Under the pieces are notes generated by a model that had not been told where the DNA came from, searched no databases, and was given only the letters and a program-made list of their open reading frames with translations. Positions 1-64,000 of a DNA stretch of 64,000 nt are shown here, piece after piece. How positions within the stretch are numbered: position 1 is the stretch's first letter; the number at the start of each line of letters is the position of its first letter. Origin of the DNA: Anaerosomatales bacterium (GTDB taxonomy: Bacteria; Actinomycetota; Coriobacteriia; Anaerosomatales; SLCP01); the NCBI GenBank assembly GCA_029210645.1, contig JARGFT010000001.1:1035-65034 (forward strand). The letters run 5' to 3'. The translations under genes were made by a program, and so were the position numbers.

Positions 1-96
1 CGCGGGGCCATCGACTCGGGCGAGGCGCTCGCGTGCCTCGAGGCGCTGGCGACGCTCACGCAGCGGCTTGCCGCCGAACGGGAGGCAACGTCGTGA
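1..96 (+). CDS. 3' end of an ORF entering from the left edge (operon position suggests trpD; 31 aa is too little to verify)
   Basis: Frame 1 is open from nt 1 to TGA 94-96 (..RGAIDSGEALACLEALATLTQRLAAEREATS*). The stop overlaps the trpC GTG (GTGA at 93-96). Confidence 0.3.
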   Translation, partial: RGAIDSGEALACLEALATLTQRLAAEREATS

Positions 97-908
97 GCGG
101 CTTCCTCGACACGATGATCGCCCAGCGCACCGCGCGAGTGGCTGCCGAGTGGGGAGCGCTCGCCGCCGCCGACCGCGAGCGTCTGGCATGCTGCGCCCGG
201 GCACCGCGACCCTTCGCAGCCGCGCTCTCCGACCGTGCGGACGTGGCGGTGATCGCCGAGATCAAGAAGGCCTCCCCGTCGGCCGGCGCGATCGCACCGC
301 AGTGCGAGGCTTCGAAGCAGGCGCTGCACTACGAGGACGGCGGGGCAGCCGCGATCAGCGTGCTGACCGAGCCCGAGGTGTTCGGCGGCACCTTCTCCGA
401 CCTGTCCGACGTCGCGGACGCGGTCGAGGTGCCGGTGCTGTGCAAGGACTTCGTCGTCGATCCGGTGCAGCTCTTCGTGGCCCGCGGACATGGGGCCGAT
501 GCGGTGCTGCTCATGGTGAGCGTGCTGGGGCAGGCCACCGGGGAGTACCTCGATCTGGCCTCAACGCTGGGCCTCGAGTGTCTGGTCGAGGTCATCGACG
601 AATCCGAGCTCGACCTCGCGCTGGGCGCGGGAGCGACGCTCATCGGCGTGAACAGCCGCGACCTGCGCACGCTCGAGCTCGATCCGGCCCGTGCGCGCGC
701 GGTGATCGCTCGGGCGGCACAGGCGGGCGCCACGACGGTCGCCGCGAGCGGCGTGAAGACCCGCGACGACGTGCGGACTGCCGCCTCGGCAGGCGCCAAC
801 GCGGTGCTGGTGGGCGAGACGCTCATGCGTGCAGCCTTCCCGGAGGACGTGCTGGCAGAGCTCACGGGTGTCGCCAGGGAGGCGGTCATCCGAGAAACGA
901 GGGCGTAG
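93..908 (+). CDS. trpC: indole-3-glycerol-phosphate synthase
   Basis: IAEIKKASPSAGAI motif and TIM-barrel pattern. GTG 93 is preceded by GGGAGG (80-85). The track start at 33 lies inside the upstream gene. Confidence 0.9.
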   Translation: MSGFLDTMIAQRTARVAAEWGALAAADRERLACCARAPRPFAAALSDRADVAVIAEIKKASPSAGAIAPQCEASKQALHYEDGGAAAISVLTEPEVFGGTFSDLSDVADAVEVPVLCKDFVVDPVQLFVARGHGADAVLLMVSVLGQATGEYLDLASTLGLECLVEVIDESELDLALGAGATLIGVNSRDLRTLELDPARARAVIARAAQAGATTVAASGVKTRDDVRTAASAGANAVLVGETLMRAAFPEDVLAELTGVAREAVIRETRA

Positions 909-965
909 ACGGAGGATCGATCGGTTTCGAGACAGGTATCAGCAGGAGTACGGGAGGAGATCGAC

Positions 966-2312
966 ATGTCAGACAGGACCAGGTTCGTGCTCGACGAGAA
1001 GCAGATGCCCACCCGGTGGTACAACATCAACCCCGACTTGCCCGCGCCGATGGCGCCGCCGCTCCATCCGGCCACCGACGAGCCCATCGGCCCGGATGCG
1101 CTCTCGCCGCTCTTTGCGATGGAGCTCATCAAGCAGGAGGTCTCGATGGAGCGCTACATCGAGATCCCCGAGGAGGTGCAGCACGTCTACCGCACCTACC
1201 GGCCGGCGCCGCTCAACCGCGCGCGCCAGCTCGAGAAGGACCTCGGCCTGCCCGAGGGCGTGAAGATCTTCTTCAAGTACGAGGGCGTCTCCCCGGCGGG
1301 AAGCCACAAGCCAAACACCGCGATCCCGCAGGCGTTCTACAACAAGCAGGAGGGCATCAAGCGCATCTCCACGGAGACCGGCGCCGGCCAGTGGGGAAGC
1401 GCGCTGTCCATCGCGTGCGCGCTCTACGACATGGAGTGCGTCGTCTACATGGTGGGCATCTCGTACCGGCAGAAGCCGTACCGGCGCATCCTCATGGAGA
1501 CCTACGGCGCCGAGGTCATCGCCTCACCGTCGACTCGAACCAACGCCGGCCGGCACGTGCTCGACCTCAACGCCGACTCTCTGGGCAGCCTCGGCATCGC
1601 GATCTCCGAGGCCGTCGAGGACGCCGCGATGCGCGACGATACACACTACTGCCTCGGCAGCGTGCTGAACCACGTCTGTCTGCATCAGACCATCATCGGC
1701 GAGGAAGCCATCATGCAGATGGAGATGGCGCAGGCCGAGCCTGACGTCGTCATTGCGTGCGTGGGCGGCGGTTCGAACTTCGCCGGACTGGCGTTCCCGT
1801 ACTACCGGCGCAAGCTCGACGGGAAGTCCAACGCGCGTCTCGTGGCAGTCGAGCCCAAGGCCTGCCCGACGCTTACCGCGGGCGAGTACCGCTACGACCT
1901 CGGCGATGAGGCCGGCATGACGCCGAAGATGATGATGTACACGCTCGGCCACGACTTCGTTCCGGCGGGAATCCACGCAGGCGGACTGCGCTATCATGGC
2001 GACTCGCCGCTCGTATCACTCCTTCGCAAGGAAGACGCGATCGAGGCGGTCGCGGTGCATCAGAACGCCTGCTTCGAGGCGGCCGTTCAGTTCGCACGCA
2101 CCGAGGGCATCCTGCCCGCACCGGAGAGCAGCCACGCGATCCGCGCGGCCATCGACGAGGCACTCGAGGCGCGCGAGGCTGGCGAGGACCGCACGATCCT
2201 GTTCGGGCTGTCGGGTCACGGTCACTTCGACCTGGCGGCCTACGAGGCGTACAACGCCGGCAAGCTTGAGGACTACGACTTTGCAGCCGGCAGCATGTGC
2301 GAAGGCGCCTAG
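966..2312 (+). CDS. trpB2: tryptophan synthase beta chain, TrpB2 type
   Basis: 448 aa with PLP-lysine context [19 protein letters not shown] and a long N-terminal extension, which point to TrpB2 rather than TrpB1. SD GGAGGAG lies upstream of ATG 966. Confidence 0.85.
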
Positions 2313-2337
2313 GCCCGGCTCAAGGAGAGGGAACGCG

Positions 2338-2982
2338 GTGCGAAACGTACGGACACGGGTGAAGGTATGCGGGCTCACATCGGCCGATGACGCCGCCGAG
2401 GCGGTGCGTGCCGGTGCCGACGCGGTCGGGGTCATCCTTGCCGAGTCTCCCCGGCAGGTCACGCTGACCGAGGCGGAGGAGGTACTTGCGGCAGTCCCGC
2501 CGTTCGTCGATCGTATCGGCGTGTTCGTCGACGCTCCGGCCGACTACGTGGAGCGGGCGGTGGCGAGACTCGATCTCGTCGCCGTCCAGTTCCACGGCTC
2601 GGAGGAGCCCGAGAGGTGCGCAGCAGCGCCGGTCCCTGTCATCAAGGCGGTGCGCGTCGGGCCTCACTTCGACGGCGCTGCGCTCGACCGGTACCGGGGA
2701 ACGGTCGCCGCACTGCTCTTCGACACCTACGTCGAGGGCATGGATGGAGGCACGGGCCGCACCTTCCCGTGGGAGAAGGTGGCTCCGCTGCCGTCGTGGG
2801 CGCCGGTGATCGTGGCGGGCGGGCTGAACCCCGTCAACGTGGGAGGTGCGATACGCGCACTGGCGCCCTTCGGCGTGGACGTCTCCTCGGGAGTCGAAGA
2901 GCGGCTGCGTCACAAGGACCGGATGAAACTACATGCGTTCGTAGCCGCGGTACGCGCGGCAGATGAGGAGGTATCACCGTGA
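2338..2982 (+). CDS. trpF: phosphoribosylanthranilate isomerase
   Basis: [27 protein letters not shown].. is PRAI-like. GTG 2338 is in frame within track ORF 1996..2982. The stop overlaps the trpB start (GTGA 2979-2982). Confidence 0.85.
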
Positions 2983-4217
2983 GCGACGTGTTCCTGCCCT
3001 CGGCCGAGATGGCGTACTCGAGCCCGGATGCCCAGGGCTTCTTCGGCCCGTACGGGGGGACGTTCGTTCCCGAGACGGTGGTGCCGGCGCTCGCCGAACT
3101 CGACGAGGCGTTCCAGACCGCACTTGCAGACCCCGGGTTCGTCGCCGAGTTCGGCTCGCTGCTTCAGGACTACGTCGGGCGTCCCTCGCCGCTCTACCGT
3201 GCTGACAGGCTCGCCGCGAAGGTCGGTCTCGGCCGCGTCTACCTGAAGCGCGAGGACCTCAACCACACGGGCGCTCACAAGATCAACAACACCATCGGCC
3301 AGTGCCTGCTCGCCCGGCGTATGGGCAAGCACCGCGTCATCGCCGAGACCGGGGCCGGTCAGCACGGGGTCGCCACCGCGACGGCGGCGGCGCTCATGGG
3401 TATGGAGTGCTCGATCTTCATGGGTACCGAGGACATCAGGCGCCAGTCGCTCAACGTCTACAAGATGCGGCTGCTCGGCGCCGAGGTCGTCCCGGTGGCC
3501 GAGGGTACGGGTACCCTCGCAGACGCCGTCACGGCCGCTCTGCGCCACTGGGTCGAGCGCGTGGGAGACACCTTCTACGTGCTCGGCAGCGCGGTCGGAC
3601 CGCATCCCTACCCGATGATCGTGCGCGAGTTCCAGAAGGTGATCGGCGAGGAGACGCTGGTCCAGCTCCAGGGCCGCGAGGAACGTCTCCCCGATGCCGT
3701 CATCGCGTGTATCGGAGGCGGTAGCAACGCCATCGGCATGTTCTACCCGTTCCTGCGCGATGTGCCGGCGGACAAGCGCCCCTTGCTCATCGGCGCCGAG
3801 GCCGCAGGCCTTGGCATCGAGACCGACAAGCATGGAGCCGCGCTCACCAAGGGCGTGCCGGGAGTGCTGCACGGGTTCTACTCCTATCTGCTGCAGGACG
3901 ACGCGGGCAACCCGCTCGAGGCGTACTCGATCTCGGCGGGCCTCGACTACCCGGGCGTGGGGCCGGAGCACAGCTACCTGAAGGACGAGGGGCTCGTGCG
4001 CTACGAGGCGGTCACCGACACCGAGGCGCTCGCCGCGTTTGCCCTGCTCACGCAGACCGAGGGCATCATCCCCGCGATCGAGAGCAGCCACGCGCTCGCG
4101 TTGCTGCCCCGACTGGCGCCCGAGCTCGGCCCCGACGCGGTGGTGGTCGTCAACGTCTCGGGTCGCGGCGACAAGGACATGGACATCGTGCGGGAGGCCG
4201 GTCTGGGTGCCGAGTGA
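2979..4217 (+). CDS. trpB: tryptophan synthase beta chain (canonical TrpB1)
   Basis: [12 protein letters not shown] motif, GGGSNAIG, 412 aa. Confidence 0.95.
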
Positions 4218-5010
4218 TCCGGGCAGGACAGAGGCGACCGGACTCGGGCGCGGATTCCCGGCCGACCGGGCGGCGCTCGTCGTCTACCTGATGGCGGGTT
4301 ACCCCGACCGCGCGACCTCGCTGGAGTCGCTGCGCGCAGCGGCACGGAGCGGCGCCGACGTCATCGAGCTCGGCGTGCCCTACGGGAATCCGCTCGCCGA
4401 CGGCCCGGTCATCGCTGAAGCCGCCGCCGTTGCCCGCGAGGCGGGGTTCGGGCTGGCCGAGTCGATCGACCTGGCGGCGGAGTTCATCGCAGGCGCGGGG
4501 GCGGGTGCGCCTCCGGTGGCGCTCATGACCTACCTCAACCCGCTCATGCGCATGGGTCCGCCTCGTGCGGCTGCCGCGATGCGGGAGGCCGGCATCGCAG
4601 GGGTGATCGTGCCCGACATGCCGCCGGAGGCCGCCCGCCCGTGGCTTGCGGCGGCATCGGGCATCGATACCGTCTTCCTCGTCGCGCCGACCTCGACGCC
4701 CGGGCGGCTCGCCACCGTGGGCGCCGCAGCGTCCGGGTTCGTCTACTGCGTTTCGACTACCGGGGTGACGGGGGAGCGTTCCGAGTTGCCGGCCGAGCTG
4801 GACGCACTCGTGCGGAAGGTCCGCGCGCGCACCACGCTTCCGGTCGCCGTCGGCTTCGGGATCTCCGAGCCCGCCCAGGCATCCGCGGTCGCGCGCATCG
4901 CCGATGGTGTGGTTGTGGGATCGGCGGTCGTCCGCCGTCAGGAGGACCCTGACGCGGTGGGGGAGTTCGTCGGCTGGCTCGCCGCAGCGGTGCGCTCGGC
5001 GAGGACCTGA
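4207..5010 (+). CDS. trpA: tryptophan synthase alpha chain
   Basis: [16 protein letters not shown] motif. GTG 4207 is in frame in track ORF 4039..5010 and overlaps the trpB end by 11 nt. Confidence 0.9.
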
Positions 5011-5031
5011 GCGGAGAGGATCCGGAAAGCA

Positions 5032-5060
5032 ACGACACCGGCGGGGGGAGCCGGTGTCGT
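5032..5060. terminator. GC-rich hairpin between convergent trpA and the small zinc-ribbon gene
   Basis: ACGACACCGGC / loop GGGGGGA / GCCGGTGTCGT gives an 11 bp perfect stem. No U-tract on either side, so it may act as a bidirectional or Rho-assisted stop. Confidence 0.5.
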
Positions 5061-5084
5061 AGGGGTGACGCTGTGTATGTCGCG

Positions 5085-5225
5085 CTACCGGTAGTGGTGT
5101 ACGACCTGAACCTTGTAGCCCGCGCCGTTGCACTCCGGGCACTTGAGGTGCTTGGCACCCTGGGGCTTGTCGACCTTGACGTACCGGTCGCCCCTGCAGC
5201 GTGGGCATGTCTGTTTGACTACCAT
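5085..5225 (-). CDS. 46-aa zinc-ribbon protein with DnaJ-type CxxCxGxG finger (too short for the ORF track)
   Basis: My translation of the minus strand is MVVKQTCPRCRGDRYVKVDKPQGAKHLKCPECNGAGYKVQVVHHYR*. It has two CxxC pairs, an SD AGAGGAG 6-8 nt upstream of the ATG, and the hairpin 5032-5060 downstream. Confidence 0.5.
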   Translation of the reverse strand: MVVKQTCPRCRGDRYVKVDKPQGAKHLKCPECNGAGYKVQVVHHYR

Positions 5226-5330
5226 TCCTGCTCCTCTACACGAGGCCGTGGCGTCGCTTCACACCATACCTCGGCATTAATCGTTACAAACATTAGCACG
5301 GCTTAAGCTCGCAGTACAAGAGGTACGTTT

Positions 5331-5346
5331 TGTGATTCTTGTCACA
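5331..5346. promoter_or_regulatory. perfect CRP/GlxR-type palindrome TGTGA-N6-TCACA
   Basis: TGTGATTCTTGTCACA lies in the A/T-richer divergent intergenic region, about 105 bp from both the zinc-ribbon start (5225) and the nadE start (5447). Confidence 0.4.
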
Positions 5347-5446
5347 TGTTCTGAGCAGATTACGTGCCACCATGCGGCGGGTTGTGAGGTGCTATGCTGT
5401 GCGGTGCCGGAACGACCGGCATCAGGCCGTCACAAGGAGTGGTCCG

Positions 5447-7048
5447 GTGCGCATCGCGCTCGCACAGATCGATAGCGTCGTCGGTGACATCGCCGGGAAT
5501 ACCGAGCGCATCCTTGCGTCCCGCGCCGAAGGTGAGCGGGTCGCTGCCGACCTGGTGATACTCCCCGAGCTCGCGCTCACGGGTTATCCGCCCGAGGACC
5601 TGCTCGCGAAGGCTCACTTCATCGAGGACAACATCGCAGCGATCGAGCGGATCGCGTCAACATGCGGATCGACCTCTCTGCTGGTCGGCTTCATCGACGA
5701 CAGCGACGGCGTGCTGCACAACGCAGCGGCACTCTGCCGAGAGGGTCGCGTCGCCCACGTCTACCGCAAGCGCCTGCTCCCCAACTACGGTGTCTTCGAC
5801 GAGGAGCGCTACTTCGAACCGGGCCAGACGGCACTCGTTGCCGACCTCGCAGGACAGGCGGTGTCGCCGACCATCTGCGAGGACATCTGGATGCCCGGCG
5901 TGGCGGCCGAGGCAGCAGGTGCCGGAGCGTCCCTGGTCGTCAACATCTCGGCATCGCCGTTCCATGCAGGCAAGGGTGTCGACCGGGAGGCCATGCTCAG
6001 GAACCGCGCCGCCGACAACGGCGTGTGGGTCGCCTACTGCAACCTCGTGGGTGGCCAGGACGAACTCGTTTTCGACGGTCGCTCCGCACTGATCTCCCCT
6101 GCGGGCGAGGTCGTGGCGCGTGCGGCGTCGTTCGCGGAGGACTTCGTCGTTGCGGACATCCCTCCGGGTGACGGATCGTCCGCCTCACGCATCGAGGAGA
6201 TGCCCGGAGGCGAGGCGGAGATCTACGGCGCGCTCTGCCTCGGACTCGCCGACTACGTCGGGAAGAACGGGTTCGAAGAGGTCGTGATCGGCCTGTCCGG
6301 CGGGATCGACTCGGCTCTCACTGCTGCGGTGGCGACGGATGCGCTGGGGCCGAGCCGCGTCCACGGGGTGACCATGCCCTCGCGCTACTCCTCGGCCGGG
6401 AGTGTGGAGGACTCGCGTACGCTCGCGGCCAATCTCGGCATCGAGTGCATCGAGCTTCCGATCGAGTCGCCCTTCTCGGCGATGCTGGAGACCCTCGGGC
6501 CGCTCTTTGCGGACCGCCCCGCCGACGTGACCGAGGAGAACTTGCAGGCCAGGGTCCGCGGTACGCTGTTGATGGCACTCTCCAACAAGTTTGGATGGCT
6601 CGTGCTCGCCACCGGCAACAAGAGCGAACTCTCAGTCGGCTACTCGACGCTGTACGGGGACATGGTGGGCGGGTTCGCTCCGCTCAAGGACGTCTTCAAG
6701 ACCCGCGTCTACGAACTGGCGCGCTGGCGCAACAGCTGCGGGGAGGTCATTCCGCGCTCGACCATCGAGAAGGCCCCCAGCGCCGAGCTGCGCCCCGATC
6801 AGACCGACCAGGACACGCTGCCGCCGTACGACGCGCTCGATGCGATACTCGCCGCCTACGTCGAGGAGGACCTGTCCCGCGAGCAGATCGTGGCTCAGGG
6901 ACACGACGAGCAGACCGTCGAGCGAGTCTGTCGCATGGTCGATGCCTCGGAGTACAAGCGCAGGCAGGGGCCGCTCGGCATCCGCGTGACCCCGAAGGCC
7001 TTCGGCAAGGACCGGCGCATGCCCGTGACGAACCGGTACCGGGGCTGA
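5447..7048 (+). CDS. nadE: glutamine-dependent NAD+ synthetase (CN-hydrolase domain plus NAD synthetase domain)
   Basis: N-terminal nitrilase-like domain (VRIALAQID.., LPNYGVFDE, ICEDIW) and C-terminal SGGIDS PP-loop. GTG 5447 is preceded by AAGGAG (5434-5439). The track start 5339 is upstream of the SD. Confidence 0.9.
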   Translation: MRIALAQIDSVVGDIAGNTERILASRAEGERVAADLVILPELALTGYPPEDLLAKAHFIEDNIAAIERIASTCGSTSLLVGFIDDSDGVLHNAAALCREGRVAHVYRKRLLPNYGVFDEERYFEPGQTALVADLAGQAVSPTICEDIWMPGVAAEAAGAGASLVVNISASPFHAGKGVDREAMLRNRAADNGVWVAYCNLVGGQDELVFDGRSALISPAGEVVARAASFAEDFVVADIPPGDGSSASRIEEMPGGEAEIYGALCLGLADYVGKNGFEEVVIGLSGGIDSALTAAVATDALGPSRVHGVTMPSRYSSAGSVEDSRTLAANLGIECIELPIESPFSAMLETLGPLFADRPADVTEENLQARVRGTLLMALSNKFGWLVLATGNKSELSVGYSTLYGDMVGGFAPLKDVFKTRVYELARWRNSCGEVIPRSTIEKAPSAELRPDQTDQDTLPPYDALDAILAAYVEEDLSREQIVAQGHDEQTVERVCRMVDASEYKRRQGPLGIRVTPKAFGKDRRMPVTNRYRG

Positions 7049-7058
7049 GGGCCACGCA

Positions 7059-7523
7059 GTGAGCAGGGGAGCAGAGCCGGTGTTCGTTGCTCGTGAGATC
7101 GAGCCCGGTACGCCCGAGTACGAGCAAGCCGCCGAGGTGCGCTACGACGCCCTCTACCGCGAGTGGGGTCTGCCCCGAACGCTCATCGAGGACACCGACG
7201 GCCGCGTCTACCGGCACGTGGGCGCCTTCGACGGGGAGCGGCTCGTCGGATACGCTCGCCTCTGGCTCGAGGACGGGCAGTCGAAGATCTTCCAGCTCGC
7301 GGTGGCCGGCGACCGGCAGGGCGAGGGGATCGGCGCGCTGCTGATCGACTCGCTCCTCGAGTGGGCACGCGATGCGGGCCGCACGGAGGTCGAGCTCGAT
7401 GCCCGTATCCACGTCGTCGGCTACTACGAACGGCTCGGTTTTGTCGCCGTGAGCGACGTGTTCATCGCGGGTCGGGCGCACACGCCGCATCGCCGCATGA
7501 GGCGCTCGCTCGACACCCCCTGA
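7059..7523 (+). CDS. GNAT family N-acetyltransferase
   Basis: 154 aa with a Q/RxxGxG-type acetyl-CoA loop (VAGDRQGEGIGALL) and C-terminal YERLGF. Confidence 0.7.
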   Translation: MSRGAEPVFVAREIEPGTPEYEQAAEVRYDALYREWGLPRTLIEDTDGRVYRHVGAFDGERLVGYARLWLEDGQSKIFQLAVAGDRQGEGIGALLIDSLLEWARDAGRTEVELDARIHVVGYYERLGFVAVSDVFIAGRAHTPHRRMRRSLDTP

Positions 7524-7649
7524 CGCTGGCAAACGGGACCCCGTTCGCATACTCTGTAAGAAGCGCCTCCGCACCTGGGCGGGGTGCGCTGTCGGCTCTC
7601 GTACAGGCGCCGGATCCGGCGCTCAGCAGACTCGAGGAGGGGTTCTGAG

Positions 7650-8606
7650 ATGCCCAGCATCACCCGTGAGCAGGTCCGTGTGCCGGCCGACGTGCCCGCC
7701 GAGGCCCGGGAACTCTACATCGACAGTTACCTGGCGGCCACCCGCGGCACGGGCAGGCTGATGCTCTTCGCGTGCGACCAGAAGATCGAGCATCTCAACG
7801 ACGACTTCTTCGGGGAGGGGATCGCCGCAGAGGACGCCGAGCCCGAGCACCTGTTCCGCATCGGTTCGCAGGGCGTGACCGGCATTCTCGCAGGTCAGCG
7901 TGGCCTGATCGCCCGGTACGCGGCGGACTACTCCGACATCAACTACCTGGTGAAGATGAACAGCAAGTCGCACCTGGTCAAGACGAGCCAGGACCCCGCC
8001 AAGCATCAGGACGACCCGTACTCCCCCCAGCTCTACGACATCCAGGCCGTCGCCGACATGCGCGACAACGGCGTGAATGTGGTCGGCATCGGCTACACCA
8101 TCTATATCGGCTCGGAGTACGAGTCGCAGATGATGATGGAGGCCGGGCAGCTCATCGCCGACGCACACGCTCTGGGCATGATCGTGGTGCTCTGGATGTA
8201 TCCGCGCGGTACGGCCGTGGCCAACGAGAAGGACGCACATCTCATCGCCGGCGCCGCCGGTGTCGCGGTCTCGCTCGGCGCTGACTTCGTCAAGGTGAAC
8301 CCGCCGAAGGGCACCGGCGAGGCCTCCTCGGCAGAGCTGCTCAAGGAAGCATCCCTCGCTTCCGGTCGCACCGGACTGGTCTGCGCAGGCGGCTCGACCG
8401 TGGACGCGAAGACCTTCCTCACGCAGCTCTGGGAGCAGATCCACGTGGGTGGGGCGATCGGCAACGCGACCGGGCGCAACATCCACCAGCGCTCGCTCGA
8501 CGAGGCCGTCCGCTTGACGAAGGCGATCAGTGCTATCACTCTGAGCGACTACAGTGCCGAGGACGCGCTTGCGGTGTTCGAGGGCACGAAGGACTACTCG
8601 CTGTAG
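7650..8606 (+). CDS. class I aldolase (FbaB/DhnA, DeoC-LacD superfamily), probable fructose-bisphosphate aldolase
   Basis: LMLFACDQKIEHLNDDF and the Schiff-base lysine context DFVKVNPP. ATG 7650 is preceded by GAGGAGG (7633-7640). Confidence 0.7.
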   Translation: MPSITREQVRVPADVPAEARELYIDSYLAATRGTGRLMLFACDQKIEHLNDDFFGEGIAAEDAEPEHLFRIGSQGVTGILAGQRGLIARYAADYSDINYLVKMNSKSHLVKTSQDPAKHQDDPYSPQLYDIQAVADMRDNGVNVVGIGYTIYIGSEYESQMMMEAGQLIADAHALGMIVVLWMYPRGTAVANEKDAHLIAGAAGVAVSLGADFVKVNPPKGTGEASSAELLKEASLASGRTGLVCAGGSTVDAKTFLTQLWEQIHVGGAIGNATGRNIHQRSLDEAVRLTKAISAITLSDYSAEDALAVFEGTKDYSL

Positions 8607-8648
8607 CGAGATGCCGGTTCCCCCGAGCTGGCCGACCACGGGGCATAG

Positions 8649-9527
8649 ATGTCGATCTCAGACTGGTTCAAGGCGCGCGAGGCGCGACGCTACACAGCTG
8701 TCAACGGCGAGCGCGTTGCCGGCGACGTGCCTGACGGCGTGTGGAGCAAGTGCTCGTCATGCAAGCGCATCGTCTACGAGGGCCAACTCGTTGCGAACCT
8801 GCGGGTGTGTCCGCACTGCGGCAACCACTTCGACCTGACCGCATTCGAGCGCATCGACCTGCTTGCCGACCCCGGCAGCTTCGCCGAGTTCGATGCTGGT
8901 GTGGGCTCGACCGACCCGCTCGGTTTCGTGGCGGCCAAGCCCTACACCGTCAGTCTCGAATCGGCCCGGGAACGTTCCGGGCTTACCGAGGGCGTGGTCG
9001 TGGGCCGCGCGACCATCGGCGACCATCCGGTGGTGCTCGGCGCGATGGACTTCCGCTTCATCGGCGCGTCGATGGGCTCGGCGGTGGGCGAGAAGATCGC
9101 GCGTTCCTTCGAGGTCGCGACGTCGGAGCGCCGGGCTGTGGTGCTCTGCACCGCGTCGGGCGGCGCCCGGATGCAAGAGGGTATGCTCTCGCTGATGCAG
9201 ATGGCCAAGACTTCCGCGGCCGCACGGCGTCTCGCCGAGGCCCGCCTGCCCTACATCTCCGTGCTCACCAACCCCACCATGGGCGGTGTGACCGCATCCT
9301 TCGCCGTGCTTGCCGACGTCGTGCTCGCCGAGCCCGGCGCGCTGATCGGGTTCGCGGGGCCGCGCGTGATCGAGCAGACCATCAAGCAGCATCTCCCGAA
9401 GGGCTTCCAGTCATCGGAGTACCTGCTCGAGCACGGCATGGTCGACGAGGTCGTGGTGCGCGGGCAGCTGACCGCGCGCGTGACCACGCTGCTCGGCTAC
9501 CTGGCCGGAGGAGGTGAGCGGGCATGA
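8649..9527 (+). CDS. accD: acetyl-CoA carboxylase carboxyltransferase beta subunit
   Basis: N-terminal Zn-ribbon CSSCKRIVY..CPHCGNH and the carboxyltransferase core GGARMQEG. Confidence 0.9.
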   Translation: MSISDWFKAREARRYTAVNGERVAGDVPDGVWSKCSSCKRIVYEGQLVANLRVCPHCGNHFDLTAFERIDLLADPGSFAEFDAGVGSTDPLGFVAAKPYTVSLESARERSGLTEGVVVGRATIGDHPVVLGAMDFRFIGASMGSAVGEKIARSFEVATSERRAVVLCTASGGARMQEGMLSLMQMAKTSAAARRLAEARLPYISVLTNPTMGGVTASFAVLADVVLAEPGALIGFAGPRVIEQTIKQHLPKGFQSSEYLLEHGMVDEVVVRGQLTARVTTLLGYLAGGGERA

Positions 9528-10492
9528 CACGCAGGCACGTGATGGAGTTCGAGCGGCCCCTCGTCGAACTCGAGGCCAAACTCGGGGAGCTGCGGCAGCT
9601 CGAGCTGACCGCGAACCCCGAACTTGCGGCAGAGGTCGCGGCCCTGGCCGTGGAGATCGAGGCGCTGCGCGAGAGCACCTATGCCGATCTCTCCGCGTGG
9701 GACCGCGTGCAGATCAGCCGCCACCCCGACCGTCCCAAGGCGCAGGACTACCTGGCTGCCATCTTCACCGACGTGGTCGAACTCCACGGTGACCGTTCGT
9801 ACGGCGACGACGAGGCCATCGTGGCTGCGCTCGCCACCATCGACGGCCGTCGCGTCGCGGTGCTCGGCCACCGCAAGGGCAAGAACACCCGAGAGAACAT
9901 CGCCCGCAACTTCGGCATGGCCCATCCCGAGGGCTTTCGCAAAGCGATGCGCATCATGCGGCTTGCCGAGAAGTTCGGACTCCCGCTCGTCACGCTGATC
10001 GACACCCCCGGGGCCTTTCCGGGCATCGAGGCCGAGGAGCGCGGACAGGCCTGGGCCATCGCGGAGTCCCTTTCGTTGCTCTCGGGGCTGCATGTCCCGG
10101 TCATCGCGGTGGGCATCGGGGAAGGTGGTTCGGGCGGCGCGCTCGCCATCGGCTTCGGCGATCGGCTCATCATGCTCGAGAACTCCTACTACTCGGTCAT
10201 CAGCCCCGAGGCGTGCGCATCGATCCTGCACAAGGACGCGGGCAAGGCCGCCGAAGTGGCGACGTGTCTCGCGATGACCGCGACCGATCTGGTCGGCCTC
10301 GGCATCGTCGACGAGATCATCCCTGAGCCGGTGGGCGGAGCGCACCGCGATCCGGGCGAGGTGTTCGGCGAGGTGCGGGGCCGCATCTCCGCGGCGCTGG
10401 CGGCGCTTTCGGGCAGCGACCCGGACGAGCTGGTGAGCATGCGGTATGCGAAGCTGCGGGCTGTGGGCGTCATCGAAGAAGTGCAAGGGTAA
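9524..10492 (+). CDS. accA: acetyl-CoA carboxylase carboxyltransferase alpha subunit
   Basis: RHPDRPKAQDY, IDTPGAFPG and EERGQA motifs. ATGA overlap with the accD stop. Confidence 0.9.
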   Translation: MTRRHVMEFERPLVELEAKLGELRQLELTANPELAAEVAALAVEIEALRESTYADLSAWDRVQISRHPDRPKAQDYLAAIFTDVVELHGDRSYGDDEAIVAALATIDGRRVAVLGHRKGKNTRENIARNFGMAHPEGFRKAMRIMRLAEKFGLPLVTLIDTPGAFPGIEAEERGQAWAIAESLSLLSGLHVPVIAVGIGEGGSGGALAIGFGDRLIMLENSYYSVISPEACASILHKDAGKAAEVATCLAMTATDLVGLGIVDEIIPEPVGGAHRDPGEVFGEVRGRISAALAALSGSDPDELVSMRYAKLRAVGVIEEVQG

Positions 10493-10537
10493 GTACCAGT
10501 CCGAGACCCGCTTCACCACCTGGGGGTGTTGTCCGCC

Positions 10538-11773
10538 ATGTTCGACCACGACATCAAACGAGTAGGGATCCTCTTCTCGGGCGGCCCCGCGCCGGCGGCT
10601 AACGCCGTCATCTCGGCTGCGGCACTGAACTTCCTGAACTCCGGGATATCGGTGTACGGGTTCCTCGACGGCTACGAGAACCTCGAGCGCTACTCTGACG
10701 AGAGCCCGCTCGTCGAGGGCGAGCACTACACCTGCTTGCGGCGCAACGACGTCTCGCAGATCCGCAACCGCAAGGACATCGTGCTGCGCACCTCGCGCGC
10801 GAACCCCGGCAAGAAGATCACCTCCTTCGACGACCTCGCAGATCCCGACCGCAACGCCAGGCTGCGTGCGGTCTACGGTGCGCTCGAATCCCTCGGCATC
10901 GACGCGCTCGTCTCGCTCGGCGGTGACGACACACTCAAGACGGCGAACTACCTCTACCGCATGCAGGAGGTGCTGCCCGACCTCAGACGGCTCGCCGTTG
11001 TCCACCTGCCCAAGACGATCGATAACGACTACTTCGGTATCGACTGGACCTTCGGGTTCTTCTCGGCCGCGCACTTTGCCGCCGCCGAGATCCGCAACCT
11101 CGGCGCCGATGCCCGGTCGACCCAGGTCTGGTACGTGCTCGAGATAATGGGTCGCAAGGCAGGCTGGCTCACCTATGCCTCCGGTATAGCCGGAGAGGCC
11201 ACGCGTATGCTCTCGGTCGAGGACTTCGATGACGGGTTCGACGCCAGGGCCACCGCGGAGCACATGGTCGACCTGCTCATGGCGCGGGAGCGCGACGGTC
11301 GGCGTCACGGCATCATCTGCGTCGCCGAGGGCCTGGCGGACCTGCTCCCCGACGACCAGCGGCCCCAGTCGGTCGACGAGCACGGGAACATCCAGCTCGG
11401 CGCGGCACACGTCGGACGCACGCTTGCCGAGGAGATGGAGCGGGTCTACGAGGAGCGCAACGGGCACAGCATCAAGGTCCGTCACAAGCAGATCGGCTAC
11501 GAGACCCGTTGTTCGGAGCCGAGCGCGTTCGACGTGCTGCTCGGCACGCAACTGGGCGTCGGGGCGCACCGGGCCATCATCGAGGAGCGCCTGTCCGGAC
11601 ACATGGTGAGCGTCGAGAAGCAGCTCCAGCTGAAGTACGTTCCCTTCGACGAGCTCATCGATGCAGAGACCCTCAAGACCAGGGTGCGGCTCATCGAGCG
11701 CGACAGCGACTTCTACCGGCTCGCCCGGTCGCTGGAGTATCAGAAGACCGAACACCCCGAACCGGAGTGCTGA
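10538..11773 (+). CDS. pfp: 6-phosphofructokinase, probably PPi-dependent type
   Basis: GILFSGGPAPAAN (a GGPAP variant instead of GGDAPG) and PKTIDND. The start is either ATG 10538 or GTG 10526. Confidence 0.8.
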   Translation: MFDHDIKRVGILFSGGPAPAANAVISAAALNFLNSGISVYGFLDGYENLERYSDESPLVEGEHYTCLRRNDVSQIRNRKDIVLRTSRANPGKKITSFDDLADPDRNARLRAVYGALESLGIDALVSLGGDDTLKTANYLYRMQEVLPDLRRLAVVHLPKTIDNDYFGIDWTFGFFSAAHFAAAEIRNLGADARSTQVWYVLEIMGRKAGWLTYASGIAGEATRMLSVEDFDDGFDARATAEHMVDLLMARERDGRRHGIICVAEGLADLLPDDQRPQSVDEHGNIQLGAAHVGRTLAEEMERVYEERNGHSIKVRHKQIGYETRCSEPSAFDVLLGTQLGVGAHRAIIEERLSGHMVSVEKQLQLKYVPFDELIDAETLKTRVRLIERDSDFYRLARSLEYQKTEHPEPEC

Positions 11774-11820
11774 CAGGTCCCGTGGAGCGCGGCCGGCCCG
11801 GTCGGCCCCGAGGAGGTAGC

Positions 11821-12402
11821 GTGAAGGAGCTCGATCGCATCATCGGCCGCGAGACCATCGAGCGGTTCGCCGCCGTGGGGCGCGATCTCTTCGTGACCGG
11901 CGCCGTCTCGAGTCACGGAGGCAACCTGTCCGAGCGCCACGGTGACCGCATCGTGATAACCCGGCGCGGCTCGATGCTCGGCCGCCTCTCCGAGCACGAC
12001 GTGGTGTGGACCGATCTGGCCGCATGCGAGAGGGACGCGGAGTGCAGCCGGGAGATCGTGGTACACCGGGCTATCTATCGGGCGACTGATGCCCGCGCTA
12101 TCGTGCATGCACACACGATCCACACGGTGTGGCGCTCGATGATCTCGGACGAGATCGAGCCCATCGACTCCGAGGGGCGCTACGTGCTGGGCAGCGTTCC
12201 GGTGGTCGAGGCGGTAGAAACCATCGCCTCTCCCGAGGCGGGGGAGCTTCTCGCAGCGGCTCTCGCGGATCACCCCGTCGCCGTCCTGCGTACGCACGGT
12301 CCCTTCGCCCGCGGCGCTACACTCGAGGAGGCCTTCTACCACGTGAGCGCGCTGGAAGCCTCATGCCAGCTGCTGGATCTGAGGGACGGCGCGCGGACCT
12401 GA
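11821..12402 (+). CDS. class II aldolase/adducin-domain protein
   Basis: SSHGGNLSER..IVITRRGS.. and IVHAHT motifs. GTG 11821 is preceded by AGGAGG (11811-11816). Confidence 0.75.
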   Translation: MKELDRIIGRETIERFAAVGRDLFVTGAVSSHGGNLSERHGDRIVITRRGSMLGRLSEHDVVWTDLAACERDAECSREIVVHRAIYRATDARAIVHAHTIHTVWRSMISDEIEPIDSEGRYVLGSVPVVEAVETIASPEAGELLAAALADHPVAVLRTHGPFARGATLEEAFYHVSALEASCQLLDLRDGART

Positions 12403-12610
12403 GGCCCGCACGCCGGGACGTGGGGCCGCGACGTAGCGAACGGCCGGGCGTTCCTGCACCGATGGAAGACCCTACGGGGCATCCGAGCAAACACACCGAT
12501 AGTGCGGCACGCCACTGAGCAGCGGCGTTACTGCGTATCGGGTGAGGGGGACACTCTTGATACGGGAGCGCCGAGATGCTCCGGACGCAAATGAGAAGGA
12601 GGCCTGACCC

Positions 12611-12880
12611 ATGACTGACGCAGCACGCGATGCCTACAAAGCCAAGGCTGAGGCCAAGCTTGACGAGTGGAGTGCCAGACTCAAGCAACTGGAGGCCAAA
12701 GCGCGCGCGTCCTCGGCTGACGCCGCTATCGAGTTCGACGAGGCAGCCGATGAGCTCCGTGCCCGGATCGACGAGCTGCGCGCCAAGGCGAGCGAAGAGA
12801 GAGACGATCTCGAAGAGGAGATCGAGCGACTGGGACGCTCCGCTGAAGGCGCGTGGGAAGCCATCAAGGACCGTCTGTGA
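12611..12880 (+). CDS. hypothetical 89-aa acidic coiled-coil protein
   Basis: ATG is preceded by GAAGGAGG. The sequence is heptad-like and rich in A/E/K/R/D, and I recognise no family. Confidence 0.45.
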   Translation: MTDAARDAYKAKAEAKLDEWSARLKQLEAKARASSADAAIEFDEAADELRARIDELRAKASEERDDLEEEIERLGRSAEGAWEAIKDRL

Positions 12881-12897
12881 GATGAAGGGCAGGCCGA

Positions 12898-13680
12898 GTG
12901 ACACACAGCGATGACGGGGACAAGCCAGACCTGCATCTGAGCCGGTCGCTGGAGAAACCGTCCCTCCTGGAGCAGGTGCAGGGCGCGGAGACAGAGTTTC
13001 TCGCCGGCAAGCGGCAGCACTCAGACAACGTGGAGAGTGCGGTGCGGTTCTTCCTGGAGTTCCTGCGGGGCTTCGAGTTTCTCTCCATCGAGGAGCCAAC
13101 CGTCACCGTCTTCGGGTCGGCTAGGTTTCCTGACGGCCACCGGTACTACGAACTCGCCCGCAAGATGGGTTCTGCCCTCGCGCGTGCCGGCTTTGCGGTC
13201 ATGACCGGCGCCGGTCCGGGCATCATGGAGGCCGCCAACCGCGGAGCCAAGGAGGCGGGCGGGCTGTCGATCGGGGCGAACATACACCTGCCCCAGGAGC
13301 AGCACGCAAACCCCTACGTCGACAGGCTCATCGACTTCGAGCACTTCTTCGTACGCAAGGTGATGCTGGTCAAGTACTCCTGCGCGTTCGTGATCATGCC
13401 GGGCGGCTTCGGAACGCTCGACGAACTGTTCGAGACGCTCACCCTCATGCAGACCGGCAAGATGGTCGACTTCCCGATCGTGGCGTTGGGCACGGAGTTC
13501 TGGAGTCCGATGATCGATTTCTTCACCGCGAAGTTGGCGGCCGAGGGCACGATCGATCCGTCCGATGTGGACCGCATCTTCGTCACCGACTCGTGCGAGA
13601 ACGCGATCACGTTCATCGACGAGCACCCGAGGAACTGCAACAACCGCGTGCGGGGCACAGACGACGGGATACACGAGTAG
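12898..13680 (+). CDS. LOG family protein (TIGR00730, cytokinin riboside 5'-monophosphate phosphoribohydrolase-like)
   Basis: VTVFGSAR, GAGPGIMEAANRGA and PGGFGTLDELFE motifs, with the long N-terminal extension seen in actinobacterial members. Confidence 0.85.
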   Translation: MTHSDDGDKPDLHLSRSLEKPSLLEQVQGAETEFLAGKRQHSDNVESAVRFFLEFLRGFEFLSIEEPTVTVFGSARFPDGHRYYELARKMGSALARAGFAVMTGAGPGIMEAANRGAKEAGGLSIGANIHLPQEQHANPYVDRLIDFEHFFVRKVMLVKYSCAFVIMPGGFGTLDELFETLTLMQTGKMVDFPIVALGTEFWSPMIDFFTAKLAAEGTIDPSDVDRIFVTDSCENAITFIDEHPRNCNNRVRGTDDGIHE

Positions 13681-13689
13681 CGACCGGCG

Positions 13690-15759
13690 TCATGCCCGCC
13701 AGAGTGCCCGGACACCCGCCCGCGGGTCGGCCACGTGACTGGTGTGACCACCGGCCGGAGTCGTGGCGTCCCCCGGTCCACCGTCGCCCACTACCTCCTC
13801 GTCGAAGCACCGCCTCACCGCAGGACTCAGGAACCGCGAGGGCTGCGCGTAGCCGTGACGGTCGGAGCCGCCCTGCGGCTGGACGTAGTAGCGCACGGGA
13901 ACGGTGACGGCGAGCCAGTCGCGCGCCCGCGTGCACGCGACGTAGAAGAGGCGGCGCTCCTCGTCGATCTCCTCGGCACTGCCGCACGACATGTCCGAGG
14001 GGATGTTGCCGTCGGCAGCGTGGATGACGTAGACGGCGTCGAACTCCAGTCCCTTGGCCGAGTGGATGGTCGAGAGCACCAGGTACTCCTCGTCGAGGAG
14101 GGGAGGTCCCGCGAGGTCCTGTGTGTAGGCGGGCGGGTCGATCGCCAGCTCGGCGAGGAGCCGCTCCCGGGTCCGGAAGCGCGATGCCATCGCCTCGATG
14201 CGCTCGAGGTCGCCGATACGGGCATCCGCGGCATCGTAGCGCATGCGGCAGAGCGGTGCGTAGAAGAGCCGGGCTGCATGCACCTGTGCCGGGAGATGGT
14301 CCGGCTCGCTGCTGGCAAGACCTCTCATCAGCGCCACGAAGTCCGCCCAGGCCGGTGCCGCGGAGGCGGGAACGCGGCGGCCAACCCAGGTCTCGAAGTC
14401 GCCGCCGGCCCCGGCCAGCGTATCGGCCAGAGTCGCCGCCGTCTTCGGCCCGACGCCGGGCAGCAGCCCCAGTGACCGCACCGCGGCGATCCGGTCGAAG
14501 GGGTTCTCCGCGAGACGGAGTATCGCCATGAGGTCCTTGACGTGGGCGGCTTCGACGAACTTCAGCCCTCCGTACTTGACGAAGGGGATGTCGCGCCGGC
14601 CGAGTTCGATCTCGAGCACGGCGGCGTGGTGAGCCGCCCGGAAGAGCACCGCCTGGCGGGTGAGCGCCACCCCTTCCTCTCGTCGCTCGAGGATGCGGTC
14701 GGTCACCCATGACGCCTGTTCGTGCTCGTCGACACACGTGACCAGCGCGGGCCTGGCCCCGCCGTCCCGGGCCGCAACGACCGTCTTCTCGCGGGACTCG
14801 TGGGCTTCGGCCATGAGCGCGTTGCCCACGGAGAGCACCGGGCCCGTGGACCGGTGGTTTCGCTCGAGCGTGACCACGGTCGCATCCGGGAAGCGCTCCT
14901 CGAAGTCGAGGATGTTGCGAACGGTCGCCGCGCGGAACGAGTAGATCGCCTGGGCATCGTCGCCGACGGCGGTCACGCCCTTCCCGTCAGGACACAGGGC
15001 CGAGATGATCTCGGCCTGCAGCACGTTGGTGTCCTGGTACTCGTCGACGAGCACGTGGTCGAAGCGTTCGCGTACGCGCTCACCTGCAGGCGAGGTCAGG
15101 AGGGCGTGCCAGAAGAGCAGCAGATCGTCGTAGTCAAGCACGTGCTGCTCTTCCTTGCGGTCGGTGTAGGCGTCGAAGAGCCGGGAGAGATCGTCGGCGC
15201 ACTCACTGCACCACGGGAAGCGCGTGGCGAGCGCCTCGGCCAGCGTCTCCCGGGCGTTCACGCACCGGCTGTAGATATCCAGGCACGTCGACTTCTGGGG
15301 GAAGCGGTGTCCTGCGCCGCCGAGTTCGAGATCGGTGCGGCACACGTGCATGAGGTCCTCGGCATCCGCCCGGTCCAGGATCGTGAATGACGCAGCCAGT
15401 CCGAGGTCGCGGGCGTGGACGCGCAACAGGTGAGATGAGACCGAGTGGAACGTCCCGCCCAACACCCGTGAGGTGGCGTTGCCGGAGGCGCCGGGCATCG
15501 ATCCTGCCAGGGTCGAGACGCGCGAGATCATCTCAGCCGCGGCCCGGCGGGTGAAGGTCAGCAGCGTGATGCGCGCAGGATCGGCTCCGCGTTCGACGAG
15601 ATGGGCGACCCGGTGCGCGAGCGTCAGCGTCTTGCCCGTCCCGGCTCCCGCGACGATGAGCAGCGGGCCGTCGCCGTGCGTCACGGCGGCACGTTGCCGC
15701 TCGTCGAGGTGCGCGAGTGTGTCCTGATCCGTCGGCGGCGAGTAAGTGACGTGGTCCAT
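13690..15759 (-). CDS. UvrD/PcrA-family ATP-dependent DNA helicase
   Basis: Walker A AGAGTGKT, DEYQDT, and the VACTRAR motif near the C-terminus. ATG 15759 is preceded by GAGGAG. The longer track ORF (to 15870) would run through the LexA box. Confidence 0.85.
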   Translation of the reverse strand: MDHVTYSPPTDQDTLAHLDERQRAAVTHGDGPLLIVAGAGTGKTLTLAHRVAHLVERGADPARITLLTFTRRAAAEMISRVSTLAGSMPGASGNATSRVLGGTFHSVSSHLLRVHARDLGLAASFTILDRADAEDLMHVCRTDLELGGAGHRFPQKSTCLDIYSRCVNARETLAEALATRFPWCSECADDLSRLFDAYTDRKEEQHVLDYDDLLLFWHALLTSPAGERVRERFDHVLVDEYQDTNVLQAEIISALCPDGKGVTAVGDDAQAIYSFRAATVRNILDFEERFPDATVVTLERNHRSTGPVLSVGNALMAEAHESREKTVVAARDGGARPALVTCVDEHEQASWVTDRILERREEGVALTRQAVLFRAAHHAAVLEIELGRRDIPFVKYGGLKFVEAAHVKDLMAILRLAENPFDRIAAVRSLGLLPGVGPKTAATLADTLAGAGGDFETWVGRRVPASAAPAWADFVALMRGLASSEPDHLPAQVHAARLFYAPLCRMRYDAADARIGDLERIEAMASRFRTRERLLAELAIDPPAYTQDLAGPPLLDEEYLVLSTIHSAKGLEFDAVYVIHAADGNIPSDMSCGSAEEIDEERRLFYVACTRARDWLAVTVPVRYYVQPQGGSDRHGYAQPSRFLSPAVRRCFDEEVVGDGGPGDATTPAGGHTSHVADPRAGVRALWRA

Positions 15760-15815
15760 GAGGGGCTCCTCGGCAGGGTGTGGAACCGAGTTTAGCAGCG
15801 AAGACCGGTATGTGT

Positions 15816-15829
15816 CGAACATATGTTCG
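15816..15829. promoter_or_regulatory. Gram-positive type LexA (SOS) box
   Basis: CGAACATATGTTCG is a perfect CGAAC-N4-GTTCG palindrome, 57-70 nt upstream of the helicase ATG and in the divergent region shared with the MFS gene. Confidence 0.6.
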
Positions 15830-15883
15830 TATGATTGTCCCGCCGCGTTCCGGGGGAACCATACGGGCATGGGCCGATGAGGG

Positions 15884-17257
15884 GTGGGCGCTATCGTGGG
15901 ACAGAGGGAGCCGAGCAGCCGACAGATACTCGTCGTCTACCTGGCCTCCGGAGGGTTTTTCACGCTGGCGGCCTCGCTCATCTGGGGAGTCAACACGCTC
16001 TTCCTGCTCGACGCGGGACTCGATATCTTCCAGGTCATGCTCGTCAATGCGGCGTTCAGCGCGGGGCAGGTGCTCTTCGAGGTGCCTACCGGAGTCATCG
16101 CGGACACCATCGGCCGCAAGGCCTCATACCTCCTGGGTCTTGCGAGCCTGCTGGTCGCCACGCTGCTCTACATGGCTTCAGCCGAGTACGCGTGGGGGTT
16201 CTGGGCGTTTGTCGGGGCGTCCGTCCTGCTCGGCTTCGGGTTCACCTGCCAGACGGGAGCCGTTGACGCGTGGATGGTCGATGCACTCAACTTCCTCGAG
16301 TACGAAGGGCTGCGCGAGCAGGTGTTCGCGCGTGCGGGCATGGTCTCCGGCGCGGCGATGCTCGTCGGGACGCTCTCGGGGGGGTTCCTCGGTCAGGTGA
16401 ACCTCTCGGTGCCCTATCTCGTGCGCTCGGGAATCCTTGGACTGGCATTCGTGTTCGTGCTCTTCACCATGAGAGAGGTCGGCTTCACCCCGAGGGCGCT
16501 GAAGTTGAGCCGTTTCGGCGCCGAGACCCGTGTGATCTTTAACGCGGGCATCCAGTACGGCTGGCGGCACCGGGTCGTGCGGCCCATGTTGTTCGTCTCC
16601 GCCGTCCAGGGCGTCTTCATGCTGTACTTCTTCTACTCGATGGCCCCATTCGCGCTCGATCTGCTCGGGCGTCCGGACCTCGTCTGGGTCGCCGGCGTGC
16701 TGGCGGCCCTGTTCGGCCTGGCGGGTATCGGCGGCAACGCGCTTGTCGGACCGGTGATGCGCTCGAAGAGCGGCCGACGGCGCCCGTCGTCGGTGCTCGC
16801 GGTCATGGCCGTGCTCACGGCGGTCTCGGCCGCTGCAATAGGCGTGATCGGCCTGCTCGCCCCCGAAGGCGGGAGCCTCATTGCCTTTGCACTCGCGATC
16901 GGTATCGGCGGCGTGTTCTGGGGCGTGTTCTTCGGTGTCATGCAGCCCATCGCTCAGGCATACCTCAACGAGCACATCCCGTCGGCGCAGCGCGCGACCG
17001 TGCTCTCGGTCGCATCGTTCTTCTCGGAGGCAGGTGGCATGGCCGGACAACCGGCGTTGGGCTGGATTGCGCGGGCGACGTCCATACCCGTCGGCTACCT
17101 GGTGGGCGCGGTCTTCATGGGCGTCGCGGCACCGCTCTACCGCATGGCGGGACGGGGCGAGGGCGGGGAAGGCGGCATGGCGACAGCAGCCGAGGAGGTT
17201 CCGGTGGCGGTCGGCGAGGTCGCGCCCTGCGTCGGATGCAGGGCGGGCAGCGACTGA
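15884..17257 (+). CDS. MFS transporter
   Basis: 457 aa with about 12 predicted hydrophobic spans and a D-R/K-x-G-R-K-like loop (ADTIGRK) between TM2 and TM3. Confidence 0.75.
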   Translation: MGAIVGQREPSSRQILVVYLASGGFFTLAASLIWGVNTLFLLDAGLDIFQVMLVNAAFSAGQVLFEVPTGVIADTIGRKASYLLGLASLLVATLLYMASAEYAWGFWAFVGASVLLGFGFTCQTGAVDAWMVDALNFLEYEGLREQVFARAGMVSGAAMLVGTLSGGFLGQVNLSVPYLVRSGILGLAFVFVLFTMREVGFTPRALKLSRFGAETRVIFNAGIQYGWRHRVVRPMLFVSAVQGVFMLYFFYSMAPFALDLLGRPDLVWVAGVLAALFGLAGIGGNALVGPVMRSKSGRRRPSSVLAVMAVLTAVSAAAIGVIGLLAPEGGSLIAFALAIGIGGVFWGVFFGVMQPIAQAYLNEHIPSAQRATVLSVASFFSEAGGMAGQPALGWIARATSIPVGYLVGAVFMGVAAPLYRMAGRGEGGEGGMATAAEEVPVAVGEVAPCVGCRAGSD

Positions 17258-17344
17258 TGGTGCCCGGGGCGGGGATCGAACCCGCACGATGTTTCCATCA
17301 CCGGTTTTTGAGACCGGCGCGTCTGCCTGTTCCGCCACCCGGGC
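17258..17344 (-). tRNA. tRNA-Leu (anticodon CAA), type II with long variable arm and encoded CCA
   Basis: The reverse complement folds as acceptor GCCCGGG/CCCGGGC, anticodon stem CCGGU/ACCGG with loop CUCAAAA, T-arm GCGGG-UUCGAUC-CCCGC, and 3' ACCA. Confidence 0.9.
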
Positions 17345-17472
17345 CGGGGTATGCCGCCCGCCGATTGTACCGGAGCACTCCTGCACTCGCCAGCGGCCGG
17401 CGTCGACATCCGCGCGGCTCGCGGGGCTTGTCAGGGGGCGTGAGGAGGCCACTCTAGGGCTATACTCTCCCT

Positions 17473-18906
17473 ATGTCCGGACTCCTCGACACCATCTCCG
17501 CACACGACCCGGTTCTCGGGCGTCACCTTCTCAACGTCGCCCAGAACCTGCAGCTCGTCGCAGACCTCGGCTACGGTGACGTGGCGCTTGCGGTGCCGGG
17601 TGCCGACGGAGCACTCGCGGTCGCCGCCGATGCGCGTCCCGTGACGGCTGTCGCGGCGCTGGCCGGCTCGCGGGTGGGAGCGAACCTCTCGCCGGAGCGG
17701 GAGAGCGAGGCCTACGAGGCCGCCCGCCTCGGCCGTCTTGTCCAGGGCACCAGGCGCCGAATCACGCGCGGGATCTCCTACACCTCGGCTGCATATCCGG
17801 TCGGCCCCGCGGGTGATCCGGCTGCGGTGATCGTCCGCAACGTGGCGCTCCAGGTGCTCGATGCGCCCGGTGCGATGGAGACGCAGTTCATGCAGGCGGC
17901 CGAGGACCTGCTCAAGGTGTTGTGCGTCGCTCCGCTCACCACCGCCGGGGGAGACACCTTTTCCACCGTGCGCGTCGCCGGCGACGGCGTGCTGCGCCTC
18001 GACACCGATGGCCGGGTCGCATACGCGAGCCCCAACGCCGTCAATATCATGCGCCTGGCGGGTTTCGAGGGCGCAGTGCCCGGTACGGTCGGGACGCGTC
18101 TGCCCGGCGGCCCTGCCGCGCTCGCGCCCGTCATGCAGGGGCGCTCGGGTACTGCGGCGGGCACGGAAACCGAGGTCGGAGAGCGGGTGCTCGACTACCG
18201 TGCGATCCGTCTCGAGCACGGCGTGCTCGTCCTCGTCCAGGACCGCACCGAGGCGTACCGTCGCGAGCAGGAGATCAAGGTCAAGGAGGCGACGATCCGC
18301 GAGGTCCACCACCGGGTGAAGAACAACCTGCAGACCATCGCGAGCCTCCTGCGCATCCAAGCGCGTCGCGCCGAGACCGACGAGGCCAGGCGCGAGTTGG
18401 CAGAGGCCGTCGAGCGGGTCTCGTCGATGGCGGTGGTCCACGACATGCTGGCGTCTTCGACCGAGGAGCGCATCGACTTCACCGAGGCGGCGCGTACCGT
18501 CGTAGATCAGGTCCGGCGGGGGCTGGCCGGGGAGAGCAAAGCCGTCTCGGTGAGCGTCAACGGGTCGACGGGCCTGGTGCCCTCCTACGTCGCGACCTCG
18601 CTCGCGCTCATCGTCGCCGAACTCGTCCACAACGCCATCGAGCACGGATTCGCCGACCGTGACGGCGGGGAGGTGGAGGTAGCGATGCGGCGTCTCATCG
18701 GCGAGCTCGTGCTCACCGTGCGCGACGACGGTACCGGTCTTCCCCAAGGATTCGACCCGCACTCGGCCACCAACCTCGGCCTGGCGATCGTGCGTACGGT
18801 GGTCGAGGACAACCTTCACGGCACCATCGCGTTCAGCGGCGGACGCGGCACCACGGTCACTGTCCGGTTCCCGCTCGCAGACGATCCGACACCGGGGAAG
18901 GAGTGA
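17473..18906 (+). CDS. pdtaS: sensor histidine kinase, PdtaS-like (HisKA_2/HWE-type H-box)
   Basis: H-box HHRVKNNLQTIASLLRIQ with a C-terminal HATPase and N-terminal GAF/PAS-like region. It is paired with the ANTAR regulator downstream. Confidence 0.8.
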   Translation: MSGLLDTISAHDPVLGRHLLNVAQNLQLVADLGYGDVALAVPGADGALAVAADARPVTAVAALAGSRVGANLSPERESEAYEAARLGRLVQGTRRRITRGISYTSAAYPVGPAGDPAAVIVRNVALQVLDAPGAMETQFMQAAEDLLKVLCVAPLTTAGGDTFSTVRVAGDGVLRLDTDGRVAYASPNAVNIMRLAGFEGAVPGTVGTRLPGGPAALAPVMQGRSGTAAGTETEVGERVLDYRAIRLEHGVLVLVQDRTEAYRREQEIKVKEATIREVHHRVKNNLQTIASLLRIQARRAETDEARRELAEAVERVSSMAVVHDMLASSTEERIDFTEAARTVVDQVRRGLAGESKAVSVSVNGSTGLVPSYVATSLALIVAELVHNAIEHGFADRDGGEVEVAMRRLIGELVLTVRDDGTGLPQGFDPHSATNLGLAIVRTVVEDNLHGTIAFSGGRGTTVTVRFPLADDPTPGKE

Positions 18907-19484
18907 GGCCCGTGCGCGTGCTCATCGCCGAGGACGAGGCCCTCATCCGCATGGACCTTCGCGAGATGCTCGAGGAGGACGGCCACGAGGTCGTGGGAGA
19001 GGCGGGAGACGGCGAGTCCGCGGTCGAGATGGCCCGGGACCTCGCGCCCGACGTCGTGTTCATGGACATCGAGATGCCGGTGATGAACGGTCTGGATGCC
19101 GCGTGCATCCTCGGAGCCGAGCAGGTGGCTCCCGTGGTGATGGTCACCGCCTTTTCGCAGGCCAGCTACGTGGACCGGGCGTGCGACGCGGGGGCCATGG
19201 GCTACCTGGTCAAGCCGTTCTCGAAGGGCGATATCGTCCCCGCGATGCAGATCGCAACGTCGCGGTTCATCGAGTCCCGTCAGCTTGCCGAGGAGATCGA
19301 CGATCTCAAGGAGCGCCTCGCGACCCGCACGCTCGTCGACCGGGCCAAGGGCGCACTCATGGGGCGGGGCATGACCGAACCCGAGGCGTTCCGGCGTCTC
19401 CAGAAGATGGCGATGGACAAGCGGCTGACATTGAAGCAGGTCGCCGAGGCGGTTCTGCTCGCAGAGGAGGCCGCCGAGCGGTAA
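18903..19484 (+). CDS. pdtaR: response regulator with ANTAR RNA-binding output domain, PdtaR-like
   Basis: REC domain (VLIAEDE.., DVVFMDIEMP, GYLVKPF) plus ANTAR (LATRTLVDRAKGALM...EPEAFRRLQKMAMDKRLTLKQVAEAVL). GTGA overlap with the pdtaS stop. Confidence 0.85.
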   Translation: MRPVRVLIAEDEALIRMDLREMLEEDGHEVVGEAGDGESAVEMARDLAPDVVFMDIEMPVMNGLDAACILGAEQVAPVVMVTAFSQASYVDRACDAGAMGYLVKPFSKGDIVPAMQIATSRFIESRQLAEEIDDLKERLATRTLVDRAKGALMGRGMTEPEAFRRLQKMAMDKRLTLKQVAEAVLLAEEAAER

Positions 19485-19536
19485 AGTAATCATTTGGGCC
19501 GGAACCGGTCCGGAGACGCCGAAAGGGGGTGCGCCG

Positions 19537-20895
19537 ATGCACGTCGAGACGCCTACGATGGAGGAGCTTCGCGAACAAGTGCGCTTCCTCGTCGACGAGC
19601 ACGACTGGCTCGCCGTCCGCCGACTTCTCGCGGAGATGTCCGTCCCGGAGGTCGCCGACCTGCTCGAGGGCGTCGAGATGCCCGAGCGCCTGCTGGTCTT
19701 CCGCCTCCTGCCCCGTGACTTCTCCGACGACGTCTTCTCCTACCTTGACGGGCCCGAGCAGGACGTCATCCTCGGAGGGCTGACCGACCGTGAGACGCGG
19801 CGCCTCCTCGCCTCCATGGCGCCTGACGACCGTACCGAGCTCTTCGAAGAGCTCCCCGGAGAGATCACCCAGAAGCTGCTGAATCTGCTCGACGCAGGCG
19901 ATCTTGCCGAGGTCCGCCAACTGCTCGGATACCCCGAGGAGAGCGTCGGGCGGCTCGCGACCACCGACTACGTCGCCATCCGTCCACAGTGGACGGTCGC
20001 GCACGCGCTCGAACACATCCGCCAGCGGGGGCGCGACTCCGAGACCATCGACGTCGTGTACGTCACCGACCGAACGTGGCACCTCGAGGGCGTGTGCGAG
20101 CTGAGGCGGCTCATCCTCGCCGAGCCCGATCATCTGGTGAGCGACGTCATGGAACCGGTGCACACCCGGGTGACCGCGTTCGACGACCAGGAAGAGGCGG
20201 TCCGCGAGATGCAGCGTCACGACACCGTGGCGCTGCCGGTGGTGGACTCGGCGGGCGTGCTCATCGGCATCGTCACCGCGGACGATGTCTTCGACGTCCT
20301 CGAAGAAGAGGTCACCGAGGACATCCACCGCACGGCGTCCGTCCAGCCACTGCGCCAGAGCTACCGACGCCTGAGCGTGTTCGACCTGTACGGCAAGCGC
20401 ATCGGCTGGCTCGCGATCCTTCTCGTGGTGAACCTCGTTTCCTCTCAGGTCATCTCCGCCTACGAGGAAACGCTTATGGCAGCCATCGCGCTCGCATTCT
20501 TCATCCCGCTGCTGATCGCCACGGGCGGTAACACCGGCTCGCAGTCGGCGATGATGATGGTGCGCGCGCTGGTCACCGACGACGTCGGTCCCGGCCAGTG
20601 GGCGAGCACCTTCGTCAAGGAGCTCGGTGTGGGCCTCATGCTCGGCGTGACGCTGGCTGGCGGATCGTTCTTCCTCGGCCTGTTCAGAGGCGATTGGCGC
20701 ATCGGCGTGGTTGTGGGATCGTCCATGGCCGCGATCGTTGTGGTCTCCAACATCATCGGGATGTCGCTGCCGTTCCTTTTCACCAAGATCGGGCAGGACC
20801 CCACGGTGGCTTCCAGCCCGCTCATCACCTCGCTTGCCGACGTGACGGGGCTCCTCATCTACTTCGGGATCGCACGGGCCGTCCTGCAGATCTGA
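19537..20895 (+). CDS. mgtE: magnesium transporter MgtE
   Basis: N-domain, tandem CBS domains, and a C-terminal TM domain with PLLIATGGNTGSQS. Confidence 0.9.
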   Translation: MHVETPTMEELREQVRFLVDEHDWLAVRRLLAEMSVPEVADLLEGVEMPERLLVFRLLPRDFSDDVFSYLDGPEQDVILGGLTDRETRRLLASMAPDDRTELFEELPGEITQKLLNLLDAGDLAEVRQLLGYPEESVGRLATTDYVAIRPQWTVAHALEHIRQRGRDSETIDVVYVTDRTWHLEGVCELRRLILAEPDHLVSDVMEPVHTRVTAFDDQEEAVREMQRHDTVALPVVDSAGVLIGIVTADDVFDVLEEEVTEDIHRTASVQPLRQSYRRLSVFDLYGKRIGWLAILLVVNLVSSQVISAYEETLMAAIALAFFIPLLIATGGNTGSQSAMMMVRALVTDDVGPGQWASTFVKELGVGLMLGVTLAGGSFFLGLFRGDWRIGVVVGSSMAAIVVVSNIIGMSLPFLFTKIGQDPTVASSPLITSLADVTGLLIYFGIARAVLQI

Positions 20896-20977
20896 ACCCG
20901 GCCGGACGGGCGCTCCGCGCACAGAGGGGTAGGTACTCTCTGACAGCGAGAGCAGCGACGAGGGAAGGGACGGGAGC

Positions 20978-22540
20978 ATGCCCGCTACACCGAGTGTGCT
21001 GATCGATCCGGACCGATTCGACGCCGTCATCTTCGACATGGACGGCGTCATCACCGATACGGCGGGGCTCCATGCCGAGGCGTGGAAGCGCCTCTTCGAC
21101 GACTTCCTGCGCAAGCACGCCGAGGAGACCCGCGGCGAGTTCGTGCCCTTCGACATCGAGCACGACTACCTGCCGTACGTCGACGGGAAGGCGCGCCACG
21201 ACGGCGTGCGGTCCTTCCTTCAATCGCGCGGGATCGAGCTTCCCGAGGGAGAGGACGATGACCCGCCCGAGGCCACGACTGTCCACGGCCTGGGCACGCG
21301 CAAGAACGGGTACTTCCTCGAGGCGATGGCGGAGCATGGCGCCGAGGCGTTCCCCTCGGCGGTCGCGCTCGTGCGCACGTTGCGCGACGCGGGCGTGGCC
21401 ACCGCGATCATCTCGGCGTCGCGCAACGCGGCAAGCGTGCTCGCCTCAGCCGGGGTCGATAGGCTCTTCGACGTGCGGGTGGACGGCGACACGGCGGCAG
21501 AGCTCGGCCTGGCCGGCAAGCCGGACCCAGCCGTGTTCCTCGAGGCCGCTCGCCGGCTCGGCGCACGCCCGGAGCGTGCCGTGGTGGTCGAGGACGCCGA
21601 ATCGGGGGTGGAGGCCGGTCGCAGCGGCGGGTTCGGGCTCGTGATCGGGGTCGACCGGGCCGGCCGGCCGGAGCGTTTGCTGGACGGCGGGGCCGATCTC
21701 GTCGTCGACGACCTCGCGCAGGTCGAGGTCGTCACGCGAGCGCCGATGCACTCGCTGCCCGACGCGCTCGAGAGCTGGGACGCGATTCGAGATCGCTTTG
21801 ACCGACGCGAACCTGCGGTCTTCCTGGATTACGACGGGACGCTCACTCCGATCGTGGAACGCCCCGAGGACGCGCTGCTCACCCCCGAGATGCGTGAGAA
21901 GATACGACGGCTCGCGGAGCGCTGTCTGGTGGCCGTGGTCAGCGGGCGCGACGTCGGGTTCGTGGTCGAGCAGGTCGCGCTGGACTCGGTGCTCTACCTC
22001 GGCAGCCACGGGTTCGACGTCGTCGTTCCGGAAGGTCGGCAGCTGCACCAGGAGCGTCTCGGAGAGTTCGAGTCCTTCCTCGGCCCGCTTGATGCCGCGG
22101 AGGCCGAGATCGCCGGGCGCGTGGAGAAGGTGGCGGGAGCCCGTATCGAGCGCAAGAAGTACGCGATCGCGGTGCACTACCGGCAGGTCGCCGACGGAGA
22201 CGTCCCGGCCGTCGAGCGCGCTGTTGACGAGGTGCTGTCGCACCACCCCGAGCTTCGCAAGACCGGCGGCAAGAAGGTGTTCGAGCTGCGTCCCGACATC
22301 GATTGGGACAAGGGGCGTGCTCTCATGTGGGTGCTCGAGGCGCTCGGCATGGATGACGGCCGCCATGCTCCGGTCTACGTCGGCGACGACCTCACCGACG
22401 AGGACGCGTTTGCCGTCGTGCGGGGAGACGGACTAGCCGTGGTAGTGGGCTCCGATGAGCGCACGACCCTCGCCGAGTACCGCGTCCGGGACACCGAGGC
22501 GGCAGGAGAAGTGCTGGAGCGGCTGGCGCTGCTGGCGTAA
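20978..22540 (+). CDS. fusion protein: beta-phosphoglucomutase-like HAD domain plus trehalose-6-phosphate phosphatase domain
   Basis: The N-terminal half has the DAVIFDMDGVITDT HAD motif I and VVEDAESGVEAG. The C-terminal half has AVFLDYDGTLTPIV (OtsB motif I) and YVGDDLTDEDAF. Confidence 0.8.
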   Translation: MPATPSVLIDPDRFDAVIFDMDGVITDTAGLHAEAWKRLFDDFLRKHAEETRGEFVPFDIEHDYLPYVDGKARHDGVRSFLQSRGIELPEGEDDDPPEATTVHGLGTRKNGYFLEAMAEHGAEAFPSAVALVRTLRDAGVATAIISASRNAASVLASAGVDRLFDVRVDGDTAAELGLAGKPDPAVFLEAARRLGARPERAVVVEDAESGVEAGRSGGFGLVIGVDRAGRPERLLDGGADLVVDDLAQVEVVTRAPMHSLPDALESWDAIRDRFDRREPAVFLDYDGTLTPIVERPEDALLTPEMREKIRRLAERCLVAVVSGRDVGFVVEQVALDSVLYLGSHGFDVVVPEGRQLHQERLGEFESFLGPLDAAEAEIAGRVEKVAGARIERKKYAIAVHYRQVADGDVPAVERAVDEVLSHHPELRKTGGKKVFELRPDIDWDKGRALMWVLEALGMDDGRHAPVYVGDDLTDEDAFAVVRGDGLAVVVGSDERTTLAEYRVRDTEAAGEVLERLALLA

Positions 22541-22551
22541 GGGGAGTAGCG

Positions 22552-24951
22552 GTGAGCGTGTGGACCCTGACATACGAGGGATACGACCCCGAGCAGGAGC
22601 GATTGCGAGAAGCGCTCTGCACCGTCGGGAACGGCTACCTGGCTACGCGCGGAGCGGCACCGGAGTCGACAGCAGGCCCTCACCACTACCCGGGAACCTA
22701 CCTCGGCGGGTACTTCAACCGCCTGACTTCTGAGATCCACGGTCGCGAAGTGGCGAACGAATCCATGGTCAACATGCCCAACTGGCTGCCGCTGACGTTT
22801 CGCCCGTCCGGCGGTGCGTGGTTCGAACTGGACTCCGGGGTCTACGAGATCCTCGAGTACGTCCAGGAGTTCGACCTGAAGCGCGGAGTGCTTACGCGGC
22901 GCGTTCGCGTGCGCGATACCGACGGTCGCACTACGGCGGTCACGCAGCGCCGATTCGCTCACATGGGACACCGGCACCTCGCGGGGCTCGAGACGACGGT
23001 GCTCGCCGAGGACTGGTCGGGCACGCTTGAGTTCCGCACCGCGATCGACGGGACCGTCGCGAACACCGGTGTCGATCGGTATCTGGATCTCCCCAGCGTG
23101 CACCTGGAGCCTCGCGAGGAAGGGTTCGAGGGAGAGATCTCCTGGCTCGCGGTCGAGACGAACCAGTCGCATCTCCGGGTCGCCGAGGCGGTCCGCATCC
23201 GGGTGTTCGACGCCAACGACGAGCTCATCGAGCCCGGGCTCGAGTACACGACCTCACCCGGGCATGTCGAGTGCGCGTTCGCCGTCGAGGCGGCCGAGGG
23301 GGAGGCGATCACCGTCGAGAAGATCGCGGCGGTCTTCGGCTCGCGCGACAAGGCGATCTCCGAGCCGCTGCACGAGGCCCGGACCCACGTTTCCCGCGCA
23401 CGCTCCTTCGACGATCTCCTCGTCTATCACGGGCTGGTGTGGGGGCAGATGTGGGGCCGCTTCGAGACTGAGGTCGACCCGGGTGATGGCGACCGGGTGG
23501 GGATGGTGCTCAACCTGCACGTCCTGCACATGTTGCAGACCATCTCGCACAACTCGATCGACATGGACGTGGGCGTGCCGGCGCGCGGGCTGCACGGCGA
23601 GGCGTACCGCGGCCACATCTTCTGGGACGAGATCTTCGTCTTCCCGCTGATCAACTTCCGCCTGCCCTCGCTCACCCGTGCGCTTCTTGCGTACCGCTAC
23701 CGTCGCCTGAACGAGGCCCGCTTCCTCGCGTACCAGGAGGGGCATGCGGGTGCGCTCTATCCGTGGCAGAGCGGGTCGAACGGTGCCGAGGAAACGCAGA
23801 CGTACCACCTCAACCCGATGTCGGGCGAGTGGAAACCCGATAATTCGCACCTTCAACGTCACGTGAACATCGCGGTCGCCTACAACGTCTGGTCGTACTA
23901 CCTCGTGACCTCGGATGAGGAGTTTCTCGCCTACCAGGGCACCGAGATGCTCGTCGAGATCGCGCGTTTCTGGGCGAGCCTGGCGACATACAACAAGGTC
24001 ACCGACCGCTACGACATCCTCGGCGTGATGGGCCCGGACGAGTACCACGACGGGTATCCGGACGCCGACGAGCCCGGCCTGAATAACAACGCGTACACCA
24101 ACGTGATGGCCGCATGGACGCTCTGTCGTGCCCAGGACGCTCTCGATGCGCTGCGTCCTTACCGCCAGGAGGAGTTGTGGCAGCGTCTCGCGCTCAGCCG
24201 CGAGGAGATCGAGGCGTGGGACGAGATCAGCCGCAAGCTCACCGTGCCCTTCCACGACGGGGTCATCAGCCAGTTCGAGGGCTACGAGGACCTCGAGGAG
24301 TTCGACTGGGACGGCTATCGCGAGAAGTACGGCGACATCCAGAGGCTCGATCGCATCCTTCATGCCGAGGGGGATACGCCGAACCGCTACAAGGTGTCCA
24401 AGCAGGCCGACGTGCTCATGCTCTTCTACCTGCTCTCGGACGAGCGGCTGGCCGAGCTGTTCGAACGGCTCGGCTACGGGTGCGACCAGCAGGTCATTCA
24501 TTCGACTATCGACTACTATCTGGCCCGGACGTCGCACGGCTCGACGCTCAGCGGTATCGTGCACTCGTGGGTGATCGCCCGCCGTGACCGCGGGCACTCC
24601 TGGGAGCTGTTCGTAGAGGCGCTCGAGAGCGACATCTCCGACGTGCAGGGCGGCACGACCGCCGAGGGCATCCACCTTGGGGCCATGGCCGGCACCGTCG
24701 ACCTCCTGCAGCGTGCGTACACGGGGCTCAATCCCCGAGAAGGGGTGCTCTGGTTCGATCCCGCGCTGCCCGACCCGGTACGCGAGCTCTCGATCACCAT
24801 CCGCTACCACGGCATGTGGCTCGGCGTACAGTTCACGAAGTCGAAGCTGGTGGTCACCTCCGACGCGTCGGACTCCGGCGTGTGCCAGATCGGCGTGCGC
24901 GACACGCTCCACGACTACGAGCCGGGTCAGACGCTCGAGGTGTGGTTGTAG
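22552..24951 (+). CDS. glycoside hydrolase family 65 phosphorylase (trehalose/kojibiose/maltose phosphorylase-like)
   Basis: 799 aa. LATRG near the N-terminus, the RGLHGEAYRGHIFWDE catalytic-region motif and the GIHLGAMAG segment are typical of GH65. Confidence 0.85.
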   Translation: MSVWTLTYEGYDPEQERLREALCTVGNGYLATRGAAPESTAGPHHYPGTYLGGYFNRLTSEIHGREVANESMVNMPNWLPLTFRPSGGAWFELDSGVYEILEYVQEFDLKRGVLTRRVRVRDTDGRTTAVTQRRFAHMGHRHLAGLETTVLAEDWSGTLEFRTAIDGTVANTGVDRYLDLPSVHLEPREEGFEGEISWLAVETNQSHLRVAEAVRIRVFDANDELIEPGLEYTTSPGHVECAFAVEAAEGEAITVEKIAAVFGSRDKAISEPLHEARTHVSRARSFDDLLVYHGLVWGQMWGRFETEVDPGDGDRVGMVLNLHVLHMLQTISHNSIDMDVGVPARGLHGEAYRGHIFWDEIFVFPLINFRLPSLTRALLAYRYRRLNEARFLAYQEGHAGALYPWQSGSNGAEETQTYHLNPMSGEWKPDNSHLQRHVNIAVAYNVWSYYLVTSDEEFLAYQGTEMLVEIARFWASLATYNKVTDRYDILGVMGPDEYHDGYPDADEPGLNNNAYTNVMAAWTLCRAQDALDALRPYRQEELWQRLALSREEIEAWDEISRKLTVPFHDGVISQFEGYEDLEEFDWDGYREKYGDIQRLDRILHAEGDTPNRYKVSKQADVLMLFYLLSDERLAELFERLGYGCDQQVIHSTIDYYLARTSHGSTLSGIVHSWVIARRDRGHSWELFVEALESDISDVQGGTTAEGIHLGAMAGTVDLLQRAYTGLNPREGVLWFDPALPDPVRELSITIRYHGMWLGVQFTKSKLVVTSDASDSGVCQIGVRDTLHDYEPGQTLEVWL

Positions 24952-25736
24952 CGCCTGCGCGGGTACCGCTGCGAGCTCGTGGCACCGCTCCCGTCGAGTG
25001 CGATGATGGAGACCTCGAGGTCTGTCGGCGTGATCGTCAGCACGTTGTACGAGGGCGGGATCTCGCCGCGGGTACGCCACGTGCTCGCGGTCCCGCTCGT
25101 GACGATGAACATCCGGTTTACCTGCCACACGTAGGGTACGTGCCGGTGTCCTGCGAGGACGAGGTCGACCGAGTAACGGTCGAGGATCGCGAGCACGTCA
25201 CCGGCGTCGAGTACGATGTTGCGCTCCCGGCCCGTGTCGGGGATGCCAACAAGGTGATGATGGATCACCACGATAGTGAAGGCCGGTGGTCCCTCGAGCT
25301 GTTCGGCGAGCCAGTCGTACCGGTGACGGCCGAGCTCGCCGTCGTTGAGGTCTGGCTTGCTCGAGTCGATCGATACGATGCGAACGCGCTCGCAGCCCAC
25401 GGCGGGGTCGTGAGCCTCGAACACGAGCTCCCTGCAGTCCCAGCGCGTTCCGAACATCTCGGCAAAGTGCAGGTAGCCCACGTTCCTGCTGTCGTGGTTC
25501 CCGGGGATGACGATCACCTCGGGGCATACGAGGCGGTCGATCTCGGCCTTCGCGATCTCGAACTGGTCGCGATAGCCGTTGACGGTGAGGTCGCCGGGGA
25601 TGACCACGAGATCGGGACAGAGGGCGTTCACATCGTCAATGACCTTCTCGAGCATCTCCGGGTCGTAGCGACCGTCGCCGCAGTGCAGGTCCGAGAGCTG
25701 CGCGATGACGAACCGGTCTGCTGCATCCGGGCACAT
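24927..25736 (-). CDS. metallophosphoesterase (calcineurin-like)
   Basis: SDLHCGD, PGDLT and PGNHD motifs. ATG 25736. The 3' end overlaps the convergent GH65 gene by 25 nt. Confidence 0.75.
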   Translation of the reverse strand: MCPDAADRFVIAQLSDLHCGDGRYDPEMLEKVIDDVNALCPDLVVIPGDLTVNGYRDQFEIAKAEIDRLVCPEVIVIPGNHDSRNVGYLHFAEMFGTRWDCRELVFEAHDPAVGCERVRIVSIDSSKPDLNDGELGRHRYDWLAEQLEGPPAFTIVVIHHHLVGIPDTGRERNIVLDAGDVLAILDRYSVDLVLAGHRHVPYVWQVNRMFIVTSGTASTWRTRGEIPPSYNVLTITPTDLEVSIIALDGSGATSSQRYPRRRYNHTSSV

Positions 25737-25841
25737 GGCGCTCCTTCCGCCGGGGCCTCCTAGGGATAGATTCCCCCCGGCACGGCGGCGTCTCACGGGC
25801 GAGGCTCTCCCGGCGCGTGCCACGTGCTATACTCGCGTGAC

Positions 25842-25927
25842 ACGGCACAAAGACGTGCCGTCCATAGCGCAACGAGCAATGAAGCTCGCCTGGCCCATTC
25901 GGGGCCCCGGCGGGCTTTTTCGTTTTT
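25842..25927 (+). promoter_or_regulatory. candidate ANTAR-target leader: two hexaloop hairpins overlapping an intrinsic terminator
   Basis: P1 spans 25842-25861 (ACGGCAC-AAAGAC-GTGCCGT). P2 spans 25873-25888 (CGAGC-AATGAA-GCTCG). The terminator stem spans 25884-25915 and is followed by TTTTTCGTTTTT (25916-25927). Both loops have A at position 1 and G at position 4. An extended -10 TGCTATACT lies at 25825-25833. Confidence 0.5.
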
Positions 25928-25954
25928 CGGGCAGCGTGACAGGAGGATGGCGGC

Positions 25955-27292
25955 ATGAAAGAGTTCGCGGCGTTCTGGGGGTGCACGATCCCCGCACGCT
26001 TCCCGTTCATCGAGAAGGCGACGCGACTGGTGTGGGAAGACCTCGGTGCACGCGTGCACGAACTCGAGGGCCACACCTGCTGCCCCGAGGGCGTGCTCGT
26101 CAAAGCGAACGACGAGCAGGCGTTCTACACCGCCGCGGCGCGCAACCTCGCTCTCGTGGAGCGGGCCGAGCTCGACGTCGTCACCCCGTGCAACGGCTGC
26201 TACTCGACGTTCAAGGAGGCTCAGAGTCACCTGCGCACCAGGTGGCGTGAGCGCGACGCCGTCAACGAGCGGCTTGCGCGCGAAGACCTGCACTACTCCG
26301 GCTCGAACAAGGTCGTCCACTTCGCCGAGTGGCTCTCCGACGAGATGGGTGCCGGGCTCGTGGCCTCGCGGGCGGTCAGGCCGCTGTGGGGGATGCGTAT
26401 CGCGGTCCACTACGGGTGCCACCTCCTGCGCCCGCAGCCGGCGGTACGGTGGGACGACCCGTTGCACCCCAGTAAGGTAGAGGAGATCGTCACGGCTCTG
26501 GGCGCGCGGGTGGTCGACTACCCGACCAAGATGCAGTGTTGCGGTGGCGCCCTCGACCGGGTAGGGGAGCGTGAGTCCTCGCTCGCCTTCGCGCGGCGCA
26601 AGCTCGTCGACGTGCAGCGCGAAGAGGTCGACGCGCTCGTCGTGGTCTGCCCGAGCTGTTTCCAGCAGTTCGATCTGAACCAGGCGGCCCTGCAGCGTGC
26701 CACGGAGGACATCAACGTTCCGGTCTTCTACCTCGCAGAGCTCATCGCACTGACATACGGGCACGAGCCCGCCGAGATCGGCCTGGATATGCACCGCGTG
26801 TCTGTCCAGCCGTTCCTCGAGCGGTGGGGGTCTCGTACCGCCGACAAGGTGCGCCTGGCCTCGCACTTCGACGTGGCGATGCTCGGGAAGTGCTATTCGT
26901 GCCAGGCGTGCAAGGACGATTGTCCGGTGTGCAAGGTCGACCCGAGCTTCCAGCCGACCGAGATCATCGGCGATCTGGTGCGCGGCTACCTCGACGACGT
27001 AGTTGCCGACAGCCAGCTCTGGAAGTGCCTGGAGTGCTACACCTGCCAGGAGCTGTGCCACTCCGACATCGGCATGGCCGAGACGTTCAGGCAGCTCAAG
27101 GAGCTTGCGATGGCATCGGGCAGCGGGCCCGAGTCGGTCTCGGCCGCCTACCAGACCTTCCTGGAGACGGGAGTCCTCGGCAAACCGAGGGAGTCCGCGC
27201 GCAAGAAGCTCGGACTCTCACCCCTGCCTGCGACCGGTGGAGACGCCGTGTCCCACCTGATCGACTGCGCGACCGAGATCAAGGGAGAGTAG
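25955..27292 (+). CDS. heterodisulfide-reductase-like protein, HdrB (2x CCG domain) fused to an HdrC-like 2x[4Fe-4S] domain
   Basis: CCG-domain cysteines (GHTCCPEG, PCNGC, MQCCGGAL, VVCPSCF) are followed by CYSCQACKDDCPVCK and CLECYTCQELCHSD. SD AGGAGG at 25941-25946. Confidence 0.75.
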   Translation: MKEFAAFWGCTIPARFPFIEKATRLVWEDLGARVHELEGHTCCPEGVLVKANDEQAFYTAAARNLALVERAELDVVTPCNGCYSTFKEAQSHLRTRWRERDAVNERLAREDLHYSGSNKVVHFAEWLSDEMGAGLVASRAVRPLWGMRIAVHYGCHLLRPQPAVRWDDPLHPSKVEEIVTALGARVVDYPTKMQCCGGALDRVGERESSLAFARRKLVDVQREEVDALVVVCPSCFQQFDLNQAALQRATEDINVPVFYLAELIALTYGHEPAEIGLDMHRVSVQPFLERWGSRTADKVRLASHFDVAMLGKCYSCQACKDDCPVCKVDPSFQPTEIIGDLVRGYLDDVVADSQLWKCLECYTCQELCHSDIGMAETFRQLKELAMASGSGPESVSAAYQTFLETGVLGKPRESARKKLGLSPLPATGGDAVSHLIDCATEIKGE

Positions 27293-27294
27293 CG

Positions 27295-28569
27295 ATGCGA
27301 TACGAACCGCTTCTGGAGCGCATGCCAACCACGCGCATCCCGTCCTTCACCGATCGTGAGGGCGTATCTCGCGGGGAGCGCCCCCGCTACGCCGAGGAAG
27401 CCCCGTTCAAGATCCACGGCGGGTGCGGGCTGATGGGCATCTGTGACGAGTCCGGATCGCTCATGAGCGGGGAGGTGCCGATCCGCGCGATGGCGGTGCA
27501 ACGCGACCGTGGCAACGGTCTGGGCGGAGGCTTCGCCGGTTACGGCATCTACCCCGAGTTCCCGGACCATTTCTGCTTCCACATGATGTACCACGACCTG
27601 AGGGCCAAGGAGGACGCCGAGGCGCTCTTCGACCGGTACTTCCAGATCGATCTTGCCGAGCCCATGCCTACGAGGCCCGTTAAGGGCATCGGCGACGCTC
27701 CGCTGCTCTGGCGCTACTTCCTCAACCCCGATCCTCACAAGCTCGAGGCCGCCGAGATGACGCCCGAGGACTTCGTCGTGCATTCGGTCATGCTCATAAA
27801 CTCCACCGTCGACGGGGCGTTCGTCGCCTCGAGCGGCAAGAACATGGGCGCGTTCAAGGGCGTGGGCTTCCCCGAGGAGATCGGTCACTACTACCTGCTC
27901 GAAGAGTACGAGGGCCACACGTGGGTCGGACACAACCGTTTCCCGACCAATACGCCTGGCTGGTGGGGCGGCGCGCATCCGTTCACGCTGCTTGACTGGT
28001 CGATCGTGCACAACGGCGAGATCTCGAGCTACGGCATCAACAGTCGCTATCTCGAGCAGTTCGGCTACAAGTGCACGCTCGGCACCGACACGGAGGTTGC
28101 CGCCTACCTGTTCGACCTGATGTTGCGCCGTCACCAGCTGCCGATCGAACTCGCGTGCAAGGCGCTCGCAAGCCCGCTGTGGTCCGAGATCGACCGCATG
28201 CCCGCAGAGGAGCAGGCCGTCATGCGCTCGCTGCGCGCGGTCTACGGGCCGGGCATGCTCAACGGGCCGTTCGCCATCGTGCTCGGATTCAACGGCGGGA
28301 TGGTTGCGCTCAACGACCGCATCAAGCTGCGGCCGCTCGTCGCCGCCCGGCAGGGATCGATCGTCATGGTCGCATCCGAGGAGAGCGCGATCCGTGAGGT
28401 GCTCGATGCGCCCGACCGTGTGTGGGCGCCGAAGGCCGGCGAGCCTGTGATCGCCACTGTCTCGGGAAACGGATCGCCCGTCCACTCAGACCTGCATCTG
28501 TCCGCCGATGAAGTCTCGTGTGCCGTTACCGGCATGCTCGAGACCTGCGACGCCGTCGAGGTGAGCTAG
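27295..28569 (+). CDS. class II glutamine amidotransferase domain protein (glutamate synthase domain 1, archaeal-type split GltB)
   Basis: GGCGLMGI nucleophile context, QRDRGNGLGGG and HNRFPTN.. motifs. ATG 27295 is in frame in track ORF 26824..28569. Confidence 0.8.
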   Translation: MRYEPLLERMPTTRIPSFTDREGVSRGERPRYAEEAPFKIHGGCGLMGICDESGSLMSGEVPIRAMAVQRDRGNGLGGGFAGYGIYPEFPDHFCFHMMYHDLRAKEDAEALFDRYFQIDLAEPMPTRPVKGIGDAPLLWRYFLNPDPHKLEAAEMTPEDFVVHSVMLINSTVDGAFVASSGKNMGAFKGVGFPEEIGHYYLLEEYEGHTWVGHNRFPTNTPGWWGGAHPFTLLDWSIVHNGEISSYGINSRYLEQFGYKCTLGTDTEVAAYLFDLMLRRHQLPIELACKALASPLWSEIDRMPAEEQAVMRSLRAVYGPGMLNGPFAIVLGFNGGMVALNDRIKLRPLVAARQGSIVMVASEESAIREVLDAPDRVWAPKAGEPVIATVSGNGSPVHSDLHLSADEVSCAVTGMLETCDAVEVS

Positions 28570-28571
28570 AG

Positions 28572-30083
28572 ATGCCGATATCGCTCATACAGCCCGAGTT
28601 CAAGGTCCACATCGACTACGACAAGTGCCACAAGTGTGGCCGGTGCGTCCAGCAGTGCGGGTGGAGCGTGTACTCGTTCAACGAGCGGCCGATCCCGGAC
28701 GACTCCAAGTGCCGCGCGTGCCACCGCTGCGTGACGTACTGTCCCGCCCACTGCATCACCATCAGGAAGAACGATCTCGCGCTGCGGGACAACGCCAACT
28801 GGTCCCCTGCGCTTCGCCAGGGCGTGTGGCGCCAGGCCGAGACCGGCGGCGTCATGCTGACCGGCATGGGCAACGACAAGCCGTACCTGTCGATCTTCGA
28901 TCACCTGCTGCTCGACGCGTGCCAGGTCACCAACCCGTCCATCGACCCGCTGCGCGAGCCTATGGAGCTGCGGACCTACCTCGGCCGCAAGCCCTCGGCT
29001 GTCGAGGTGACCTCCGACGGCAACGGCGGCTTTCGGCTTGCCGAGGGCGCGGGAGTGCAGAAGAACATCAAGCTGGACGTCCCCATCATCTTCTCGCCGA
29101 TGAGTTACGGCTCGGTCTCGCTGCCCGTCCACCGCTCGCTCGCGATGGCGGCCGAGCGGCTGGGCATCCTTATGAACACCGGAGAGGGCGGTCTGCATGC
29201 CGACCTCTATCCGTACGCCGATAACGTCATCGTTCAGGTCGCCTCGGGCCGTTTCGGTGTCGACCCCGAGTACCTCAACCGGGGTGCGGCCGTAGAGATC
29301 AAGGTCGGGCAGGGCGCCAAGCCGGGTATCGGCGGACACCTGCCGGGGGAGAAGATCAACCGCGAGGTCTCCGAGACGCGCATGATCCCGCAGGGTTCGG
29401 ACGCGATCAGCCCCGCGCCGCACCACGACATCTACTCGATCGAGGACCTGCGACAGCTGATCTACTCGATCAAGGAGGCGACCGACTACAAGCCGGTGGG
29501 CGTGAAGATCGCGGCGGTCCACAACGTGGCCGCCATCGCGAGCGGCATCGTTCGCGCCGGGGCCGACTACGTCCACCTCGACGGCTTCCGAGGGGGCACC
29601 GGAGCGGCGCCGCAGATCATCCGCGACCACATCGGCATACCCATCGAGCTGGCGATCGCAGCGGTCGACCAGCGCCTGCGCGACGAGGGTATCCGCAACC
29701 AGGCGTCGATCATCGCAGCCGGCTCGATCCGCTCCTCGGCCGATCTCGCCAAGGCGATCGCTCTCGGGGCCGACGTGGTGGCCATCGGCTCGGCTGCGCT
29801 CATGGCGCTCGGTTGCCACATGTGCCAGGGCTGCCACACCGGATCGTGCTCGTGGGGGCTTACGACGCAGAAGCCCGAACTCACGCGGCGCGTCGATCCC
29901 GAGTGGGGCGCGGAGCGGCTGACGAACCTGGTCAGCGCGTGGAGCCACGAGCTGCAGGAGATCCTCGGAGCGCTCGGGGTGAATGCGGTCGAGTCACTGC
30001 GTGGCAGCCGGGAGCGGTTGCGTTCGATCGGCCTGGACGAGCAGACCGGCAGAATCCTGGGCGTCAAGCCCGCGGGAGTATAG
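28572..30083 (+). CDS. glutamate synthase FMN/Fe-S domain protein with N-terminal 2x[4Fe-4S] ferredoxin domain (GltB domain 2)
   Basis: CHKCGRCVQQC and CRACHRCVTYCP clusters, then SPMSYGSVS, KVGQGAKPGIGGHLPG, DGFRGGTGAAP and the C-terminal Cys cluster CHMCQGCHTGSC. Confidence 0.85.
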   Translation: MPISLIQPEFKVHIDYDKCHKCGRCVQQCGWSVYSFNERPIPDDSKCRACHRCVTYCPAHCITIRKNDLALRDNANWSPALRQGVWRQAETGGVMLTGMGNDKPYLSIFDHLLLDACQVTNPSIDPLREPMELRTYLGRKPSAVEVTSDGNGGFRLAEGAGVQKNIKLDVPIIFSPMSYGSVSLPVHRSLAMAAERLGILMNTGEGGLHADLYPYADNVIVQVASGRFGVDPEYLNRGAAVEIKVGQGAKPGIGGHLPGEKINREVSETRMIPQGSDAISPAPHHDIYSIEDLRQLIYSIKEATDYKPVGVKIAAVHNVAAIASGIVRAGADYVHLDGFRGGTGAAPQIIRDHIGIPIELAIAAVDQRLRDEGIRNQASIIAAGSIRSSADLAKAIALGADVVAIGSAALMALGCHMCQGCHTGSCSWGLTTQKPELTRRVDPEWGAERLTNLVSAWSHELQEILGALGVNAVESLRGSRERLRSIGLDEQTGRILGVKPAGV

Positions 30084-30094
30084 GGAGGCATCGC

Positions 30095-30940
30095 ATGACA
30101 CCGGTGACAGAGCTGACCAAGCCGGCTGCGGCCGAGGTCGCAAAGCCGATAGAGGGTTACCTCCAGGCTGTGCCCGAGGCGAGGGTCGACGGAGGTGTTG
30201 CGACGATCGATGCCCGCGGCATCTACTACAAGCACCTCAACGAGGTCGTTCGGAGATGTCTCGCCGACGGTGCGAAGAAGGTCGTGCTTGAGAGCGTCAA
30301 CGGCCAGCGCTACATCGGCACGGGACTCAAGGGCGCGGGTACGCGGATCGAGGTCCACGGAACTGCCGGTCAGGACATGGCGATGTTCATGGACGGTCCG
30401 ACGGTCGAGGTGTTCGGTAGCGCCCAGGACGGTGTAGGCAACACGATGAACGCCGGTCGCGTGATCGTGCATGGGGACGCGGGTGACGTACTCGGATACG
30501 GCATGCGCGGAGGCCAGGTCTTCATCAAGGGCGACGTCGGCTACCGGGTCGGGATCCACATGAAGGCGTACGAGACCCGTCATCCCGTCATGGTATGCGG
30601 CGGCAAAGCGAGAGACTTCTTCGGCGAGTACATGGCCGGGGGAGTGCTCGTGCTGCTCGGGATGGACAGCCGGATCGGGGGCCCGCTCGTCGGCGGATAC
30701 ATCGGCACCGGCATGCACGGAGGGGTCATCTACCTGCGGGGCGAGGTCGAGTCCTGGCAGTGCGGCAAGGAGGTCGGGACGTTTCCTGCGGATGAGAAGG
30801 ACCTTGCGACCCTGCGTCCGGTGCTCGAGGAGTACTGCGAGGCGTTCGGGATAGATGTCGACGAGGTGCTCTCGATGCCCTTCACCAAGCTCGTGCCGAT
30901 CAGTCACCGGCCCTACGGGAAGTTGTACACGTACGTATAG
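30095..30940 (+). CDS. GXGXG-motif domain protein (glutamate synthase domain 3 / FwdC-like beta-helix)
   Basis: Repeated G-x-G turns (HGTAGQDMAMFMDG..VFGSAQDGVGNTMNAGRVIVHGDAGDVLGYGMRGGQVFIKGDVGYRVG). Confidence 0.8.
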   Translation: MTPVTELTKPAAAEVAKPIEGYLQAVPEARVDGGVATIDARGIYYKHLNEVVRRCLADGAKKVVLESVNGQRYIGTGLKGAGTRIEVHGTAGQDMAMFMDGPTVEVFGSAQDGVGNTMNAGRVIVHGDAGDVLGYGMRGGQVFIKGDVGYRVGIHMKAYETRHPVMVCGGKARDFFGEYMAGGVLVLLGMDSRIGGPLVGGYIGTGMHGGVIYLRGEVESWQCGKEVGTFPADEKDLATLRPVLEEYCEAFGIDVDEVLSMPFTKLVPISHRPYGKLYTYV

Positions 30941-31098
30941 CGCAGGGCCTCGCACATGGCTGAGCGCGTCGCCGGAACGTCGGCGGAACAGCCCCGTTCG
31001 CGGGCATGCGGTACGCTTGTGCGGACTGGATATCGTGCGTGTAGGGGATTATCCAGACTGCAGAAGATGGGTTAGGTGGGACGACAGGGGGGATCGGG

Positions 31099-31362
31099 AT
31101 GGCGGTGCTCGGGCTTCCGGGCGGGATGGAATGGCTGATCATCGCATGTATGTGTCTGCCGTTCCTTGTGCTCGCGGTTGTGGCCGTCGTGCTCGTTCAG
31201 CAACGGGGTGCCGGGGCTGCCGGACAGGCTCCCACGCCGCCGGTCCCGCCAGCAGGCTGGTTTGCGGACCCGACTGGACGACACGAGCTCAGGTACTGGA
31301 ACGGTCTTTCTTGGACGGCGTCAGTCAGCGATGCCGGCACACAGTCCGACGACCCAATGTAG
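31099..31362 (+). CDS. DUF2510-domain membrane protein
   Basis: One TM span (WLIIACMCLPFLVLAVVAVVLV), a Pro-rich linker and the GWFADPTGRHELRYWNGLSWT motif. The start is ATG 31099 or 31129. Confidence 0.6.
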   Translation: MAVLGLPGGMEWLIIACMCLPFLVLAVVAVVLVQQRGAGAAGQAPTPPVPPAGWFADPTGRHELRYWNGLSWTASVSDAGTQSDDPM

Positions 31363-31521
31363 GCGAGGTCGGTCGCCCACCTAACAAGCGCATCGTTAGC
31401 AGCAGGCGCGCAGAAGGTAGACTGGACCTGCAAGCAGGCGGCGCGCAGCTCATGCGCAACACGTTAGCCACAGCAAGAATCCGGTTTGGCTCTGTTTGGA
31501 CGAGGGGCGTATCATCGGGGC

Positions 31522-31737
31522 ATGAGCACACCGGCCATCGACATCGACAATCTCGCACCGGAGGAGCGCCTCAAGCTCATCGGCGACCTGTGGGAGAGTC
31601 TGCGCGCCGAACCCGAGGCGGTGCGGCTCACCCCTTCCCAGAGAGCTGAGCTCGACCGTCGCCTTGATGCCCTGGATCGCGGGACCGCCGACATCATGAC
31701 TTGGGACGAGGCCAAGCGCCGGCTGCGCGGCTGGTAG
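31522..31737 (+). CDS. putative addiction-module antitoxin (TIGR02574-like)
   Basis: LAPEERLKLIGDLWESL....LTPSQRAELDRRL motif, 71 aa, directly upstream of a ParE/RelE-like gene. Confidence 0.65.
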   Translation: MSTPAIDIDNLAPEERLKLIGDLWESLRAEPEAVRLTPSQRAELDRRLDALDRGTADIMTWDEAKRRLRGW

Positions 31738-31739
31738 CT

Positions 31740-32042
31740 GTGTCTGGACAGCTGTGGGTCCTCGCAGACGCCGTGGCTGAGAGCGAAGCCGCTCGCGCGT
31801 GGTACGAGGTCCAGCGCCCCGGGCTTGGTGGCGAGCTCCTCGATGCGATTGACAGTGCTGTCGAATCGCTACTCGCAGTCCCCGAAGTCTGTCCCGTGGA
31901 CTATCGTGACGCGCGACGTTACCTTCTCGAGCGCTTCCCCTACTGTCTGTACTATCGTGTCGAGTCTGACGGCGTGGTCGTCGTCGCACTTCTTCATGCT
32001 GCTCGTGATCCAGCTCATAAGCGCCGTCGGCTGCATTCCTGA
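31740..32042 (+). CDS. type II toxin, RelE/ParE family
   Basis: A..E...A..WYE....GLG..L, RRYLLERFPYCLYYRV and VVVVALLHAARDP motifs. GTG 31740 lies 2 nt after the antitoxin stop. Confidence 0.7.
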   Translation: MSGQLWVLADAVAESEAARAWYEVQRPGLGGELLDAIDSAVESLLAVPEVCPVDYRDARRYLLERFPYCLYYRVESDGVVVVALLHAARDPAHKRRRLHS

Positions 32043-32085
32043 GTTCAAGTTTGAATCGCAACACACGGCCCTTCTGAGCGACTTC

Positions 32086-32211
32086 CTACGATCTTGCATA
32101 GCACTCCTCCGGTGTTCGGAACCCCAGCCGCTTCCTGGTCCGGGTGTTCAGCTTGTGCGCGATGGCGTCCAGGTCCGCCTGTGTGACGTGCGCCATGCTC
32201 GTGCGCTTCGG
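32086..32211 (-). mobile_element. IS30-family transposase C-terminal remnant (last ~40 codons only)
   Basis: ..PKRTSMAHVTQADLDAIAHKLNTRTRKRLGFRTPEECYARS* matches the conserved IS30 tail (YFPKxT...TQxELDxVAxxLNxRPRKxLGFxTPxE). No DDE core is present upstream. Confidence 0.6.
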
Positions 32212-32476
32212 CATCGCCCGGGATGAACTGATCGTCCGCTTCGGGATCGTCCGGCTGCGCATCCCGCTGGACACGATTCAGGAGGTGGTGCTTACCCACA
32301 ACCCGCTGTCCGCTCCAGCGCTGTCGCTAGACCGGCTCGCAGTCCGCACCGGCATGAGCCCGCTTTCAGAAACGATGATCTCCCCGGCTGATCGGGAGGC
32401 CTTCCTCTCCACCCTGGCGATGCACTCGAGGTTGCGACGGGATGGCGATCGGTTGGTGCGTTTCGGGCGGCCTTGA
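32195..32476 (+). CDS. bacterial PH-domain-like protein, probably N-terminally truncated at the IS30 scar
   Basis: ..DELIVRFGIVRLRIPLDTIQEV....SLDRLAVRTG....ISPADREAFLSTL pattern. Its first codons are antisense to the transposase remnant. Confidence 0.4.
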   Translation: MLVRFGIARDELIVRFGIVRLRIPLDTIQEVVLTHNPLSAPALSLDRLAVRTGMSPLSETMISPADREAFLSTLAMHSRLRRDGDRLVRFGRP

Positions 32477-32520
32477 GCGCACGCCCATGAGTATCCGACT
32501 GACGACCGTGATGCGGGAAC

Positions 32521-32967
32521 TCAGTCGTCGATGACCGCAAGACCCTGACGTTCCAGCTCGGCCAGGTGGTCCCGCATCGACTGGAGCACATCCGGGGGAT
32601 GGCCCTCCCATTCCCTGACCTCGCCGGTTACTCGCAGCGGGTCCCGGGTCCTGTAGGACCTGGTGGGGTTGCCGGGGAAGCGCTTGTTGGTCAGGTTGAG
32701 GTCGTCTTCAAAGGGACCGGTGGGTTCGACGATGTAGATCCGTCCCGCTCCCTCGCCCCGGGCCAGCTCTGCTCCCCAGACAGCCGCATCCAGGGTGCCC
32801 GTGAAGTAGATGTTGTTCGATGCCCGACCTTCCTCGAAGTTCGAGCCGTAGCCGGGAATCAGCAGTTCCCCCGGTGTGACGCTGGCCTTGGTCCCGTGGT
32901 AGAAGGGGCCCTTGATGTGGTCGTGGTGCTCGAACGTCACGGGGATATGGGCGCTGTCGTCGTCCAC
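32521..32967 (-). CDS. arr: NAD+--rifampin ADP-ribosyltransferase
   Basis: 148 aa, collinear with Arr as I recall it: GPFYHGTKA.., NIYFTGTLDAAVWGAELA, IYIVEPTGPFEDDLNLTNKRFPGNPTRSYRTRDPLRV, EWEGHP. Confidence 0.9.
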   Translation of the reverse strand: MDDDSAHIPVTFEHHDHIKGPFYHGTKASVTPGELLIPGYGSNFEEGRASNNIYFTGTLDAAVWGAELARGEGAGRIYIVEPTGPFEDDLNLTNKRFPGNPTRSYRTRDPLRVTGEVREWEGHPPDVLQSMRDHLAELERQGLAVIDD

Positions 32968-33011
32968 GACCGGTCTCCTTGCTCGTTCCCAACGGAGGTT
33001 CTGGCGTACAG

Positions 33012-33073
33012 GTAGATACCCCCTACCGCCTCTAGCCGCACGGGCTCTTTCGACCGCGCGACGGGGTATCTAC
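33012..33073. repeat. 11-bp inverted repeat pair upstream of arr
   Basis: GTAGATACCCC (33012-33022) and GGGGTATCTAC (33063-33073) are perfect complements 40 nt apart, 45-106 nt upstream of the arr ATG. Confidence 0.7.
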
Positions 33074-33115
33074 GTTGGTGACGCACCCCGAATCGCAGGC
33101 AGAGGAGCACTACTG

Positions 33116-33498
33116 ATGATGTACGTAGCGCTGCTGCCCGGCATGGACGAGGGGAGGACCTACATCAACTCCGGCCACGTGATCTTTCGCAGCGATTCGG
33201 CGGATGCCGTGAAAGCTGTGCTGAACGAGCTGCCGGACACCTGGGTAAACGACGACTCCGCGAAGTGCGACGTGATACTCCTGGGGGAGGACGTGGACGC
33301 TCCGGAGGTCCTCGAGCAGCTTGTGATCAAGCCGGACATCGATGACGTCAGAGATATGTTCCGGGAGCCGTTCTCTGGCGCGTGGAGCGTTCGGTCACCA
33401 GGAGCGGCTTGATGAAGCTGGTCGGCGCCGAACTCTACGCGCAGACGACGGTTCGCAACTGCAATACACCGCGCAAGCTTGCCGGGATGATGCAGTAA
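33116..33498 (+). pseudogene. decayed DUF1697-family gene (internal deletion plus frameshift)
   Basis: The N-terminus MMYVALLPGM-DEGRTYINSGHVIFRSD lacks the segment normally found between YVALLRGINVGG and VRTYIQSGNV. The family's C-terminal ..TTVRNCNTPRKLAGMMQ* is in another frame (stop 33496-33498). Confidence 0.5.
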
Positions 33499-33562
33499 GC
33501 TGGTGCGGTTTGTCGTACTCTGTAGGACCTCGTACGCGGCCAAGAGGACATGTGAGGTAGCG

Positions 33563-34603
33563 ATGAAGATCGGACTCGTCGGCTTTGCCGGCTCGGGCAA
33601 GACCACCGTGTTCAACACCATGACCGGTTTAGACGTGCCCGTCGGCTACGGCGGCGAGGTGCGGCTCGGGACGGTGCGCGTGCCCGACGAGCGCATCGAC
33701 CGGCTCTCGGCGATGTTCACTCCGAAGAAGACCACCTACGCCGAGATGACCTTCTGCGACGTGCCCGGCGAGCACGGAGCCGAGCGCAAGGGCCTCTCGT
33801 CGCGGGCGCTTTCGACCATCCGCGAACAGGAAGCGCTCGCGCTCGTGCTCCGCGACTTCGGCAATCCGGCGATCGAGGGCGATGCCGACCCGCTGCGGGA
33901 CCTGAGCGCGTTCACTGACGAATGCATCCTCGCCGACCTCGGAATCGTCGAGGGGCTCCTGGCCCGCGCGCGCAAGGAGAACCTGCCGGCCGCCGACCGC
34001 GAGCGGCTCGAGCGGATGCAAGCCGTCCTCGAAGAGGGGAGGCCGCTGCGCACCCTCTCGGCCACTGAGCTGGACCGCGCCTCGCTCAAGGGCTACCAGC
34101 TGCTGACCGACCGCCCTCTGCTGGTGGTCGTGAACCGTGAGGAGGCCGGGGCCGCCGAGCCATTGCCTGAAGATCTCGCGGCGCGAGTCTCAGAGCTGGG
34201 AGCCGGTGGTCTCGCGCTTTCGGCGAGCGTCGAGGCGGAGATCGCCACACTCGACGCGGAGGACCAGGCGGCCTTCCTTCAGGACCTCGGGCTTGCCGAG
34301 TCCGCCCTCGCGCGCTTCATCCGGACCGCATACGGCCTTCTCGACCTCATCAGCTTCTTCACGGTGGGCGAGGACGAGGTGCGCGCGTGGACCATCACGC
34401 GCGGGATGAACGCCCGGACGGCCGCCGGCAAGATCCACTCCGACCTGGAGCGCGGGTTCATCCGGGCCGAGGTGATGGGCTACGACGTCTTCATCGAGCA
34501 CGGCAGCGAGCACGCCGTGAAGGAGGCGGGCCTGTTCCGCGTCGAAGGCAAAGACTACGTGGTTGCGGACGGCGACATCATGAACATCCGCTTCAACGTG
34601 TAG
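33563..34603 (+). CDS. ychF: redox-regulated ATPase YchF (Obg-like GTPase family)
   Basis: MKIGLVGFAGSGKTTVFN P-loop and a C-terminal TGS-like domain (AWTI..G..A..AAGKIHSDLERGFIRAEV). Confidence 0.9.
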   Translation: MKIGLVGFAGSGKTTVFNTMTGLDVPVGYGGEVRLGTVRVPDERIDRLSAMFTPKKTTYAEMTFCDVPGEHGAERKGLSSRALSTIREQEALALVLRDFGNPAIEGDADPLRDLSAFTDECILADLGIVEGLLARARKENLPAADRERLERMQAVLEEGRPLRTLSATELDRASLKGYQLLTDRPLLVVVNREEAGAAEPLPEDLAARVSELGAGGLALSASVEAEIATLDAEDQAAFLQDLGLAESALARFIRTAYGLLDLISFFTVGEDEVRAWTITRGMNARTAAGKIHSDLERGFIRAEVMGYDVFIEHGSEHAVKEAGLFRVEGKDYVVADGDIMNIRFNV

Positions 34604-34611
34604 AGGCGCTC

Positions 34612-35828
34612 TCAGGCGACGCGCCGAGGTGTCTCGGCGTCCTGTCCGATCTCGGCCGTGAACGGCCGCCCCAGCTTCTTGCAGAGCCGCTGGATCGTGT
34701 CCTTGCCGGTGATCAGCGCGATCGGCAGTCCGCCCGGGGGCTGTAGCCACTGGCCGGAGAGCACGAAGTCCTCCAACCCCTTGATGCGGCCGGTGTGCGC
34801 CATCATCTTGCTGCTCCGGGTAGGGAAGAACGCCATGAATGCTCCCCGGTGCGCGTTACAGTAGCGGTCGTAGGTCGTCGGCGTGGCCACGTCGAGGACC
34901 GTGAGCTTGCCGGCCATCTGCGGAAGCTGCTTCTCGATGGCCGCACGTACCGCCTCGCCCACACGCTCCTTCTCGCGCCGGTATGCGGTGCGGTCCTGTG
35001 CGAGCGCGAACCAGCGATCGACCTCCTCGCCGAAGTGGTTGAGCGCGACGGTGAGCGCGGTGCACCCCGCCGGCGCGAAGCCGGGCTCGTAGCCGTAGTG
35101 GTTGAGCGTGATCTGTGTGACGGTGCTGCCGGCGACCTCGATCGGCTCGCAGTCGAACCGCACCGTTCGCGGCACGTCGCCGACCTCCCCCTCGCAGCCG
35201 GTTTCGACCCGGCCGCCGAGGGTGCGGTACCGCCCGGCCATGCGGTCGGCGAGCGCCTTCGAGCCGCCCACGGGAATCGAGGACTGTCCCTTCGCAAAGG
35301 TCGCGAGCCCGAAGAAGAGGAAGGCGGACGAGTAGTCGCCCGGAGCGAACGTGGCGAACATCTCACGGATGGCAGGATGGGTGAAGCGCTGCGAGTATTC
35401 CTCGAGGCCGACCTTACCGTAGCGCTTCATCACCGCGCCGGCGTCCTTCATCGAGGCGAAGTAGCGCACCTTCTCGATGAGCGACATCATGTCGACGGGC
35501 TTGTCGAGCTGATCGTCGAAACTGCCGAGTTGCCTGATGGTCGCGATGAACTCCTCGATGGCGTCGGCGTCGGCGGGGGAGAGCTCGAGCCAGCTTGCGC
35601 GCAACCGCTCGAGGTCCCGGTAGATCGGCACCGTGCCGCTCTCGTGCTCGTACGTGAGGAACGTCTCGGGGTGGTAGATCTCGACGCCATCGAGCGCGCC
35701 GACGCTCCTCCAGAGATCGTTCATCGGCGTGCCCTCTTTCGTGCCGAGAGCCCGGCGATCCCGCCGCCGATGATGACGATGCTCGGTGCGTCGCCGTTCC
35801 TGGTCGTGCGTGCTGCTGTCGTGCTCAC
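34612..35828 (-). pseudogene. FAD-dependent oxidoreductase (phytoene-desaturase-like, COG1233 type) disrupted by an out-of-frame internal deletion
   Basis: GTG 35828 (GTGA overlap with the TetR stop) opens VSTTAARTTRNGDAPSIVIIGGGIAGLSARKRARR*, which stops at 35723-35721. The remaining 370 codons (MNDLWRSVGAL.. from ATG 35724) are in a different frame. Confidence 0.65.
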
Positions 35829-36418
35829 TGCTGCTCATCCTTTGCCGTGACGTGCTTCCTGGTTGCCTGCATCCCGGCCGCGATCTCCTCGCCCGTTTCG
35901 AGCAGGAGCTCCTCGGCCGCTTTCTCGTCCATCCACGACGGGAGGTGATCGTTTGCCACCATCGCCGAGAGTCCCAACTGGAAGACGCGCATCTTGAGGA
36001 AGAGGCGCCTGCGCGCGCCATCGGTCCATCCGGCAAGCTCAGGATGTGCAGCCATAAGGGGGGCCATCGCGTCCTCGATCTGCTCGTGCGGGGTCATGAA
36101 GTCGTTGGGCTCGAGGGCCATCTCGCGGAAGAGGGCGGGGTAGTCGCGTGCGAACGCGAGCGACGCCTTGCCCATGTTCTCGAAGGGGTTGGGGCCGGTC
36201 TGCGCGGCGAGGAGCTCGCCCGACATGGCCGAGACCCGCTCGACCACGGCCGCGCTCAGCTCGTCGACGGTCGCGAAGTTCTGGTAGATCGGAGCGACCG
36301 AACAGCCCAGGCGCCTGGCGACGGCCCGCGTGGAGATCGCTGAGAACCCGCCCTCCTTGGCGATCTCGAACGCGGCCTCGACGATCGTGTCACGGTCGTA
36401 CTTGGTGGTCGGCGGCAT
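35825..36418 (-). CDS. TetR/AcrR family transcriptional regulator
   Basis: N-terminal HTH (AFEIAKEGGFSAISTRAVARRLGCSVAPIYQNF) and an SD GGAGGT upstream of the ATG. Confidence 0.85.
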   Translation of the reverse strand: MPPTTKYDRDTIVEAAFEIAKEGGFSAISTRAVARRLGCSVAPIYQNFATVDELSAAVVERVSAMSGELLAAQTGPNPFENMGKASLAFARDYPALFREMALEPNDFMTPHEQIEDAMAPLMAAHPELAGWTDGARRRLFLKMRVFQLGLSAMVANDHLPSWMDEKAAEELLLETGEEIAAGMQATRKHVTAKDEQQ

Positions 36419-36440
36419 GTGACCTCCTGCAATAGCACCC

Positions 36441-36462
36441 GTTAGATAACGTCAGTTAGATA
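36441..36462. promoter_or_regulatory. direct repeat GTTAGATA-N6-GTTAGATA upstream of the TetR gene (candidate operator)
   Basis: Copies at 36441-36448 and 36455-36462, 23-44 nt upstream of the TetR ATG (36418). Confidence 0.3.
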
Positions 36463-36511
36463 TCATAGGTGCCGGCGCAGACGGTGTCAAGCGGTTGCCC
36501 GAAGTAAGGTG

Positions 36512-36547
36512 CCGGAAACGCAAAGGGCCGCCCTCCGGGCGGCCCTT
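36512..36547 (-). terminator. rho-independent terminator of gdhA
   Basis: The stem AAGGGCCGCCC / GGGCGGCCCTT (11 bp, 3-nt loop) is followed on the minus strand by TTTGCGTTTCC, 31 nt after the gdhA stop. Confidence 0.75.
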
Positions 36548-36577
36548 CTACGCGTCACGTGCTGAAACAGCGGGCGT

Positions 36578-38005
<1,428 letters not shown>

Positions 38006-38013
38006 CTAGTGAA

Positions 38014-40650
38014 TCAATCAGTATCCTGTCCCACGGCGCAGACGTCTGACAGGTAGATCGCCCCCTGCTGCTTGAGCATGTCCGCCCACAGGAAGATCCA
38101 CCGGCCTCCGAGATCGGCTGCGTCGATCACGTTGATCAGGTCGGAACGGTCGGCGAACTCGGGCAGCATCTGGCCGAGGCGGTTGGGACACTGCTCGATC
38201 AGCTCCGTGTTGAGGATGGAACCCGGGCGCTCCGGCGACACGCCCATGTACCCGATCCCGAGGTCGACGAGGTCGTTGAAGAAGTGCGTGCCCAGTGACA
38301 GGTCGGGCGTCAGTCCCTCGTGCATCCGTGCGATCTCGCAGAGCATGGTCACGTTCTTGATCTGCGAGAGCGTCACGGGGATCCCCAGCTCGGGCATGCT
38401 CGTGCCCCACCTGCCCGGTCCCACCAGGACGGTGGTCTGGAGCCGGTCGGGGTGGTTGGTGATCTTGCCGATGAGACGCGCGACCTCGTGCCGGTCTCTC
38501 GTCGGGAGGGCGCCGTACCGTTCCGGCACGACGTAGACTATGCGATCGACCTCGGTCGCCAGGCTCTGACCGATGAGTGGCCCGTTGGTCTGCAGGAGGA
38601 TGTCTTTGACCGGGATGCGTCCGGGAGACTGGACGTGGATCAGGCGCTCGGCGAAGTGGAACGGCCGACACTGCAGCAGGTTGATCCGGTAGTCCTGCTC
38701 GTCGAGGAAGTTCACCGTGAACTCGATGTCGACCGGGTGCTGGTATGCCTGCGCCACCGTCTGCATCATGTCGCGCATCACCTCGGCGAACGGGGTGGCG
38801 GTGAGCAGCTTCTTGAAGGTAAGGACCGAGGAGAATACGTCCTTGATGCCGGCTTCACGTGCCCGGGTCTCCATCTCGGTATCACGTGAGGCGAACATGT
38901 CGATGGGGAGATCGGAGACGCGGGCCACGTCTTCGAAGTGCCGGGAGACGTGAGCGTTCTCTTCGAGGTCGATCACGTTTACGATGTGCTGGCTGTACTT
39001 GCGGACCTCGTCGGATGAGCCGTCCGGGCGCAGCATCGGTGCGTTGAGCGCGACCACCCGCGTGTAGTCGTCGTCGTGACGGTCGACCGCGCGCGTCCCC
39101 AGGCCGAACACGAGGCGCAGCATGCCGTCAGCGGGGTCGATCTTCTTGCTCCACACGTAGGGGTTGAAGGAGTAACCGACGCCGCCGATGTGCGGGAAGT
39201 ACAGGTCGCCCTGGAATTCGCCGGACACCCGCTGCACCAGCAGCGCCATCTGTTCGTCGCGATGGAGCAGCCCGCGGTGCCTCCGGTAAGAGAGGGCCTC
39301 GACGCTCATCGTGCTCGCGTAGATGGTGCGAACCGCCTCCATGAAGTTGGCGAGGCGTTGTTCGGGATCACCCTGGTTCGCGCAGAACACGCTCTCGTAC
39401 TTCCCGGAGAAGGAGTTGCCGTAGGCGTCCTCGAGCAGGCTGGAGGAGCGCACGATCACCGGTGACTGTCCGAAGTACTCGAGGATCTCCCTGAACTGGG
39501 CGATCGTGCTGGCCGGGAAGCTTCCCGTGTTGAGTTTCTCCCGCAGGTGTTCCGCCTGCTCGTAGAAGTGCTCGGCTCCCCTCAGGTGATGTCGCTCCCA
39601 CCAGCAGTCGTTAAGCACCAGGTAGCTGTAGAAGACGTCGGAGCCCACGTAGAACGAGTCGTGGATTTCGAGTCGTCTCGCGATCTCCGGAGCGTTGCGG
39701 GCGAGGATCTTGCGCGCGAGCAGCATGCCCACCGACTTGCCGCCCACGAGCCCGGTGCCGACCATCCTCTTGCCGATCGCGATGAGATCCTCGAGTTCGA
39801 AGTACTCACTGCAGAGCCGGAAGAGGTCCTCGTTCTCGTCCCGACTCAGAAGCATGCGGATGAGGCGGTCGGTAAGTGCCCGCACATCTTCGCCCGGGTC
39901 CTCTCCCGCGGCGATGCGTGCCTGGACGGACTGGGCCCTCATGAAGGTGCGCGTCCATGGTCCGGGCAGGTCGGCGCTCGGGTCGATCCACGGCTGCGGC
40001 GTAGCCGAGAGGATCTCGGAGAGGACGGTGCTCTGGGTTACCGGGTTGACTCCGTCTTCGTCCCACGAGTGCAGCATGTACATGGTGGAGGAGTGCCGGT
40101 CGAACACCTTCAGGGGCAGGACGTAGAGCCGGTCATCGTTGCGGAAGACGTCGAGGACCACCTGAGCGGTGTCGTGGATGACCCGCGACGCCAGCGGAGT
40201 GGGCACGTCGCGCAGGAGAACGAAGAGCGCCACGGTGTCGTAGTCGTACAGGTACGGGCAGGTCAGCCTGAAGAAGTTGCCGAGCATGCGGTCGCTGTAC
40301 CAGTCGGTGGCCAGACCCGAGAGGCAGTCGAACAGGTAGTACACGCTGTCGTGGCCGTTGCGGTCGATGATCGTGAGGATCTGCGCGATGAACTGCTCGA
40401 AGCCACCACGCGGGTCGAGCTCGTGCACCTCCGCAGGCACGCCCTCCGGAAGCAGCGAGGGGTGGTTGGCGAAGCGGAAGTAGATGAGCTTCCTCCCCGC
40501 CTCCTGCGTGTACGCGCAGTAGCGTTGTGCGAAGGGGAGGAAGTCGTCGAGTCGGTCGGTCTGCAGAACGATGTTGTCGCCTGCCCAGATCCCTTCCAGT
40601 ACCCGGTCGAGCTCGGGGACCCCCGAGCTCAAGTCCTTGCGCTTCTCCAT
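38014..40650 (-). CDS. PEP/pyruvate-binding (PPDK_N) domain protein with an N-terminal RecA/KaiC-like domain lacking a Walker A motif
   Basis: The N-terminus SGVPELDRVLEGIWAGDNIVLQTD is a KaiC-like entry strand but has no GxxxxGK[ST]. The central and C-terminal part carries VGGKSVGMLLARKIL and ATP-grasp-like PPDK_N features. I see no phospho-His (GGxTSHAA) or TIM-barrel domain. Confidence 0.65.
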   Translation of the reverse strand: MEKRKDLSSGVPELDRVLEGIWAGDNIVLQTDRLDDFLPFAQRYCAYTQEAGRKLIYFRFANHPSLLPEGVPAEVHELDPRGGFEQFIAQILTIIDRNGHDSVYYLFDCLSGLATDWYSDRMLGNFFRLTCPYLYDYDTVALFVLLRDVPTPLASRVIHDTAQVVLDVFRNDDRLYVLPLKVFDRHSSTMYMLHSWDEDGVNPVTQSTVLSEILSATPQPWIDPSADLPGPWTRTFMRAQSVQARIAAGEDPGEDVRALTDRLIRMLLSRDENEDLFRLCSEYFELEDLIAIGKRMVGTGLVGGKSVGMLLARKILARNAPEIARRLEIHDSFYVGSDVFYSYLVLNDCWWERHHLRGAEHFYEQAEHLREKLNTGSFPASTIAQFREILEYFGQSPVIVRSSSLLEDAYGNSFSGKYESVFCANQGDPEQRLANFMEAVRTIYASTMSVEALSYRRHRGLLHRDEQMALLVQRVSGEFQGDLYFPHIGGVGYSFNPYVWSKKIDPADGMLRLVFGLGTRAVDRHDDDYTRVVALNAPMLRPDGSSDEVRKYSQHIVNVIDLEENAHVSRHFEDVARVSDLPIDMFASRDTEMETRAREAGIKDVFSSVLTFKKLLTATPFAEVMRDMMQTVAQAYQHPVDIEFTVNFLDEQDYRINLLQCRPFHFAERLIHVQSPGRIPVKDILLQTNGPLIGQSLATEVDRIVYVVPERYGALPTRDRHEVARLIGKITNHPDRLQTTVLVGPGRWGTSMPELGIPVTLSQIKNVTMLCEIARMHEGLTPDLSLGTHFFNDLVDLGIGYMGVSPERPGSILNTELIEQCPNRLGQMLPEFADRSDLINVIDAADLGGRWIFLWADMLKQQGAIYLSDVCAVGQDTD

Positions 40651-40809
40651 CGACGCTCCCGGTGTCGTCAGCAGTTCGCCGCACGTGCGGGCCGGGCCCG
40701 CCGGTGGCACCCGTGCGCGGTTGCTGCGGGCATGAACCTAGGATACACGCGCCCTGGGTGCCCCGGATGTCGGAGCGCGCTGCGACCCCTCGGAAGATAT
40801 CTCGCAGCC

Positions 40810-40825
40810 GAAACACTCACGAAAC
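40810..40825. promoter_or_regulatory. candidate GlnR box (GAAAC-N6-GAAAC) upstream of glnA
   Basis: GAAACACTCACGAAAC lies about 100 nt upstream of the glnA ATG and about 20 nt upstream of a possible -10 (TACAAC). Confidence 0.3.
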
Positions 40826-40921
40826 ATTGTGCCCGTAGTCTACCTACAACCAGTGGTCGCACACCGCCGGGGACAGTCACGGACTGAGTGGGCTTATCAC
40901 TCAATCGAGGAGGTAGAAGGT

Positions 40922-42259
40922 ATGGCACCCACGTTCGACAAAGACTACGTGCTCACGACGCTCGAAGAGCGCGGCATCCGCTTCGTGAGATTCTGGTTCA
41001 CCGACGTACTCGGATTCCTCAAGAGCTTCGCCGTCACCGACACCGAGGTGGAGACCGCGTTCGAAGAGGGGATGGGCTTCGATGGCTCCTCCATCGACGG
41101 TTTCGCACGCATCCAGGAGTCGGACATGGTCGCGTTCCCGGACGCATCCACCTTCCAGCTGCTGCCCTGGCGCCCCGAGGAGGGCGGCGTGGCCCGCATG
41201 TTCTGTGACATCACCACCCCCGACGGCAGCCCCTTCAATGGTGATCCGCGCTACATCCTCAAGCGCACTCTCAAGAAGGCGGCCGACATGGGCTACACCA
41301 TGTACGTCGGTCCCGAACTCGAGTTCTTCTACTTCGCCGACTCCGAGAGCACCCAGGTGCTCGACAAGGGCGGTTACTTCGACCTGACTCCGCTCGACGT
41401 CGCTTCGGAGCTGCGCCGCGACACCGTCCTGGCTCTCGAGAAGCTCGGGATCCCTGTCGAGTACTCGCATCACGAAGTCGCACCGTCGCAGCACGAGATC
41501 GACCTGCGCTACACTGATGCGCTCTCCATGGCCGACAACGTCATGACGTACCGCCTCACCGTCAAGGAGATCGCGTATGCCAACGGCGTCTACGCGACCT
41601 TCATGCCCAAGCCGATCCAGGGTGAGAACGGCTCCGGGATGCACGTACACCAGAGCCTCTTCGACAAGGACGGCAACGCGTTCTTCGACGCGGACGATCC
41701 GCAGGGCTACAACCTGAGCACCGTGGGCAAGCAGTACATCGCCGGCCTGCTCAAGTATGCGCCGGAGTTCTGCGCCTTGACCAACCAGTTCGTCAACTCC
41801 TACAAGCGTCTCGTGCCCGGTTACGAGGCCCCGGTCTACATCACCTGGGCACGCCGTAACCGCTCGGCCATGGTCCGCGTGCCGATGTACAAGCCCGGCA
41901 AGGAGAACGCAACCCGCGTCGAGCTCCGTTCGCCGGATCCCTCTGCCAACCCGTACCTCGCCTTCGCCGTGATGCTCGGCGCCGGCCTGAAGGGCATCGA
42001 GGAAGGGCTCGAGCTTCCGGCCGAGGCCACGAACAACATCTTCCACATGACGGAGGAGGAGCTTGCGAGTGCAGGCATAGGTATGCTGCCCGAGAACCTC
42101 GGCGAGGCGATCAAGCTCTTCGAGGAGTCAGAGGCGATGCGGGACATCCTCGGCGATCACGTTCACCGCTTCTTCGTCGAGAACAAGAAGGCCGAGTGGA
42201 ACGAGTACAAGGCCTACGTGACCCAGTGGGAGCAGGACAAGTACCTCTCGATACTCTAG
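40922..42259 (+). CDS. glnA: glutamine synthetase type I
   Basis: FTDVLGFLKSF, the MPKPIQGENGSGMHVHQSLF region and NSYKRLVPGYEAP. SD GAGGAGG upstream of ATG 40922. Confidence 0.95.
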   Translation: MAPTFDKDYVLTTLEERGIRFVRFWFTDVLGFLKSFAVTDTEVETAFEEGMGFDGSSIDGFARIQESDMVAFPDASTFQLLPWRPEEGGVARMFCDITTPDGSPFNGDPRYILKRTLKKAADMGYTMYVGPELEFFYFADSESTQVLDKGGYFDLTPLDVASELRRDTVLALEKLGIPVEYSHHEVAPSQHEIDLRYTDALSMADNVMTYRLTVKEIAYANGVYATFMPKPIQGENGSGMHVHQSLFDKDGNAFFDADDPQGYNLSTVGKQYIAGLLKYAPEFCALTNQFVNSYKRLVPGYEAPVYITWARRNRSAMVRVPMYKPGKENATRVELRSPDPSANPYLAFAVMLGAGLKGIEEGLELPAEATNNIFHMTEEELASAGIGMLPENLGEAIKLFEESEAMRDILGDHVHRFFVENKKAEWNEYKAYVTQWEQDKYLSIL

Positions 42260-42304
42260 GGTCCCCCTGACCGGACGGGTCGGGTCCTTACTGCACGACT
42301 TGGC

Positions 42305-42339
42305 AACGGCGCCGGGCGGTCGATCCGCCCGGCGCCGTT
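42305..42339 (+). terminator. 15-bp perfect hairpin after glnA
   Basis: AACGGCGCCGGGCGG / loop TCGAT / CCGCCCGGCGCCGTT, followed by CTCGTT (weak U-tract). Confidence 0.7.
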
Positions 42340-42377
42340 CTCGTTGGCTACCACGCTGGAGCGCTACAATCATGCAC

Positions 42378-43043
42378 ATGAAACGGGTCCTCATCGCCTC
42401 AGACGACGCGCACACGCGTGCGTGGGCTCGCAGCGCCCTCGACACTCTCGATATCACGTCGCGAGAGGCTGCTGCGAGCGATCTTCCTGCCGTACTCTCG
42501 ACCGACGGGGTCGATCTCATCGTCGTCGACGGGGGGCGCGACCCCGAGCCTGTGGTACAAGGAGTCGAAGAGGCCATGAACATCGGGCTCGAGACGCGGC
42601 TCTTCCTGCTCGTCGAGGCGGGAGCCCTTCCGAGCCTGCGCCTGCCTGCGCGCACGGCTGCCGACTTCCTCGTGCGGGGCGCCTCCTCCGAGGAGCTCGC
42701 TGCGCGAGTGAGGGCACTGCTGTGGCCGGGCGAGGAGGCGAGCTCGCAGGAGCTGCTCCGCATCGATCATCTCACCATCAACCTGGCCACCTACCAGGCC
42801 TACCTCGACGGCACGCCGATCGACTTCACCTACCTCGAGTACGCGCTCTTCGCATTTCTGGTCACCCATCCCAACCGGGCGTACAGCCGGGAGATCTTGC
42901 TCCAGCGTGTGTGGGGCACCGACTACTACGGCGGCTCCCGCACCGTCGACGTCCACATCAGACGGGTGCGGGCCAAGATAGGCCCCGAGCTCGGCAAGCG
43001 ACTCGAGACCGTGCGCAACGTCGGCTACCTCTGGAACGGCTAG
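42378..43043 (+). CDS. orphan OmpR-family (winged-helix) response regulator, GlnR-like, with atypical receiver domain
   Basis: The C-terminal trans_reg_C has LTINLATYQAYLDG..IDFTYLEYALFAFL..REILLQRVWG....TVDVHIRRVRAKI. The receiver keeps DD and DLIVVD but lacks the usual T/S and K (LLVEAG, FLVRG). No kinase gene is adjacent. Confidence 0.65.
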   Translation: MKRVLIASDDAHTRAWARSALDTLDITSREAAASDLPAVLSTDGVDLIVVDGGRDPEPVVQGVEEAMNIGLETRLFLLVEAGALPSLRLPARTAADFLVRGASSEELAARVRALLWPGEEASSQELLRIDHLTINLATYQAYLDGTPIDFTYLEYALFAFLVTHPNRAYSREILLQRVWGTDYYGGSRTVDVHIRRVRAKIGPELGKRLETVRNVGYLWNG

Positions 43044-43067
43044 CCTGCCGCAGCGGTGCGGTGCATC

Positions 43068-43646
43068 TCAGCGCGGTGTACCCGTGAAGCGGTAGGACGG
43101 GCCCTTCATGGGCGTACACTGCCCGTCGATACCGTGCTCTGCGAAGAAGGCGCACATCCCGTCGGGGGTGAAGAACGCCCCTGGCTCGCCGAGGAGCTTC
43201 TCTGCGGCAACGATCACCCGCATGAACCACGCTCGCGGGTCGAGTTCCAGCACCACCACGCCCCCTCCGGGGCGCACCACACGAGCGAACTCGGCAGCCG
43301 CTGCGGGCTGGTCGCGGAAGTGATGGAATGCGTCGGAGACGAGAACCGCATCCGCCCAGTCGTCGGCGAACGGCATGTGCTCGGCGGTTCCGAGGAGCGA
43401 GCGTACCGAGGGGTCCTCGGGCACGTACTGGATCATCTCGGGGGTGGGATCGAGGACGACAACCTCGGCATCGAGCGCCCGCGCGAGCTTCACCGCAAGC
43501 GCACCGGTGCCGCCCCCGACGTCGATCAGGCGTCCACGGGGTGGTACGTACGGTCGAAGCCACTCGGCGATGTCCTCGACGCTCTCAGGCGACCAGCGGT
43601 CTGCGACCCGGTTGAACACAGGGGCCGCCCAGTTGAAGAAGCCCAT
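43068..43646 (-). CDS. class I SAM-dependent methyltransferase
   Basis: Motif I LIDVGGGTGALAVKLA and an acidic post-I residue (VVVLDP). Confidence 0.8.
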   Translation of the reverse strand: MGFFNWAAPVFNRVADRWSPESVEDIAEWLRPYVPPRGRLIDVGGGTGALAVKLARALDAEVVVLDPTPEMIQYVPEDPSVRSLLGTAEHMPFADDWADAVLVSDAFHHFRDQPAAAAEFARVVRPGGGVVVLELDPRAWFMRVIVAAEKLLGEPGAFFTPDGMCAFFAEHGIDGQCTPMKGPSYRFTGTPR

Positions 43647-43755
43647 CCGTCACCCCCGCTTGCCGGCCTCGTGCCGTCATCCGTGTCGGGTACAATCAGC
43701 AGGTATCCCCGCGCGTGCCCGGACGTACCGAATATACCCCTGAAGGGTCGGCCGA

Positions 43756-46404
43756 ATGACCTCCCGCACCGTCGCCGCGATCGACGGCAACAGCCTGCTC
43801 CACCGCGCCTTCCATGCGCTTCCCCCGACGATGACCGCGCCCGACGGCCGGCCCACCAATGCCGCGTTCGGGTTCATCTCGATGCTGGTCAAGCTCGTGC
43901 AGGAGCTGCACCCCGACGGCGTGGTTGTGGCGTTCGACCGCGGTAAGCCGGCGTTTCGAACCGAAGCGCTCGCCTGCTACAAGATCCACCGTCCGCCCAC
44001 GGCAAGCGAGCTCAAGGTTCAGTTCCCGATCGTCAAAGAGCTGCTCGACGCACTGGGGATCCCCATCCTCGAGGTCGAGGGATGGGAAGGCGATGACATC
44101 CTCGGCACGATCGCACGCCTCTCGGAGGAGTCCGGGATCCGCGCGCTGCTCGTGACCGGCGACCGCGATGCTCTGCAGCTGGTGACCGACACGGTGCACG
44201 TCGTGAGCACGCGCAAGGGTATCACCGATATCGTCATCTACGACCCGGCGGCCGTGCTCGAGCGCTACGGTGTGACGCCCGCTCAGGTCACGGACTACCT
44301 GGGGCTCAAAGGCGATACCTCCGACAACATCCCCGGTGTGCCAGGTGTGGGGGAGAAGACCGCAGCCAAGCTGATCGCCGAGTACGGCTCGCTCGATGCG
44401 GTGCTCGACGCGGCACCCGGGATCAAGGGCAAGCTGGGGGAGAACCTGGCCGCTCATGCGGAAGACGCGCGGGTGAGCCGCACGGTTGCGACCATCCGCA
44501 CGGACGTGCCGATCGACGTCGACCTGACAGCGGTCTCGTGGGGCGGCTTCGATCCGACGCGCGTCGCCGAGGCCTTCGGCAAGCTGCGTTTCACCTCGCT
44601 GCTCGATCGCGTGCTCGTCACCGACGGGCTCGAGCAGCCCGGGGATGCTGCACAGAGTCCTGTGACCGACACCGTGATGGAGTGGTCGGTCATCCAGGGA
44701 CCGGCCGCCCTCGAGCGGCTTGGTGGGTGGGCCACACGTCAACAGTGGCTCGGTGTCGCGCTCGATGACGGTACCACCGAGTCGCTCTTCGCCGTGCGCC
44801 GCGATCTCGCGGTGGCATGCGTCGACGAGGTCGCGGTCGTCGGCGGCGAGGACACTCCGAAGGCTTTTGCGAAGCTGCTCGCCGATGCCCGTCTAGCCGC
44901 GGGCGACACCAAGGCGTTGCTGCACGAGCTGTGCCCGCCGGTCTCCGACGGCCGCTGCGACCTGTCCTTCGACGCGGCCGACCCGGCACGGCTCTTCGAC
45001 TGCGCGCTGGCGGCCTACCTGCTCGAGTCCAACCGCTCGGCCTACACGCTCGACGCGCTTGCCGCCGACTATCTCGGCGCACCGCTGCCCGAGCCGACGG
45101 AGGAGCGTGGCCGCGCGGCGCTCGAGGCCCGGGCCGCGGCCGCACTTGCTCCCGTTCTCGAGGGCCGTCTCGCAGAGGACGGCTCGACCGAGTGTTTCGA
45201 GCGCATCGAGATGCCGCTCGTGCCGGTGCTCGCCCGGATGGAGCGCGTCGGGGTCGGGGTGGATACCGGCGTGCTTGCCGGTCTGGCCGAGGAGACACGC
45301 GGCCGCATCACAGAGTTGCGGGAGCGGATCTTCGCCGAGGCCGATACCGAGTTCAACATCGACTCGCCCAAGCAGCTCGGCGAGGTGCTCTTCGACAAGA
45401 TGGGCCTGCCGCGCTCCAAGCGCACCAAGACCGGCTACTCGACCGACGCCTCGGTGCTGAGCTCGCTTGCTGCGGACTTCCCGATCGCGCAGATGATCAT
45501 GGACTACCGGGAGCTTGCCAAGCTCACCTCGACCTACCTCGAGGCACTGCCGCGGTTGATCGCCGAGGACGGGCGGCTCCACACGACGTTCAATCAGACG
45601 GTTGCCGCCACGGGGCGTCTGTCGAGCAGCAACCCGAACCTTCAGAACATCCCGGTGCGCACCGAGTTCGGCCGCCGCATCCGGGCAGCGTTCGTCCCGG
45701 CCGAGCCCGGGCACCTCATGGTCGGCGTGGATTACTCGCAGATCGAGCTGCGCATACTCGCGCACCTCTCGGGTGACGAGGGACTCATCGAGGCGTTCAC
45801 GAGCGGCGAAGACTTCCATGCGGCCACGGCCGCGCGCGTGTTCGGCGTGGCGGTCGACTCGGTCACGCCCGGGTACCGCAGCCGTGCGAAGGCGGTGAAC
45901 TTCGGCATCGTCTACGGTCAGAGCGCCCACGGGCTTGCCGATACCCTCAAGATCGGGCGCGTCGAGGCCCAGGCGATGATCGACCGCTACTACGCGGCCT
46001 ACCCGCGGGTGCGCTCCTACCTCGACGAGACCGTCGCCGAGGCACACCGGACCGGGGTGGCTATCACGATGTTCGGCCGCAAGCGCCGCATCCCCGAGCT
46101 TAAGAGCAGCAACTACAACCTGCGTTCGTTCGGCGAGCGAACGGCGATGAACCACCCGATGCAGGGCACGGCCGCGGACATCATGAAGCTGGCGATGATC
46201 GAGGTCGACCGTCGACTGCGCGAGGAGGGCTTTGCGTCGCGGCTGGTGCTGCAGGTACACGACGAGCTCGTGTTCGAGGCTCCGCCGGCCGAAGTCGAGC
46301 GGCTCTCGACGCTTGCGCGCGAGGCGATGTCGGGTGTGGCCGACCTCTCGGTGCCGCTGCTGGTGGACGTCTCGAGCGGGCCGAACTGGGCGGCAGCGAA
46401 GTAG
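43756..46404 (+). CDS. polA: DNA polymerase I
   Basis: 5' nuclease domain (GDRDALQL, GVPGVGEKTAAKL) and the polymerase motifs DYSQIELRILAH, RSRAKAVNFGIVYG and QVHDELVFE. Confidence 0.95.
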   Translation: MTSRTVAAIDGNSLLHRAFHALPPTMTAPDGRPTNAAFGFISMLVKLVQELHPDGVVVAFDRGKPAFRTEALACYKIHRPPTASELKVQFPIVKELLDALGIPILEVEGWEGDDILGTIARLSEESGIRALLVTGDRDALQLVTDTVHVVSTRKGITDIVIYDPAAVLERYGVTPAQVTDYLGLKGDTSDNIPGVPGVGEKTAAKLIAEYGSLDAVLDAAPGIKGKLGENLAAHAEDARVSRTVATIRTDVPIDVDLTAVSWGGFDPTRVAEAFGKLRFTSLLDRVLVTDGLEQPGDAAQSPVTDTVMEWSVIQGPAALERLGGWATRQQWLGVALDDGTTESLFAVRRDLAVACVDEVAVVGGEDTPKAFAKLLADARLAAGDTKALLHELCPPVSDGRCDLSFDAADPARLFDCALAAYLLESNRSAYTLDALAADYLGAPLPEPTEERGRAALEARAAAALAPVLEGRLAEDGSTECFERIEMPLVPVLARMERVGVGVDTGVLAGLAEETRGRITELRERIFAEADTEFNIDSPKQLGEVLFDKMGLPRSKRTKTGYSTDASVLSSLAADFPIAQMIMDYRELAKLTSTYLEALPRLIAEDGRLHTTFNQTVAATGRLSSSNPNLQNIPVRTEFGRRIRAAFVPAEPGHLMVGVDYSQIELRILAHLSGDEGLIEAFTSGEDFHAATAARVFGVAVDSVTPGYRSRAKAVNFGIVYGQSAHGLADTLKIGRVEAQAMIDRYYAAYPRVRSYLDETVAEAHRTGVAITMFGRKRRIPELKSSNYNLRSFGERTAMNHPMQGTAADIMKLAMIEVDRRLREEGFASRLVLQVHDELVFEAPPAEVERLSTLAREAMSGVADLSVPLLVDVSSGPNWAAAK

Positions 46405-46639
46405 CCCCGGTTCTCCTCGGCTAACTCCTCGGCAGACCCCTGGCACAGCCTGCGCCCGTCGGGTAATATACAGGGTCGGTTGCCAGGTCAGGAATCCTGG
46501 TGCCACGGTAATGTTGGCCCCCGACATGTAGCATGACACCTGTAGGCGATGGATTGTGTTGATCACCGTGATCGACGGACCTGTAGGCGACGACGGTACA
46601 TGACCGGAGGGCCCCGTTCAGGAAAGGGGCCACCCCACA

Positions 46640-48121
46640 GTGAGTGAAGAGCAGGACAACGGCACGGTCATCGAGCACGAGGAGTACACCGACGAGGAGA
46701 TGCACGCCCTCATCGACGGCACTATGACCGATTTCGATGAAGGCGATCTCGTCAGCGGCACCATCGTTCAGGTGGAGCGCGACGAAGTTCTTCTCGACAT
46801 CGGCTACAAGTCCGAAGGTGTCATCCCCGCGCGTGAACTGTCGATCCGCAAGGACGTCAATCCCGCCGACGTCGTTTCCCTCGGCGATGCCGTCGAGGCC
46901 CTCGTTCTCCAGAAGGAGGACAAGGACGGTCGTCTCATCCTCTCCAAGAAGCGTGCTGAGTACGAGCGCGCCTGGTCCGACATCGAGGAGAAGTTCAACG
47001 CAGGCGAGGTCGTCGACGGCGAGGTCATCGAGGTCGTCAAGGGTGGTCTCATCCTCGACATCGGACTTCGCGGCTTCCTTCCCGCGTCTCTCGTCGATCT
47101 TCGCAGGGTCAAGGACCTCGCCTCGTTCATGGGCGACCGCCTCGAGGCCCGCGTCATCGAGATGGACCGCAACCGCAACAACGTCGTGCTCTCCCGCCGT
47201 GTGGTTCTCGAGGAGGGCCGCAAGCACGAGCGCGCAGCCATCCTGGAGAAGCTCGCCAAGGGTCAGATCCTGCCGGGTACCGTCTCGAGCATCGTGGACT
47301 TCGGCGCGTTCGTGGACCTCGGCGGCATCGACGGGCTGGTGCACATCTCCGAGCTGTCCTGGAGCCACGTCAACCACCCGTCCGAGGTCGTCAAGGTCGG
47401 CGACGAGGTCGAGGTCAAGGTTCTCGACGTTGACATGGACCGCGAGCGGATCTCGCTCGGCCTGAAGCAGACCCAGCCCGATCCGTGGCAGGAGCTTGTC
47501 AAGAAGTTCCCGGTCGGCTCGATCATCGAGGGCCGCGTGACCAAGCTCGTTCCGTTCGGCGTGTTCGTCGAGCTGGGCGACGGCGTCGAGGGCCTCGTGC
47601 ACATCTCCGAGATGGCCAAGGTCCACGTCGAGACTCCCGAGCAGGTCACTGCCGTCGGTGAGGAAGTCATGATCAAGGTCAAGGAGGTCGATCTCGACCG
47701 CCGCCGCATCTCGCTGTCCATGAAGGACGCCGCCGAGGCACTCGGCACCGTGATCGAGGTCACCGAGCTGGAGACGCCCGAGTCCGAGGAGGACGAGACG
47801 GTCGAGGCGGCACAGGCTGACGTCGCAGAGGAGGCCGTCGACGAGTCCGAGGCCGTCGAGGTTGTCGAGGAGCCCGAGGTCGAGGCTGAGGTCGAAGCAG
47901 CTGAGGCTGTCGAGGAAGCTCCCGTCGAGGAGATCGCCGAAGCTGTCGAGGAGCCTGTCGATGAGGTCGTCGAGGAGGTAGCCGAGCCGGTCGAGGAGCC
48001 TGTCGATGAGGTCGTCGGGGAGGTAGCCGAGCCGGTCGAGGAGACCGAGGAGGCGCCCGCCGAGTCCGAGGAAGTGGCCGAAGAGGCCGAAGCCGAGGCC
48101 GAGGAGAAGACCGAGGAGTAG
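46640..48121 (+). CDS. rpsA: 30S ribosomal protein S1 with an acidic repetitive C-terminal tail
   Basis: Four clear S1 OB-fold repeats (G.IV.G.V......GA.VD.G..GL.H.SE) and a Glu/Val/Ala-rich tail from about residue 380. Confidence 0.95.
   Translation: MSEEQDNGTVIEHEEYTDEEMHALIDGTMTDFDEGDLVSGTIVQVERDEVLLDIGYKSEGVIPARELSIRKDVNPADVVSLGDAVEALVLQKEDKDGRLILSKKRAEYERAWSDIEEKFNAGEVVDGEVIEVVKGGLILDIGLRGFLPASLVDLRRVKDLASFMGDRLEARVIEMDRNRNNVVLSRRVVLEEGRKHERAAILEKLAKGQILPGTVSSIVDFGAFVDLGGIDGLVHISELSWSHVNHPSEVVKVGDEVEVKVLDVDMDRERISLGLKQTQPDPWQELVKKFPVGSIIEGRVTKLVPFGVFVELGDGVEGLVHISEMAKVHVETPEQVTAVGEEVMIKVKEVDLDRRRISLSMKDAAEALGTVIEVTELETPESEEDETVEAAQADVAEEAVDESEAVEVVEEPEVEAEVEAAEAVEEAPVEEIAEAVEEPVDEVVEEVAEPVEEPVDEVVGEVAEPVEETEEAPAESEEVAEEAEAEAEEKTEE
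47945..48043 (+). repeat. 45-bp tandem repeat (about 2.2 copies) inside the rpsA tail
   Basis: Unit GTCGAGGAGCCTGTCGATGAGGTCGTCGAGGAGGTAGCCGAGCCG at 47945-47989 recurs at 47990-48034 with one mismatch (GAG to GGG), then a partial third copy. It encodes VEEPVDEVVEEVAEP. Confidence 0.8.
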
Positions 48122-48152
48122 TCCGCCCGCCCTGCGGGGTAGCGGTCTGTGC

Positions 48153-48189
48153 GGGGGCCGGGCACACGGAGACGTGGTGCCCGGCCCCC
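48153..48189 (+). terminator. 13-bp perfect GC hairpin after rpsA
   Basis: GGGGGCCGGGCAC / GTGCCCGGCCCCC, followed by GACGTTT. It overlaps the track's upstream extension of coaE, which supports ATG 48213 as the coaE start. Confidence 0.7.
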
Positions 48190-48212
48190 GACGTTTAGGC
48201 GCGGAGGTTGAC

Positions 48213-48821
48213 ATGCACGTCATAGCGCTGACCGGGGGCATCGGGGCGGGCAAGAGCACCGCTGCCGAGGTCTTCCGTGCAAAGGGGGCCCTCGTGCTCT
48301 CGCTCGACGATGTGGCGAAGCGTCTCCTCGAGCCGGGCAGCGCCGTCTTCGACGACGTCGTCTCTGCATTCGGAGAGGGCATCCTCGATGCGCGCGGGCG
48401 GGTCGACACGAAGGCCCTGGCACGGGACGCGTTCTCCTGCCCGGACCGCTCTGCCCGGCTCAACGAGATCGTGCACCCGGCCGTTCTGCGCTCGGTCAGC
48501 GAGATGCTCGAAGGATTGGAACGTCGTCCCGATCCACCTCGCCTCGTCGTCATCGAGATTCCACTGCTGGTCGAGTCCCCCGAGTTCCAGCGTCTTGTCG
48601 GGGGCATAGTGACTATCTCGGCGCCGGAAGAGCAGCGTGTCGCCCGTGCGGTGGCATCGGGACGTGACGAGGACGACGTGCGTGCCCGTATGGCCTGTCA
48701 GGCGACGGACGCGCGGAGAGAAGCCATCGCCGATGTGGCGTTCGCGAACGACGGGAGCATCGAGAAGTTCCGGGAGGCGCTCGGACGCTACGCCGACGAG
48801 GTGATCGCGGATGCGCCGTAG
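48213..48821 (+). CDS. coaE: dephospho-CoA kinase
   Basis: MHVIALTGGIGAGKST P-loop, about 200 aa. Confidence 0.9.
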   Translation: MHVIALTGGIGAGKSTAAEVFRAKGALVLSLDDVAKRLLEPGSAVFDDVVSAFGEGILDARGRVDTKALARDAFSCPDRSARLNEIVHPAVLRSVSEMLEGLERRPDPPRLVVIEIPLLVESPEFQRLVGGIVTISAPEEQRVARAVASGRDEDDVRARMACQATDARREAIADVAFANDGSIEKFREALGRYADEVIADAP

Positions 48822-49410
48822 TCGGCCGTGGGCAGGTCACCGCCTCGTTCTGCTTCTCGTGATCGGAGCGCTGGGCGTACTGGCCTTCTTCGCGCTGCGC
48901 GGACCGCTCTGGTTCCAACGGCTCTACTACCCGCTTGCATTCGAGGCCGAGATCGCCGCGTCCGCCGAGCGGCACAGCGTAAGCCCCTTCCTCATGGCCG
49001 CCGTCATCAACGAGGAGTCAGGGTTCGATCCGGAGATCGTGTCACGCGCCGGCGCGGTCGGACTCATGCAAGTGATGCCGGCCACAGCAGAGGACATGCG
49101 CGCGCGAGGCATCGTCGATGCCACAACGGTTGACGCAGTCGATCTGGCCGATCCCGCGGCCAATATCGAGTACGGGACTGCCTACCTGCGCTATCTCGTG
49201 GAGCGGTACCATGAGATAGAGGCCGCGCTGGCGGCCTACAACGCGGGCCTGCGCTACGCCGACGAATGGGCGGCGCAGGGCGGGAGCATCCGCGACGAGA
49301 TCACCTTCTCGGAGACGCGCCACTTCGTCGTGCGTGTCGTGCGCGCCAAGGAGCGCTACGAGCAGATCTACCCCGAGGCGTTTGCGGGCTGGAGTGGAGG
49401 CAGCGAGTGA
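48811..49410 (+). CDS. lytic transglycosylase (SLT domain) with N-terminal membrane anchor
   Basis: ES motif (NEESGFDP), [10 protein letters not shown] and AYNAG. Confidence 0.8.
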
Positions 49411-51476
49411 GCGACATCCGCTTGCGTGTGGAGGCCGAGTTCGAACCGGCTGGCGATCAGCCGAAGGCCATCTCCGAGCTGACCGAGGGCATCAGCTCGG
49501 GTCAGCGCTACCAGACACTTCTCGGCGTGACCGGCTCGGGCAAGACCTTCACCATGGCCAAGACCATCGAGGCTGTGCAGAAGCCCACTCTCATCATGGC
49601 CCCGAACAAGACGCTCGCGGCCCAGCTCGCCTCGGAGCTTCGCGACTTCATGCCCGACAACGCGGTTGTCTACTTCGTCTCCTACTACGACTACTACCAG
49701 CCCGAGGCCTACGTCGCGACGACCGACACCTTCATCGAGAAGGATGCCTCGATCAACGCCGAGGTCGAGAAGTTGCGCCACGCAGCAACGGCGGCACTCC
49801 TCTCCCGGCGTGACGTTGTGGTGGTTGCCAGCGTCTCGTGCATCTACGGCATCGGCTCGCCCGAGGACTACGCGGGCATGGCTGCGTTCCTGACGGTGAG
49901 CGAGGAGTACGACCGCGACCAGCTCATCCGTGACCTGATCGAGATACAGTACGACCGCAACGACTACGAGCTGCAGCGCGGAGCCTTCCGCGTACGGGGT
50001 GACGTGCTCGACGTCTTCCCGCCCTACGCCGACCACCCGGTTCGCGTGGAGTTCTTCGGTGACGAGATCGAGTCCATAGCCGAGGTTGACCAGCTCACCG
50101 GTGAAGTGCTCGTTTCCTACAAGTGGCTACCGATCTGGCCGGCAACGCACTATGTGACCGCACCCGATAAGCTCAAGGCCGCGCTCGAGACCATCCAGGC
50201 CGAACTGGTGACCCGCCTGGGCGAGCTGAAAGCCGAGGGCAAGCTGCTCGAGGCGCAGCGGCTCGAGATGCGGGTGAACTACGACCTTGAGATGCTCGAG
50301 ACGATGGGGTTCTGCTCGGGCATCGAGAACTACTCGCGCCACCTCGACGGGCGCGATCCCGGCGAGCCCGCCAGCACGCTCATCGATTATTTCCCCGACG
50401 ACTTCCTCTGCTTCATCGACGAGTCTCACGTGACCATCCCGCAGATCCGCGGCATGCACGAGGGTGACCGCAGCCGCAAGCTCACGCTGGTGGAGCACGG
50501 CTTCCGTCTGCCGAGCGCGCTGGACAACCGGCCGCTGCGTTTCGACGAGTTCGAGCAGCGCGTGCCGCAGTTCGTATACGTCTCGGCCACGCCGGGTGAC
50601 TACGAGCTCTCGGTGTCCTCGCAGGTGGTCGAGCAGATCATCCGTCCAACCGGACTCGTCGATCCGGAGATAGTCGTCCGTCCGGTCAAGGGCCAGGTCG
50701 ACGACCTCATGCACGAAGTCCGGGAACGCGTCGCTCGCGACGAACGAGTGCTCGTCACTACGCTCACAAAGCGAATGGCCGAGGATTTGACCGAGTATCT
50801 CTTCGAGCAGGGACTCAAGGTGCGTTACCTGCACTCGGACATCGGCACACTGGAGCGTGTCGACATCTTGCGCGATCTGCGCCTCGGCACGTTCGACTGC
50901 CTCGTGGGCATCAACCTGCTGAGGGAGGGCCTCGATCTGCCTGAGGTCTCGCTCGTGGCGATCCTCGATGCCGATAAGGAGGGGTTTCTGCGCAACTTCC
51001 GCAGCCTCATCCAGACCGTCGGCCGCGCGTCGCGAAACGTCTCGGGCGAGGTCATCATGTACGCGGACAGGGTTACCGATTCGATGAGGTTCGCGATCGA
51101 GGAGACGAATCGGCGCCGCGCTCTGCAAGTGGCCTACAACCAGGAACACGGGATCGAGCCGACGACCATCCGCAAGGCGATCGCGGACATCGTGCAGTAC
51201 GTGCGGGAGGGAGAGGCGCAGCTCACGACCGCCGCCGAGGCCGCCCGCGAGCTCGCGAGGATGCCGCGCGACGAGGTCATGCGGCTGATCTCCACACTCG
51301 AGGAGGACATGGGCGCGGCTGCCGAGTCGCTCGACTTCGAGCAGGCGGCGCGCCTTCGCGACCAGGTGGTGAAGTTGCGTGCCGAGGTGGAGTCGACCAG
51401 TGCCGATGAGGTCCTCGGTCGTCTCAAGCAGGGTGCTCGCAAGGGGAGCGGGTACGGGAAGCGCAAGAGGCGCTGA
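49407..51476 (+). CDS. uvrB: excinuclease ABC subunit B
   Basis: [12 protein letters not shown], the DESH box (FIDESHVT) and the C-terminal UVR motif ([11 protein letters not shown]). GTGA overlap with the upstream stop. Confidence 0.95.
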
Positions 51477-51670
51477 TGCGGTAGATGACACGTTCTCGAC
51501 CTCCCGCTCACACTCATGCTACCTTTGACCGGAGTGTGGTGCTGCGGGGGCAGGAATGTGTCGTCACACTGCGAAAACAGTAGGTGTGCGACCGATCCGG
51601 TACGGCTGCACGAAGTCGTAAGGGGTGGCCGGGACGTCACTCCCGGCTCGAGACGGGGTATGGGGGCACG

Positions 51671-52498
51671 ATGAACTTGACCGAGTTCAACGTCTGGCTC
51701 GACGTGGTGTTCACCGCGCTCTACGCGGTGGTCATCGTGGCGCTGATCGTGCACTTCGCGTTCGACGTCATCACCGGCCGGTTCCGTAAGAAGTGGATCG
51801 ACGGGCAGTGGCCCGAGCACGACCACGCGGTCCCCGCGATGCCCAAGGTCCTTCACTTCGTCCATATGGCGTGCATCCTTCTCCTGGCCTTCAGCGGCAT
51901 GTACATCCGCTTCCCCTTTTTCGAAGGCGGCCGCATCGCGATGCGGTGGGTGCACTACGTCGCGATGATCGTGGTCTGCGTAGTTCTCCTCTGGCGGATC
52001 TGGTACGCCTTCTTCTCCAAGAACAAGGACTGGCGGGAGTTTGTGGTGAGGCGCAAGGACATGGCGAGCCTCATCGCGGTCGCGAAGTTCTACGCGTATC
52101 TGAGCAACTACAAGCCGCACATCGCCAAGTACAACGTCATGCAGAAGCTCGTGTACAACGTCTTCCTGTATTTGATGTTCCTGCAGGCGTTCACGGGGTT
52201 CGCTCTCGTCACCGCACCCTTCATCTTCGGGTACAGTCCGCGTGACCTGCTGGTGGGATGGTGGCTGGGCGCCCTGCTCGGCAGCGCCGATCTGGCCGGT
52301 TGGTGGGCCCGCATCGCCCACTACGTGATCAACTGGCTCTTCATCATCATGGTCACGGCGCATGTCTATCTCTCGGCGACCGTCGATATCCCGTGCACGC
52401 TCGACTTCTTCGGGATACGGAAGCTGAAGGTGACGGGAGGACACGGACACGGGGAGCACGCCGCGCCGGCCGGAGTCTCCATGGCGGAGGCCGAGTAG
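51671..52498 (+). CDS. b-type cytochrome membrane protein (Ni/Fe-hydrogenase / formate dehydrogenase gamma-like, PF01292-type)
   Basis: Four or five TM spans with conserved His in TM helices (VLHFVHMACILL, RWVHYVAMIV, IAHYVINWLFIIMVTAHVY). No partner dehydrogenase is adjacent. Confidence 0.6.
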   Translation: MNLTEFNVWLDVVFTALYAVVIVALIVHFAFDVITGRFRKKWIDGQWPEHDHAVPAMPKVLHFVHMACILLLAFSGMYIRFPFFEGGRIAMRWVHYVAMIVVCVVLLWRIWYAFFSKNKDWREFVVRRKDMASLIAVAKFYAYLSNYKPHIAKYNVMQKLVYNVFLYLMFLQAFTGFALVTAPFIFGYSPRDLLVGWWLGALLGSADLAGWWARIAHYVINWLFIIMVTAHVYLSATVDIPCTLDFFGIRKLKVTGGHGHGEHAAPAGVSMAEAE

Positions 52499-52504
52499 CC
52501 GCGG

Positions 52505-54649
52505 TCAGGAGCGTTCGATCGTTACCAGACGTTGCTTGACCGGTGCGAAGTAGGGGAGCGAGACGCCGACCGCGTCGTAGCCGAGCGCGACGAGTTCGGG
52601 CAGCAGCTCCTCGTCGTGTGCGCTCTCTCCGCACGCGCACAGGAAGACTCCGTACTCGCGTGACACCTCGGCGATGTGTGCGAGGACTTCGAGCACGGCC
52701 GGATGCGCGGGGCGAAACAGCGGCGCCACACGCTCGCTCTCCCGGTCTATCGCGAGCACGCACATCACGAGGTCGCTCACCCCGACGCTCACGAAGTCCA
52801 CACCGAGTTCGCAGACATCCCTCAGGCGCGCGGCGATGCCCGGTGTCTCGACGGAGACCCCGAGGCCCACGTCGTCGTGCGGACGCATCCCGGCGCGCAG
52901 CATGAACTGCTTGGCCCGCTCGTACTCCTCGGGAAAGCGAACGAACGGCAGCTTGACGGATACGCTGTCCGCGCCCGCCTCCAGTGCGCGCCGGACGGCC
53001 CGGAGCTCCAATGCGAACAGTTCGGGCTCTTCGAGTTCGCGTCCCAGGCCCCGCCAGCCGAGAAGCGGGTTGCGCTCGCTCGGCTCCTCATTGCCGCCGT
53101 CCAGTCTGCGGAACTCGTCAGTCGGGGCATCGAGCGTCTTGTACCAGATCGGTTTGCCGGCGAAGAGGCGGCTGGTCTCCAGCACGCCGGCCATGAGCGC
53201 ATCTTCGAGCGCGCGTCCTCGCCCGGTCCGAACCATCTTCGCCGGGTGGACCCCTGACTGCAGCAGGAAATAGTCGTTTCGAAGTGAACTCACCCCGTCG
53301 GCGTGGGCCGCCACCGGTTTGGCCTGCTCGGGCACGAGGACGGAGACGAAGACGTTGGTCCGCGTTGTCACGTCGGTGTCGATCTCCTCCGGACGCAAAG
53401 ACAGGTCTCCGAGGAAGACCGCCCCCCGATAGCCGTCAACAGTCACCCGCTCACCCTCGCGGAGCACTGACGTCGCCGAGCCGGTGGACAGAACGCACGC
53501 GACCCCGAACTCGCGCAGGATGTTAGCGGCGTGGCTGGTGGCGCCTCCCTCGTCTGCCACGACCGCCGTCGCGTCACGCAGGTGTACGGCGAGGTCGTTG
53601 GTCAGGCGGCGCACCACCACGACGGCGCCCGGCGGAAGGATCTGTACCTGGTCGCCCGCGAGGAGCACTACCTCGCCGGAACCGACCGCCGGGCTGGCAC
53701 CGATCCCGCGCAAGAGCACCGTGTGCTCGGCGATTTCGGGAAAGAGCATCTCGCCGGAGTCGTAGAAGATGAGCGGACGCGATTGGAGCAGGTAGAACTC
53801 GCCGTTCGCGTAGGCCCACTCGATGTCCTGCGCAGCACCGAACACCTTCTCCGCGCGTCGTGCCCACTCGGCGAGCAGGGCGACTTCTCGCTCCTCCAGC
53901 TTCCGGCGTACGGCGAAGGGTCCATCGGGATGCCCCACCAGCGTCACGCGCCGGTCGGCAGGTCTGAACTCGTAGCGTTCGGGTGTGACCTCACCCGAGA
54001 CGATGTCCTCGCCTGAGCCCTGTATCGCCTCCACGATAACCACATCCGCTTCGCGCCTGGCCGGGTCGCGACCGAACGCGAGACCGGAGCGCTCGGACGG
54101 TATCTGTCGTTGCAGGAGGATCGCAACCCTCACGTCGGCGGGGTCGACACCTCGCTCACGTGCGTAGAGCATCGCTCGCACGCTGAACGCGGATGCCCAG
54201 CACCGTTTAACGGCGGCGTACATCTCTTCGGCGCTCGATACGTCGGATACCGAAGAGAGCATCCCTGCGAAGCTCGAGGAGGCGGTGTCCTCAACGGTCG
54301 CAGAGCTCCTGACCACGATGGCGTGTCCCTCCGTGGAGAGGAACGTGAACGCTTCGGCTAGTTTCTCGGCAAGAGCGGCAGACAGGGGATGGCCGATGAT
54401 CGCAGAGCGGATACGTTCAGTTGGCGCGTCGAAGGAGTCGCGGTCCGGCGACAGATTCCTGAGTCGGATAACGAGGACGTTCGCTCCCGAAGTGGCCATG
54501 AACGTGTCGAACGCCTCGGTCGTGAGGACCTGGGCTGGCGGAACGGGGAGCCCCTCTGCAGCGAGGCGCGCGAGGTTAGCGGCCTTGCCACCGACAACCG
54601 CCGCTTCGCTGTGTGCCGCCTGCTCGATCGTGATGACCGCCGCAGCCAT
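52505..54649 (-). CDS. phosphoenolpyruvate synthase / pyruvate,water dikinase family enzyme
   Basis: PPDK_N (VVGGKAANLARL), the phospho-His domain (EGGATSHAANILREFGV) and a C-terminal PEP-utilizing TIM barrel (NPLLGWRG, VGVSDL). ATG 54649. The 258-codon upstream extension in the track overlaps cadC antisense. Confidence 0.8.
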   Translation of the reverse strand: MAAAVITIEQAAHSEAAVVGGKAANLARLAAEGLPVPPAQVLTTEAFDTFMATSGANVLVIRLRNLSPDRDSFDAPTERIRSAIIGHPLSAALAEKLAEAFTFLSTEGHAIVVRSSATVEDTASSSFAGMLSSVSDVSSAEEMYAAVKRCWASAFSVRAMLYARERGVDPADVRVAILLQRQIPSERSGLAFGRDPARREADVVIVEAIQGSGEDIVSGEVTPERYEFRPADRRVTLVGHPDGPFAVRRKLEEREVALLAEWARRAEKVFGAAQDIEWAYANGEFYLLQSRPLIFYDSGEMLFPEIAEHTVLLRGIGASPAVGSGEVVLLAGDQVQILPPGAVVVVRRLTNDLAVHLRDATAVVADEGGATSHAANILREFGVACVLSTGSATSVLREGERVTVDGYRGAVFLGDLSLRPEEIDTDVTTRTNVFVSVLVPEQAKPVAAHADGVSSLRNDYFLLQSGVHPAKMVRTGRGRALEDALMAGVLETSRLFAGKPIWYKTLDAPTDEFRRLDGGNEEPSERNPLLGWRGLGRELEEPELFALELRAVRRALEAGADSVSVKLPFVRFPEEYERAKQFMLRAGMRPHDDVGLGVSVETPGIAARLRDVCELGVDFVSVGVSDLVMCVLAIDRESERVAPLFRPAHPAVLEVLAHIAEVSREYGVFLCACGESAHDEELLPELVALGYDAVGVSLPYFAPVKQRLVTIERS

Positions 54650-54699
54650 GACCGACCCCTCACAATGGTGCCCGGGATGAGTATTCCCGTCCCGGGTGC

Positions 54700-55110
54700 T
54701 TGACTGCCGCCCGGTCGCGTAGTATGAGTGAGCGTATGAGCAGACGTGCATATGATGCCAGTTCGAGTTGTGATGCCACGATCGTCGACCCTGACGCCGT
54801 GGCCCGCGTACTCGAGGCGCAGCCCGGGAGCAACCAGCTTTCCCTGGTGGCAGACATCTTCGCGGCTCTGTCCGACCCCACCCGCCTGCGCATCCTGCTC
54901 GCCCTGTCGCGCGAAGACCTGTGCGTCTGCGACCTTGCGGTGGTGACCGGCGTGAGCTCCTCAGCGGTGAGTCACCAGCTGCGGCTCCTGCGCGACCGAC
55001 GCCTCGTGAGTTTCCGGCGCGAGGGCAAGCGTGCGGTCTATCGTCTCGCGGACAGCCACGTCGCAGCGCTCCTCGCGCAGGGAACCGAACATGCTGGAGA
55101 GCGGGCGTGA
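54700..55110 (+). CDS. cadC: ArsR/SmtB-family metalloregulator (CadC-like)
   Basis: LSDPTRLRILLAL...DLCVCDLAVVTGVSSSAVSHQLRLLR (ELCVCDL-type metal site plus HTH). The start is uncertain (54700 or 54724). Confidence 0.85.
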   Translation: MTAARSRSMSERMSRRAYDASSSCDATIVDPDAVARVLEAQPGSNQLSLVADIFAALSDPTRLRILLALSREDLCVCDLAVVTGVSSSAVSHQLRLLRDRRLVSFRREGKRAVYRLADSHVAALLAQGTEHAGERA

Positions 55111-57344
55111 CCGCGACCCCACAGATGGGTGTTCCTGCCGGTTCAGGTGAGGTTCGCATCCCGGTGCAGATGCCCGACGGACTCGAGATCGGGCAGAGTG
55201 TCGCCCATGCGGCGTACCGGCTGACTGGTCTCGATTGACCCGACTGCGCGCGGACCGTGGCTAAGTCCGTGGAGCAGACCGCCGGTGTCGTCCGGGCTGA
55301 TGTGAACTTCGCGAGCGGCGTCATGGTGCTCGAGTACGATCCGGCTACCGACCCGCGCGAGCGGGCCGTCGCCATCGTTCGCTCGACGGGACACGGCGTC
55401 GAGCCGCTGGGGAGACGGGCCACAGACGCCCGGGACTCCGGGGCCGACTCACACGCGCGCTGGAGCGCTCATGAGGTGGCCACCACCGCGGCCGGGGTGC
55501 TCATCGCTCTCGCGTGGCTCCTCGGCCGAGTCGGCCCGGAATCGGCACAGTGGGCTTCAGTGGCGGCGTACGCGGCTGCGATCGTGTCGGGTGGGTGGCT
55601 CGTGTTCCGCAGGGCGATCGTATCGGTGCGTTCGCGCTCCATGGACATGAACGTCTTGATGACCGTCGCGGTTCTCGGTGCGGCGGGCATCGGTGAGTGG
55701 GCCGAGGGTGCGGCGGTGGTCTTCCTCTTCTCGATCGGCGGGATGCTCGAGTCCCGCTCGCTGGCACGCACGAGGCGGTCGATACGGGACCTCATGGATC
55801 TCAGTCCTCAGGTGGCGCGGGTGCTCAGGGCAGATGTCGAGGCCGAGATCCCGGCCGGCGAGGTCGTTCCCGGTGAGACGATGGTGGTGCGCCCCGGCGA
55901 GAGGGTCGCCCTGGACGGGACGGTCGCGGCCGGCTCTTCGGCGGTCGACGAGTCGCCCATCACCGGTGAGTCGGTGCCCGTCGACAAGTCCGCCGGCGAC
56001 GCGGTATTCGCTGGCTCGCTGAACGCCAGTGGCAGACTCGAGGTCACGGTCACCGCCGCGGCCCCCGATTCCACGTTGGCGCGCATCGTCTTCATGGTTG
56101 AGGAGGCCCAATCCGCCAAGGCCCCCTCCCAGCAGCTCGTGGATCGATTCAGCCGCTACTACACCCCCGTCGTCGTTGCGCTCGCCGTACTCATCGCTCT
56201 CGTCCCGCCTGCGGCAGGCGGCCTCCTCGGCCAGGCGTGGGGAGGGTTCGGAGAGTGGTTCTACCGTGCCCTCGTCATGCTTGTCGTGTCGTGCCCGTGT
56301 GCGCTGGTCATCTCCACGCCCGTCTCGATCGTCTCGGCGATCACGCGGGCGACTCGTGACGGCGTGCTCGTCAAGGGCGGAGTGCACCTTGAGAGTGCAG
56401 CGCGCATCCGTGCCGTGGCGTTCGACAAGACCGGTACGCTGACGTGCGGGATGCCCGAGGTGACTGACGTTATCGCGCTTGACGACGGGGACACGGCTCG
56501 CATCCTGAACGTCGCTGCCGAACTCGAGGCTCACAGCAACCATCCCATTGCTCGAGCCGTCGTCCGCGCGGCCGGTACCGGCAACGGCCGGCTGGCGGTA
56601 TCCGAGTACGAGGACGTTCCCGGCGGGGGAGTCCGGGGCGTAGTGGGCGGGTTACGTTACGCCGTGGGCAACCCGGCGTTCGCCGTGTCCGAGGGGGCCG
56701 TCGCCGCCGAGATCGCACCGGCCGTCGAGCGCCTCGAGAACCACGGGCGAACGGTGCTCGTACTCGTTGAGGACGGAGATACAACGGGCGTTATCGGCGT
56801 GGCGGACCAGGTCCGTCCGGAGGCGCGCTCGGCCGTGACGGAGCTGCTCCGGGGCACCATCGGTCACGCGGTCATGCTCACCGGCGACAACGAGCGGACG
56901 GCTGCTGCTGTCGCAGAGCACGCTGGTGTCGCAGAGTACCGGGCGCGCCTGCTGCCCCACGGCAAGGTCGACGCCGTCAATCAGCTTCAGGCGCGGTACG
57001 GGCCGGTCGCGATGGTGGGAGACGGGATCAACGACGCACCCGCGCTCGCCGCATCCGATCTCGGCATCGCCATGGGGGCGGCCGGTAGCGACACCGCTCT
57101 TGAGACCGCCGACGTCGCCCTGATGTCCGACGACCTCAACCAACTCGCACGCTTCTTTGGTCTGGGACGCAGGACGGTGGCGATCATCCGCCAGAATGTC
57201 GCGGTGTCCGTGCTCGTGAAGCTCGCCGTCCTTATCCTGGCGATGACGGGCACGGCAACGCTCTGGATGGCGGTCTTCGCCGACACGGGAGTCTCGCTGC
57301 TTGTGACGCTGAACGGCATGCGCCTGCTCGCGCGGCGCGCGTAG
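55107..57344 (+). CDS. cadA: P1B-type heavy-metal (Cd/Zn/Pb-type) translocating ATPase, with an in-frame TGA at 55236-55238
   Basis: CPC in TM6 (VSCPCALVISTP), DKTGTLT, GDGINDAP and ADTG in the last TM. The N-terminal HMA fold reads AAYRLTGLD[TGA]PDCARTVAKSVEQTAGV. A GTG at 55257 would give a 695-aa protein without the CxxC site. Confidence 0.8.
55249..55271 (+). promoter_or_regulatory. hairpin 11 nt downstream of the in-frame TGA (candidate bacterial SECIS)
   Basis: CGCGGAC / loop CGUGGCUAA / GUCCGUG forms 7 bp including one G.U. The apical loop starts 17 nt after the TGA and contains GU. Confidence 0.3.
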
Positions 57345-57390
57345 CGTGCAGGAGTACCCTTCACGGGGATGAACATCTCAGAGAAGCCGC

Positions 57391-57783
57391 GTGGATAGAG
57401 CAGTGCGGGTGGAGATGGGGGTGATCGGGGTGGCCGAGGACCAGTTCATGCGCTTCCTCGCAGCGTGGGCGCTCGTCCACGAGACTGCGGACGAGGGATG
57501 GAAAGCCGCTGTAGCGCGTGGAGCCGAACAGGAGACCGGATCGATGGAGGCCGGTCCCGAGGCGTTCGTCGATGGCCTCTCAGCGATGATCGCGGAGGAG
57601 AAAGAACGCCTGAAAGCAGCTCTCGCCTCAGGTGAGGTCGAGGCACCCGGCTCGAAGGCAGACGTTGGGTCGCAGCTCGACGACCTGCTCTTCGAGGTCC
57701 GCGAGTTGCGCGGGCGGCTGGAATCGATGCAGACGACGCTCGATGCGGTCCTTTCCGACGACGAAGACCACGGGGTGAAATGA
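57391..57783 (+). CDS. hypothetical acidic protein with C-terminal coiled coil
   Basis: ORF upstream of and nearly abutting ubiB. The start is uncertain (GTG 57391, ATG 57415 or ATG 57448). I recognise no family. Confidence 0.4.
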   Translation: MDRAVRVEMGVIGVAEDQFMRFLAAWALVHETADEGWKAAVARGAEQETGSMEAGPEAFVDGLSAMIAEEKERLKAALASGEVEAPGSKADVGSQLDDLLFEVRELRGRLESMQTTLDAVLSDDEDHGVK

Positions 57784-57792
57784 GGTCGGCCG

Positions 57793-59154
57793 GTGTCTCG
57801 ACGCACGCGTGTCATCACCCGAACGTTCGCCCGTCACTGGGCTCGCGCGCTTCCGCAAGCGCGGTTCGGGTTCGCCCCGCGCGCCACACGCCGCGCAGCC
57901 TTCGCGCGCGCGACGCGCCTGGCGCTCGAGGACCTGGGACCCGCGTTCATCAAGCTCGGTCAGGTCGCATCGGTCCGCCCCGATCTCGTCCCCCCGGAGT
58001 ACGTGTTCGAGTTCGAGCAGCTCCAGGACCGTGTCCCGCCGCTGCCTGCCGAGAGGATAGCCACGGTCATCCGCCACGAGCTCGGCAGGCCGCTTGCCGA
58101 GCTCTTCGATGACTTCGAAACAGAGCCCATCGCGGCGGCCTCGATCGCCCAGGTCCATCGTGCCAGGCTTGCCAGGGAGGTGCGCCCCGTCATCGGCGAC
58201 GTCATGCCCGCGGGCACTCCTGTGGCCATCAAGGTGGTGAGGCCCGGCGCAGCGCAGGTGATCGCCGCAGATCTTCCGGAAGCGCGCAGACTCCTTTCGC
58301 GGCTCGATCGCCTCGGTCTGTCGCGGTGGATCGACGCGCCGGCGCTGCTCGAGGAGTTTGCCGCTTCGCTTGCGAGCGAACTCGATCTGCGCAACGAGGG
58401 CAGGGTCTCGGACCGCTTCGCGCACGACTTCCGGGACGACGCTTGCATCATGACGCCGAGGATCGCATGGAGCCACACGTCGCGAAGCGTGCTCACGATG
58501 GAGTACGTGGAGGGCTGGCGTCTGACCGAGATCGACGACGCCGCGCGCGCCGGCGTCGACGCGTTCCACCTCGCCTTGCATGGCGCCACGGTGTTCATGA
58601 AGCAGGTTCTCGTACTGGGACGCTACCACGCGGACCTGCATCCCGCGAACCTCTTCGTCACTCCGGACTCGCGCATCTGTTACCTGGACTTCGGCATCGT
58701 CGGCACGACAGAGCGCGAGGAGCGCATCAACATCGCGCAGGTCCTGGCCGCCACCGTGTACGGGGACGCGGACCGCGCGCTGTGCTACTCCGCGAAGCTC
58801 GGCCTCGAGGTTCCGGAGCACAAGCGGGCGGATGTTCGCCAGCGCGTCGGCGAGCTGATGGACCGCACGCTCAACGTCCCGGGCCGGCCCGCCGACGTGA
58901 AGGGGTTCGCCACCGGCTTCCTGTCGGTCATGGCTGATGCCCGCGTACCCATCCCGGCAGGCTACGGCCTGCTCGTCAAGGCGCTCGTCACGGTGGAGGG
59001 GGTCGCGCGCGCGATCTACCCCGACATCGATATCACCAGGGCGGCGAAGCCGTTTGCCACGCGTCTGATCGCGCAGCAGATGATGCGACCCGACAGGATC
59101 GCCGATCGGGTACCTGCGGCACTTCGCGCCGCGATCCGCGAGCTGGTGTCCTAG
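57793..59154 (+). CDS. ubiB: ABC1/UbiB family atypical kinase
   Basis: FIKLGQVASVRPDLVPPEYVFEFEQLQDRVPP, AAASIAQVHRA and HADLHPANLFV motifs. Confidence 0.85.
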   Translation: MSRRTRVITRTFARHWARALPQARFGFAPRATRRAAFARATRLALEDLGPAFIKLGQVASVRPDLVPPEYVFEFEQLQDRVPPLPAERIATVIRHELGRPLAELFDDFETEPIAAASIAQVHRARLAREVRPVIGDVMPAGTPVAIKVVRPGAAQVIAADLPEARRLLSRLDRLGLSRWIDAPALLEEFAASLASELDLRNEGRVSDRFAHDFRDDACIMTPRIAWSHTSRSVLTMEYVEGWRLTEIDDAARAGVDAFHLALHGATVFMKQVLVLGRYHADLHPANLFVTPDSRICYLDFGIVGTTEREERINIAQVLAATVYGDADRALCYSAKLGLEVPEHKRADVRQRVGELMDRTLNVPGRPADVKGFATGFLSVMADARVPIPAGYGLLVKALVTVEGVARAIYPDIDITRAAKPFATRLIAQQMMRPDRIADRVPAALRAAIRELVS

Positions 59155-59161
59155 GCCCTCG

Positions 59162-60001
59162 CTACGCCCCGGACTCCGGCGAACGACCGAGGTCCTGCGC
59201 GTCGTCGAGCGCCTCGTTGAGGCTGCCGCTGCGGTACCCGTGTAGGTCCTGCGCAACGAAGATGAAGCCTGCCTCGCGTACGGCGGATGCGACGAGTTCC
59301 CGCATGTCCCAGGCCGAGTCCATCTCCTGCGGGTCGACCTCGACCCGGGCGACGTCGCCATGAGCGCGCACGCGGAACTGCCGCAGCCCGAGCTGTCGCA
59401 GGGACTCCTCGGCCGAGGCCACGCTCTGCAGCCCGGCCTCGGTGATGGCCTGGCCATACGGGAAGCGCGACGCGAGGCACGCCATCGACGGCTTGTCCCA
59501 GTTGGGGAGGGTCAGCATGCGTGCGATATCGCGGATATCGTCCTTGGTCATGCCCGCTTGCTGGAGCGGGCTGACCACACCGAGCTCGCGCGCTGCGCGC
59601 GAGCCGGGCCGATGGTCGCCGAGGTCGTCAACGTTAGACCCGTCGGCCACGTGCTTCAGGCCTCGGTGATCCGCGACGGTTCTCAGCAGACCGAAGAGCT
59701 CGGTCTTGCAGTGATAGCAGCGGTCGGGCGCGTTGGCACGGAACTGAGGGTCGACGAGCTCGTGCGTTTCGACCTCGATGAGCGGTATGCCGAGCTGATT
59801 CGCTATCCCGCGCGCGTACTCGCACTCGCTCTCAGGATAGGTGTCCGAGACCGCCAGGACCGAGAGGCAGGAGTCGCCGAGTACGGCGTTCGCGGTGAAC
59901 GCAAGGAGCGTGGAGTCCACGCCGCCCGAGTAGGCGACGAGCACGCTCTCCAGCTTACTCAGGTGCTCCCGGAGCAGGTCGTACTTCGCAACTGGGTCCA
60001 C
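59162..60001 (-). CDS. larE: PP-loop ATP-utilizing enzyme, LarE-like (TIGR00268)
   Basis: SGGVDS PP-loop, CYHC pair and the ACLASRFPYG cysteine. Confidence 0.75.
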   Translation of the reverse strand: MDPVAKYDLLREHLSKLESVLVAYSGGVDSTLLAFTANAVLGDSCLSVLAVSDTYPESECEYARGIANQLGIPLIEVETHELVDPQFRANAPDRCYHCKTELFGLLRTVADHRGLKHVADGSNVDDLGDHRPGSRAARELGVVSPLQQAGMTKDDIRDIARMLTLPNWDKPSMACLASRFPYGQAITEAGLQSVASAEESLRQLGLRQFRVRAHGDVARVEVDPQEMDSAWDMRELVASAVREAGFIFVAQDLHGYRSGSLNEALDDAQDLGRSPESGA

Positions 60002-60100
60002 GGGGTCTCCTCACGCGTTGAGACCGAAGTATAGCCCGAGCGGCTCATCGAGGGGTATGTACACGGGTGAACGCCACCTACTCCGACCACGGGAGGACCC

Positions 60101-62098
60101 ATGGCCGACCAGAGCGCCGATAGCGGTATCGAGCACCTCGCAGGTGACGATGCAGTCGTCCCGCCCTCGCCGGACTTCGCGGAGAACGCGATCGTCAGCG
60201 GCATGGAGTGCTATCGGGAACTCTACGAACGTTCGGTGGAAGACCCCGACGGCTTCTGGCTCGAGATGGCACGCGAGCACCTCGTGTGGATGAAGGAGCC
60301 CACCGTTGGTCTGCAGGGTGGCTTCGAGAACCTCGACTACACGTACTTCGCCGACGGGACCCTTAACGTCTCGGCGAACTGCCTGGATCGCCACCTCGCG
60401 ACCTGGAGGCGCAACAAGGCCGCACTCATCTGGGAAGGCGACGACGGCTCTTCACGCACCTACACCTACCAGCAGCTGCATCATGAGGTCAGCCGCTTCG
60501 CCAACGTGCTGCGCAAGAAGGGCATCGAGCGTGGCGACCGCGTCGCCATCTACCTGCCTATGATTCCCGAGCTGCCCATCGCGATGCTCGGCTGCGCGCG
60601 CGTCGGCGCGATCCACTCGGTCATCTTCGGCGGCTTCTCCTCTTCTGCACTGCGGGGGCGCATCCAGGACTGCGGTGCCAAGCTGCTGATCACCGCCGAC
60701 GAGGGCATCCGCGGAGGCCGGAAGGTGCCTCTCAAAGCCAATGCTGACGAAGCGCTCTTCGAGTGTCCGAGTGTCGAAGCGTGCGTCGTGGTGAAACGCG
60801 GTGCCGGTGATGTCGACATGGAGCCGGGACGCGACACCTGGTGGCACCAGGAGGTGACCGCCCCCGAGGTTCGCAGGCCGTGCGTGCTCGAAGAGATGGC
60901 TGCCGAGGACCCGCTCTTCATTCTCTACACCTCCGGGTCGACCGGTACGCCCAAGGGCGTGTTGCACACCACCGCGGGTTACCTGCTCTACTCGGCGCTC
61001 ACGTTCAAGACGGTCTTCGACTACCGTGACGAGGACGTCTTCTGGTGTACCGCAGATATCGGCTGGATCACCGGGCACTCCTACATCGTCTACGGTCCGC
61101 TCGCTGCGGGCGCTACGGCGCTCATGTTCGAGGGCGTGCCGACCTATCCGGACCCCGGTCGCTTCTGGGCGGTCGTGGAGAAGTACCGGGTCAACTCCTT
61201 CTACACGGCTCCCACGGCGATCAGGGCACTCATGCGTCATGGCGAGGGGTGGCCCGAGCGTTACGATGTGTCCAGTCTGCGGCTGCTCGGCACGGTGGGC
61301 GAACCCATCAACCCCGAGGTCTGGCAGTGGTACCGGCGAACGATCGGGCGCGACGAACTGCCCGTGATCGACACGTACTGGCAGACCGAGACCGGCGGCT
61401 TCCTGATCACGCCGTTCCCCGGTGCGACACCGCTCAAGCCGGGTAGCGCGACCGTGCCTTTCTTCGGCGTGACGCCGCGGGTGCTTCGCGAGGACGGCAG
61501 CGACGCCGATCCCGATGAGGGAGGGTACCTCGTCGTTCGCAATCCCTGGCCGGGTGCCCTGCGCGGCACGTGGGGCGACCCCGATCACTCGCGCATGCGC
61601 GAGGTCTACTTCGAGCGATTCCCCGGGGTGTACTTTACGGGCGATGGCGCCCGTGTGGACAAGGACGGCTACTACTGGCTCCTCGGCCGGGTGGATGATG
61701 TTATCAATGTCTCCGGACACCGGATGGGCACCGCCGAGATCGAGAGCGCGCTCGTGAGCCACGATGCGGTCGCCGAGGCTGCGGTCGTTGGATTCCCCCA
61801 TCCGGTCAAAGGCGAGGGGATCCACGCCTTCGTGCTCCTGCGTGACGGGCACCACCCGTCCGAGGACCTCGCGACCATCCTCTCCGGACACGTCCGCAAG
61901 CTCATCGGACCCATCGCTAAACCCGATCACATCCAGTTCGCTCGCGACCTGCCCAAGACCCGCTCGGGCAAGATCATGCGCCGCATCTTGCGCAAGCTCG
62001 CGGCGGGCGAGCGTGAGATGGAGGCGTTCGGCGATCTGACGACCCTGGCCGATCCGCGGGTCGTGAAGGACCTTCTGGAGGGCGCCGACACCTACTAG
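60101..62098 (+). CDS. acs: acetyl-CoA synthetase (AMP-forming)
   Basis: [19 protein letters not shown] and the C-terminal [15 protein letters not shown] motif, 665 aa. Confidence 0.95.
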
Positions 62099-62104
62099 CG
62101 TGTC

Positions 62105-62686
62105 CTAGGGAGTGCGCGGGTCCCAGAAGACGTCGCCCGAGCCGTACCGGTGATTGACGTAGCGGGCCATCGTGAAGAGCAGGTCCGAGAGCCGGTTGAT
62201 GAACTTCCGCACGCGAGGGTCGACCTCGTCGGGAGCCTCCGACACCAGGTCCATGACGCGCCGCTCGGCTCGACGCACGACGGTGCGGGCGATGTGGAGC
62301 CGGCACGCCCCCTCGCAGCCTGCGGGGAGCACGAAGTGATCGATCTCGCCTGCGGCCGCGGTCAGCTCGTCGATCCACGACTCGAGACGGGTGATGTCCT
62401 CGACCCGGATCGAGGGTCCTGCCGTTGATGCGGCACGCACCTCGGCAGGCGTGGCGAGCAGGCTCGAGCAGTCGAAGAGCCGGTGCTGTACGAAGTCGAG
62501 CATGGTGTTGAGACGCACGTCATCACCGGCGGCCAGCCTGATGGCGGCCCTCGCGTGCCCTACGCAGCTGTTGGCCTCGTCGACGGTGCCGTACGCCTCC
62601 ACGCGCGAACTGTTCTTCGCGATGCGCGAACCCCCGACCAATGAGGTCTCTCCGGCGTCGCCGGTGCGGGTGTAGATCTTACTCAT
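62105..62686 (-). CDS. pduO: ATP:cob(I)alamin adenosyltransferase, PduO type
   Basis: MSKIYTRTGDAGETSL N-terminus and the helical bundle; 193 aa. Confidence 0.9.
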   Translation of the reverse strand: MSKIYTRTGDAGETSLVGGSRIAKNSSRVEAYGTVDEANSCVGHARAAIRLAAGDDVRLNTMLDFVQHRLFDCSSLLATPAEVRAASTAGPSIRVEDITRLESWIDELTAAAGEIDHFVLPAGCEGACRLHIARTVVRRAERRVMDLVSEAPDEVDPRVRKFINRLSDLLFTMARYVNHRYGSGDVFWDPRTP

Positions 62687-62780
62687 GTCAGCCTCCCGGA
62701 CTCGGACCGTCGAGCACGACTATACCGTGTCTGCGGAGTGTGGCGGGTGCCCCGCAGGACGCGGGGCTCCACAGTGGGTC

Positions 62781-64000
62781 TCAGAGGGCCCGCAGACGCA
62801 TGGAGAGCTGGCCGAGAGCGCCGGCGGTCATGCCGGTGGGACATCCGAGTCGCAGGGTGTCCTCGGTCCATCCGGCGCGTGACGTAGCGGTGAGTGAGCG
62901 GACGTCGAGTCCGCTCTCGGAGATCGCCCGTGCGATGTCGTAGAGCAGTCCGACGTGATCCGGCGCGCGGACGTGCAGAAGTGCTCCACGGGCGTCCTCC
63001 TCGATCCGTGCCTGGATGTCGCCGATGACGCGTGGCGCGTAGAGCCGTCTGCGTTCCGACAGCCGAACGGAGAGCGCCAGACGCCCCGCGAGCGACGCCG
63101 ACAGCATGCGCTCGAAGCGACTCCAGGTCTCGGCACTCACCGGCGCGAGGGTCGCGGAGGTGACGACGAAGCTGTCGAGCGCGATGCCATCCCGCGTCGG
63201 AACGGAGTTCGCCGCCAGGATGTCGAGCCCTGCCAGCGCGAAGGTACCCGCGAAGATGGCGAGCAGGCCGGGGCGGTCGGGTGCTGCGACGTTCACGCGG
63301 TACGACGCCGGGATAGGTCCAGCGCCGATCTCGAGTGCGTGGGTGCCCGGCGTTCGGTCCGCGGCCACGCGGGCGGCGAGGTCTGCCAGGTGCTCACGCG
63401 CAGTGGGGCTGCCGGCTCTCAGGGCACGCGCCTCGTCTGCCGAGAGGGCAGCATAGAGCCTGCTGACGAGGGTGGCCAAGAGGTCGGCGTGCCACGCGCT
63501 CCACGCACCCGGACCGGTCGCACGGGAGTCGGCAACCGTGAGCACGTGGAGCGGAGCGAGGAGAGACGCGTCACCGAGGGTGCGGGCCACCGCGTCGATG
63601 TCGGCGGGCTCGTCGAGGTCGACGCCGGAGGCGGCCGATGCCAGAAGCAGGTGGTGTCCGACGAGTGCCGAAACGGTTTGGGCCTGGCCGGCGTCGAGCC
63701 CGAAACGCTCGGCCGCCACCCGCGCCGTGGGTGCGCCCCGCGCGGGGTGTCCGGCTCCGGGTGTGGCCTTTCCGACATCGTGGGTGAGCGCGGCGACGGT
63801 CAGGAGGCGAGCGTCGCCGATCCGGAGCGCGGATCCGGAAAGCACCGGGTCGTCGGCCGTGCCGGCTGCTGCCGAAGCGATGATGTCGGCCGTGCCGACC
63901 GCGCATCTCAGGGAGTGCGCTCCCACGGTGAGCGCGTGCGCGATGCCGGGACGGCGCAGCCACATCAGCGAGCTCATACCGGGGACGAGGTGGTCGAGCT
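62781..64000 (-). CDS. glnD: [protein-PII] uridylyl/adenylyl-transferase GlnD, C-terminal part (HD plus two ACT domains); 5' end lies beyond the window
   Basis: HDVGK HD motif and two ACT-like repeats (VAAPDRPGLLAIFAGTFALAGLDI, VRAPDHVGLLYDIARAISESGLDV). The frame is open to nt 64000. Confidence 0.75.
   Translation of the reverse strand, partial: LDHLVPGMSSLMWLRRPGIAHALTVGAHSLRCAVGTADIIASAAAGTADDPVLSGSALRIGDARLLTVAALTHDVGKATPGAGHPARGAPTARVAAERFGLDAGQAQTVSALVGHHLLLASAASGVDLDEPADIDAVARTLGDASLLAPLHVLTVADSRATGPGAWSAWHADLLATLVSRLYAALSADEARALRAGSPTAREHLADLAARVAADRTPGTHALEIGAGPIPASYRVNVAAPDRPGLLAIFAGTFALAGLDILAANSVPTRDGIALDSFVVTSATLAPVSAETWSRFERMLSASLAGRLALSVRLSERRRLYAPRVIGDIQARIEEDARGALLHVRAPDHVGLLYDIARAISESGLDVRSLTATSRAGWTEDTLRLGCPTGMTAGALGQLSMRLRAL

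Follow-up and report, generated by a model that had tools for sequence, protein, structure and literature searches.

We interpret the leader that precedes an operon for an HdrB/HdrC-like protein and a split glutamate synthase as an attenuator of the ANTAR-target class, at which a PdtaR-like response regulator would antiterminate transcription into the operon. From the sequence comparisons described below, we estimate the probability of this reading at about three in four. The host is an uncultured Coriobacteriia bacterium, a high-GC actinobacterium known as a MAG. Positions in Table 1 refer to the whole 64-kb stretch of DNA that was analysed, which we call the window. The coordinates given in a preliminary description of this DNA for the extended -10 element, P1, the linker, P2 and the terminator are correct to the base against the sequence.

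Table 1. Features of the leader, its putative regulators and the downstream genes.
Feature	Position	Strand	Details
PdtaS-like histidine kinase, putative cytoplasmic	17473-18906	+	Pfam GAF_PdtaS 1.4e-15, HisKA_2 6e-23, HATPase_c 1e-15
PdtaR-like response regulator, REC+ANTAR	18903-19484	+	Pfam Response_reg 3.5e-28, ANTAR 7.6e-20
Extended -10 element	25825-25833	+	TGCTATACT; box conserved upstream of P1 in aligned leaders
P1 hairpin	25842-25861	+	ACGGCAC/AAAGAC/GTGCCGT; 7 bp; hexaloop AAAGAC; dG -11.2 kcal/mol
Linker	25862-25872	+	11 nt; sequence not conserved
P2 antiterminator hairpin	25873-25888	+	CGAGC/AAUGAA/GCUCG; 5 bp; dG -6.4 kcal/mol
Intrinsic terminator	25881-25927 including U-tract	+	stem 25884-25915, extendable to 25881-25918; dG -22.8 kcal/mol
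Terminator tail (U-tract)	25916-25927	+	TTTTTCGTTTTT; read from sequence
Ribosome-binding site	25941-25946	+	AGGAGG; 8 nt upstream of ATG at 25955; read from sequence
HdrB/HdrC-like iron-sulfur protein, operon gene 1	25955-27292	+	two CCG domains and 4Fe-4S dicluster; Pfam CCG 3.6e-31, Fer4_8
Glutamine amidotransferase part of split glutamate synthase	27295-28569	+	Pfam GATase_2/6/7; ATG 2 nt past previous stop
FMN/glutamate synthase core part	28572-30083	+	Pfam Glu_synthase 5.9e-135; ATG 2 nt past previous stop
GXGXG (GltB C-terminal) part, last operon gene	30095-30940	+	Pfam GXGXG 4.9e-32; ATG 11 nt past previous stop
Single hexaloop hairpin (tentative, outside the core claim)	42299-42339	+	CUUGGC/AACGGC/GCCGGG; between glnA and GlnR-like gene

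The predicted transcription start is most likely near 25840, about 7 nt past the extended -10 box. In the terminator, a 7-bp outer helix with one G.U pair is separated by a 1x2 internal loop from the inner helix GGCCC/GGGCC, which closes on the loop AUUCG; as read from its sequence the terminator is Rho-independent, with a GC-rich stem-loop followed directly by a U-tract. Runs of at least five T are confined to five on the + strand and zero on the - strand of the window, and the stretch starting at 25916 is the single 12-nt stretch on either strand with at least ten T, which agrees with the rarity of T-runs noted previously. A terminator scan of 17000-32000 returned one site, the leader terminator. 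This terminator cannot belong to the neighbouring metallophosphoesterase gene, which is divergent and starts at 25737. A leader peptide from the ATG at 25880 was also rejected: this ATG is part of the P2 loop and is missing wherever the loop reads AACGAC.

An RNAfold-type check, suggested in the preliminary description, gave P1 plus the terminator as the MFE structure of the leader (fold z = -4.6). The combination of P1 with the terminator has a free energy of -35.6 kcal/mol versus -19.3 kcal/mol for P1 with P2, and imposing P2 on the fold leaves a mere terminator stub distant from the U-tract. P2 and the terminator have 25884-25888 in common. In both the MFE fold and RNAalifold the terminator base gains up to three pairs between 25881-25883 and 25916-25918, so that the terminator also takes up part of the P2 loop; the mutual exclusion of P2 and the terminator proposed earlier is upheld, with the overlap widened to 25881-25888.

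As defined by Ramesh et al. (2012; PMC3369931), ANTAR targets consist of two stem-loops of at least 3 bp each, with six-nucleotide loops that carry A at position 1 and G at position 4, separated by a short linker of variable sequence and limited length. The definition further asks that P2 share its 3' arm with an intrinsic terminator, so that only one of the two can form, and that the genome carry a gene for an ANTAR-domain protein, which is often close to the leader. Every sequence-level feature of this definition is found in the window and is conserved in orthologues, which supports the two-hairpin ANTAR architecture that had been recognized from the single sequence.

The dual A..G.. hexaloop with stems of at least 7 and 5 bp occurs in the window only at the leader, compared with 0.19 occurrences per dinucleotide shuffle, or 0.09 per shuffle when TTTT is present downstream. 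With 4-bp stems there are three such hexaloops in the window versus 6.4 per shuffle; these are not rare and the looser descriptor is therefore useless alone. Since the motif is only modestly improbable in one sequence, the real support for it is its conservation. The leader element is kept in about 115 related sequences and, as the preliminary description had suggested checking, in orthologous leaders, where it is present in 79 of 80 loci (one of the 79 being degenerate); at the 80th the contig stops too near the gene. Pattern matches were obtained in 78 of the 80. A covariance model of 51 positions built here gave strong matches in 78 loci and a weak match in one further locus, with scores of 35-67 bits for the element against a background of about 13 bits.

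All 78 aligned leaders have a TAnnnT box that ends 4-9 nt (mode 7) upstream of P1, and TGn stands ahead of this box in 72. P1 shows compensatory changes at six of its seven pairs, with 91% of cells paired in the orthologue alignment, and was also predicted independently by RNAalifold. The loops of both hairpins are six nucleotides long with zero indels in the 78 leaders. The earlier observation that both carry A at position 1 and G at position 4 is correct for the window, and G4 is retained in 77/78 leaders for P1 and 78/78 for P2. A1 is found in 74/78 P2 loops and in 64/78 P1 loops; the other 14 P1 loops have G at this position, which is in tension with the ANTAR reading. Linker length is 9-15 nt in 72 of 78 leaders (mode 11), with no conservation of sequence.

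Pairing in the outer helix of the terminator reaches 99.8%, with covariation at G25888-C25911 (GC 52, AU 25) and, at the terminator base, at A25883-U25916 (CG 66, AU 6), and the tail has at least seven T in 12 nt in all 78 leaders. Since the GAGC/GCUC core of P2 does not vary, two things speak for P2 pairing: one covarying pair, and a GAGC segment that is conserved 5' of the terminator with no other explanation. At the outer P2 pair, 44 leaders have CG, 12 have UA and 5 have UG. Among the 25 leaders in which A replaces G25888, this pair is a C.A mismatch in 11, which counts against the ANTAR reading. U in place of C25873 is commoner in these 25 than elsewhere (12/25 versus 5/53, Fisher p = 3e-4, uncorrected for phylogeny). 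Within the terminator U25886 forms a G.U wobble in 77/78 leaders; within P2 its partner is the invariant A25875, in a Watson-Crick pair. This pattern fits constraint from both structures.

The almost complete lack of covariation in P2, and a single-sequence chance of about 0.1-0.2 per window, would also suit an arrangement with no switch, in which P1 stabilizes the 5' end, P2 pairs by coincidence and the terminator either leaks or is decorative. We consider this highly improbable in view of the strong terminator that 79 loci retain downstream of a conserved promoter and ahead of the start codon, the near-invariance of G4 in both loops, the constrained linker length and the conservation of GAGC outside the terminator.

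The preliminary description had also proposed a scan with the Rfam ANTAR-target model, counting a lack of matches against the ANTAR reading. Rfam 15 gave no relevant match, either for the window at the gathering threshold or for the leader at E <= 10. Ten canonical-type loci, including NasT-linked nrtA leaders and an Enterococcus faecalis leader, gave no match either, so this negative cannot refute the ANTAR reading; the Rfam library seems to hold no usable ANTAR-target model.

The P2 consensus recurs in other contexts. GAGCAAYGRCGCUC with a terminator precedes 22 metagenomic nrtA-like genes, 18 of which have an ANTAR ORF, NasT-like in these nitrate-transporter loci, 226-375 nt upstream. The consensus with its terminator is also found before classical gltB, glnA and pdtaS and, in E. 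faecalis, before an adenosyltransferase gene that is not part of the eut locus. These occurrences bear on whether the leader could be an attenuator independent of ANTAR proteins, either a small-molecule riboswitch or a target of some other RNA-binding protein that recognizes GAGCAAYGRC. The invariant P2 core could indeed mean recognition of linear sequence, and low-GC gltB leaders possess P2 with no obvious P1. However, the motif is flanked by ANTAR genes in three unrelated contexts (pdtaR, NasT-like and REC-ANTAR before glnA), and conservation is limited to two hexaloops and their stems, with no conserved junction, bulge or internal loop as a ligand pocket. A metabolite riboswitch, such as the glutamine riboswitch, is not supported: two simple hairpins are what is conserved, and Rfam at E <= 10 returned no riboswitch match, only noise. 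An ANTAR-independent attenuator is in our view quite improbable.

The preferred reading assigns the leader to the PdtaS/PdtaR pair, which had been a guess from one genome and now gains support from synteny. The best solved-structure match of the PdtaR-like regulator is 1s8n, which is Rv1626, the M. tuberculosis PdtaR (E 4e-63, residues 3-185), and the next is EutV (6wsh). Its phospho-acceptor Asp and KP motif align with those of 1s8n, and the regulator retains residues equivalent to Met172 and Arg142 in the alignment to EutV. A point against the assignment is that in the window the regulator gene lies about 6.4 kb from the leader, with four unrelated genes in between. Counting the window, a same-strand REC-ANTAR gene lies upstream in 57 loci. 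It is immediately adjacent in 14 of them, ending 160-400 nt ahead of the hdr-like ATG, and in 53 a PdtaS-like kinase gene stands directly upstream of it. Because this adjacency is conserved and the start of pdtaR overlaps the stop of pdtaS (18903/18906), we infer phosphotransfer from PdtaS to PdtaR.

Alternatively, the leader could be a genuine ANTAR antiterminator governed by another ANTAR protein encoded outside the window, with PdtaR acting elsewhere. The genome was seen over 64 kb only, and four loci, the only ones with a full 10 kb upstream and no REC-ANTAR gene, possess the leader nonetheless. Moreover, the P2 consensus is common to targets of other ANTAR regulators, and the RNA sequence alone therefore cannot name the protein. 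Against this stand the same-strand pdtaS-pdtaR genes upstream in the loci counted above, including the directly adjacent cases, and the finding that 18903-19484 is the sole ANTAR ORF in the window, with no second one seen there or in the 10-kb flanks of orthologues. We regard a different ANTAR regulator as unlikely.

The sequence of events in control by PdtaR can be proposed by analogy with EutV, from which its order is taken over (PMC3369931; PMC8934654). Once transcription has started near 25840, P1 would fold first; its equivalent in the EutV model is named the 'recruitment' hairpin. By default, judging from the free energies in Table 1, the strong terminator would most likely prevail over the weak P2, and RNA polymerase would halt at the U-tract ahead of the operon. 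Phosphorylation by the PdtaS-like kinase would yield a PdtaR dimer that contacts the P1 hexaloop first and the P2 hexaloop second, with G4 of the loops probably making the key contact. With P2 held closed, the terminator foot (25881-25888) would be sequestered, allowing read-through into the hdrBC-like gene and the three glutamate synthase genes.

The EutV/EutW leaders of E. faecalis (eutP, eutG, eutS, eutA and ef0120; PMC3369931; Walshe et al., 2022, PMC8934654) resemble the present leader in having two A1/G4 hexaloop hairpins, a short constrained linker, a P2 that overlaps an intrinsic terminator and a histidine kinase that has a REC-ANTAR response regulator as its partner. They differ in that the genes controlled are for ethanolamine utilization rather than glutamate synthase, the kinase is EutW rather than a PdtaS-type GAF/PAS protein, and the host here is a high-GC actinobacterium. 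The E. faecalis leader found in this work has an identical P2 core (GAGCAACGGCGCUC) and may be ef0120; its neighbouring genes are unrelated to eut, and it was rejected as a member of that locus. The nrtA-like leaders have the same P2-plus-terminator consensus, whereas their linkers are about 27-45 nt long. ANTAR antitermination of a nitrogen-assimilation operon, predicted for the present leader, is likewise the mode of control in NasR/nasF of Klebsiella and NasT/NasS. The sensor of NasR is a NIT domain and NasT is restrained by NasS, neither having a PdtaS-like kinase.

ANTAR leaders before glutamine synthetase/glutamate synthase genes were predicted in Firmicutes by Ramesh et al. (2012; PMC3369931, Fig. 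9A and Table S2), in Desulfotomaculum reducens, Desulforudis, Carboxydothermus and Desulfitobacterium. These also have a dual hairpin and an overlapping terminator before GS/GOGAT-like genes, often just 3' of a REC-ANTAR gene. The phylum is different, however, the regulators there had not been recognized as orthologues of PdtaR partnered by PdtaS, and the predictions had no large orthologue alignment behind them. Because of this precedent the leader is not a new kind, and we describe it as a well-supported further example of a known switch type. The earlier claim of novelty holds for PdtaR, in that no link of PdtaS/PdtaR to GOGAT was found in the literature; ANTAR control of glutamate synthase as such is not new. 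As far as could be searched, the link of PdtaS/PdtaR to a glutamate synthase leader is new.

The mycobacterial pair (PdtaS Rv3220c, PdtaR Rv1626) includes the closest solved relative of the regulator and a kinase with the same PdtaS GAF domain, but the two genes are unlinked in mycobacteria and no GOGAT leader is reported there. The reported targets of mycobacterial PdtaR act on translation or as RNA decoys, not at terminators (PMC8164766; PMC8131098), which is in tension with the terminator reading. An M. smegmatis strain with pdtaS knocked out shows starvation for amino acids and expresses nitrogen-assimilation genes at a lower level (bioRxiv 10.1101/615575).

Further copies of the leader were sought in the window and nearby. 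With filters off, the covariance model matched the window only at 25840-25889 (next score 12.7 bits), with no copy before pdtaS, gdh or glnA, and each orthologous locus has one element within +/-10 kb. A decoy RNA of the EutX kind was not found in the window. Two matches to the dual-hexaloop descriptor were rejected, one at 30763-30806, inside the GXGXG gene, and one at 42266-42316, whose 'P1' is not conserved. The latter led to the tentative hairpin between glnA and the GlnR-like gene, which overlaps a GC-rich terminator-like stem. Of 29 orthologous spacers, 26-27 keep its CGGCAAYGGCGCCGGGCG; a P1 to go with this hairpin was not found.

The HdrB/HdrC-like protein has more than 1200 homologues, the best matches being from Coriobacteriia MAGs, and the supercluster pdtaS-pdtaR-[leader]-hdrBC/GOGAT-glnA-glnR is intact in many relatives. 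We tentatively suggest, with considerable doubt, that PdtaS/PdtaR was originally the antitermination switch of this supercluster, with PdtaR also acting through the hexaloop at the glnA terminator on the GlnR-like regulator, and that the mycobacterial starvation phenotype is a remnant. If so, the single-hexaloop site would let PdtaR control read-through into a GlnR-like global nitrogen regulator, and the amino-acid starvation of mycobacterial pdtaS mutants would be left over from a role in nitrogen assimilation.

For annotation, the 51-position model detects the element cleanly where Rfam detects none. An actinobacterial survey reported few ANTAR RNAs upstream of terminators (PMC8164766); the Coriobacteriia leaders run counter to this and suggest that the classical antitermination mode is well conserved in this class. 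PdtaS/PdtaR is conserved in actinobacteria and has been studied mainly in M. tuberculosis, and its direct physiological targets are still debated. Across a Coriobacteriia lineage a PdtaR orthologue is found beside a textbook terminator-type ANTAR site that would guard the glutamate synthase operon within a GOGAT-GS-GlnR cluster. The leader is thus a concrete candidate RNA target, and it suggests that nitrogen assimilation is a core output of PdtaS/PdtaR.

Direct reading of 25500–26300 located the extended -10 element, P1, the 11 nt linker, P2, the terminator and its tail exactly where the preliminary description had placed them, with the sequences and stem architecture that it gave. The minimum free-energy structure of 25838–25930 consists of P1 and the terminator (-43.7 kcal/mol; z = -4.6 against shuffles), and in both this fold and the RNAalifold structure the base of the terminator gains as many as three further pairs, which reach into the P2 loop (25881–25883 with 25916–25918). 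T-runs are as scarce as had been claimed: the whole 64 kb, with a GC content of 66.6%, holds five runs of at least five T on the plus strand and none on the minus strand, and the sole 12 nt stretch with at least ten T starts at 25916. A terminator scan of 17000–32000 returned the leader terminator as its single site. Dual A..G.. hexaloops with stems of at least 7 and 5 bp occur once in the window against 0.19 per shuffled window (once against 0.09 when a downstream TTTT is added), in statistics that ignore phylogeny; the leader motif is only moderately unlikely by chance in one sequence.

Features of the leader and of the surrounding genes in the window
Feature	Position	Strand	Basis
PdtaS-like kinase	17473-18906	+	Pfam
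REC+ANTAR regulator (PdtaR)	18903-19484	+	Pfam
MgtE, then HAD/trehalose phosphatase, then GH65 enzyme	between pdtaR and leader		Pfam
Metallophosphoesterase, divergent	start 25737		Pfam
Extended -10 element TGCTATACT	25825-25833	+	direct reading
P1, ACGGCAC/AAAGAC/GTGCCGT	25842-25861	+	direct reading
P2, CGAGC/AAUGAA/GCUCG	25873-25888	+	direct reading
Terminator stem	25884-25915	+	direct reading
U-tract TTTTTCGTTTTT	25916-25927	+	direct reading
AGGAGG	25941-25946	+	direct reading
ATG of hdr-like gene	25955	+	direct reading
HdrB/C-like Fe-S protein	25955-27292	+	Pfam
GATase	27295-28569	+	Pfam
Glu_synthase/FMN	28572-30083	+	Pfam
GXGXG	30095-30940	+	Pfam
Glutamate dehydrogenase	36578-37939	-	Pfam
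Glutamine synthetase (glnA)	40829-42259		Pfam
Single hexaloop hairpin CUUGGC/AACGGC/GCCGGG, between glnA and GlnR-like gene	42299-42339 region	+	
Long GC-rich terminator-like stem, weak U-tract, overlapped by the hexaloop hairpin	42305-42339	+	
GlnR-like regulator	42372-43043		Pfam

Among 80 orthologous loci fetched, 78 carry GAGC-N6-GCTC 70–150 nt 5' of the start codon (219 nt in one). A covariance model made from P1 and P2 gave exactly one strong match per locus in 78 loci (35–65 bits); the match in locus L049 is weak because P1 has been lost, and in L005 the contig ends too near the gene for the presence of the leader to be judged. In the window the model finds the dual-hexaloop motif only at 25840–25889 (54 bits, E = 5e-12), the second-best match scoring 12.7 bits. 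In an alignment of 78 sequences, pairing in P1 amounts to 91% and six of its seven pairs show compensatory changes, the P2 core GAGC/GCUC is invariant, the outer P2 pair is CG in 44 sequences, UA in 12, UG in five and unpaired in 17, and the outer helix of the terminator is 99.8% paired, with G25888–C25911 replaced by A–U in 25 sequences. When the partner columns are shifted by 1–3, pairing falls to 22–46%. RNAalifold independently recovered P1 and the terminator, with P2 loop position 6 covarying with the base after GGGC (CG 66, AU 6). Both loops have six nucleotides in every aligned leader, G4 being present in 77/78 (P1) and 78/78 (P2) and A1 in 64/78 and 74/78, respectively; the linker is 9–15 nt in 72/78, and every tail has at least seven T in 12 nt. 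A TAnnnT box ends 4–9 nt (mode 7) 5' of P1 in all 78 leaders and is preceded by TGn in 72, so the transcript probably begins essentially at P1.

In the orthologue that lacks P1 (L049, 9737–9844), P2 directly follows the -10 box in a leader of 219 nt. The locus retains a pdtaR-like gene 3 kb upstream, and its leader may be a natural variant that is deregulated or always terminates. Locus L142 has tandem leader-like elements (2152–2205 and 2498–2543; 45 and 28 bits) approximately 300 nt apart, 5' of an hdrBC-like gene.

The invariant core of P2 gives no proof by covariation, but three features speak for this hairpin. GAGC is invariant despite its position 5' of the terminator. U25886 is wobble-paired with G in the terminator (77/78), whereas in P2 it has a Watson–Crick partner, the invariant A25875; selection on both structures would be expected to give this pattern. 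Where G25888 is replaced by A, its P2 partner is U in 12 of 25 sequences, compared with five of 53 otherwise (Fisher p = 3e-4, uncorrected for phylogeny).

As had been proposed, P2 and the terminator cannot coexist, with 25881–25888 common to both. The predicted energies are -6.4 kcal/mol for P2 and -22.8 kcal/mol for the terminator, and P1 with the terminator (-35.6) is far more stable than P1 with P2 (-19.3); this difference and the mutual exclusion point to termination as the predicted default state. Forcing P2 to form reduces the terminator to an inner stub far from the U-tract. By analogy with the EutV system (PMC3369931; PMC8934654), phosphorylated, dimeric PdtaR would bind the P1 hexaloop as a recruitment site and next the P2 hexaloop, with the flipped-out G4 as the only base-specific contact, and would keep P2 in place until the polymerase is past the U-tract. 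A spacing requirement has been reported for EutV, and the limited range of linker lengths agrees with it.

The four operon genes of this uncultured bacterium are tightly packed at the junctions read and constitute a split glutamate synthase; homologues of the first protein come from Coriobacteriia/Anaerosomatales metagenome-assembled genomes. An ORF homologous to the ANTAR domain of the window regulator occurs in 57 loci, window included, always upstream of the leader on the same strand; of the loci for which the full 10 kb of upstream sequence is available, just four are without one. In 14 loci the ANTAR gene ends 160–400 nt before the hdr-like ATG, so that the leader fills the pdtaR–hdr spacer; in the window four unrelated genes (6.4 kb) are inserted there. 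A PdtaS-like ORF lies directly 5' of the ANTAR gene in 53/57; of the other four, three are truncated by the end of the contig, and in L077 the two reading frames overlap. The closest solved relative of the window regulator is Rv1626/PdtaR (E = 4e-63), followed by EutV. Alignment to solved relatives indicates conservation of the phospho-acceptor Asp and of the residues equivalent to Arg142 and Met172 of EutV, of which Met172 is reported to be essential for RNA binding (PMC8934654); Lys147 is replaced by Arg and Lys143 by Thr. Just upstream of pdtaS is a tRNA gene with a long variable arm (17261–17344, minus strand; 55.9 bits), the sole Rfam match in the window.

The glnA and GXGXG genes can both be seen in 38 loci. 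In 26 of these, glnA lies no more than approximately 800 nt downstream of the GXGXG gene and is itself followed by glnR; the gap is approximately 25–110 nt in some, and loci with glnA close to the glutamate synthase genes include L015, L018, L023, L027, L042, L043 and L071. This order suggests that the ancestral cluster was pdtaS–pdtaR–leader–GOGAT–glnA–glnR. In the window 9.9 kb (30941–40828), carrying toxin–antitoxin-like ORFs, YchF, glutamate dehydrogenase and a PPDK-like gene, is inserted before glnA. The glnA–glnR spacer conserves CGGCAAYGGCGCCGGGCG (26–27 of 29 orthologous spacers), which can form a 4–6 bp hairpin with an AAYGGC hexaloop; a GC-rich stem that shows covariation takes its 5' arm from the loop and 3' arm of the hairpin. 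Since conserved P1 partners are absent within 110 nt, this element falls outside the dual-hairpin definition. A single hexaloop has been argued to be the minimal ANTAR binding unit (Walshe et al., PMC8934654), and the hairpin may therefore be a second, candidate PdtaR/ANTAR site that governs read-through into glnR. At the GlnR-like gene, the aligned ATG/GTG is preceded by a conserved TAnnAT box (TACAAT, TAGAAT or TATCAT; window 42360–42380, alignment A4 columns 219–228), which ends one base ahead of it, and the mRNA may be leaderless; the window has a further ATG 6 nt downstream (42378).

The ANTAR-target motif of Ramesh et al. (2012; PMC3369931) comprises two hairpins of at least 3 bp, a variable linker and A1 and G4 in each loop, and the best candidates also have a terminator overlapping P2. 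The leader shows all of these features, in agreement with its earlier assignment. An Rfam scan for the ANTAR target gave no match in the window, and canonical-type loci were also unmatched. As a substitute, a metagenome scan for GAGCAAYGRCGCTC-N12-40-GGGCKTTTT yielded 120 loci. The downstream gene is hdrBC-like in 38 (the orthologous context), an nrtA-like nitrate-transporter binding protein in 22, an Enterococcus faecalis cob(I)alamin adenosyltransferase in 13, classical large gltB in 13, pdtaS-like in three, REC-ANTAR in two (followed by glnA in L083), and glnA and the GXGXG gene in one each; it is unmatched to reference proteins in 16 and undeterminable on short contigs in 11. An ANTAR ORF lies 226–375 nt upstream in 18 of the 22 nrtA-like loci, which is the NasT arrangement. 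The P2–terminator consensus thus appears to be common across phyla to leaders that adjoin ANTAR genes and precede nitrogen genes.

The E. faecalis leader (L081, L102, L130 and ten others; AGUAC/AAUGGU/GUACU, 9 nt, GAGC/AACGGC/GCUC, terminator) precedes a stand-alone adenosyltransferase gene outside the eut locus, and may be the ef0120 leader, which depends on EutVW (Ramesh et al., 2012; PMC3369931). Metagenome contigs with GC 0.64–0.73 and P2 GGAGC/GCUCC (L083, L086, L127, L089, L107, L118, L098 and L140) represent a second high-GC lineage with this leader type in several places: 5' of pdtaS itself (possible autoregulation), of a REC-ANTAR gene followed by glnA, of classical gltB (1186+ aa) and of a GOGAT operon whose genes are ordered differently. 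In human-gut contigs with GC of approximately 0.43 (L082, L085, L088, L117 and others), leaders 5' of classical large gltB combine the consensus P2 with a terminator and a good sigma-70-like promoter but have no recognisable A..G.. hexaloop P1.

A link between ANTAR regulation and GS/GOGAT has been predicted before. Ramesh et al. (PMC3369931) named glutamate synthase genes as predicted targets in Desulfotomaculum reducens, and their Table S2 lists terminator-overlapping matches 5' of GS/GOGAT-like genes in Carboxydothermus, Desulfitobacterium and Desulforudis, in the last of which an ANTAR regulator gene precedes the match. An actinobacterial survey (PMC8164766), in which few ANTAR RNAs precede terminators, contains no entries for glutamate synthase, heterodisulfide or Coriobacteriia. 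The PdtaS/PdtaR literature checked mentions no GOGAT target, in keeping with the earlier statement that a direct link is undescribed. According to a preprint (bioRxiv 10.1101/615575), nitrogen-assimilation genes are expressed at a lower level in a pdtaS knock-out of M. smegmatis, which also has a phenotype of amino-acid starvation; this is compatible with a conserved link. In our view, the leader is a known kind of element, and what is new is the predicted pairing of PdtaS/PdtaR with GOGAT as regulator and target, which is supported by synteny.

Follow-up and report, generated by a model that had tools for sequence, protein, structure and literature searches.

What supplies the electrons of a glutamate synthase (GOGAT) that has no GltD-like small subunit and is encoded directly behind a gene for a fused HdrB-HdrC protein? 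This question is raised by four genes in a 64,000-nt stretch of DNA (the window) from an Anaerosomatales bacterium of the Coriobacteriia. Judging from the sequence, we consider it reasonably probable that the four genes specify one split glutamate synthase, in which the fused protein, HdrBC, would replace GltD as the electron entry by oxidizing a dithiol. Such a partner points to an undescribed electron route, probably from a dithiol (e.g. a lipoyl protein), into nitrogen assimilation; our literature search found no paper describing an HdrBC-glutamate synthase module.

The operon and its glutamate synthase subunits

The four + strand genes at 25955-30940 are separated by gaps of 2, 2 and 11 nt, confirming the coordinates and the tight packing reported in an earlier note on this DNA. 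The operon encodes a fused HdrB-HdrC-like Fe-S protein (25955-27292; 445 aa, with AGGAGG ahead of the ATG) and, as three separate proteins, the domains that make up the large subunit of an archaeal-type glutamate synthase: the class II (Ntn) glutamine amidotransferase subunit GltB1 (27295-28569; 424 aa, candidate nucleophile Cys44), GltB2, with an N-terminal 2x[4Fe-4S] ferredoxin domain and an FMN/2-oxoglutarate synthase domain (28572-30083; 503 aa), and the GXGXG beta-helix subunit GltB3 (30095-30940; 281 aa, assigned by Pfam). The domain assignment that the note had suggested as a check places CCG, Fer4, GATase_2, Glu_synthase and GXGXG in the expected genes, with GATase_2/6, Glu_synthase and GXGXG found one per gene, as expected if the GltB domains are carried separately. 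No GltD-like gene, absent also from the earlier description, was found in a Pfam scan of the window genes called from their codon-position G+C.

GltB2 matches Glu_synthase with 450.8 bits, next to its N-terminal Fer4 pair, and the NCBIfam glutamate synthase large-subunit model with 272 bits; GltB3 matches GXGXG with 112.5 bits. Note that the GATase_2 match of GltB1 is weak (31 bits). The nucleophile Cys of this subunit is residue 44, preceded by a 43-aa N-terminal peptide, and Cys44, RFPTNTPGWWGGAHPF and HNGEI are invariant in nine distant orthologues. GltB2 had been described as an FMN/3Fe-4S synthase with its own 2x[4Fe-4S] ferredoxin domain; the domains are as described, but the cluster motif CHMCQGCHTGSC holds four Cys (C-x2-C-x2-C-x4-C) and not only the classical three, and the four-Cys form is found in 74/74 GltB2 orthologues. 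The flavin-proximal cluster cysteines align with those of the B. subtilis, Synechocystis and Azospirillum large subunits. The same chemistry as in NADPH-GOGAT (GltB-GltD) and ferredoxin-GOGAT is expected, the glutaminase, the FMN/2-oxoglutarate site, the cluster cysteines and GXGXG all aligning with solved large subunits, whereas the split of the large subunit into three genes, the fourth Cys of the cluster motif, the ferredoxin domain of GltB2 itself and HdrBC in the place of GltD set the present system apart.

Nitrogen-assimilation neighbours are found in the window, namely a glutamate dehydrogenase (GDH; 36578-37939, - strand), a glutamine synthetase (40829-42259, + strand) and a possibly GlnR-like regulator of the OmpR type (42300-43043, + strand). 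A putative glutamine synthetase-like neighbour family, judged by sequence appearance, is present in 33 of 80 related loci and starts ~1 kb 3' of gltB3 in the one locus inspected, and in several lineages the neighbours are glnA, amtB and P-II, which tie the module to nitrogen assimilation and not to N-methylglutamate synthesis. N-methylglutamate synthase is a known GltB1/2/3-like trio and was the alternative offered by the earlier note; with the weak GATase_2 match, it would be conceivable that the trio is such an enzyme, or another GltB-like amidotransferase system, and that HdrBC serves an unrelated redox task. We find this highly improbable, as N-methylglutamate synthesis is non-redox, yet the system has a full chain of ~7 Fe-S clusters, methylamine-pathway genes are absent from the window, the context consists of glnA, amtB, P-II, GDH and a nitrogen-type ANTAR leader (see below), and GltB2 combines its 272 bits to the large-subunit model with conserved cluster cysteines. 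The Glu_synthase score, the cluster cysteines, the GltB1 motifs, the nitrogen-gene neighbours and the leader together support the trio as a real GOGAT.

HdrBC and its association with gltB genes

In HdrBC, Pfam recognizes two CCG domains (E 3.6e-31) and Fer4_8. The NCBIfam HdrB model (TIGR03288) aligns end to end with residues 3-290 at 255 bits and the HdrC model (TIGR03290) with residues 312-428 at 60.5 bits, neither score reaching its equivalog cut-off; the TfrB model NF004898 is matched as well. The HdrB-like half (residues 1-290) contains two CCG motifs with 10 invariant Cys and the HdrC-like half (residues 305-430) 2x CxxCxxCxxxC; none of the 10 HdrB noncubane-cluster cysteines, and neither ferredoxin motif, varies among 26 sequences. 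Of the architecture first described, two CCG domains followed by an HdrC-like 2x CxxCxxCxxxCP, only the last detail needs correction, the second ferredoxin motif terminating in C-H and not C-P (CLECYTCQELCH). A PDB search returned HdrB (E 2e-60 to 8e-60) and HdrC (1e-12), and in Foldseek the AF2 model (pLDDT 92) superposes on HdrB with an rmsd of 1.7 A, the identity to solved HdrB being 35-37% over ~290 aligned residues; weaker Foldseek matches are LutA and a CCG protein. HdrBC thus resembles HdrABC of methanogens (PDB 5ODC, 7BKB, 8RVY) in the HdrB fold (target-normalised TM-score 0.93), the ten noncubane-cluster cysteines of the HdrB half and both [4Fe-4S] motifs of the HdrC half. It differs in the fusion of B then C, in having neither HdrA nor a bifurcating flavin, in its GOGAT partner, in its scores under the equivalog cut-offs and in its bacterial host, with no methanogenesis genes within the window.

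The secondary NCBIfam matches of HdrBC are SdhE, the methylmenaquinol:fumarate reductase anchor (143 bits), and GlpC. They would suit a quinol-dependent GOGAT, in which an SdhE/GlpC-like HdrBC receives electrons from menaquinol at the membrane, and quinone was among the donors considered in the earlier note. We give this reading very little weight: HdrB, not SdhE, is by far the best match (255 bits, full length), the model is compact and globular without a long hydrophobic segment, menaquinol (~ -74 mV) leaves almost no driving force for GOGAT, and the E3/lipoyl context described below indicates a soluble dithiol. As the CCG-domain proteins SdhE, GlpC and LutA have quinone-linked or plain electron-transfer roles, the conserved HdrB cysteines do not by themselves prove thiol chemistry.

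The earlier note had made its proposal depend on whether hdrBC stays next to split gltB genes in other genomes. We found gltB genes adjoining fused HdrBC in 95 of 100 fetched loci with fused HdrBC; the other five end at contig ends, no counter-example occurs among the 100, and the association is therefore not due to chance. In Actinomycetota (52-97% identity), the order hdrBC-gltB1-gltB2-gltB3 is kept in 76/76 informative loci, and the distant fused HdrBC (30-56% identity) of Clostridia, Planctomycetota, Nitrospirota, Acidulodesulfobacterium, Ca. Methanoperedens and another archaeon also adjoin the gltB trio. The module is conserved in both Bacteria and Archaea, in six phyla or more, and no exception was found. 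This conserved adjacency and the absence of GltD support the proposal, itself drawn from sequence, that HdrBC is the electron-input module of the GOGAT. [quoted passage not shown] There too, the GltB domains lie on separate genes, GltD is absent and an extra operon subunit is proposed to feed the Fe-S/FMN subunit; however, that subunit is an F420-binding FrhB homologue and the reductant F420H2, whereas a fused HdrB-HdrC and a dithiol are implied here, in a module that is mostly bacterial.

The electron path and its donor

In the mechanism that we propose, the HdrB-like half would use its two noncubane [4Fe-4S] clusters to oxidize a dithiol to the disulfide, in a reversal of the Hdr reaction as in TfrB, and the HdrC-like half would release the electrons singly via its own two [4Fe-4S] clusters. 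They would then pass through the N-terminal two-cluster ferredoxin domain of GltB2 and the flavin-adjacent cluster to FMN, which would reduce the 2-iminoglutarate arising from 2-oxoglutarate and the ammonia freed from glutamine by GltB1; GltB3 would be a structural beta-helix. Complex formation, the direction of electron flow and the identity of the donor are what we infer here. In TfrAB of Methanothermobacter, an HdrB-like CCG module runs in reverse and oxidizes thiols, and Fe-S clusters carry the electrons to a flavin site, where an anabolic substrate is reduced. The proposed path would follow the same course, with GOGAT and not fumarate reductase as the acceptor, a different domain order and, in bacteria, a thiol that is probably not CoM/CoB. 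A dithiol donor is feasible on thermodynamic grounds: the potentials are ~ -290 mV for lipoamide and ~ -140 mV for CoM-S-S-CoB, and the GOGAT half-reaction lies at roughly -70 to -140 mV.

Three Clostridia arrangements bear on this donor: gltB123-lpd-lipB-lipA-lipoyl carrier-hdrBC, gltB3-lpd-lipoyl carrier-hdrBC-gltB1-gltB2 and gltB3-lpd-hdrBC. Dihydrolipoyl dehydrogenase (E3) is encoded in all three, a free lipoyl-domain protein in two and LipB/LipA in one; the lpd products score 569 and 573 bits, above the equivalog cut-off of 409 for dihydrolipoyl dehydrogenase, and LipB and LipA likewise exceed their own cut-offs. Among the donors first envisaged (thiol/disulfide, ferredoxin or quinone), it is thiol/disulfide that the ten invariant Cys and the Clostridia lpd/lipoyl genes specifically support. 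In these Clostridia, a small lipoylated carrier, kept reduced by dihydrolipoyl dehydrogenase and NAD(P)H, is the most likely dithiol, and the chain would run from NADH through E3 and the lipoyl protein to HdrB; in Ca. Methanoperedens, CoM-SH + CoB-SH could play this part. Homologues of E3, the lipoyl carrier, LipA or LipB were found neither in the 64-kb window nor, at any of 80 Actinomycetota loci, at a distance of up to 8 kb from the operon. In a neighbour-joining tree, the lipoyl-linked operons occur only in a Clostridia/Methanoperedens clade apart from the Actinomycetota clade, so that the donor assignment extends to the Coriobacteriia genome only via 46% identity; the donor there may be some other dithiol or a lipoyl protein whose gene lies elsewhere.

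In a Nitrospirota locus, a polyferredoxin gene directly 5' of hdrBC hints at a ferredoxin-type input. It would fit a ferredoxin-dependent GOGAT in which HdrBC is an Fe-S relay or docking subunit from ferredoxin or polyferredoxin and its CCG clusters perform no thiol/disulfide chemistry, as would the ferredoxin-like 2x[4Fe-4S] domain of GltB2, the lack of a thiol-carrier gene in the operon of most lineages, the Coriobacteriia one included, and the CCG proteins LutA and SdhE, which work without disulfide substrates. We regard this alternative as unlikely, though to be taken seriously, since it leaves unexplained both the invariance of the full ten-cysteine catalytic HdrB architecture and the E3 gene that three independent arrangements from Clostridia carry inside the operon (two of them together with a lipoyl carrier, one also with lipoylation enzymes), and the relay would add four clusters although a ferredoxin domain is already there. 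The direction of flow has also to be weighed: Hdr normally reduces disulfides, E3 normally makes NADH by oxidizing dihydrolipoyl groups and Clostridia ferment amino acids, all of which would agree with a catabolic glutamate:disulfide oxidoreductase whose HdrBC reduces a disulfide (lipoyl protein to E3 to NADH). This is very doubtful, as the conserved glutaminase subunit, catalytically intact by its motifs, would have no role in glutamate oxidation, the glnA, amtB and P-II linkage and the nitrogen-type ANTAR leaders match assimilation, and the window has a separate GDH.

For a dithiol-oxidizing HdrBC, a further parallel is the sHdr-LbpA system, in which the genes of Hdr-like CCG proteins are linked to those of a dedicated lipoyl carrier and of the enzymes that specifically lipoylate it (PMC6067878). 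The likeness holds for the Clostridia relatives only, the lipoyl linkage being absent from the window. sHdr-LbpA comprises HdrA, two HdrB, two HdrC, a GcvH-like LbpA and LplA-type ligases and serves sulfur oxidation, whereas the Clostridia carrier is an E2-type lipoyl domain accompanied by LipB/LipA and E3, with GOGAT as the partner.

The leader RNA and its candidate regulators

The operon is preceded by a predicted ANTAR-type antiterminator leader, backed by covariation and lying, like all its elements, on the + strand. In an alignment of the leaders of 33 relatives, an extended -10-like element, TGCTATACT (25825..25833), is conserved at the 5' end; it is a putative promoter element. Hairpin P1 (ACGGCAC-AAAGAC-GUGCCGU; 25842..25861) is 100% paired in this alignment, with 5/6 pairs covarying, and its hexaloop, whose first base is A and fourth base G, fits the published ANTAR target definition (PMC3369931). 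Hairpin P2 (CGAGC-AAUGAA-GCUCG; 25873..25888), the antiterminator arm, has an A1/G4 hexaloop, is 96% paired and is the sole strong match in the window of covariance model R1 (56.4 bits). Its 3' arm is common to the intrinsic terminator (GCUCGCC...GGCGGGC, then a U-run; 25884..25927), the two being mutually exclusive; the base helix of the terminator shows 95% pairing, and in 11 of the 33 sequences a GC pair is replaced by AU. Leaders of the ANTAR type are found with nitrogen genes, among them those of glutamate synthase (PMC3369931), and the present one would gate expression in the manner typical of nitrogen-assimilation genes. A PdtaS-like histidine kinase (17473-18906, + strand) and a receiver-ANTAR response regulator (18903-19484, + strand) form a candidate pair that may act on the leader; among 80 Actinomycetota loci, 47 have the regulator and 40 the kinase no more than 8 kb from the operon.

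Gene content of the operon and the reaction of its split glutamate synthase

The operon lies on the + strand of a window of about 67% G+C, whose nearest relatives are uncultured Coriobacteriia MAGs, and consists of hdrBC-like (25955-27292; 445 aa, preceded by AGGAGG), gltB1-like (27295-28569), gltB2-like (28572-30083) and gltB3-like (30095-30940) genes. The genes lie exactly at the place given in the earlier note, spaced by 2, 2 and 11 nt, and the domain assignment that it had called for, carried out with Pfam, recovered CCG, Fer4-type, GATase_2, Glu_synthase and GXGXG domains, one set per gene. HdrBC carries two CCG domains (E 3.6e-31) and a Fer4_8 dicluster domain, GltB1 matches GATase_2/6, the ferredoxin pair of GltB2 is indeed N-terminal to its Glu_synthase domain (PF01645, 450.8 bits), and GltB3 is a GXGXG protein (PF01493, 112.5 bits) that also matches the C-terminal domains of solved GltS, supplying the beta-helix domain alongside the other two. 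As first noticed from the sequence, no GltD-like gene is present among the window genes called from codon-position G+C and run through Pfam. Since neither these genes nor any operon from the related loci encode a Pyr_redox/GltD-like protein, the trio does not belong, within this scope, to the NAD(P)H-dependent GltBD type.

We then considered whether the three proteins have what a glutamate synthase (GOGAT) needs. GltB2 can be aligned over about 310 residues to the solved large subunits of B. subtilis, Synechocystis and Azospirillum, and its three flavin-proximal cluster cysteines (C-x5-C-x4-C) align with those of 7mfm_G, as expected of an FMN/2-oxoglutarate synthase domain. The motif at residues about 434-445 (window 29870-29905), CHMCQGCHTGSC, reads C-x2-C-x2-C-x4-C and thus holds four cysteines, versus three in solved GltB. 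As the fourth cysteine is present in 74/74 orthologues, the flavin-proximal cluster of this split type may be [4Fe-4S] rather than [3Fe-4S]. GltB1 has the nucleophile cysteine and amidotransferase motifs of a class II (Ntn) glutaminase: nine distant orthologues all retain Cys44, RFPTNTPGWWGGAHPF and HNGEI. The candidate nucleophile Cys44 is preceded by a 43-aa peptide (residues 1-44 spanning window 27295-27426), the counterpart of which varies from 6 to 55 residues among orthologues, and whose short RIPS motif recurs in a Clostridia protein. E. coli GltB and B. subtilis PurF have propeptides that this peptide resembles; its presence would imply either propeptide processing or a lineage-specific insertion, and exposing Cys44 would need its removal.

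The putative activity is the conversion of glutamine, 2-oxoglutarate and two electrons into two glutamate, and it is backed by a nitrogen context of glnA, amtB, P-II, GDH and an ANTAR leader. In the window, no more than 12 kb from the operon, there are genes for GDH (36578-37939), glutamine synthetase (glnA, 40829-42259) and a regulator of OmpR type. Among 80 related Actinomycetota loci, a family resembling glutamine synthetase, as judged by sequence, is found just 3' of gltB3 in 33 (about 1 kb away in one inspected locus), and in other phyla glnA, amtB, P-II or sigma-54/ANTAR regulators adjoin the module. The earlier note had also allowed that the trio might not be a GOGAT at all, related trios acting as N-methylglutamate synthase (MgsABC). 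We consider this unlikely, because the MgsABC reaction is not redox, yet an Fe-S chain is encoded in the operon, and because gmaS, mgd and other methylamine-utilisation genes are absent from the window genes, which include nitrogen-assimilation genes instead.

Unlike in the 33 relatives, about 10 kb (30941-40828) separates gltB3 from glnA in the window. This stretch encodes a DUF2510 protein, an antitoxin-like gene, a bacterial PH-domain protein, a rifampin ADP-ribosyltransferase (Arr; 32521-32967, - strand), YchF, a TetR regulator, GDH and a PPDK_N-domain protein, and it may have arisen by insertion or rearrangement at this site. In a Clostridia MAG (locus L107, 2276-3853), a further, separate protein with a Glu_synthase domain (525 aa) is encoded beside glnA and an ANTAR regulator, and a similar protein of roughly 530 aa occurs in six Coriobacteriia loci (e.g. 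L022, 2770-4362); it may be a second GltB2-like enzyme.

HdrBC and its association with gltB genes

The HdrB half aligns end to end (residues 3-290) with the NCBIfam HdrB model TIGR03288, at 255 bits for a cut-off of 345, and the HdrC half (residues 312-428) matches the NCBIfam HdrC model at 60.5 bits for a cut-off of 160; both scores are thus under the equivalog thresholds. Ten cysteines of the HdrB half (C10, C42, C43, C79, C82, C155, C195, C196, C232 and C235) are invariant across 26 family members and correspond to the set holding two noncubane [4Fe-4S] clusters in HdrB, in keeping with the two CCG motifs and the fold. The HdrC half displays, equally invariant in the 26 members, C313/316/319/323 and C358/361/364/368, as well as R416 and L421 in a C-terminal RKKLGLP-like motif, i.e. 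two CxxCxxCxxxC motifs and a C-terminal extension of the kind that contacts HdrB. Of the two CxxCxxCxxxCP motifs initially read in this half, both are there, the second ending in C-H, not C-P. Solved methanogen HdrB chains are matched over their full length (9sfi_C, the best, E 2e-60; 5odc_B, 8.4e-60), and the HdrC chain 5odc_C at E 1e-12. The AlphaFold2 model of HdrBC (pLDDT 92.3, pTM 0.84) superimposes on HdrB with a target-normalised TM-score of 0.93 (rmsd 1.7 Å) and on HdrC with about 0.6. From the invariant cysteines, the structure matches and the model, HdrBC is a true HdrB-HdrC pair, not a protein of SdhE/GlpC type, and it is fused as B then C within 445 aa, the reverse of the hdrCB order, as had been proposed.

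Note that the protein differs from HdrB in the strict sense, which goes with a separate HdrC, HdrA and a CoM/CoB organism: the host is a Coriobacteriia-like bacterium, and HdrA is missing from both the window and the operons. A quinone-linked reading of SdhE/GlpC type was considered and rejected as best explanation, given the NCBIfam scores and an AlphaFold2 model with no hydrophobic segment.

We investigated the conservation of the hdrBC-gltB linkage, the lack of which in related genomes would have spoken against a functional link. A related-locus profile scan (10 sequences, one genome per species) yielded 80 Actinomycetota loci from Coriobacteriia and Thermoleophilia, at 52-97% identity, and the order hdrBC-gltB1-gltB2-gltB3 is kept in every one with downstream DNA. 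An exhaustive HMMER search gave about 26 full-length fused HdrBC clusters (30-56% identity), the contexts of which were looked up individually. The four-gene module is present in Acidulodesulfobacterium, in Nitrospirota (with amtB/P-II close by), in Ca. Methanoperedens, in an archaeon with Cdc6, prefoldin and Pcc1 as neighbours, and on a contig and a metagenome scaffold, both without assigned taxon. In Planctomycetota the order is hdrBC-gltB1-gltB2-HEAT-gltB3, in a Clostridia MAG gltB3 comes first, followed by intervening genes and hdrBC-gltB1-gltB2, and further metagenome loci show differing gene orders; on one metagenome contig, amtB and P-II lie upstream and glnA immediately downstream. Overall, gltB genes accompany the fused HdrBC in 95 of the 100 fetched loci, the other five ending at a contig edge on the relevant side. 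None of these loci is a counter-example, and fused HdrBC proteins as a family seem to be partners specifically of this split glutamate synthase; HdrBC is very probably a dedicated GOGAT subunit.

Electron entry and the nature of the donor

In HdrABC, HdrC provides the electrical link between HdrB and the other subunits, whereas here only the GltB2 ferredoxin domain is at hand as a partner. Electrons for glutamate synthesis would have to run from the HdrB site to FMN, so that HdrB would have to oxidise a dithiol, with its noncubane clusters passing on the two electrons of the dithiol singly to the flavin of GOGAT. TfrB carries out such an oxidation in thiol:fumarate reductase, and the TfrB model is among the NCBIfam matches of HdrBC. 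The earlier proposal of HdrBC as the electron-input module is thus supported by the universal gltB linkage and by the catalytic-type cysteines. Our best explanation overall, which we hold with moderate confidence, is that HdrBC replaces GltD as an electron-entry module oxidising a dithiol; as to the donor itself, a dithiol is slightly favoured.

The strongest clue to the identity of this dithiol is suggested by the gene content of Clostridia operons, whose HdrBC proteins share 45-60% identity mutually and about 46% with the window protein. Three arrangements were observed: gltB1-gltB2-gltB3-lpd-lipB-lipA-(77-aa lipoyl domain)-hdrBC; gltB3-lpd-(85-aa lipoyl domain)-hdrBC-gltB1-gltB2, which lies adjacent to glnA and two ANTAR regulators; and gltB3-lpd-hdrBC. 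The lpd products score above the equivalog cut-off for dihydrolipoyl dehydrogenase, E3 (569 and 573 bits vs 409), LipB and LipA are above their own cut-offs, and the lipoyl domain of the small protein is of E2 type. The presence of lpd in all three, and of the lipoyl domain in two, suggests a chain in which electrons would pass from NAD(P)H through E3, the lipoyl carrier, HdrB, HdrC and the GltB2 ferredoxin domain to FMN, functionally replacing GltD.

This scheme is not directly transferable to the present genome, since neither the window nor any of the 80 Actinomycetota loci yielded, by tblastn, a homologue of E3, LipB, LipA or the lipoyl carrier; moreover, the lipoyl-linked operons fall in a Clostridia/Methanoperedens clade of the neighbour-joining tree, apart from the Actinomycetota clade. 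Neighbour clustering of the 80 loci gave no recurrent donor candidate (thioredoxin, ferredoxin or DsrC-like), the only recurring neighbours being an ANTAR two-component pair, the glnA-like family and a 212-aa family. The donor in this genome could be a lipoyl protein encoded elsewhere, which we regard as rather doubtful for this organism, another dithiol, or reduced ferredoxin. In the last case, the main rival, HdrBC could be a relay, as would fit the polyferredoxin gene that precedes hdrBC in Nitrospirota. That gene (locus L091 of a Nitrospirota MAG, 1829-2491) encodes a 220-aa AF_0155-like protein directly 5' of hdrBC, which in that lineage could feed in electrons as an alternative or in addition.

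If a dithiol is the donor throughout, the module would define a new class of GOGAT next to the NAD(P)H-, ferredoxin- and F420-driven ones, fed by a dihydrolipoyl carrier recharged by E3 in Clostridia, by CoM-SH/CoB-SH in Methanoperedens and by a dithiol in Coriobacteriia; we put this forward tentatively, its chances being a little short of even. The electron donor of the archaeal-type GOGAT without GltD has been an open question for decades, with only an F420-linked fourth subunit proposed and still unproven (PMC3087415, PMC3448663). The idea that split GOGATs take a lineage-specific fourth subunit has thus been put forward before, for F420; HdrBC would be a second and much more widespread one, with a concrete, testable electron path for which the Clostridia operon supplies the whole gene set (E3, lipoyl carrier, LipB and LipA). 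Hdr-like proteins are known to be genetically coupled to a lipoyl protein of their own in just one other case, the sHdr-LbpA system of sulfur oxidisers (PMC6067878), from which the present one differs in subunits, carrier type and metabolism. That system comprises an hdrC1B1A-hyp-hdrC2B2 set, a GcvH-like LbpA and sulfur-transferase genes, a combination not found here (LbpA and HdrA are absent from the window and the Actinomycetota loci), whereas the carrier in Clostridia has a lipoyl domain of E2 type and is encoded with LipB/LipA and E3. Searches of the literature outside subscription journals, combining HdrB, HdrBC or CCG with GOGAT, gltB, lipoate-binding or OPB41, found no paper on the module.

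If the proposed chain holds, a central nitrogen-assimilation enzyme would gain a new class of reductant, noncubane cluster chemistry of Hdr type would extend beyond methanogenesis and sulfur metabolism, and the roles of lipoate would broaden to include a redox shuttle in nitrogen assimilation. Next to thiol:fumarate reductase, a dithiol-driven GOGAT would be a second 'reverse Hdr' enzyme with an anabolic role, one that occurs across bacteria and archaea. It would also correct many labels in non-methanogens: public annotations name the fused HdrBC 'CoB-CoM heterodisulfide reductase subunit B' or 'heterodisulfide reductase-related', and the former can mislead MAG reconstructions.

Leader RNA, ANTAR regulators and other features of the window

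The 130 nt preceding hdrBC (25825-25954) form a leader that starts with a conserved TGCTATACT element at 25825, ahead of two hairpins, P1 and P2. Their hexaloops, AAAGAC and AAUGAA, both have A as the first and G as the fourth base, and the 3' arm of the second hairpin is also the 5' arm of an intrinsic terminator, making the two helices mutually exclusive. In an alignment of 33 sequences, P1 is 100% paired with 5/6 pairs covarying, P2 is 96% paired, and the terminator base is 95% paired, with a GC to AU swap in 11 of the 33; pairing in slid controls is only 21-50%. As Rfam, run on the operon region and on the whole window, returned only one tRNA-Leu and nothing at the leader, the latter was characterised de novo. 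It is present upstream of hdrBC in about 60 Coriobacteriia loci, and in 63 loci according to R1, the covariance model of the leader. Hexaloops, terminator overlap and an ANTAR protein encoded in the window together identify it as an ANTAR-target antiterminator leader, of the architecture described by Ramesh et al. and linked to nitrogen genes including glutamate synthase (PMC3369931).

The ANTAR protein is a receiver-ANTAR regulator (18903-19484) encoded with a PdtaS-like histidine kinase (17473-19484 together) 6.5 kb upstream of the operon, and the two together are the candidate regulator of the leader. Of the 80 loci, 47 have the ANTAR regulator, and 40 the kinase, no more than 8 kb from the operon. 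R1 detected no further leader copies in the window, and the only extra ones in the loci are second tandem copies 5' of hdrBC, so no regulon could be defined. These tandem dual-hairpin motifs occur in two Thermoleophilia-labelled loci, L066 (7550-7605 and 7875-7927) and L068 (7538-7594 and 7872-7922); most other loci of Thermoleophilia type (L069-L080) do not carry the motif. A scan of seven non-Actinomycetota loci (Clostridia, Methanoperedens, metagenome) gave a single weak match, of 14 bits, in L081.

Elsewhere in the window, a 1.1-kb stretch (11774-12897) lacks any ORF whose codon bias is of coding type, and neither Rfam nor tRNA matches fall in it. At its start, the window carries a trp operon with two PALP-type (TrpB-like) genes (966-2312 and 2979-4217), between which trpF is located.

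Follow-up and report, generated by a model that had tools for sequence, protein, structure and literature searches.

A predicted selenocysteine codon at the first metal ligand of an actinobacterial P1B-type ATPase

Background

In 2005, a cation-transporting E1-E2 ATPase carrying a UxxC motif was described from Carboxydothermus (PMC1287953). Carboxydothermus hydrogenoformans CHY0860 (ABB15669.1), the prototype, belongs to the P1B heavy-metal ATPases, and was predicted to be a selenoprotein from a selenocysteine (Sec)/Cys pair combined with a stem-loop located just after the UGA codon (PMC1287953). UxxC ATPase selenoproteins are also present in marine metagenomes (PMC2398784, PMC1976440), and the family has been found to comprise 32 genes in 25 organisms (PMC5029168). 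A 2026 review describes these proteins as 'predicted with high confidence', no member having been experimentally verified (PMC13188914).

The pump described here resembles CHY0860 in being a P1B heavy-metal ATPase, in this case passing the TIGR01525 model, with the proposed Sec as the first residue of UxxC, the position in CHY0860 being likened via the published motif. Unlike CHY0860, which has a Clostridia host, it is encoded by a Coriobacteriia / Anaerosomatales-like actinobacterium; a literature search returned no paper linking either Anaerosomatales or Coriobacteriia to Sec machinery. It likewise resembles selenoproteins of HMA fold or metal handling that are predicted from metagenomes, namely the MerP selenoprotein, the putative mercuric transport protein CHY0565 (ABB16073.1) and the CopZ-family selenoproteins, in that the Cys replaced by Sec would be one that binds metal, not one with a redox-catalytic role (PMC2398784, PMC13188914). 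However, MerP, the putative mercuric transport protein and the CopZ-family proteins are small soluble or MerT-like proteins, whereas the site considered here lies in a domain of a P-type pump.

Similarities also exist with the ZntA/CadA-type P1B-2 ATPases (1MWY/1MWZ for ZntA, 2AJ0 for CadA and 4UMV at full length), which share the domain order of an HMA domain followed by an E1-E2 core with CPC and DKTGT motifs, and the presence of an ArsR/SmtB-type regulator upstream. As in ZntA, an Asp precedes the first ligand (G-x-D-C/U); the difference is that the first ligand, Cys in these pumps, is here proposed to be Sec.

Results

The locus lies within the window, by which is meant the whole 64-kb stretch of DNA that was analysed, and comprises the following features, all on the forward (+) strand.

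54700..55110, +, ArsR/SmtB-family metalloregulator gene (Pfam HTH_5 at 5.9e-16; NCBIfam NF033788)
55096..55101, +, Shine-Dalgarno-like GGAGAG, 5 nt before GTG 55107, read from the sequence
55107..57344, +, P1B-type (Zn/Cd/Pb-like) ATPase gene, 745 residues including the proposed Sec at residue 44
55180..55181, +, junction of an in-frame deletion of 162 nt (54 codons), placed by the translations of L163, L164 and the window
55227..55247, +, predicted metal-binding loop G-L-D-U-P-D-C of the HMA domain, from translation, Pfam and structure alignments
55236..55238, +, in-frame TGA where CxxC has its first Cys, proposed to encode Sec at residue 44, with TGA at the homologous codon in relatives
55250..55270, +, candidate bacterial SECIS hairpin, stem 55250-55255/55265-55270, with an extra C-G pair 55249/55271 in this genome
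55257..55259, +, GTG taken as the pump start by gene callers, Val51 of the full-length protein, inside the putative SECIS loop
56292..56300, +, transmembrane CPC metal-site motif, position computed from the translation
56424..56438, +, DKTGT phosphorylation motif, position computed from the translation
57391..57783, +, small conserved ORF of 130 aa, directly downstream of the pump

The reading frame of the pump is as the first-pass annotation had described it: GTG 55107 overlaps the stop codon of the regulator ORF (GTGA), 43 open codons run from there to the TGA, and the same frame continues past the TGA into the 695-codon ORF beginning at GTG 55257, ending at TAG 57342-57344. The read-through translation is ...AAYRLTGLD*PDCARTVAKSVEQTAGVVRADVNFASGVMVLEYDP..., and an exact database look-up of the 695-aa ORF found no record. 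The ribosome-binding motif had been placed 8-13 nt upstream of GTG 55107, which needs correction to 6-11 nt. The arrangement is best explained by 55107-57344 constituting one gene, proposed to be translationally coupled to the regulator gene upstream of it.

Of the genomes sampled, no other shows the 54-codon deletion. Lost with it is an initial ferredoxin-like CxxC domain (VRCSEC...GLG), which relatives 94-95% identical have kept, and blastn alignments of L174 and L163 with the window break at 55178-55180. Close relatives of the host genome are GCA_032251415.1, GCA_047921275.1 and GCA_019429145.1; the acetyl-CoA synthetase encoded in the window led to a contig of the first of these, 99.9% identical over 7.7 kb, whose start, at window position 56295, falls within the pump gene.

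The upstream regulator scores 96.8 bits against NF033788, a generic ArsR/SmtB subfamily model with a cut-off of 55, and only this generic model is passed, the CmtR equivalog reaching 44.6 against a cut-off of 150; hence the name 'cadC', given to it initially, is not sustained. A CVC motif is visible in the protein, as it is in ArsR, and its true start may lie downstream of TTG 54700. In every syntenic relative the pump follows an ArsR/SmtB-family gene, and the order PPDK, ArsR-family regulator, pump, small ORF and UbiB is common to most of the loci carrying the TGA. The small ORF occurs in nearly every syntenic relative, at 114-123 aa, being missing in L171; it is without an NCBIfam match in the window, and its counterpart in relatives has no Pfam match.

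The Pfam domains of the pump are HMA, E1-E2_ATPase and Hydrolase. With Cys substituted for the stop, HMA (PF00403) covers residues 38-96, corresponding to profile positions 3-61 of 62, with a score of 31.5 bits against a cut-off of 24.8; the domain therefore spans the TGA. In alignments with the solved HMA domains of ATP7B and Bacillus subtilis CopA, along with further matches to ZntA (1MWY) and CadA (2AJ0), the stop aligns with the leading Cys of GMxCxxC, in agreement with its original placement at the first metal-binding Cys. The pump exceeds the cut-offs of TIGR01525, the heavy-metal P1B ATPase core (595.4 bits against 346.25), and of TIGR01512 (511 against 313.5), and is under that of the copper model TIGR01511 (383.8 against 397). 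The earlier description 'CadA-type' holds to the extent that the P1B-2 (Zn/Cd/Pb) subgroup model is passed and the copper model is not. However, the scores with the ZntA equivalog models NF033775 and NF008262 fall far short of what these require (520 bits where the cut-off is 1240, and 595 where it is 1005), such that the name CadA expresses only a likeness.

TGA is present at the same codon in 14 other loci (L163, L164, L081, L165, L166, L167/L168, L169, L004, L003, L082, L091, L010 and L174), encoding pumps 42-95% identical to that in the window. Three of these (L081, L082 and L091) came from a metagenome scan that was saturated by the ubiquitous motifs of P-type ATPases. Synteny could be shown for 10 of the 14, counting the duplicates L167 and L168 separately. 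By comparison, orthologs from the same neighbourhood in L170, L171 and L172 have TGC or TGT at this codon, and other homologs have Cys in the alignments covering the position, with the exception of two weak alignments (D and G); this tally is based on 126 alignments, including six TGA loci. These codons, which the first-pass annotation had proposed comparing among relatives, form what appears from the alignments to be a classic Sec/Cys pair.

No ortholog shows a break in the frame on either side of the TGA. In diverged pairs, dN/dS is 0.13-0.39 upstream of the TGA and 0.08-0.27 downstream, values indicative of purifying selection on both sides in one frame, and the intervening 18 nt, from TGA to GTG, code for an invariant PDC(A/T)R(T/A), which includes the second Cys. 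At identities of at least 65%, all 28 protein clusters start after the U site, as do a further 37 clusters at about 59-68% identity, with annotated starts at query residues 51-64 in 56 of the 65; of the 120 nearest protein clusters, 65 are cut short at this site. The predicted Sec form is, by this measure, the dominant state of the pump across an actinobacterial clade.

The hairpin at 55249-55271 folds as had been claimed, with a 7 bp stem and a 9-nt loop. The loop (55256-55264, CGUGGCUAA) begins 17 nt after the UGA, and its start, CGU, fits the published consensus model (PMC13188914). Rules for bacterial SECIS elements specify a spacing of 16-37 nt, a loop of 3-9 nt and G then G/U at the loop start (PMC13188914), the criteria applied here also comprising a G in the first two loop positions, a stem of at least 4 bp and a minimum free energy of -7.5 kcal/mol or lower. 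The window hairpin, at -8.8 kcal/mol, passes all of these, as do 11 of 13 TGA forms compared with 12 of 93 Cys forms, a contrast that overstates independence because the TGA forms are mutually related. The hairpin of the 11 TGA forms that pass is 17-18 nt from the TGA, and its loop opens with (C)GUG. As with the SECIS of the Escherichia coli fdhF type, it lies in the coding region immediately 3' of the UGA and has G-U in the apical loop; there is, by contrast, no sequence similarity to that element, and SelB may bind the hairpin here, as its geometry suggests. A search of Rfam gave no family match near the TGA site.

The pattern of substitution is consistent with selection on this structure. 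Across seven orthologs no four-fold site differs in the codons GCG CGG ACC GTG ... AAG TCC, whereas variation is seen in the loop codon GCN and in the flanking GTN and CCN, and the synonymous sites frozen in the TGA forms vary in the Cys-form orthologs. The main stem never varies among the TGA orthologs that share it. Four other TGA orthologs instead have a 5-bp stem in a shifted register, with 100% pairing, one pair of which is A-U in two and G-C in two; this compensatory signal, involving one pair in four sequences, was matched by 87 of 500 shuffles. A hairpin conserved in, and specific to, the TGA forms is thereby supported at the level of sequence, answering the question of its conservation raised at the outset.

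Folding energy was dropped as evidence for the hairpin, since it is no better than that of shuffled sequences (z = +0.96, with 173 of 200 shuffles folding at least as well, at 67% G+C) and z-scores of TGA and Cys forms across loci do not differ significantly (p = 0.10). The significance of the hairpin appears to come from the comparison with relatives, not from energy. Fitting one consensus structure to the full set of 11 actinobacterial sequences was also rejected (81.7% paired, no covariation), which is attributable to two subgroups using different 3' arms; the subgroups were therefore treated separately.

Searches for selA, selB and selD (tblastn with E. coli queries) and for tRNA-Sec (ARAGORN) found none in the 64-kb window or the fetched flanks of relatives, an absence that is uninformative in samples of this small size. 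Nor was a second selenoprotein gene found in the window or the relatives' flanks, where only antisense artefacts were recovered.

Discussion

The locus as a whole is best explained as a single P1B pump gene in which UGA codon 44 would be decoded as Sec via the hairpin, a reading to which we give a probability of roughly 0.88. The conservation of the TGA, the Cys orthologs, the selection on both flanks and the hairpin all favour this proposal, made in the first-pass annotation, of Sec in a UxxC variant of the HMA site. As the ribosome reaches the UGA at 55236, the hairpin at 55250-55270 would act as a SECIS recruiting SelB-GTP-Sec-tRNASec, and the product would have an N-terminal HMA domain with G-L-D-U-P-D-C in place of G-x-D-C-x-x-C. 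Substitution of Sec for the first Cys would make one of the two thiolate ligands a selenolate, which, along with the second Cys and perhaps also the Asp, may bind Zn/Cd/Pb-type ions in a regulatory or delivery domain. Relative to a thiolate, a selenolate would be expected to have a lower pKa and to be a softer ligand. We infer both that Sec is actually inserted and that selA, selB, selC and selD are present in this genome. The precedents summarised above also bear out the statement in the first-pass annotation that UxxC metal-domain selenoproteins had been reported (PMC1287953, PMC2398784, PMC5029168, PMC13188914).

An unlikely extension of this scheme is a selenium-dependent switch between two products, with the Sec-form pump made when selenium is available and, without it, termination at the UGA followed by re-initiation at the GUG 18 nt downstream in the putative SECIS loop, yielding a pump without the metal-binding domain that would have different kinetics. 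Each of the 11 actinobacterial TGA forms has this GUG, compared with one of five orthologous Cys forms. Against this, the loop consensus of the SECIS also explains the GUG, and no Shine-Dalgarno sequence is associated with it.

Low-level reading of the UGA by a near-cognate tRNA (Trp or Cys), independent of Sec and perhaps stimulated by the hairpin, is very unlikely. UGA-C is a weak termination context, and is present in all the actinobacterial forms; moreover, no Sec machinery was found in the window or the fetched loci. However, this C is the first base of a conserved Pro codon, and the spacing and loop motif of the hairpin are those expected for SelB binding. The stop falls exactly on a ligand Cys, with Cys codons the only alternative in confidently aligned homologs, which is the signature of Sec/Cys exchange, and replacing a metal ligand by Trp would abolish the site.

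Less probable again is the production, without any recoding, of a short N-terminal peptide, 43 aa long in this genome and 95-99 aa in relatives, and a separate pump starting at GTG 55257 that lacks the metal-binding domain. Exactly such a split is what gene callers yield, with a GTG at this position in every actinobacterial TGA form, and the N-terminal metal-binding domains of ZntA-type pumps are dispensable for transport. Yet the split cuts the HMA fold within its metal-binding loop, such that neither piece is a complete domain, and the pieces share one frame in every case, with exactly 18 nt between them. The start chosen by the callers differs among relatives (query residues 51 to 73), no good Shine-Dalgarno sequence precedes the GTG, and a start codon is lacking there in L091 and L010, two distant TGA forms; the GTG is equally well accounted for by the G-U of a SECIS loop.

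That the TGA is a recent nonsense mutation from TGC or TGT, leaving a pump that is dead or made only from GTG 55257, had been advanced as the alternative to Sec and is scarcely credible. One base change would be enough, and public annotation of relatives begins the pump at that GTG. This is refuted by the retention of TGA at the same codon in the 14 other loci, down to 42% protein identity, alongside the in-frame upstream segment under purifying selection and the invariant residues, second Cys included, between TGA and GTG; that the TGA-bearing relatives are assembly artefacts of one sequence is excluded by the spread of their identities, 42-95%. A changed genetic code, with TGA read as Trp or Gly for instance, and sequencing error are of negligible likelihood, as nothing specific favours either, TGA ends about 18 of the 41 composition-supported ORFs in the window and closes UvrB just after its C-terminal UVR motif, and the codon is found again in independent assemblies from NCBI, JGI, ENA and Logan.

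Conclusions

Decoding of the UGA as Sec thus being the preferred reading, this pump adds to a selenoprotein family predicted since 2005, and changes no concept. Annotation in this clade routinely divides it between two genes, one for a 95-99-aa 'HMA' ORF and one for a 695-aa ATPase without a metal-binding domain; recognising the predicted Sec codon restores a 745-residue protein and would correct dozens of public entries. Few other selenoprotein families have Sec predicted in place of a metal ligand, not a redox-catalytic Cys, and the many natural Sec/Cys ortholog pairs of this clade, found in an identical context, may offer a handy system for studying the role of a selenolate in metal sensing or delivery.

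Reading frame and domains across the TGA codon

The P1B-type ATPase gene (the pump) begins at a GTG codon sharing bases with the TGA that ends the ArsR-family ORF lying upstream, and, as read in the first-pass annotation, its frame is open for 43 codons up to a TGA triplet before continuing, in the same frame, into a 695-codon ORF whose start gene callers place at a second GTG. The GGAGAG placed by that annotation 8-13 nt upstream of the first GTG is present, but at a distance of 6-11 nt.

Features of the pump locus
54700-55110, ArsR-family regulator ORF
55107-57344 (+), pump gene, starting at GTG 55107
55236-55238, TGA, proposed selenocysteine (Sec, U) codon, residue 44
55249-55271, hairpin
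55257, GTG start of the 695-codon ORF
56292-56300, CPC motif
56424-56438, DKTGT motif
57391-57783 (+), ORF of 130 aa

With Cys substituted for the stop, Pfam divides the 745-residue read-through product into an HMA domain (residues 38-96), an E1-E2_ATPase domain and a HAD hydrolase domain; hence the HMA domain starts six residues ahead of the stop and extends 52 residues past it. The stop was correctly assigned to the first metal-site cysteine, as it aligns to the first Cys of the GMxCxxC motif in the solved HMA domains of ATP7B and Bacillus subtilis CopA; the domain also matches those of ZntA (1MWY) and CadA (2AJ0). In NCBIfam, the product scores 595 bits against the heavy-metal P-type ATPase model TIGR01525 and 511 bits against the cadmium-family subgroup TIGR01512, with the copper model under its cut-off and the ZntA equivalogs far under theirs. 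The Asp ahead of the first ligand (G-L-D-U) resembles the ZntA site (1MWZ). The name cadC, earlier given to the regulator, is not established, NCBIfam placing it as a generic ArsR/SmtB member.

Coding constraint, estimated by the Nei-Gojobori method, is found on both sides of the TGA: dN/dS is 0.13-0.39 upstream in diverged pairs, 0.17-0.39 across 80 codons from the extended N-terminal region found in relatives, and 0.08-0.27 in the first 60 codons downstream. The 18 nt separating the TGA from the annotated GTG encode P-D-C-(A/T)-R-(T/A) in every case, the second Cys being invariant. The frame across the TGA is kept in all relatives, although the region before the Sec-bearing HMA domain differs, comprising a further CxxC ferredoxin-like domain in some and only 16-20 residues in others. 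Elsewhere in the window TGA is an ordinary stop, ending about 18 of 41 composition-supported ORFs, such as uvrB, where it lies just past the C-terminal UVR motif.

Conservation of TGA and its alternation with cysteine codons

The TGA is, with a probability of nearly nine in ten, a conserved Sec codon, which supports the interpretation favoured in the first-pass annotation. DNA was recovered for 14 other loci with TGA at exactly this codon, whereas the same-neighbourhood orthologues L170, L171 and L172 have TGC or TGT.

Loci with TGA at the Sec site and protein identity to the window pump
L174, 95%
L163, 94%
L164, 79%
L081, 78%
L165, 73%
L166, 70%
L167 and L168 (duplicates), 65%
L169, 62%
L004, 60%
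L003, 59%
L082, 52%
L091, 44%
L010 (Bacillales MAG), 42%

The relatives of the source genome are metagenome-assembled Coriobacteriia, one record naming Anaerosomatales. Ten of the 14 loci, counting the duplicates separately, share the gene order of the window: PEP-utilising enzyme, ArsR-family regulator, pump, 114-130-aa ORF and UbiB; in L169 an MFS transporter replaces the PEP-utilising enzyme. The wider neighbourhood consists of housekeeping genes (PolA, ribosomal protein S1, UvrB). Across 126 HMA alignments, confidently aligned homologues all have Cys or TGA at the site, D and G occurring only in two weak alignments. The distant TGA sites are in low-G+C organisms: L010:5974 (DULJ01000022) reads GFS*ASC, and L091:790 (metagenome contig Ga0265296_1023550, 45% G+C) reads GLD*PDC, the asterisk marking the TGA.

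A search of the 64 kb window, and of some 200 kb of flanking sequence from relatives, found neither Sec-decoding genes nor a second selenoprotein gene; this sample is too small to inform either way.

The hairpin downstream of the TGA

The hairpin described in the first-pass annotation folds as claimed, but its stability does not exceed that of dinucleotide-shuffled versions of the sequence, which is 67% G+C (z = +0.96). As folding energy fails to discriminate, relatives were compared instead. In seven orthologues (window, L163, L164, L081, L165, L004 and L082; 52-95% protein identity), the codons GCG CGG ACC GTG and AAG TCC show no difference at any four-fold site, while third positions are free in three codons: GCN in the loop and the Pro codon preceding the stem, with three variants each, and the Val codon that follows GCN, with four. 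The frozen bases are those of the loop start and of the stem, in which positions 15-20 pair with 30-35 (the U of UGA being 1). Four further TGA forms (L166, L167, L169 and L003) encode other amino acids and have a shifted 3' arm, yet a 5 bp stem (16-20 with 26-30) forms in each; one of its pairs is A-U in two sequences and G-C in two, which is not significant, 87 of 500 shuffles being as good. The loop starts C-G-U-G, 17 nt past the UGA, in all eleven. In orthologous Cys forms, by contrast, synonymous alternatives (GCA/GCT, CGC/CGT, ACG) occupy the sites that are frozen in TGA forms, and GUG is present in just one of five.

Rules for the bacterial SECIS, the hairpin directing Sec insertion via SelB, were coded from a published figure legend (PMC13188914, Fig. 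2) as a spacing of 16-37 nt, a loop of 3-9 nt, a stem of at least 4 bp, and G then G/U at the loop start. They hold in 11 of 13 TGA forms against 12 of 93 Cys forms, a contrast inflated by the kinship of the TGA forms. The hairpins of L091 and L010, about as far from the TGA, differ from these and break the strict G[G/U] rule for the loop.

Two other ways of expressing the pump can be envisaged: Sec-independent read-through of the UGA-C context, or termination at the UGA followed by re-initiation at the GUG in the hairpin loop. Both are unlikely, given the exact alternation of Cys and TGA and the SelB-type hairpin. A recent nonsense mutation, the alternative raised in the first-pass annotation, is refuted by the retention of TGA in the tabulated loci, a pattern that such a mutation could not produce.

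A strong hairpin (-22 kcal/mol; z = -2.4 against shuffles) also lies at this place, directly 3' of the Cys codon (TGC), in a Cys-form orthologue from a Coriobacteriia MAG (L001:2162-2209; JAUVQN010000037). It may be a relic SECIS of a Sec ancestor following Sec-to-Cys conversion, or may have arisen by chance in G+C-rich DNA.

N-terminal variation and neighbouring genes

Comparison with L163:1323-1616 and L174:1-302 revealed an in-frame loss of 162 nt from the window pump (junction 55180/55181, with 3 nt of microhomology), seen among the sampled genomes only in this one. The lost segment is the first CxxC ferredoxin-like domain (VRCSEC...GLG), kept in relatives at 94-95% protein identity, leaving the Sec-bearing HMA domain as the sole N-terminal metal-binding domain. 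Protein P0051 (768 aa, encoded on a 1.8 Mb contig) begins inside its first HMA domain, as TGA forms do, and this partial domain is followed by another, complete one containing GLDCADC; the sequence suggests pumps with tandem Sec-type and Cys-type metal-binding domains.

The 130-aa ORF directly 3' of the pump, followed by UbiB, is present at this position in nearly every syntenic relative (114-123 aa) and absent in L171; it has no match in Pfam or NCBIfam. A public MAG contig (L173; GCA_032251415.1, JAVVDZ010000011.1) is 99.9% identical to window positions 56295-64000 and, as it starts inside the pump gene, misses the Sec codon region. Two PEP-utilising/PPDK_N-type genes are found in the window, at 38014-40710 (-) and 52505-~54650 (-): the 898-aa product has PPDK_N as its only match, and the other gene is conserved as the neighbour to the left of the regulator and pump genes. 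No Pfam match at E <= 1e-5 was obtained for a 474-aa ORF at 34612-36036 (-) whose composition is coding-like.

Public annotation and relation to known selenoproteins

All 28 protein clusters at >=65% identity begin past the Sec site, as do 37 more at about 59-68%; 56 of these 65 start at query residues 51-64, and wherever DNA was checked the late start was a footprint of the TGA. Such entries make up 65 of the 120 nearest clusters. Public gene calls split the pump into a 95-99-aa 'HMA' ORF that stops at the TGA plus an ATPase of about 695 aa that lacks the metal-binding domain (for instance at L163:1323-3722, L164:9689-12091 and L174:1-2408), a systematic mis-annotation across the clade.

The phenomenon itself is already documented. 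Two transporter selenoproteins were identified in Carboxydothermus hydrogenoformans by the same logic of Sec/Cys pairs plus a stem-loop (Wu et al. 2005; PMC1287953), and a family of UxxC cation-transporting ATPases turns up again in sequence data from the Olavius symbiont and from GOS (PMC1976440, PMC2398784). A 2016 survey listed 32 genes in 25 organisms (PMC5029168), and a 2026 review treats the family as still predicted, without experimental verification (PMC13188914). Our literature search found no account of it in Anaerosomatales. At the level of sequence, the window gene has every attribute by which members of this predicted family are recognised.
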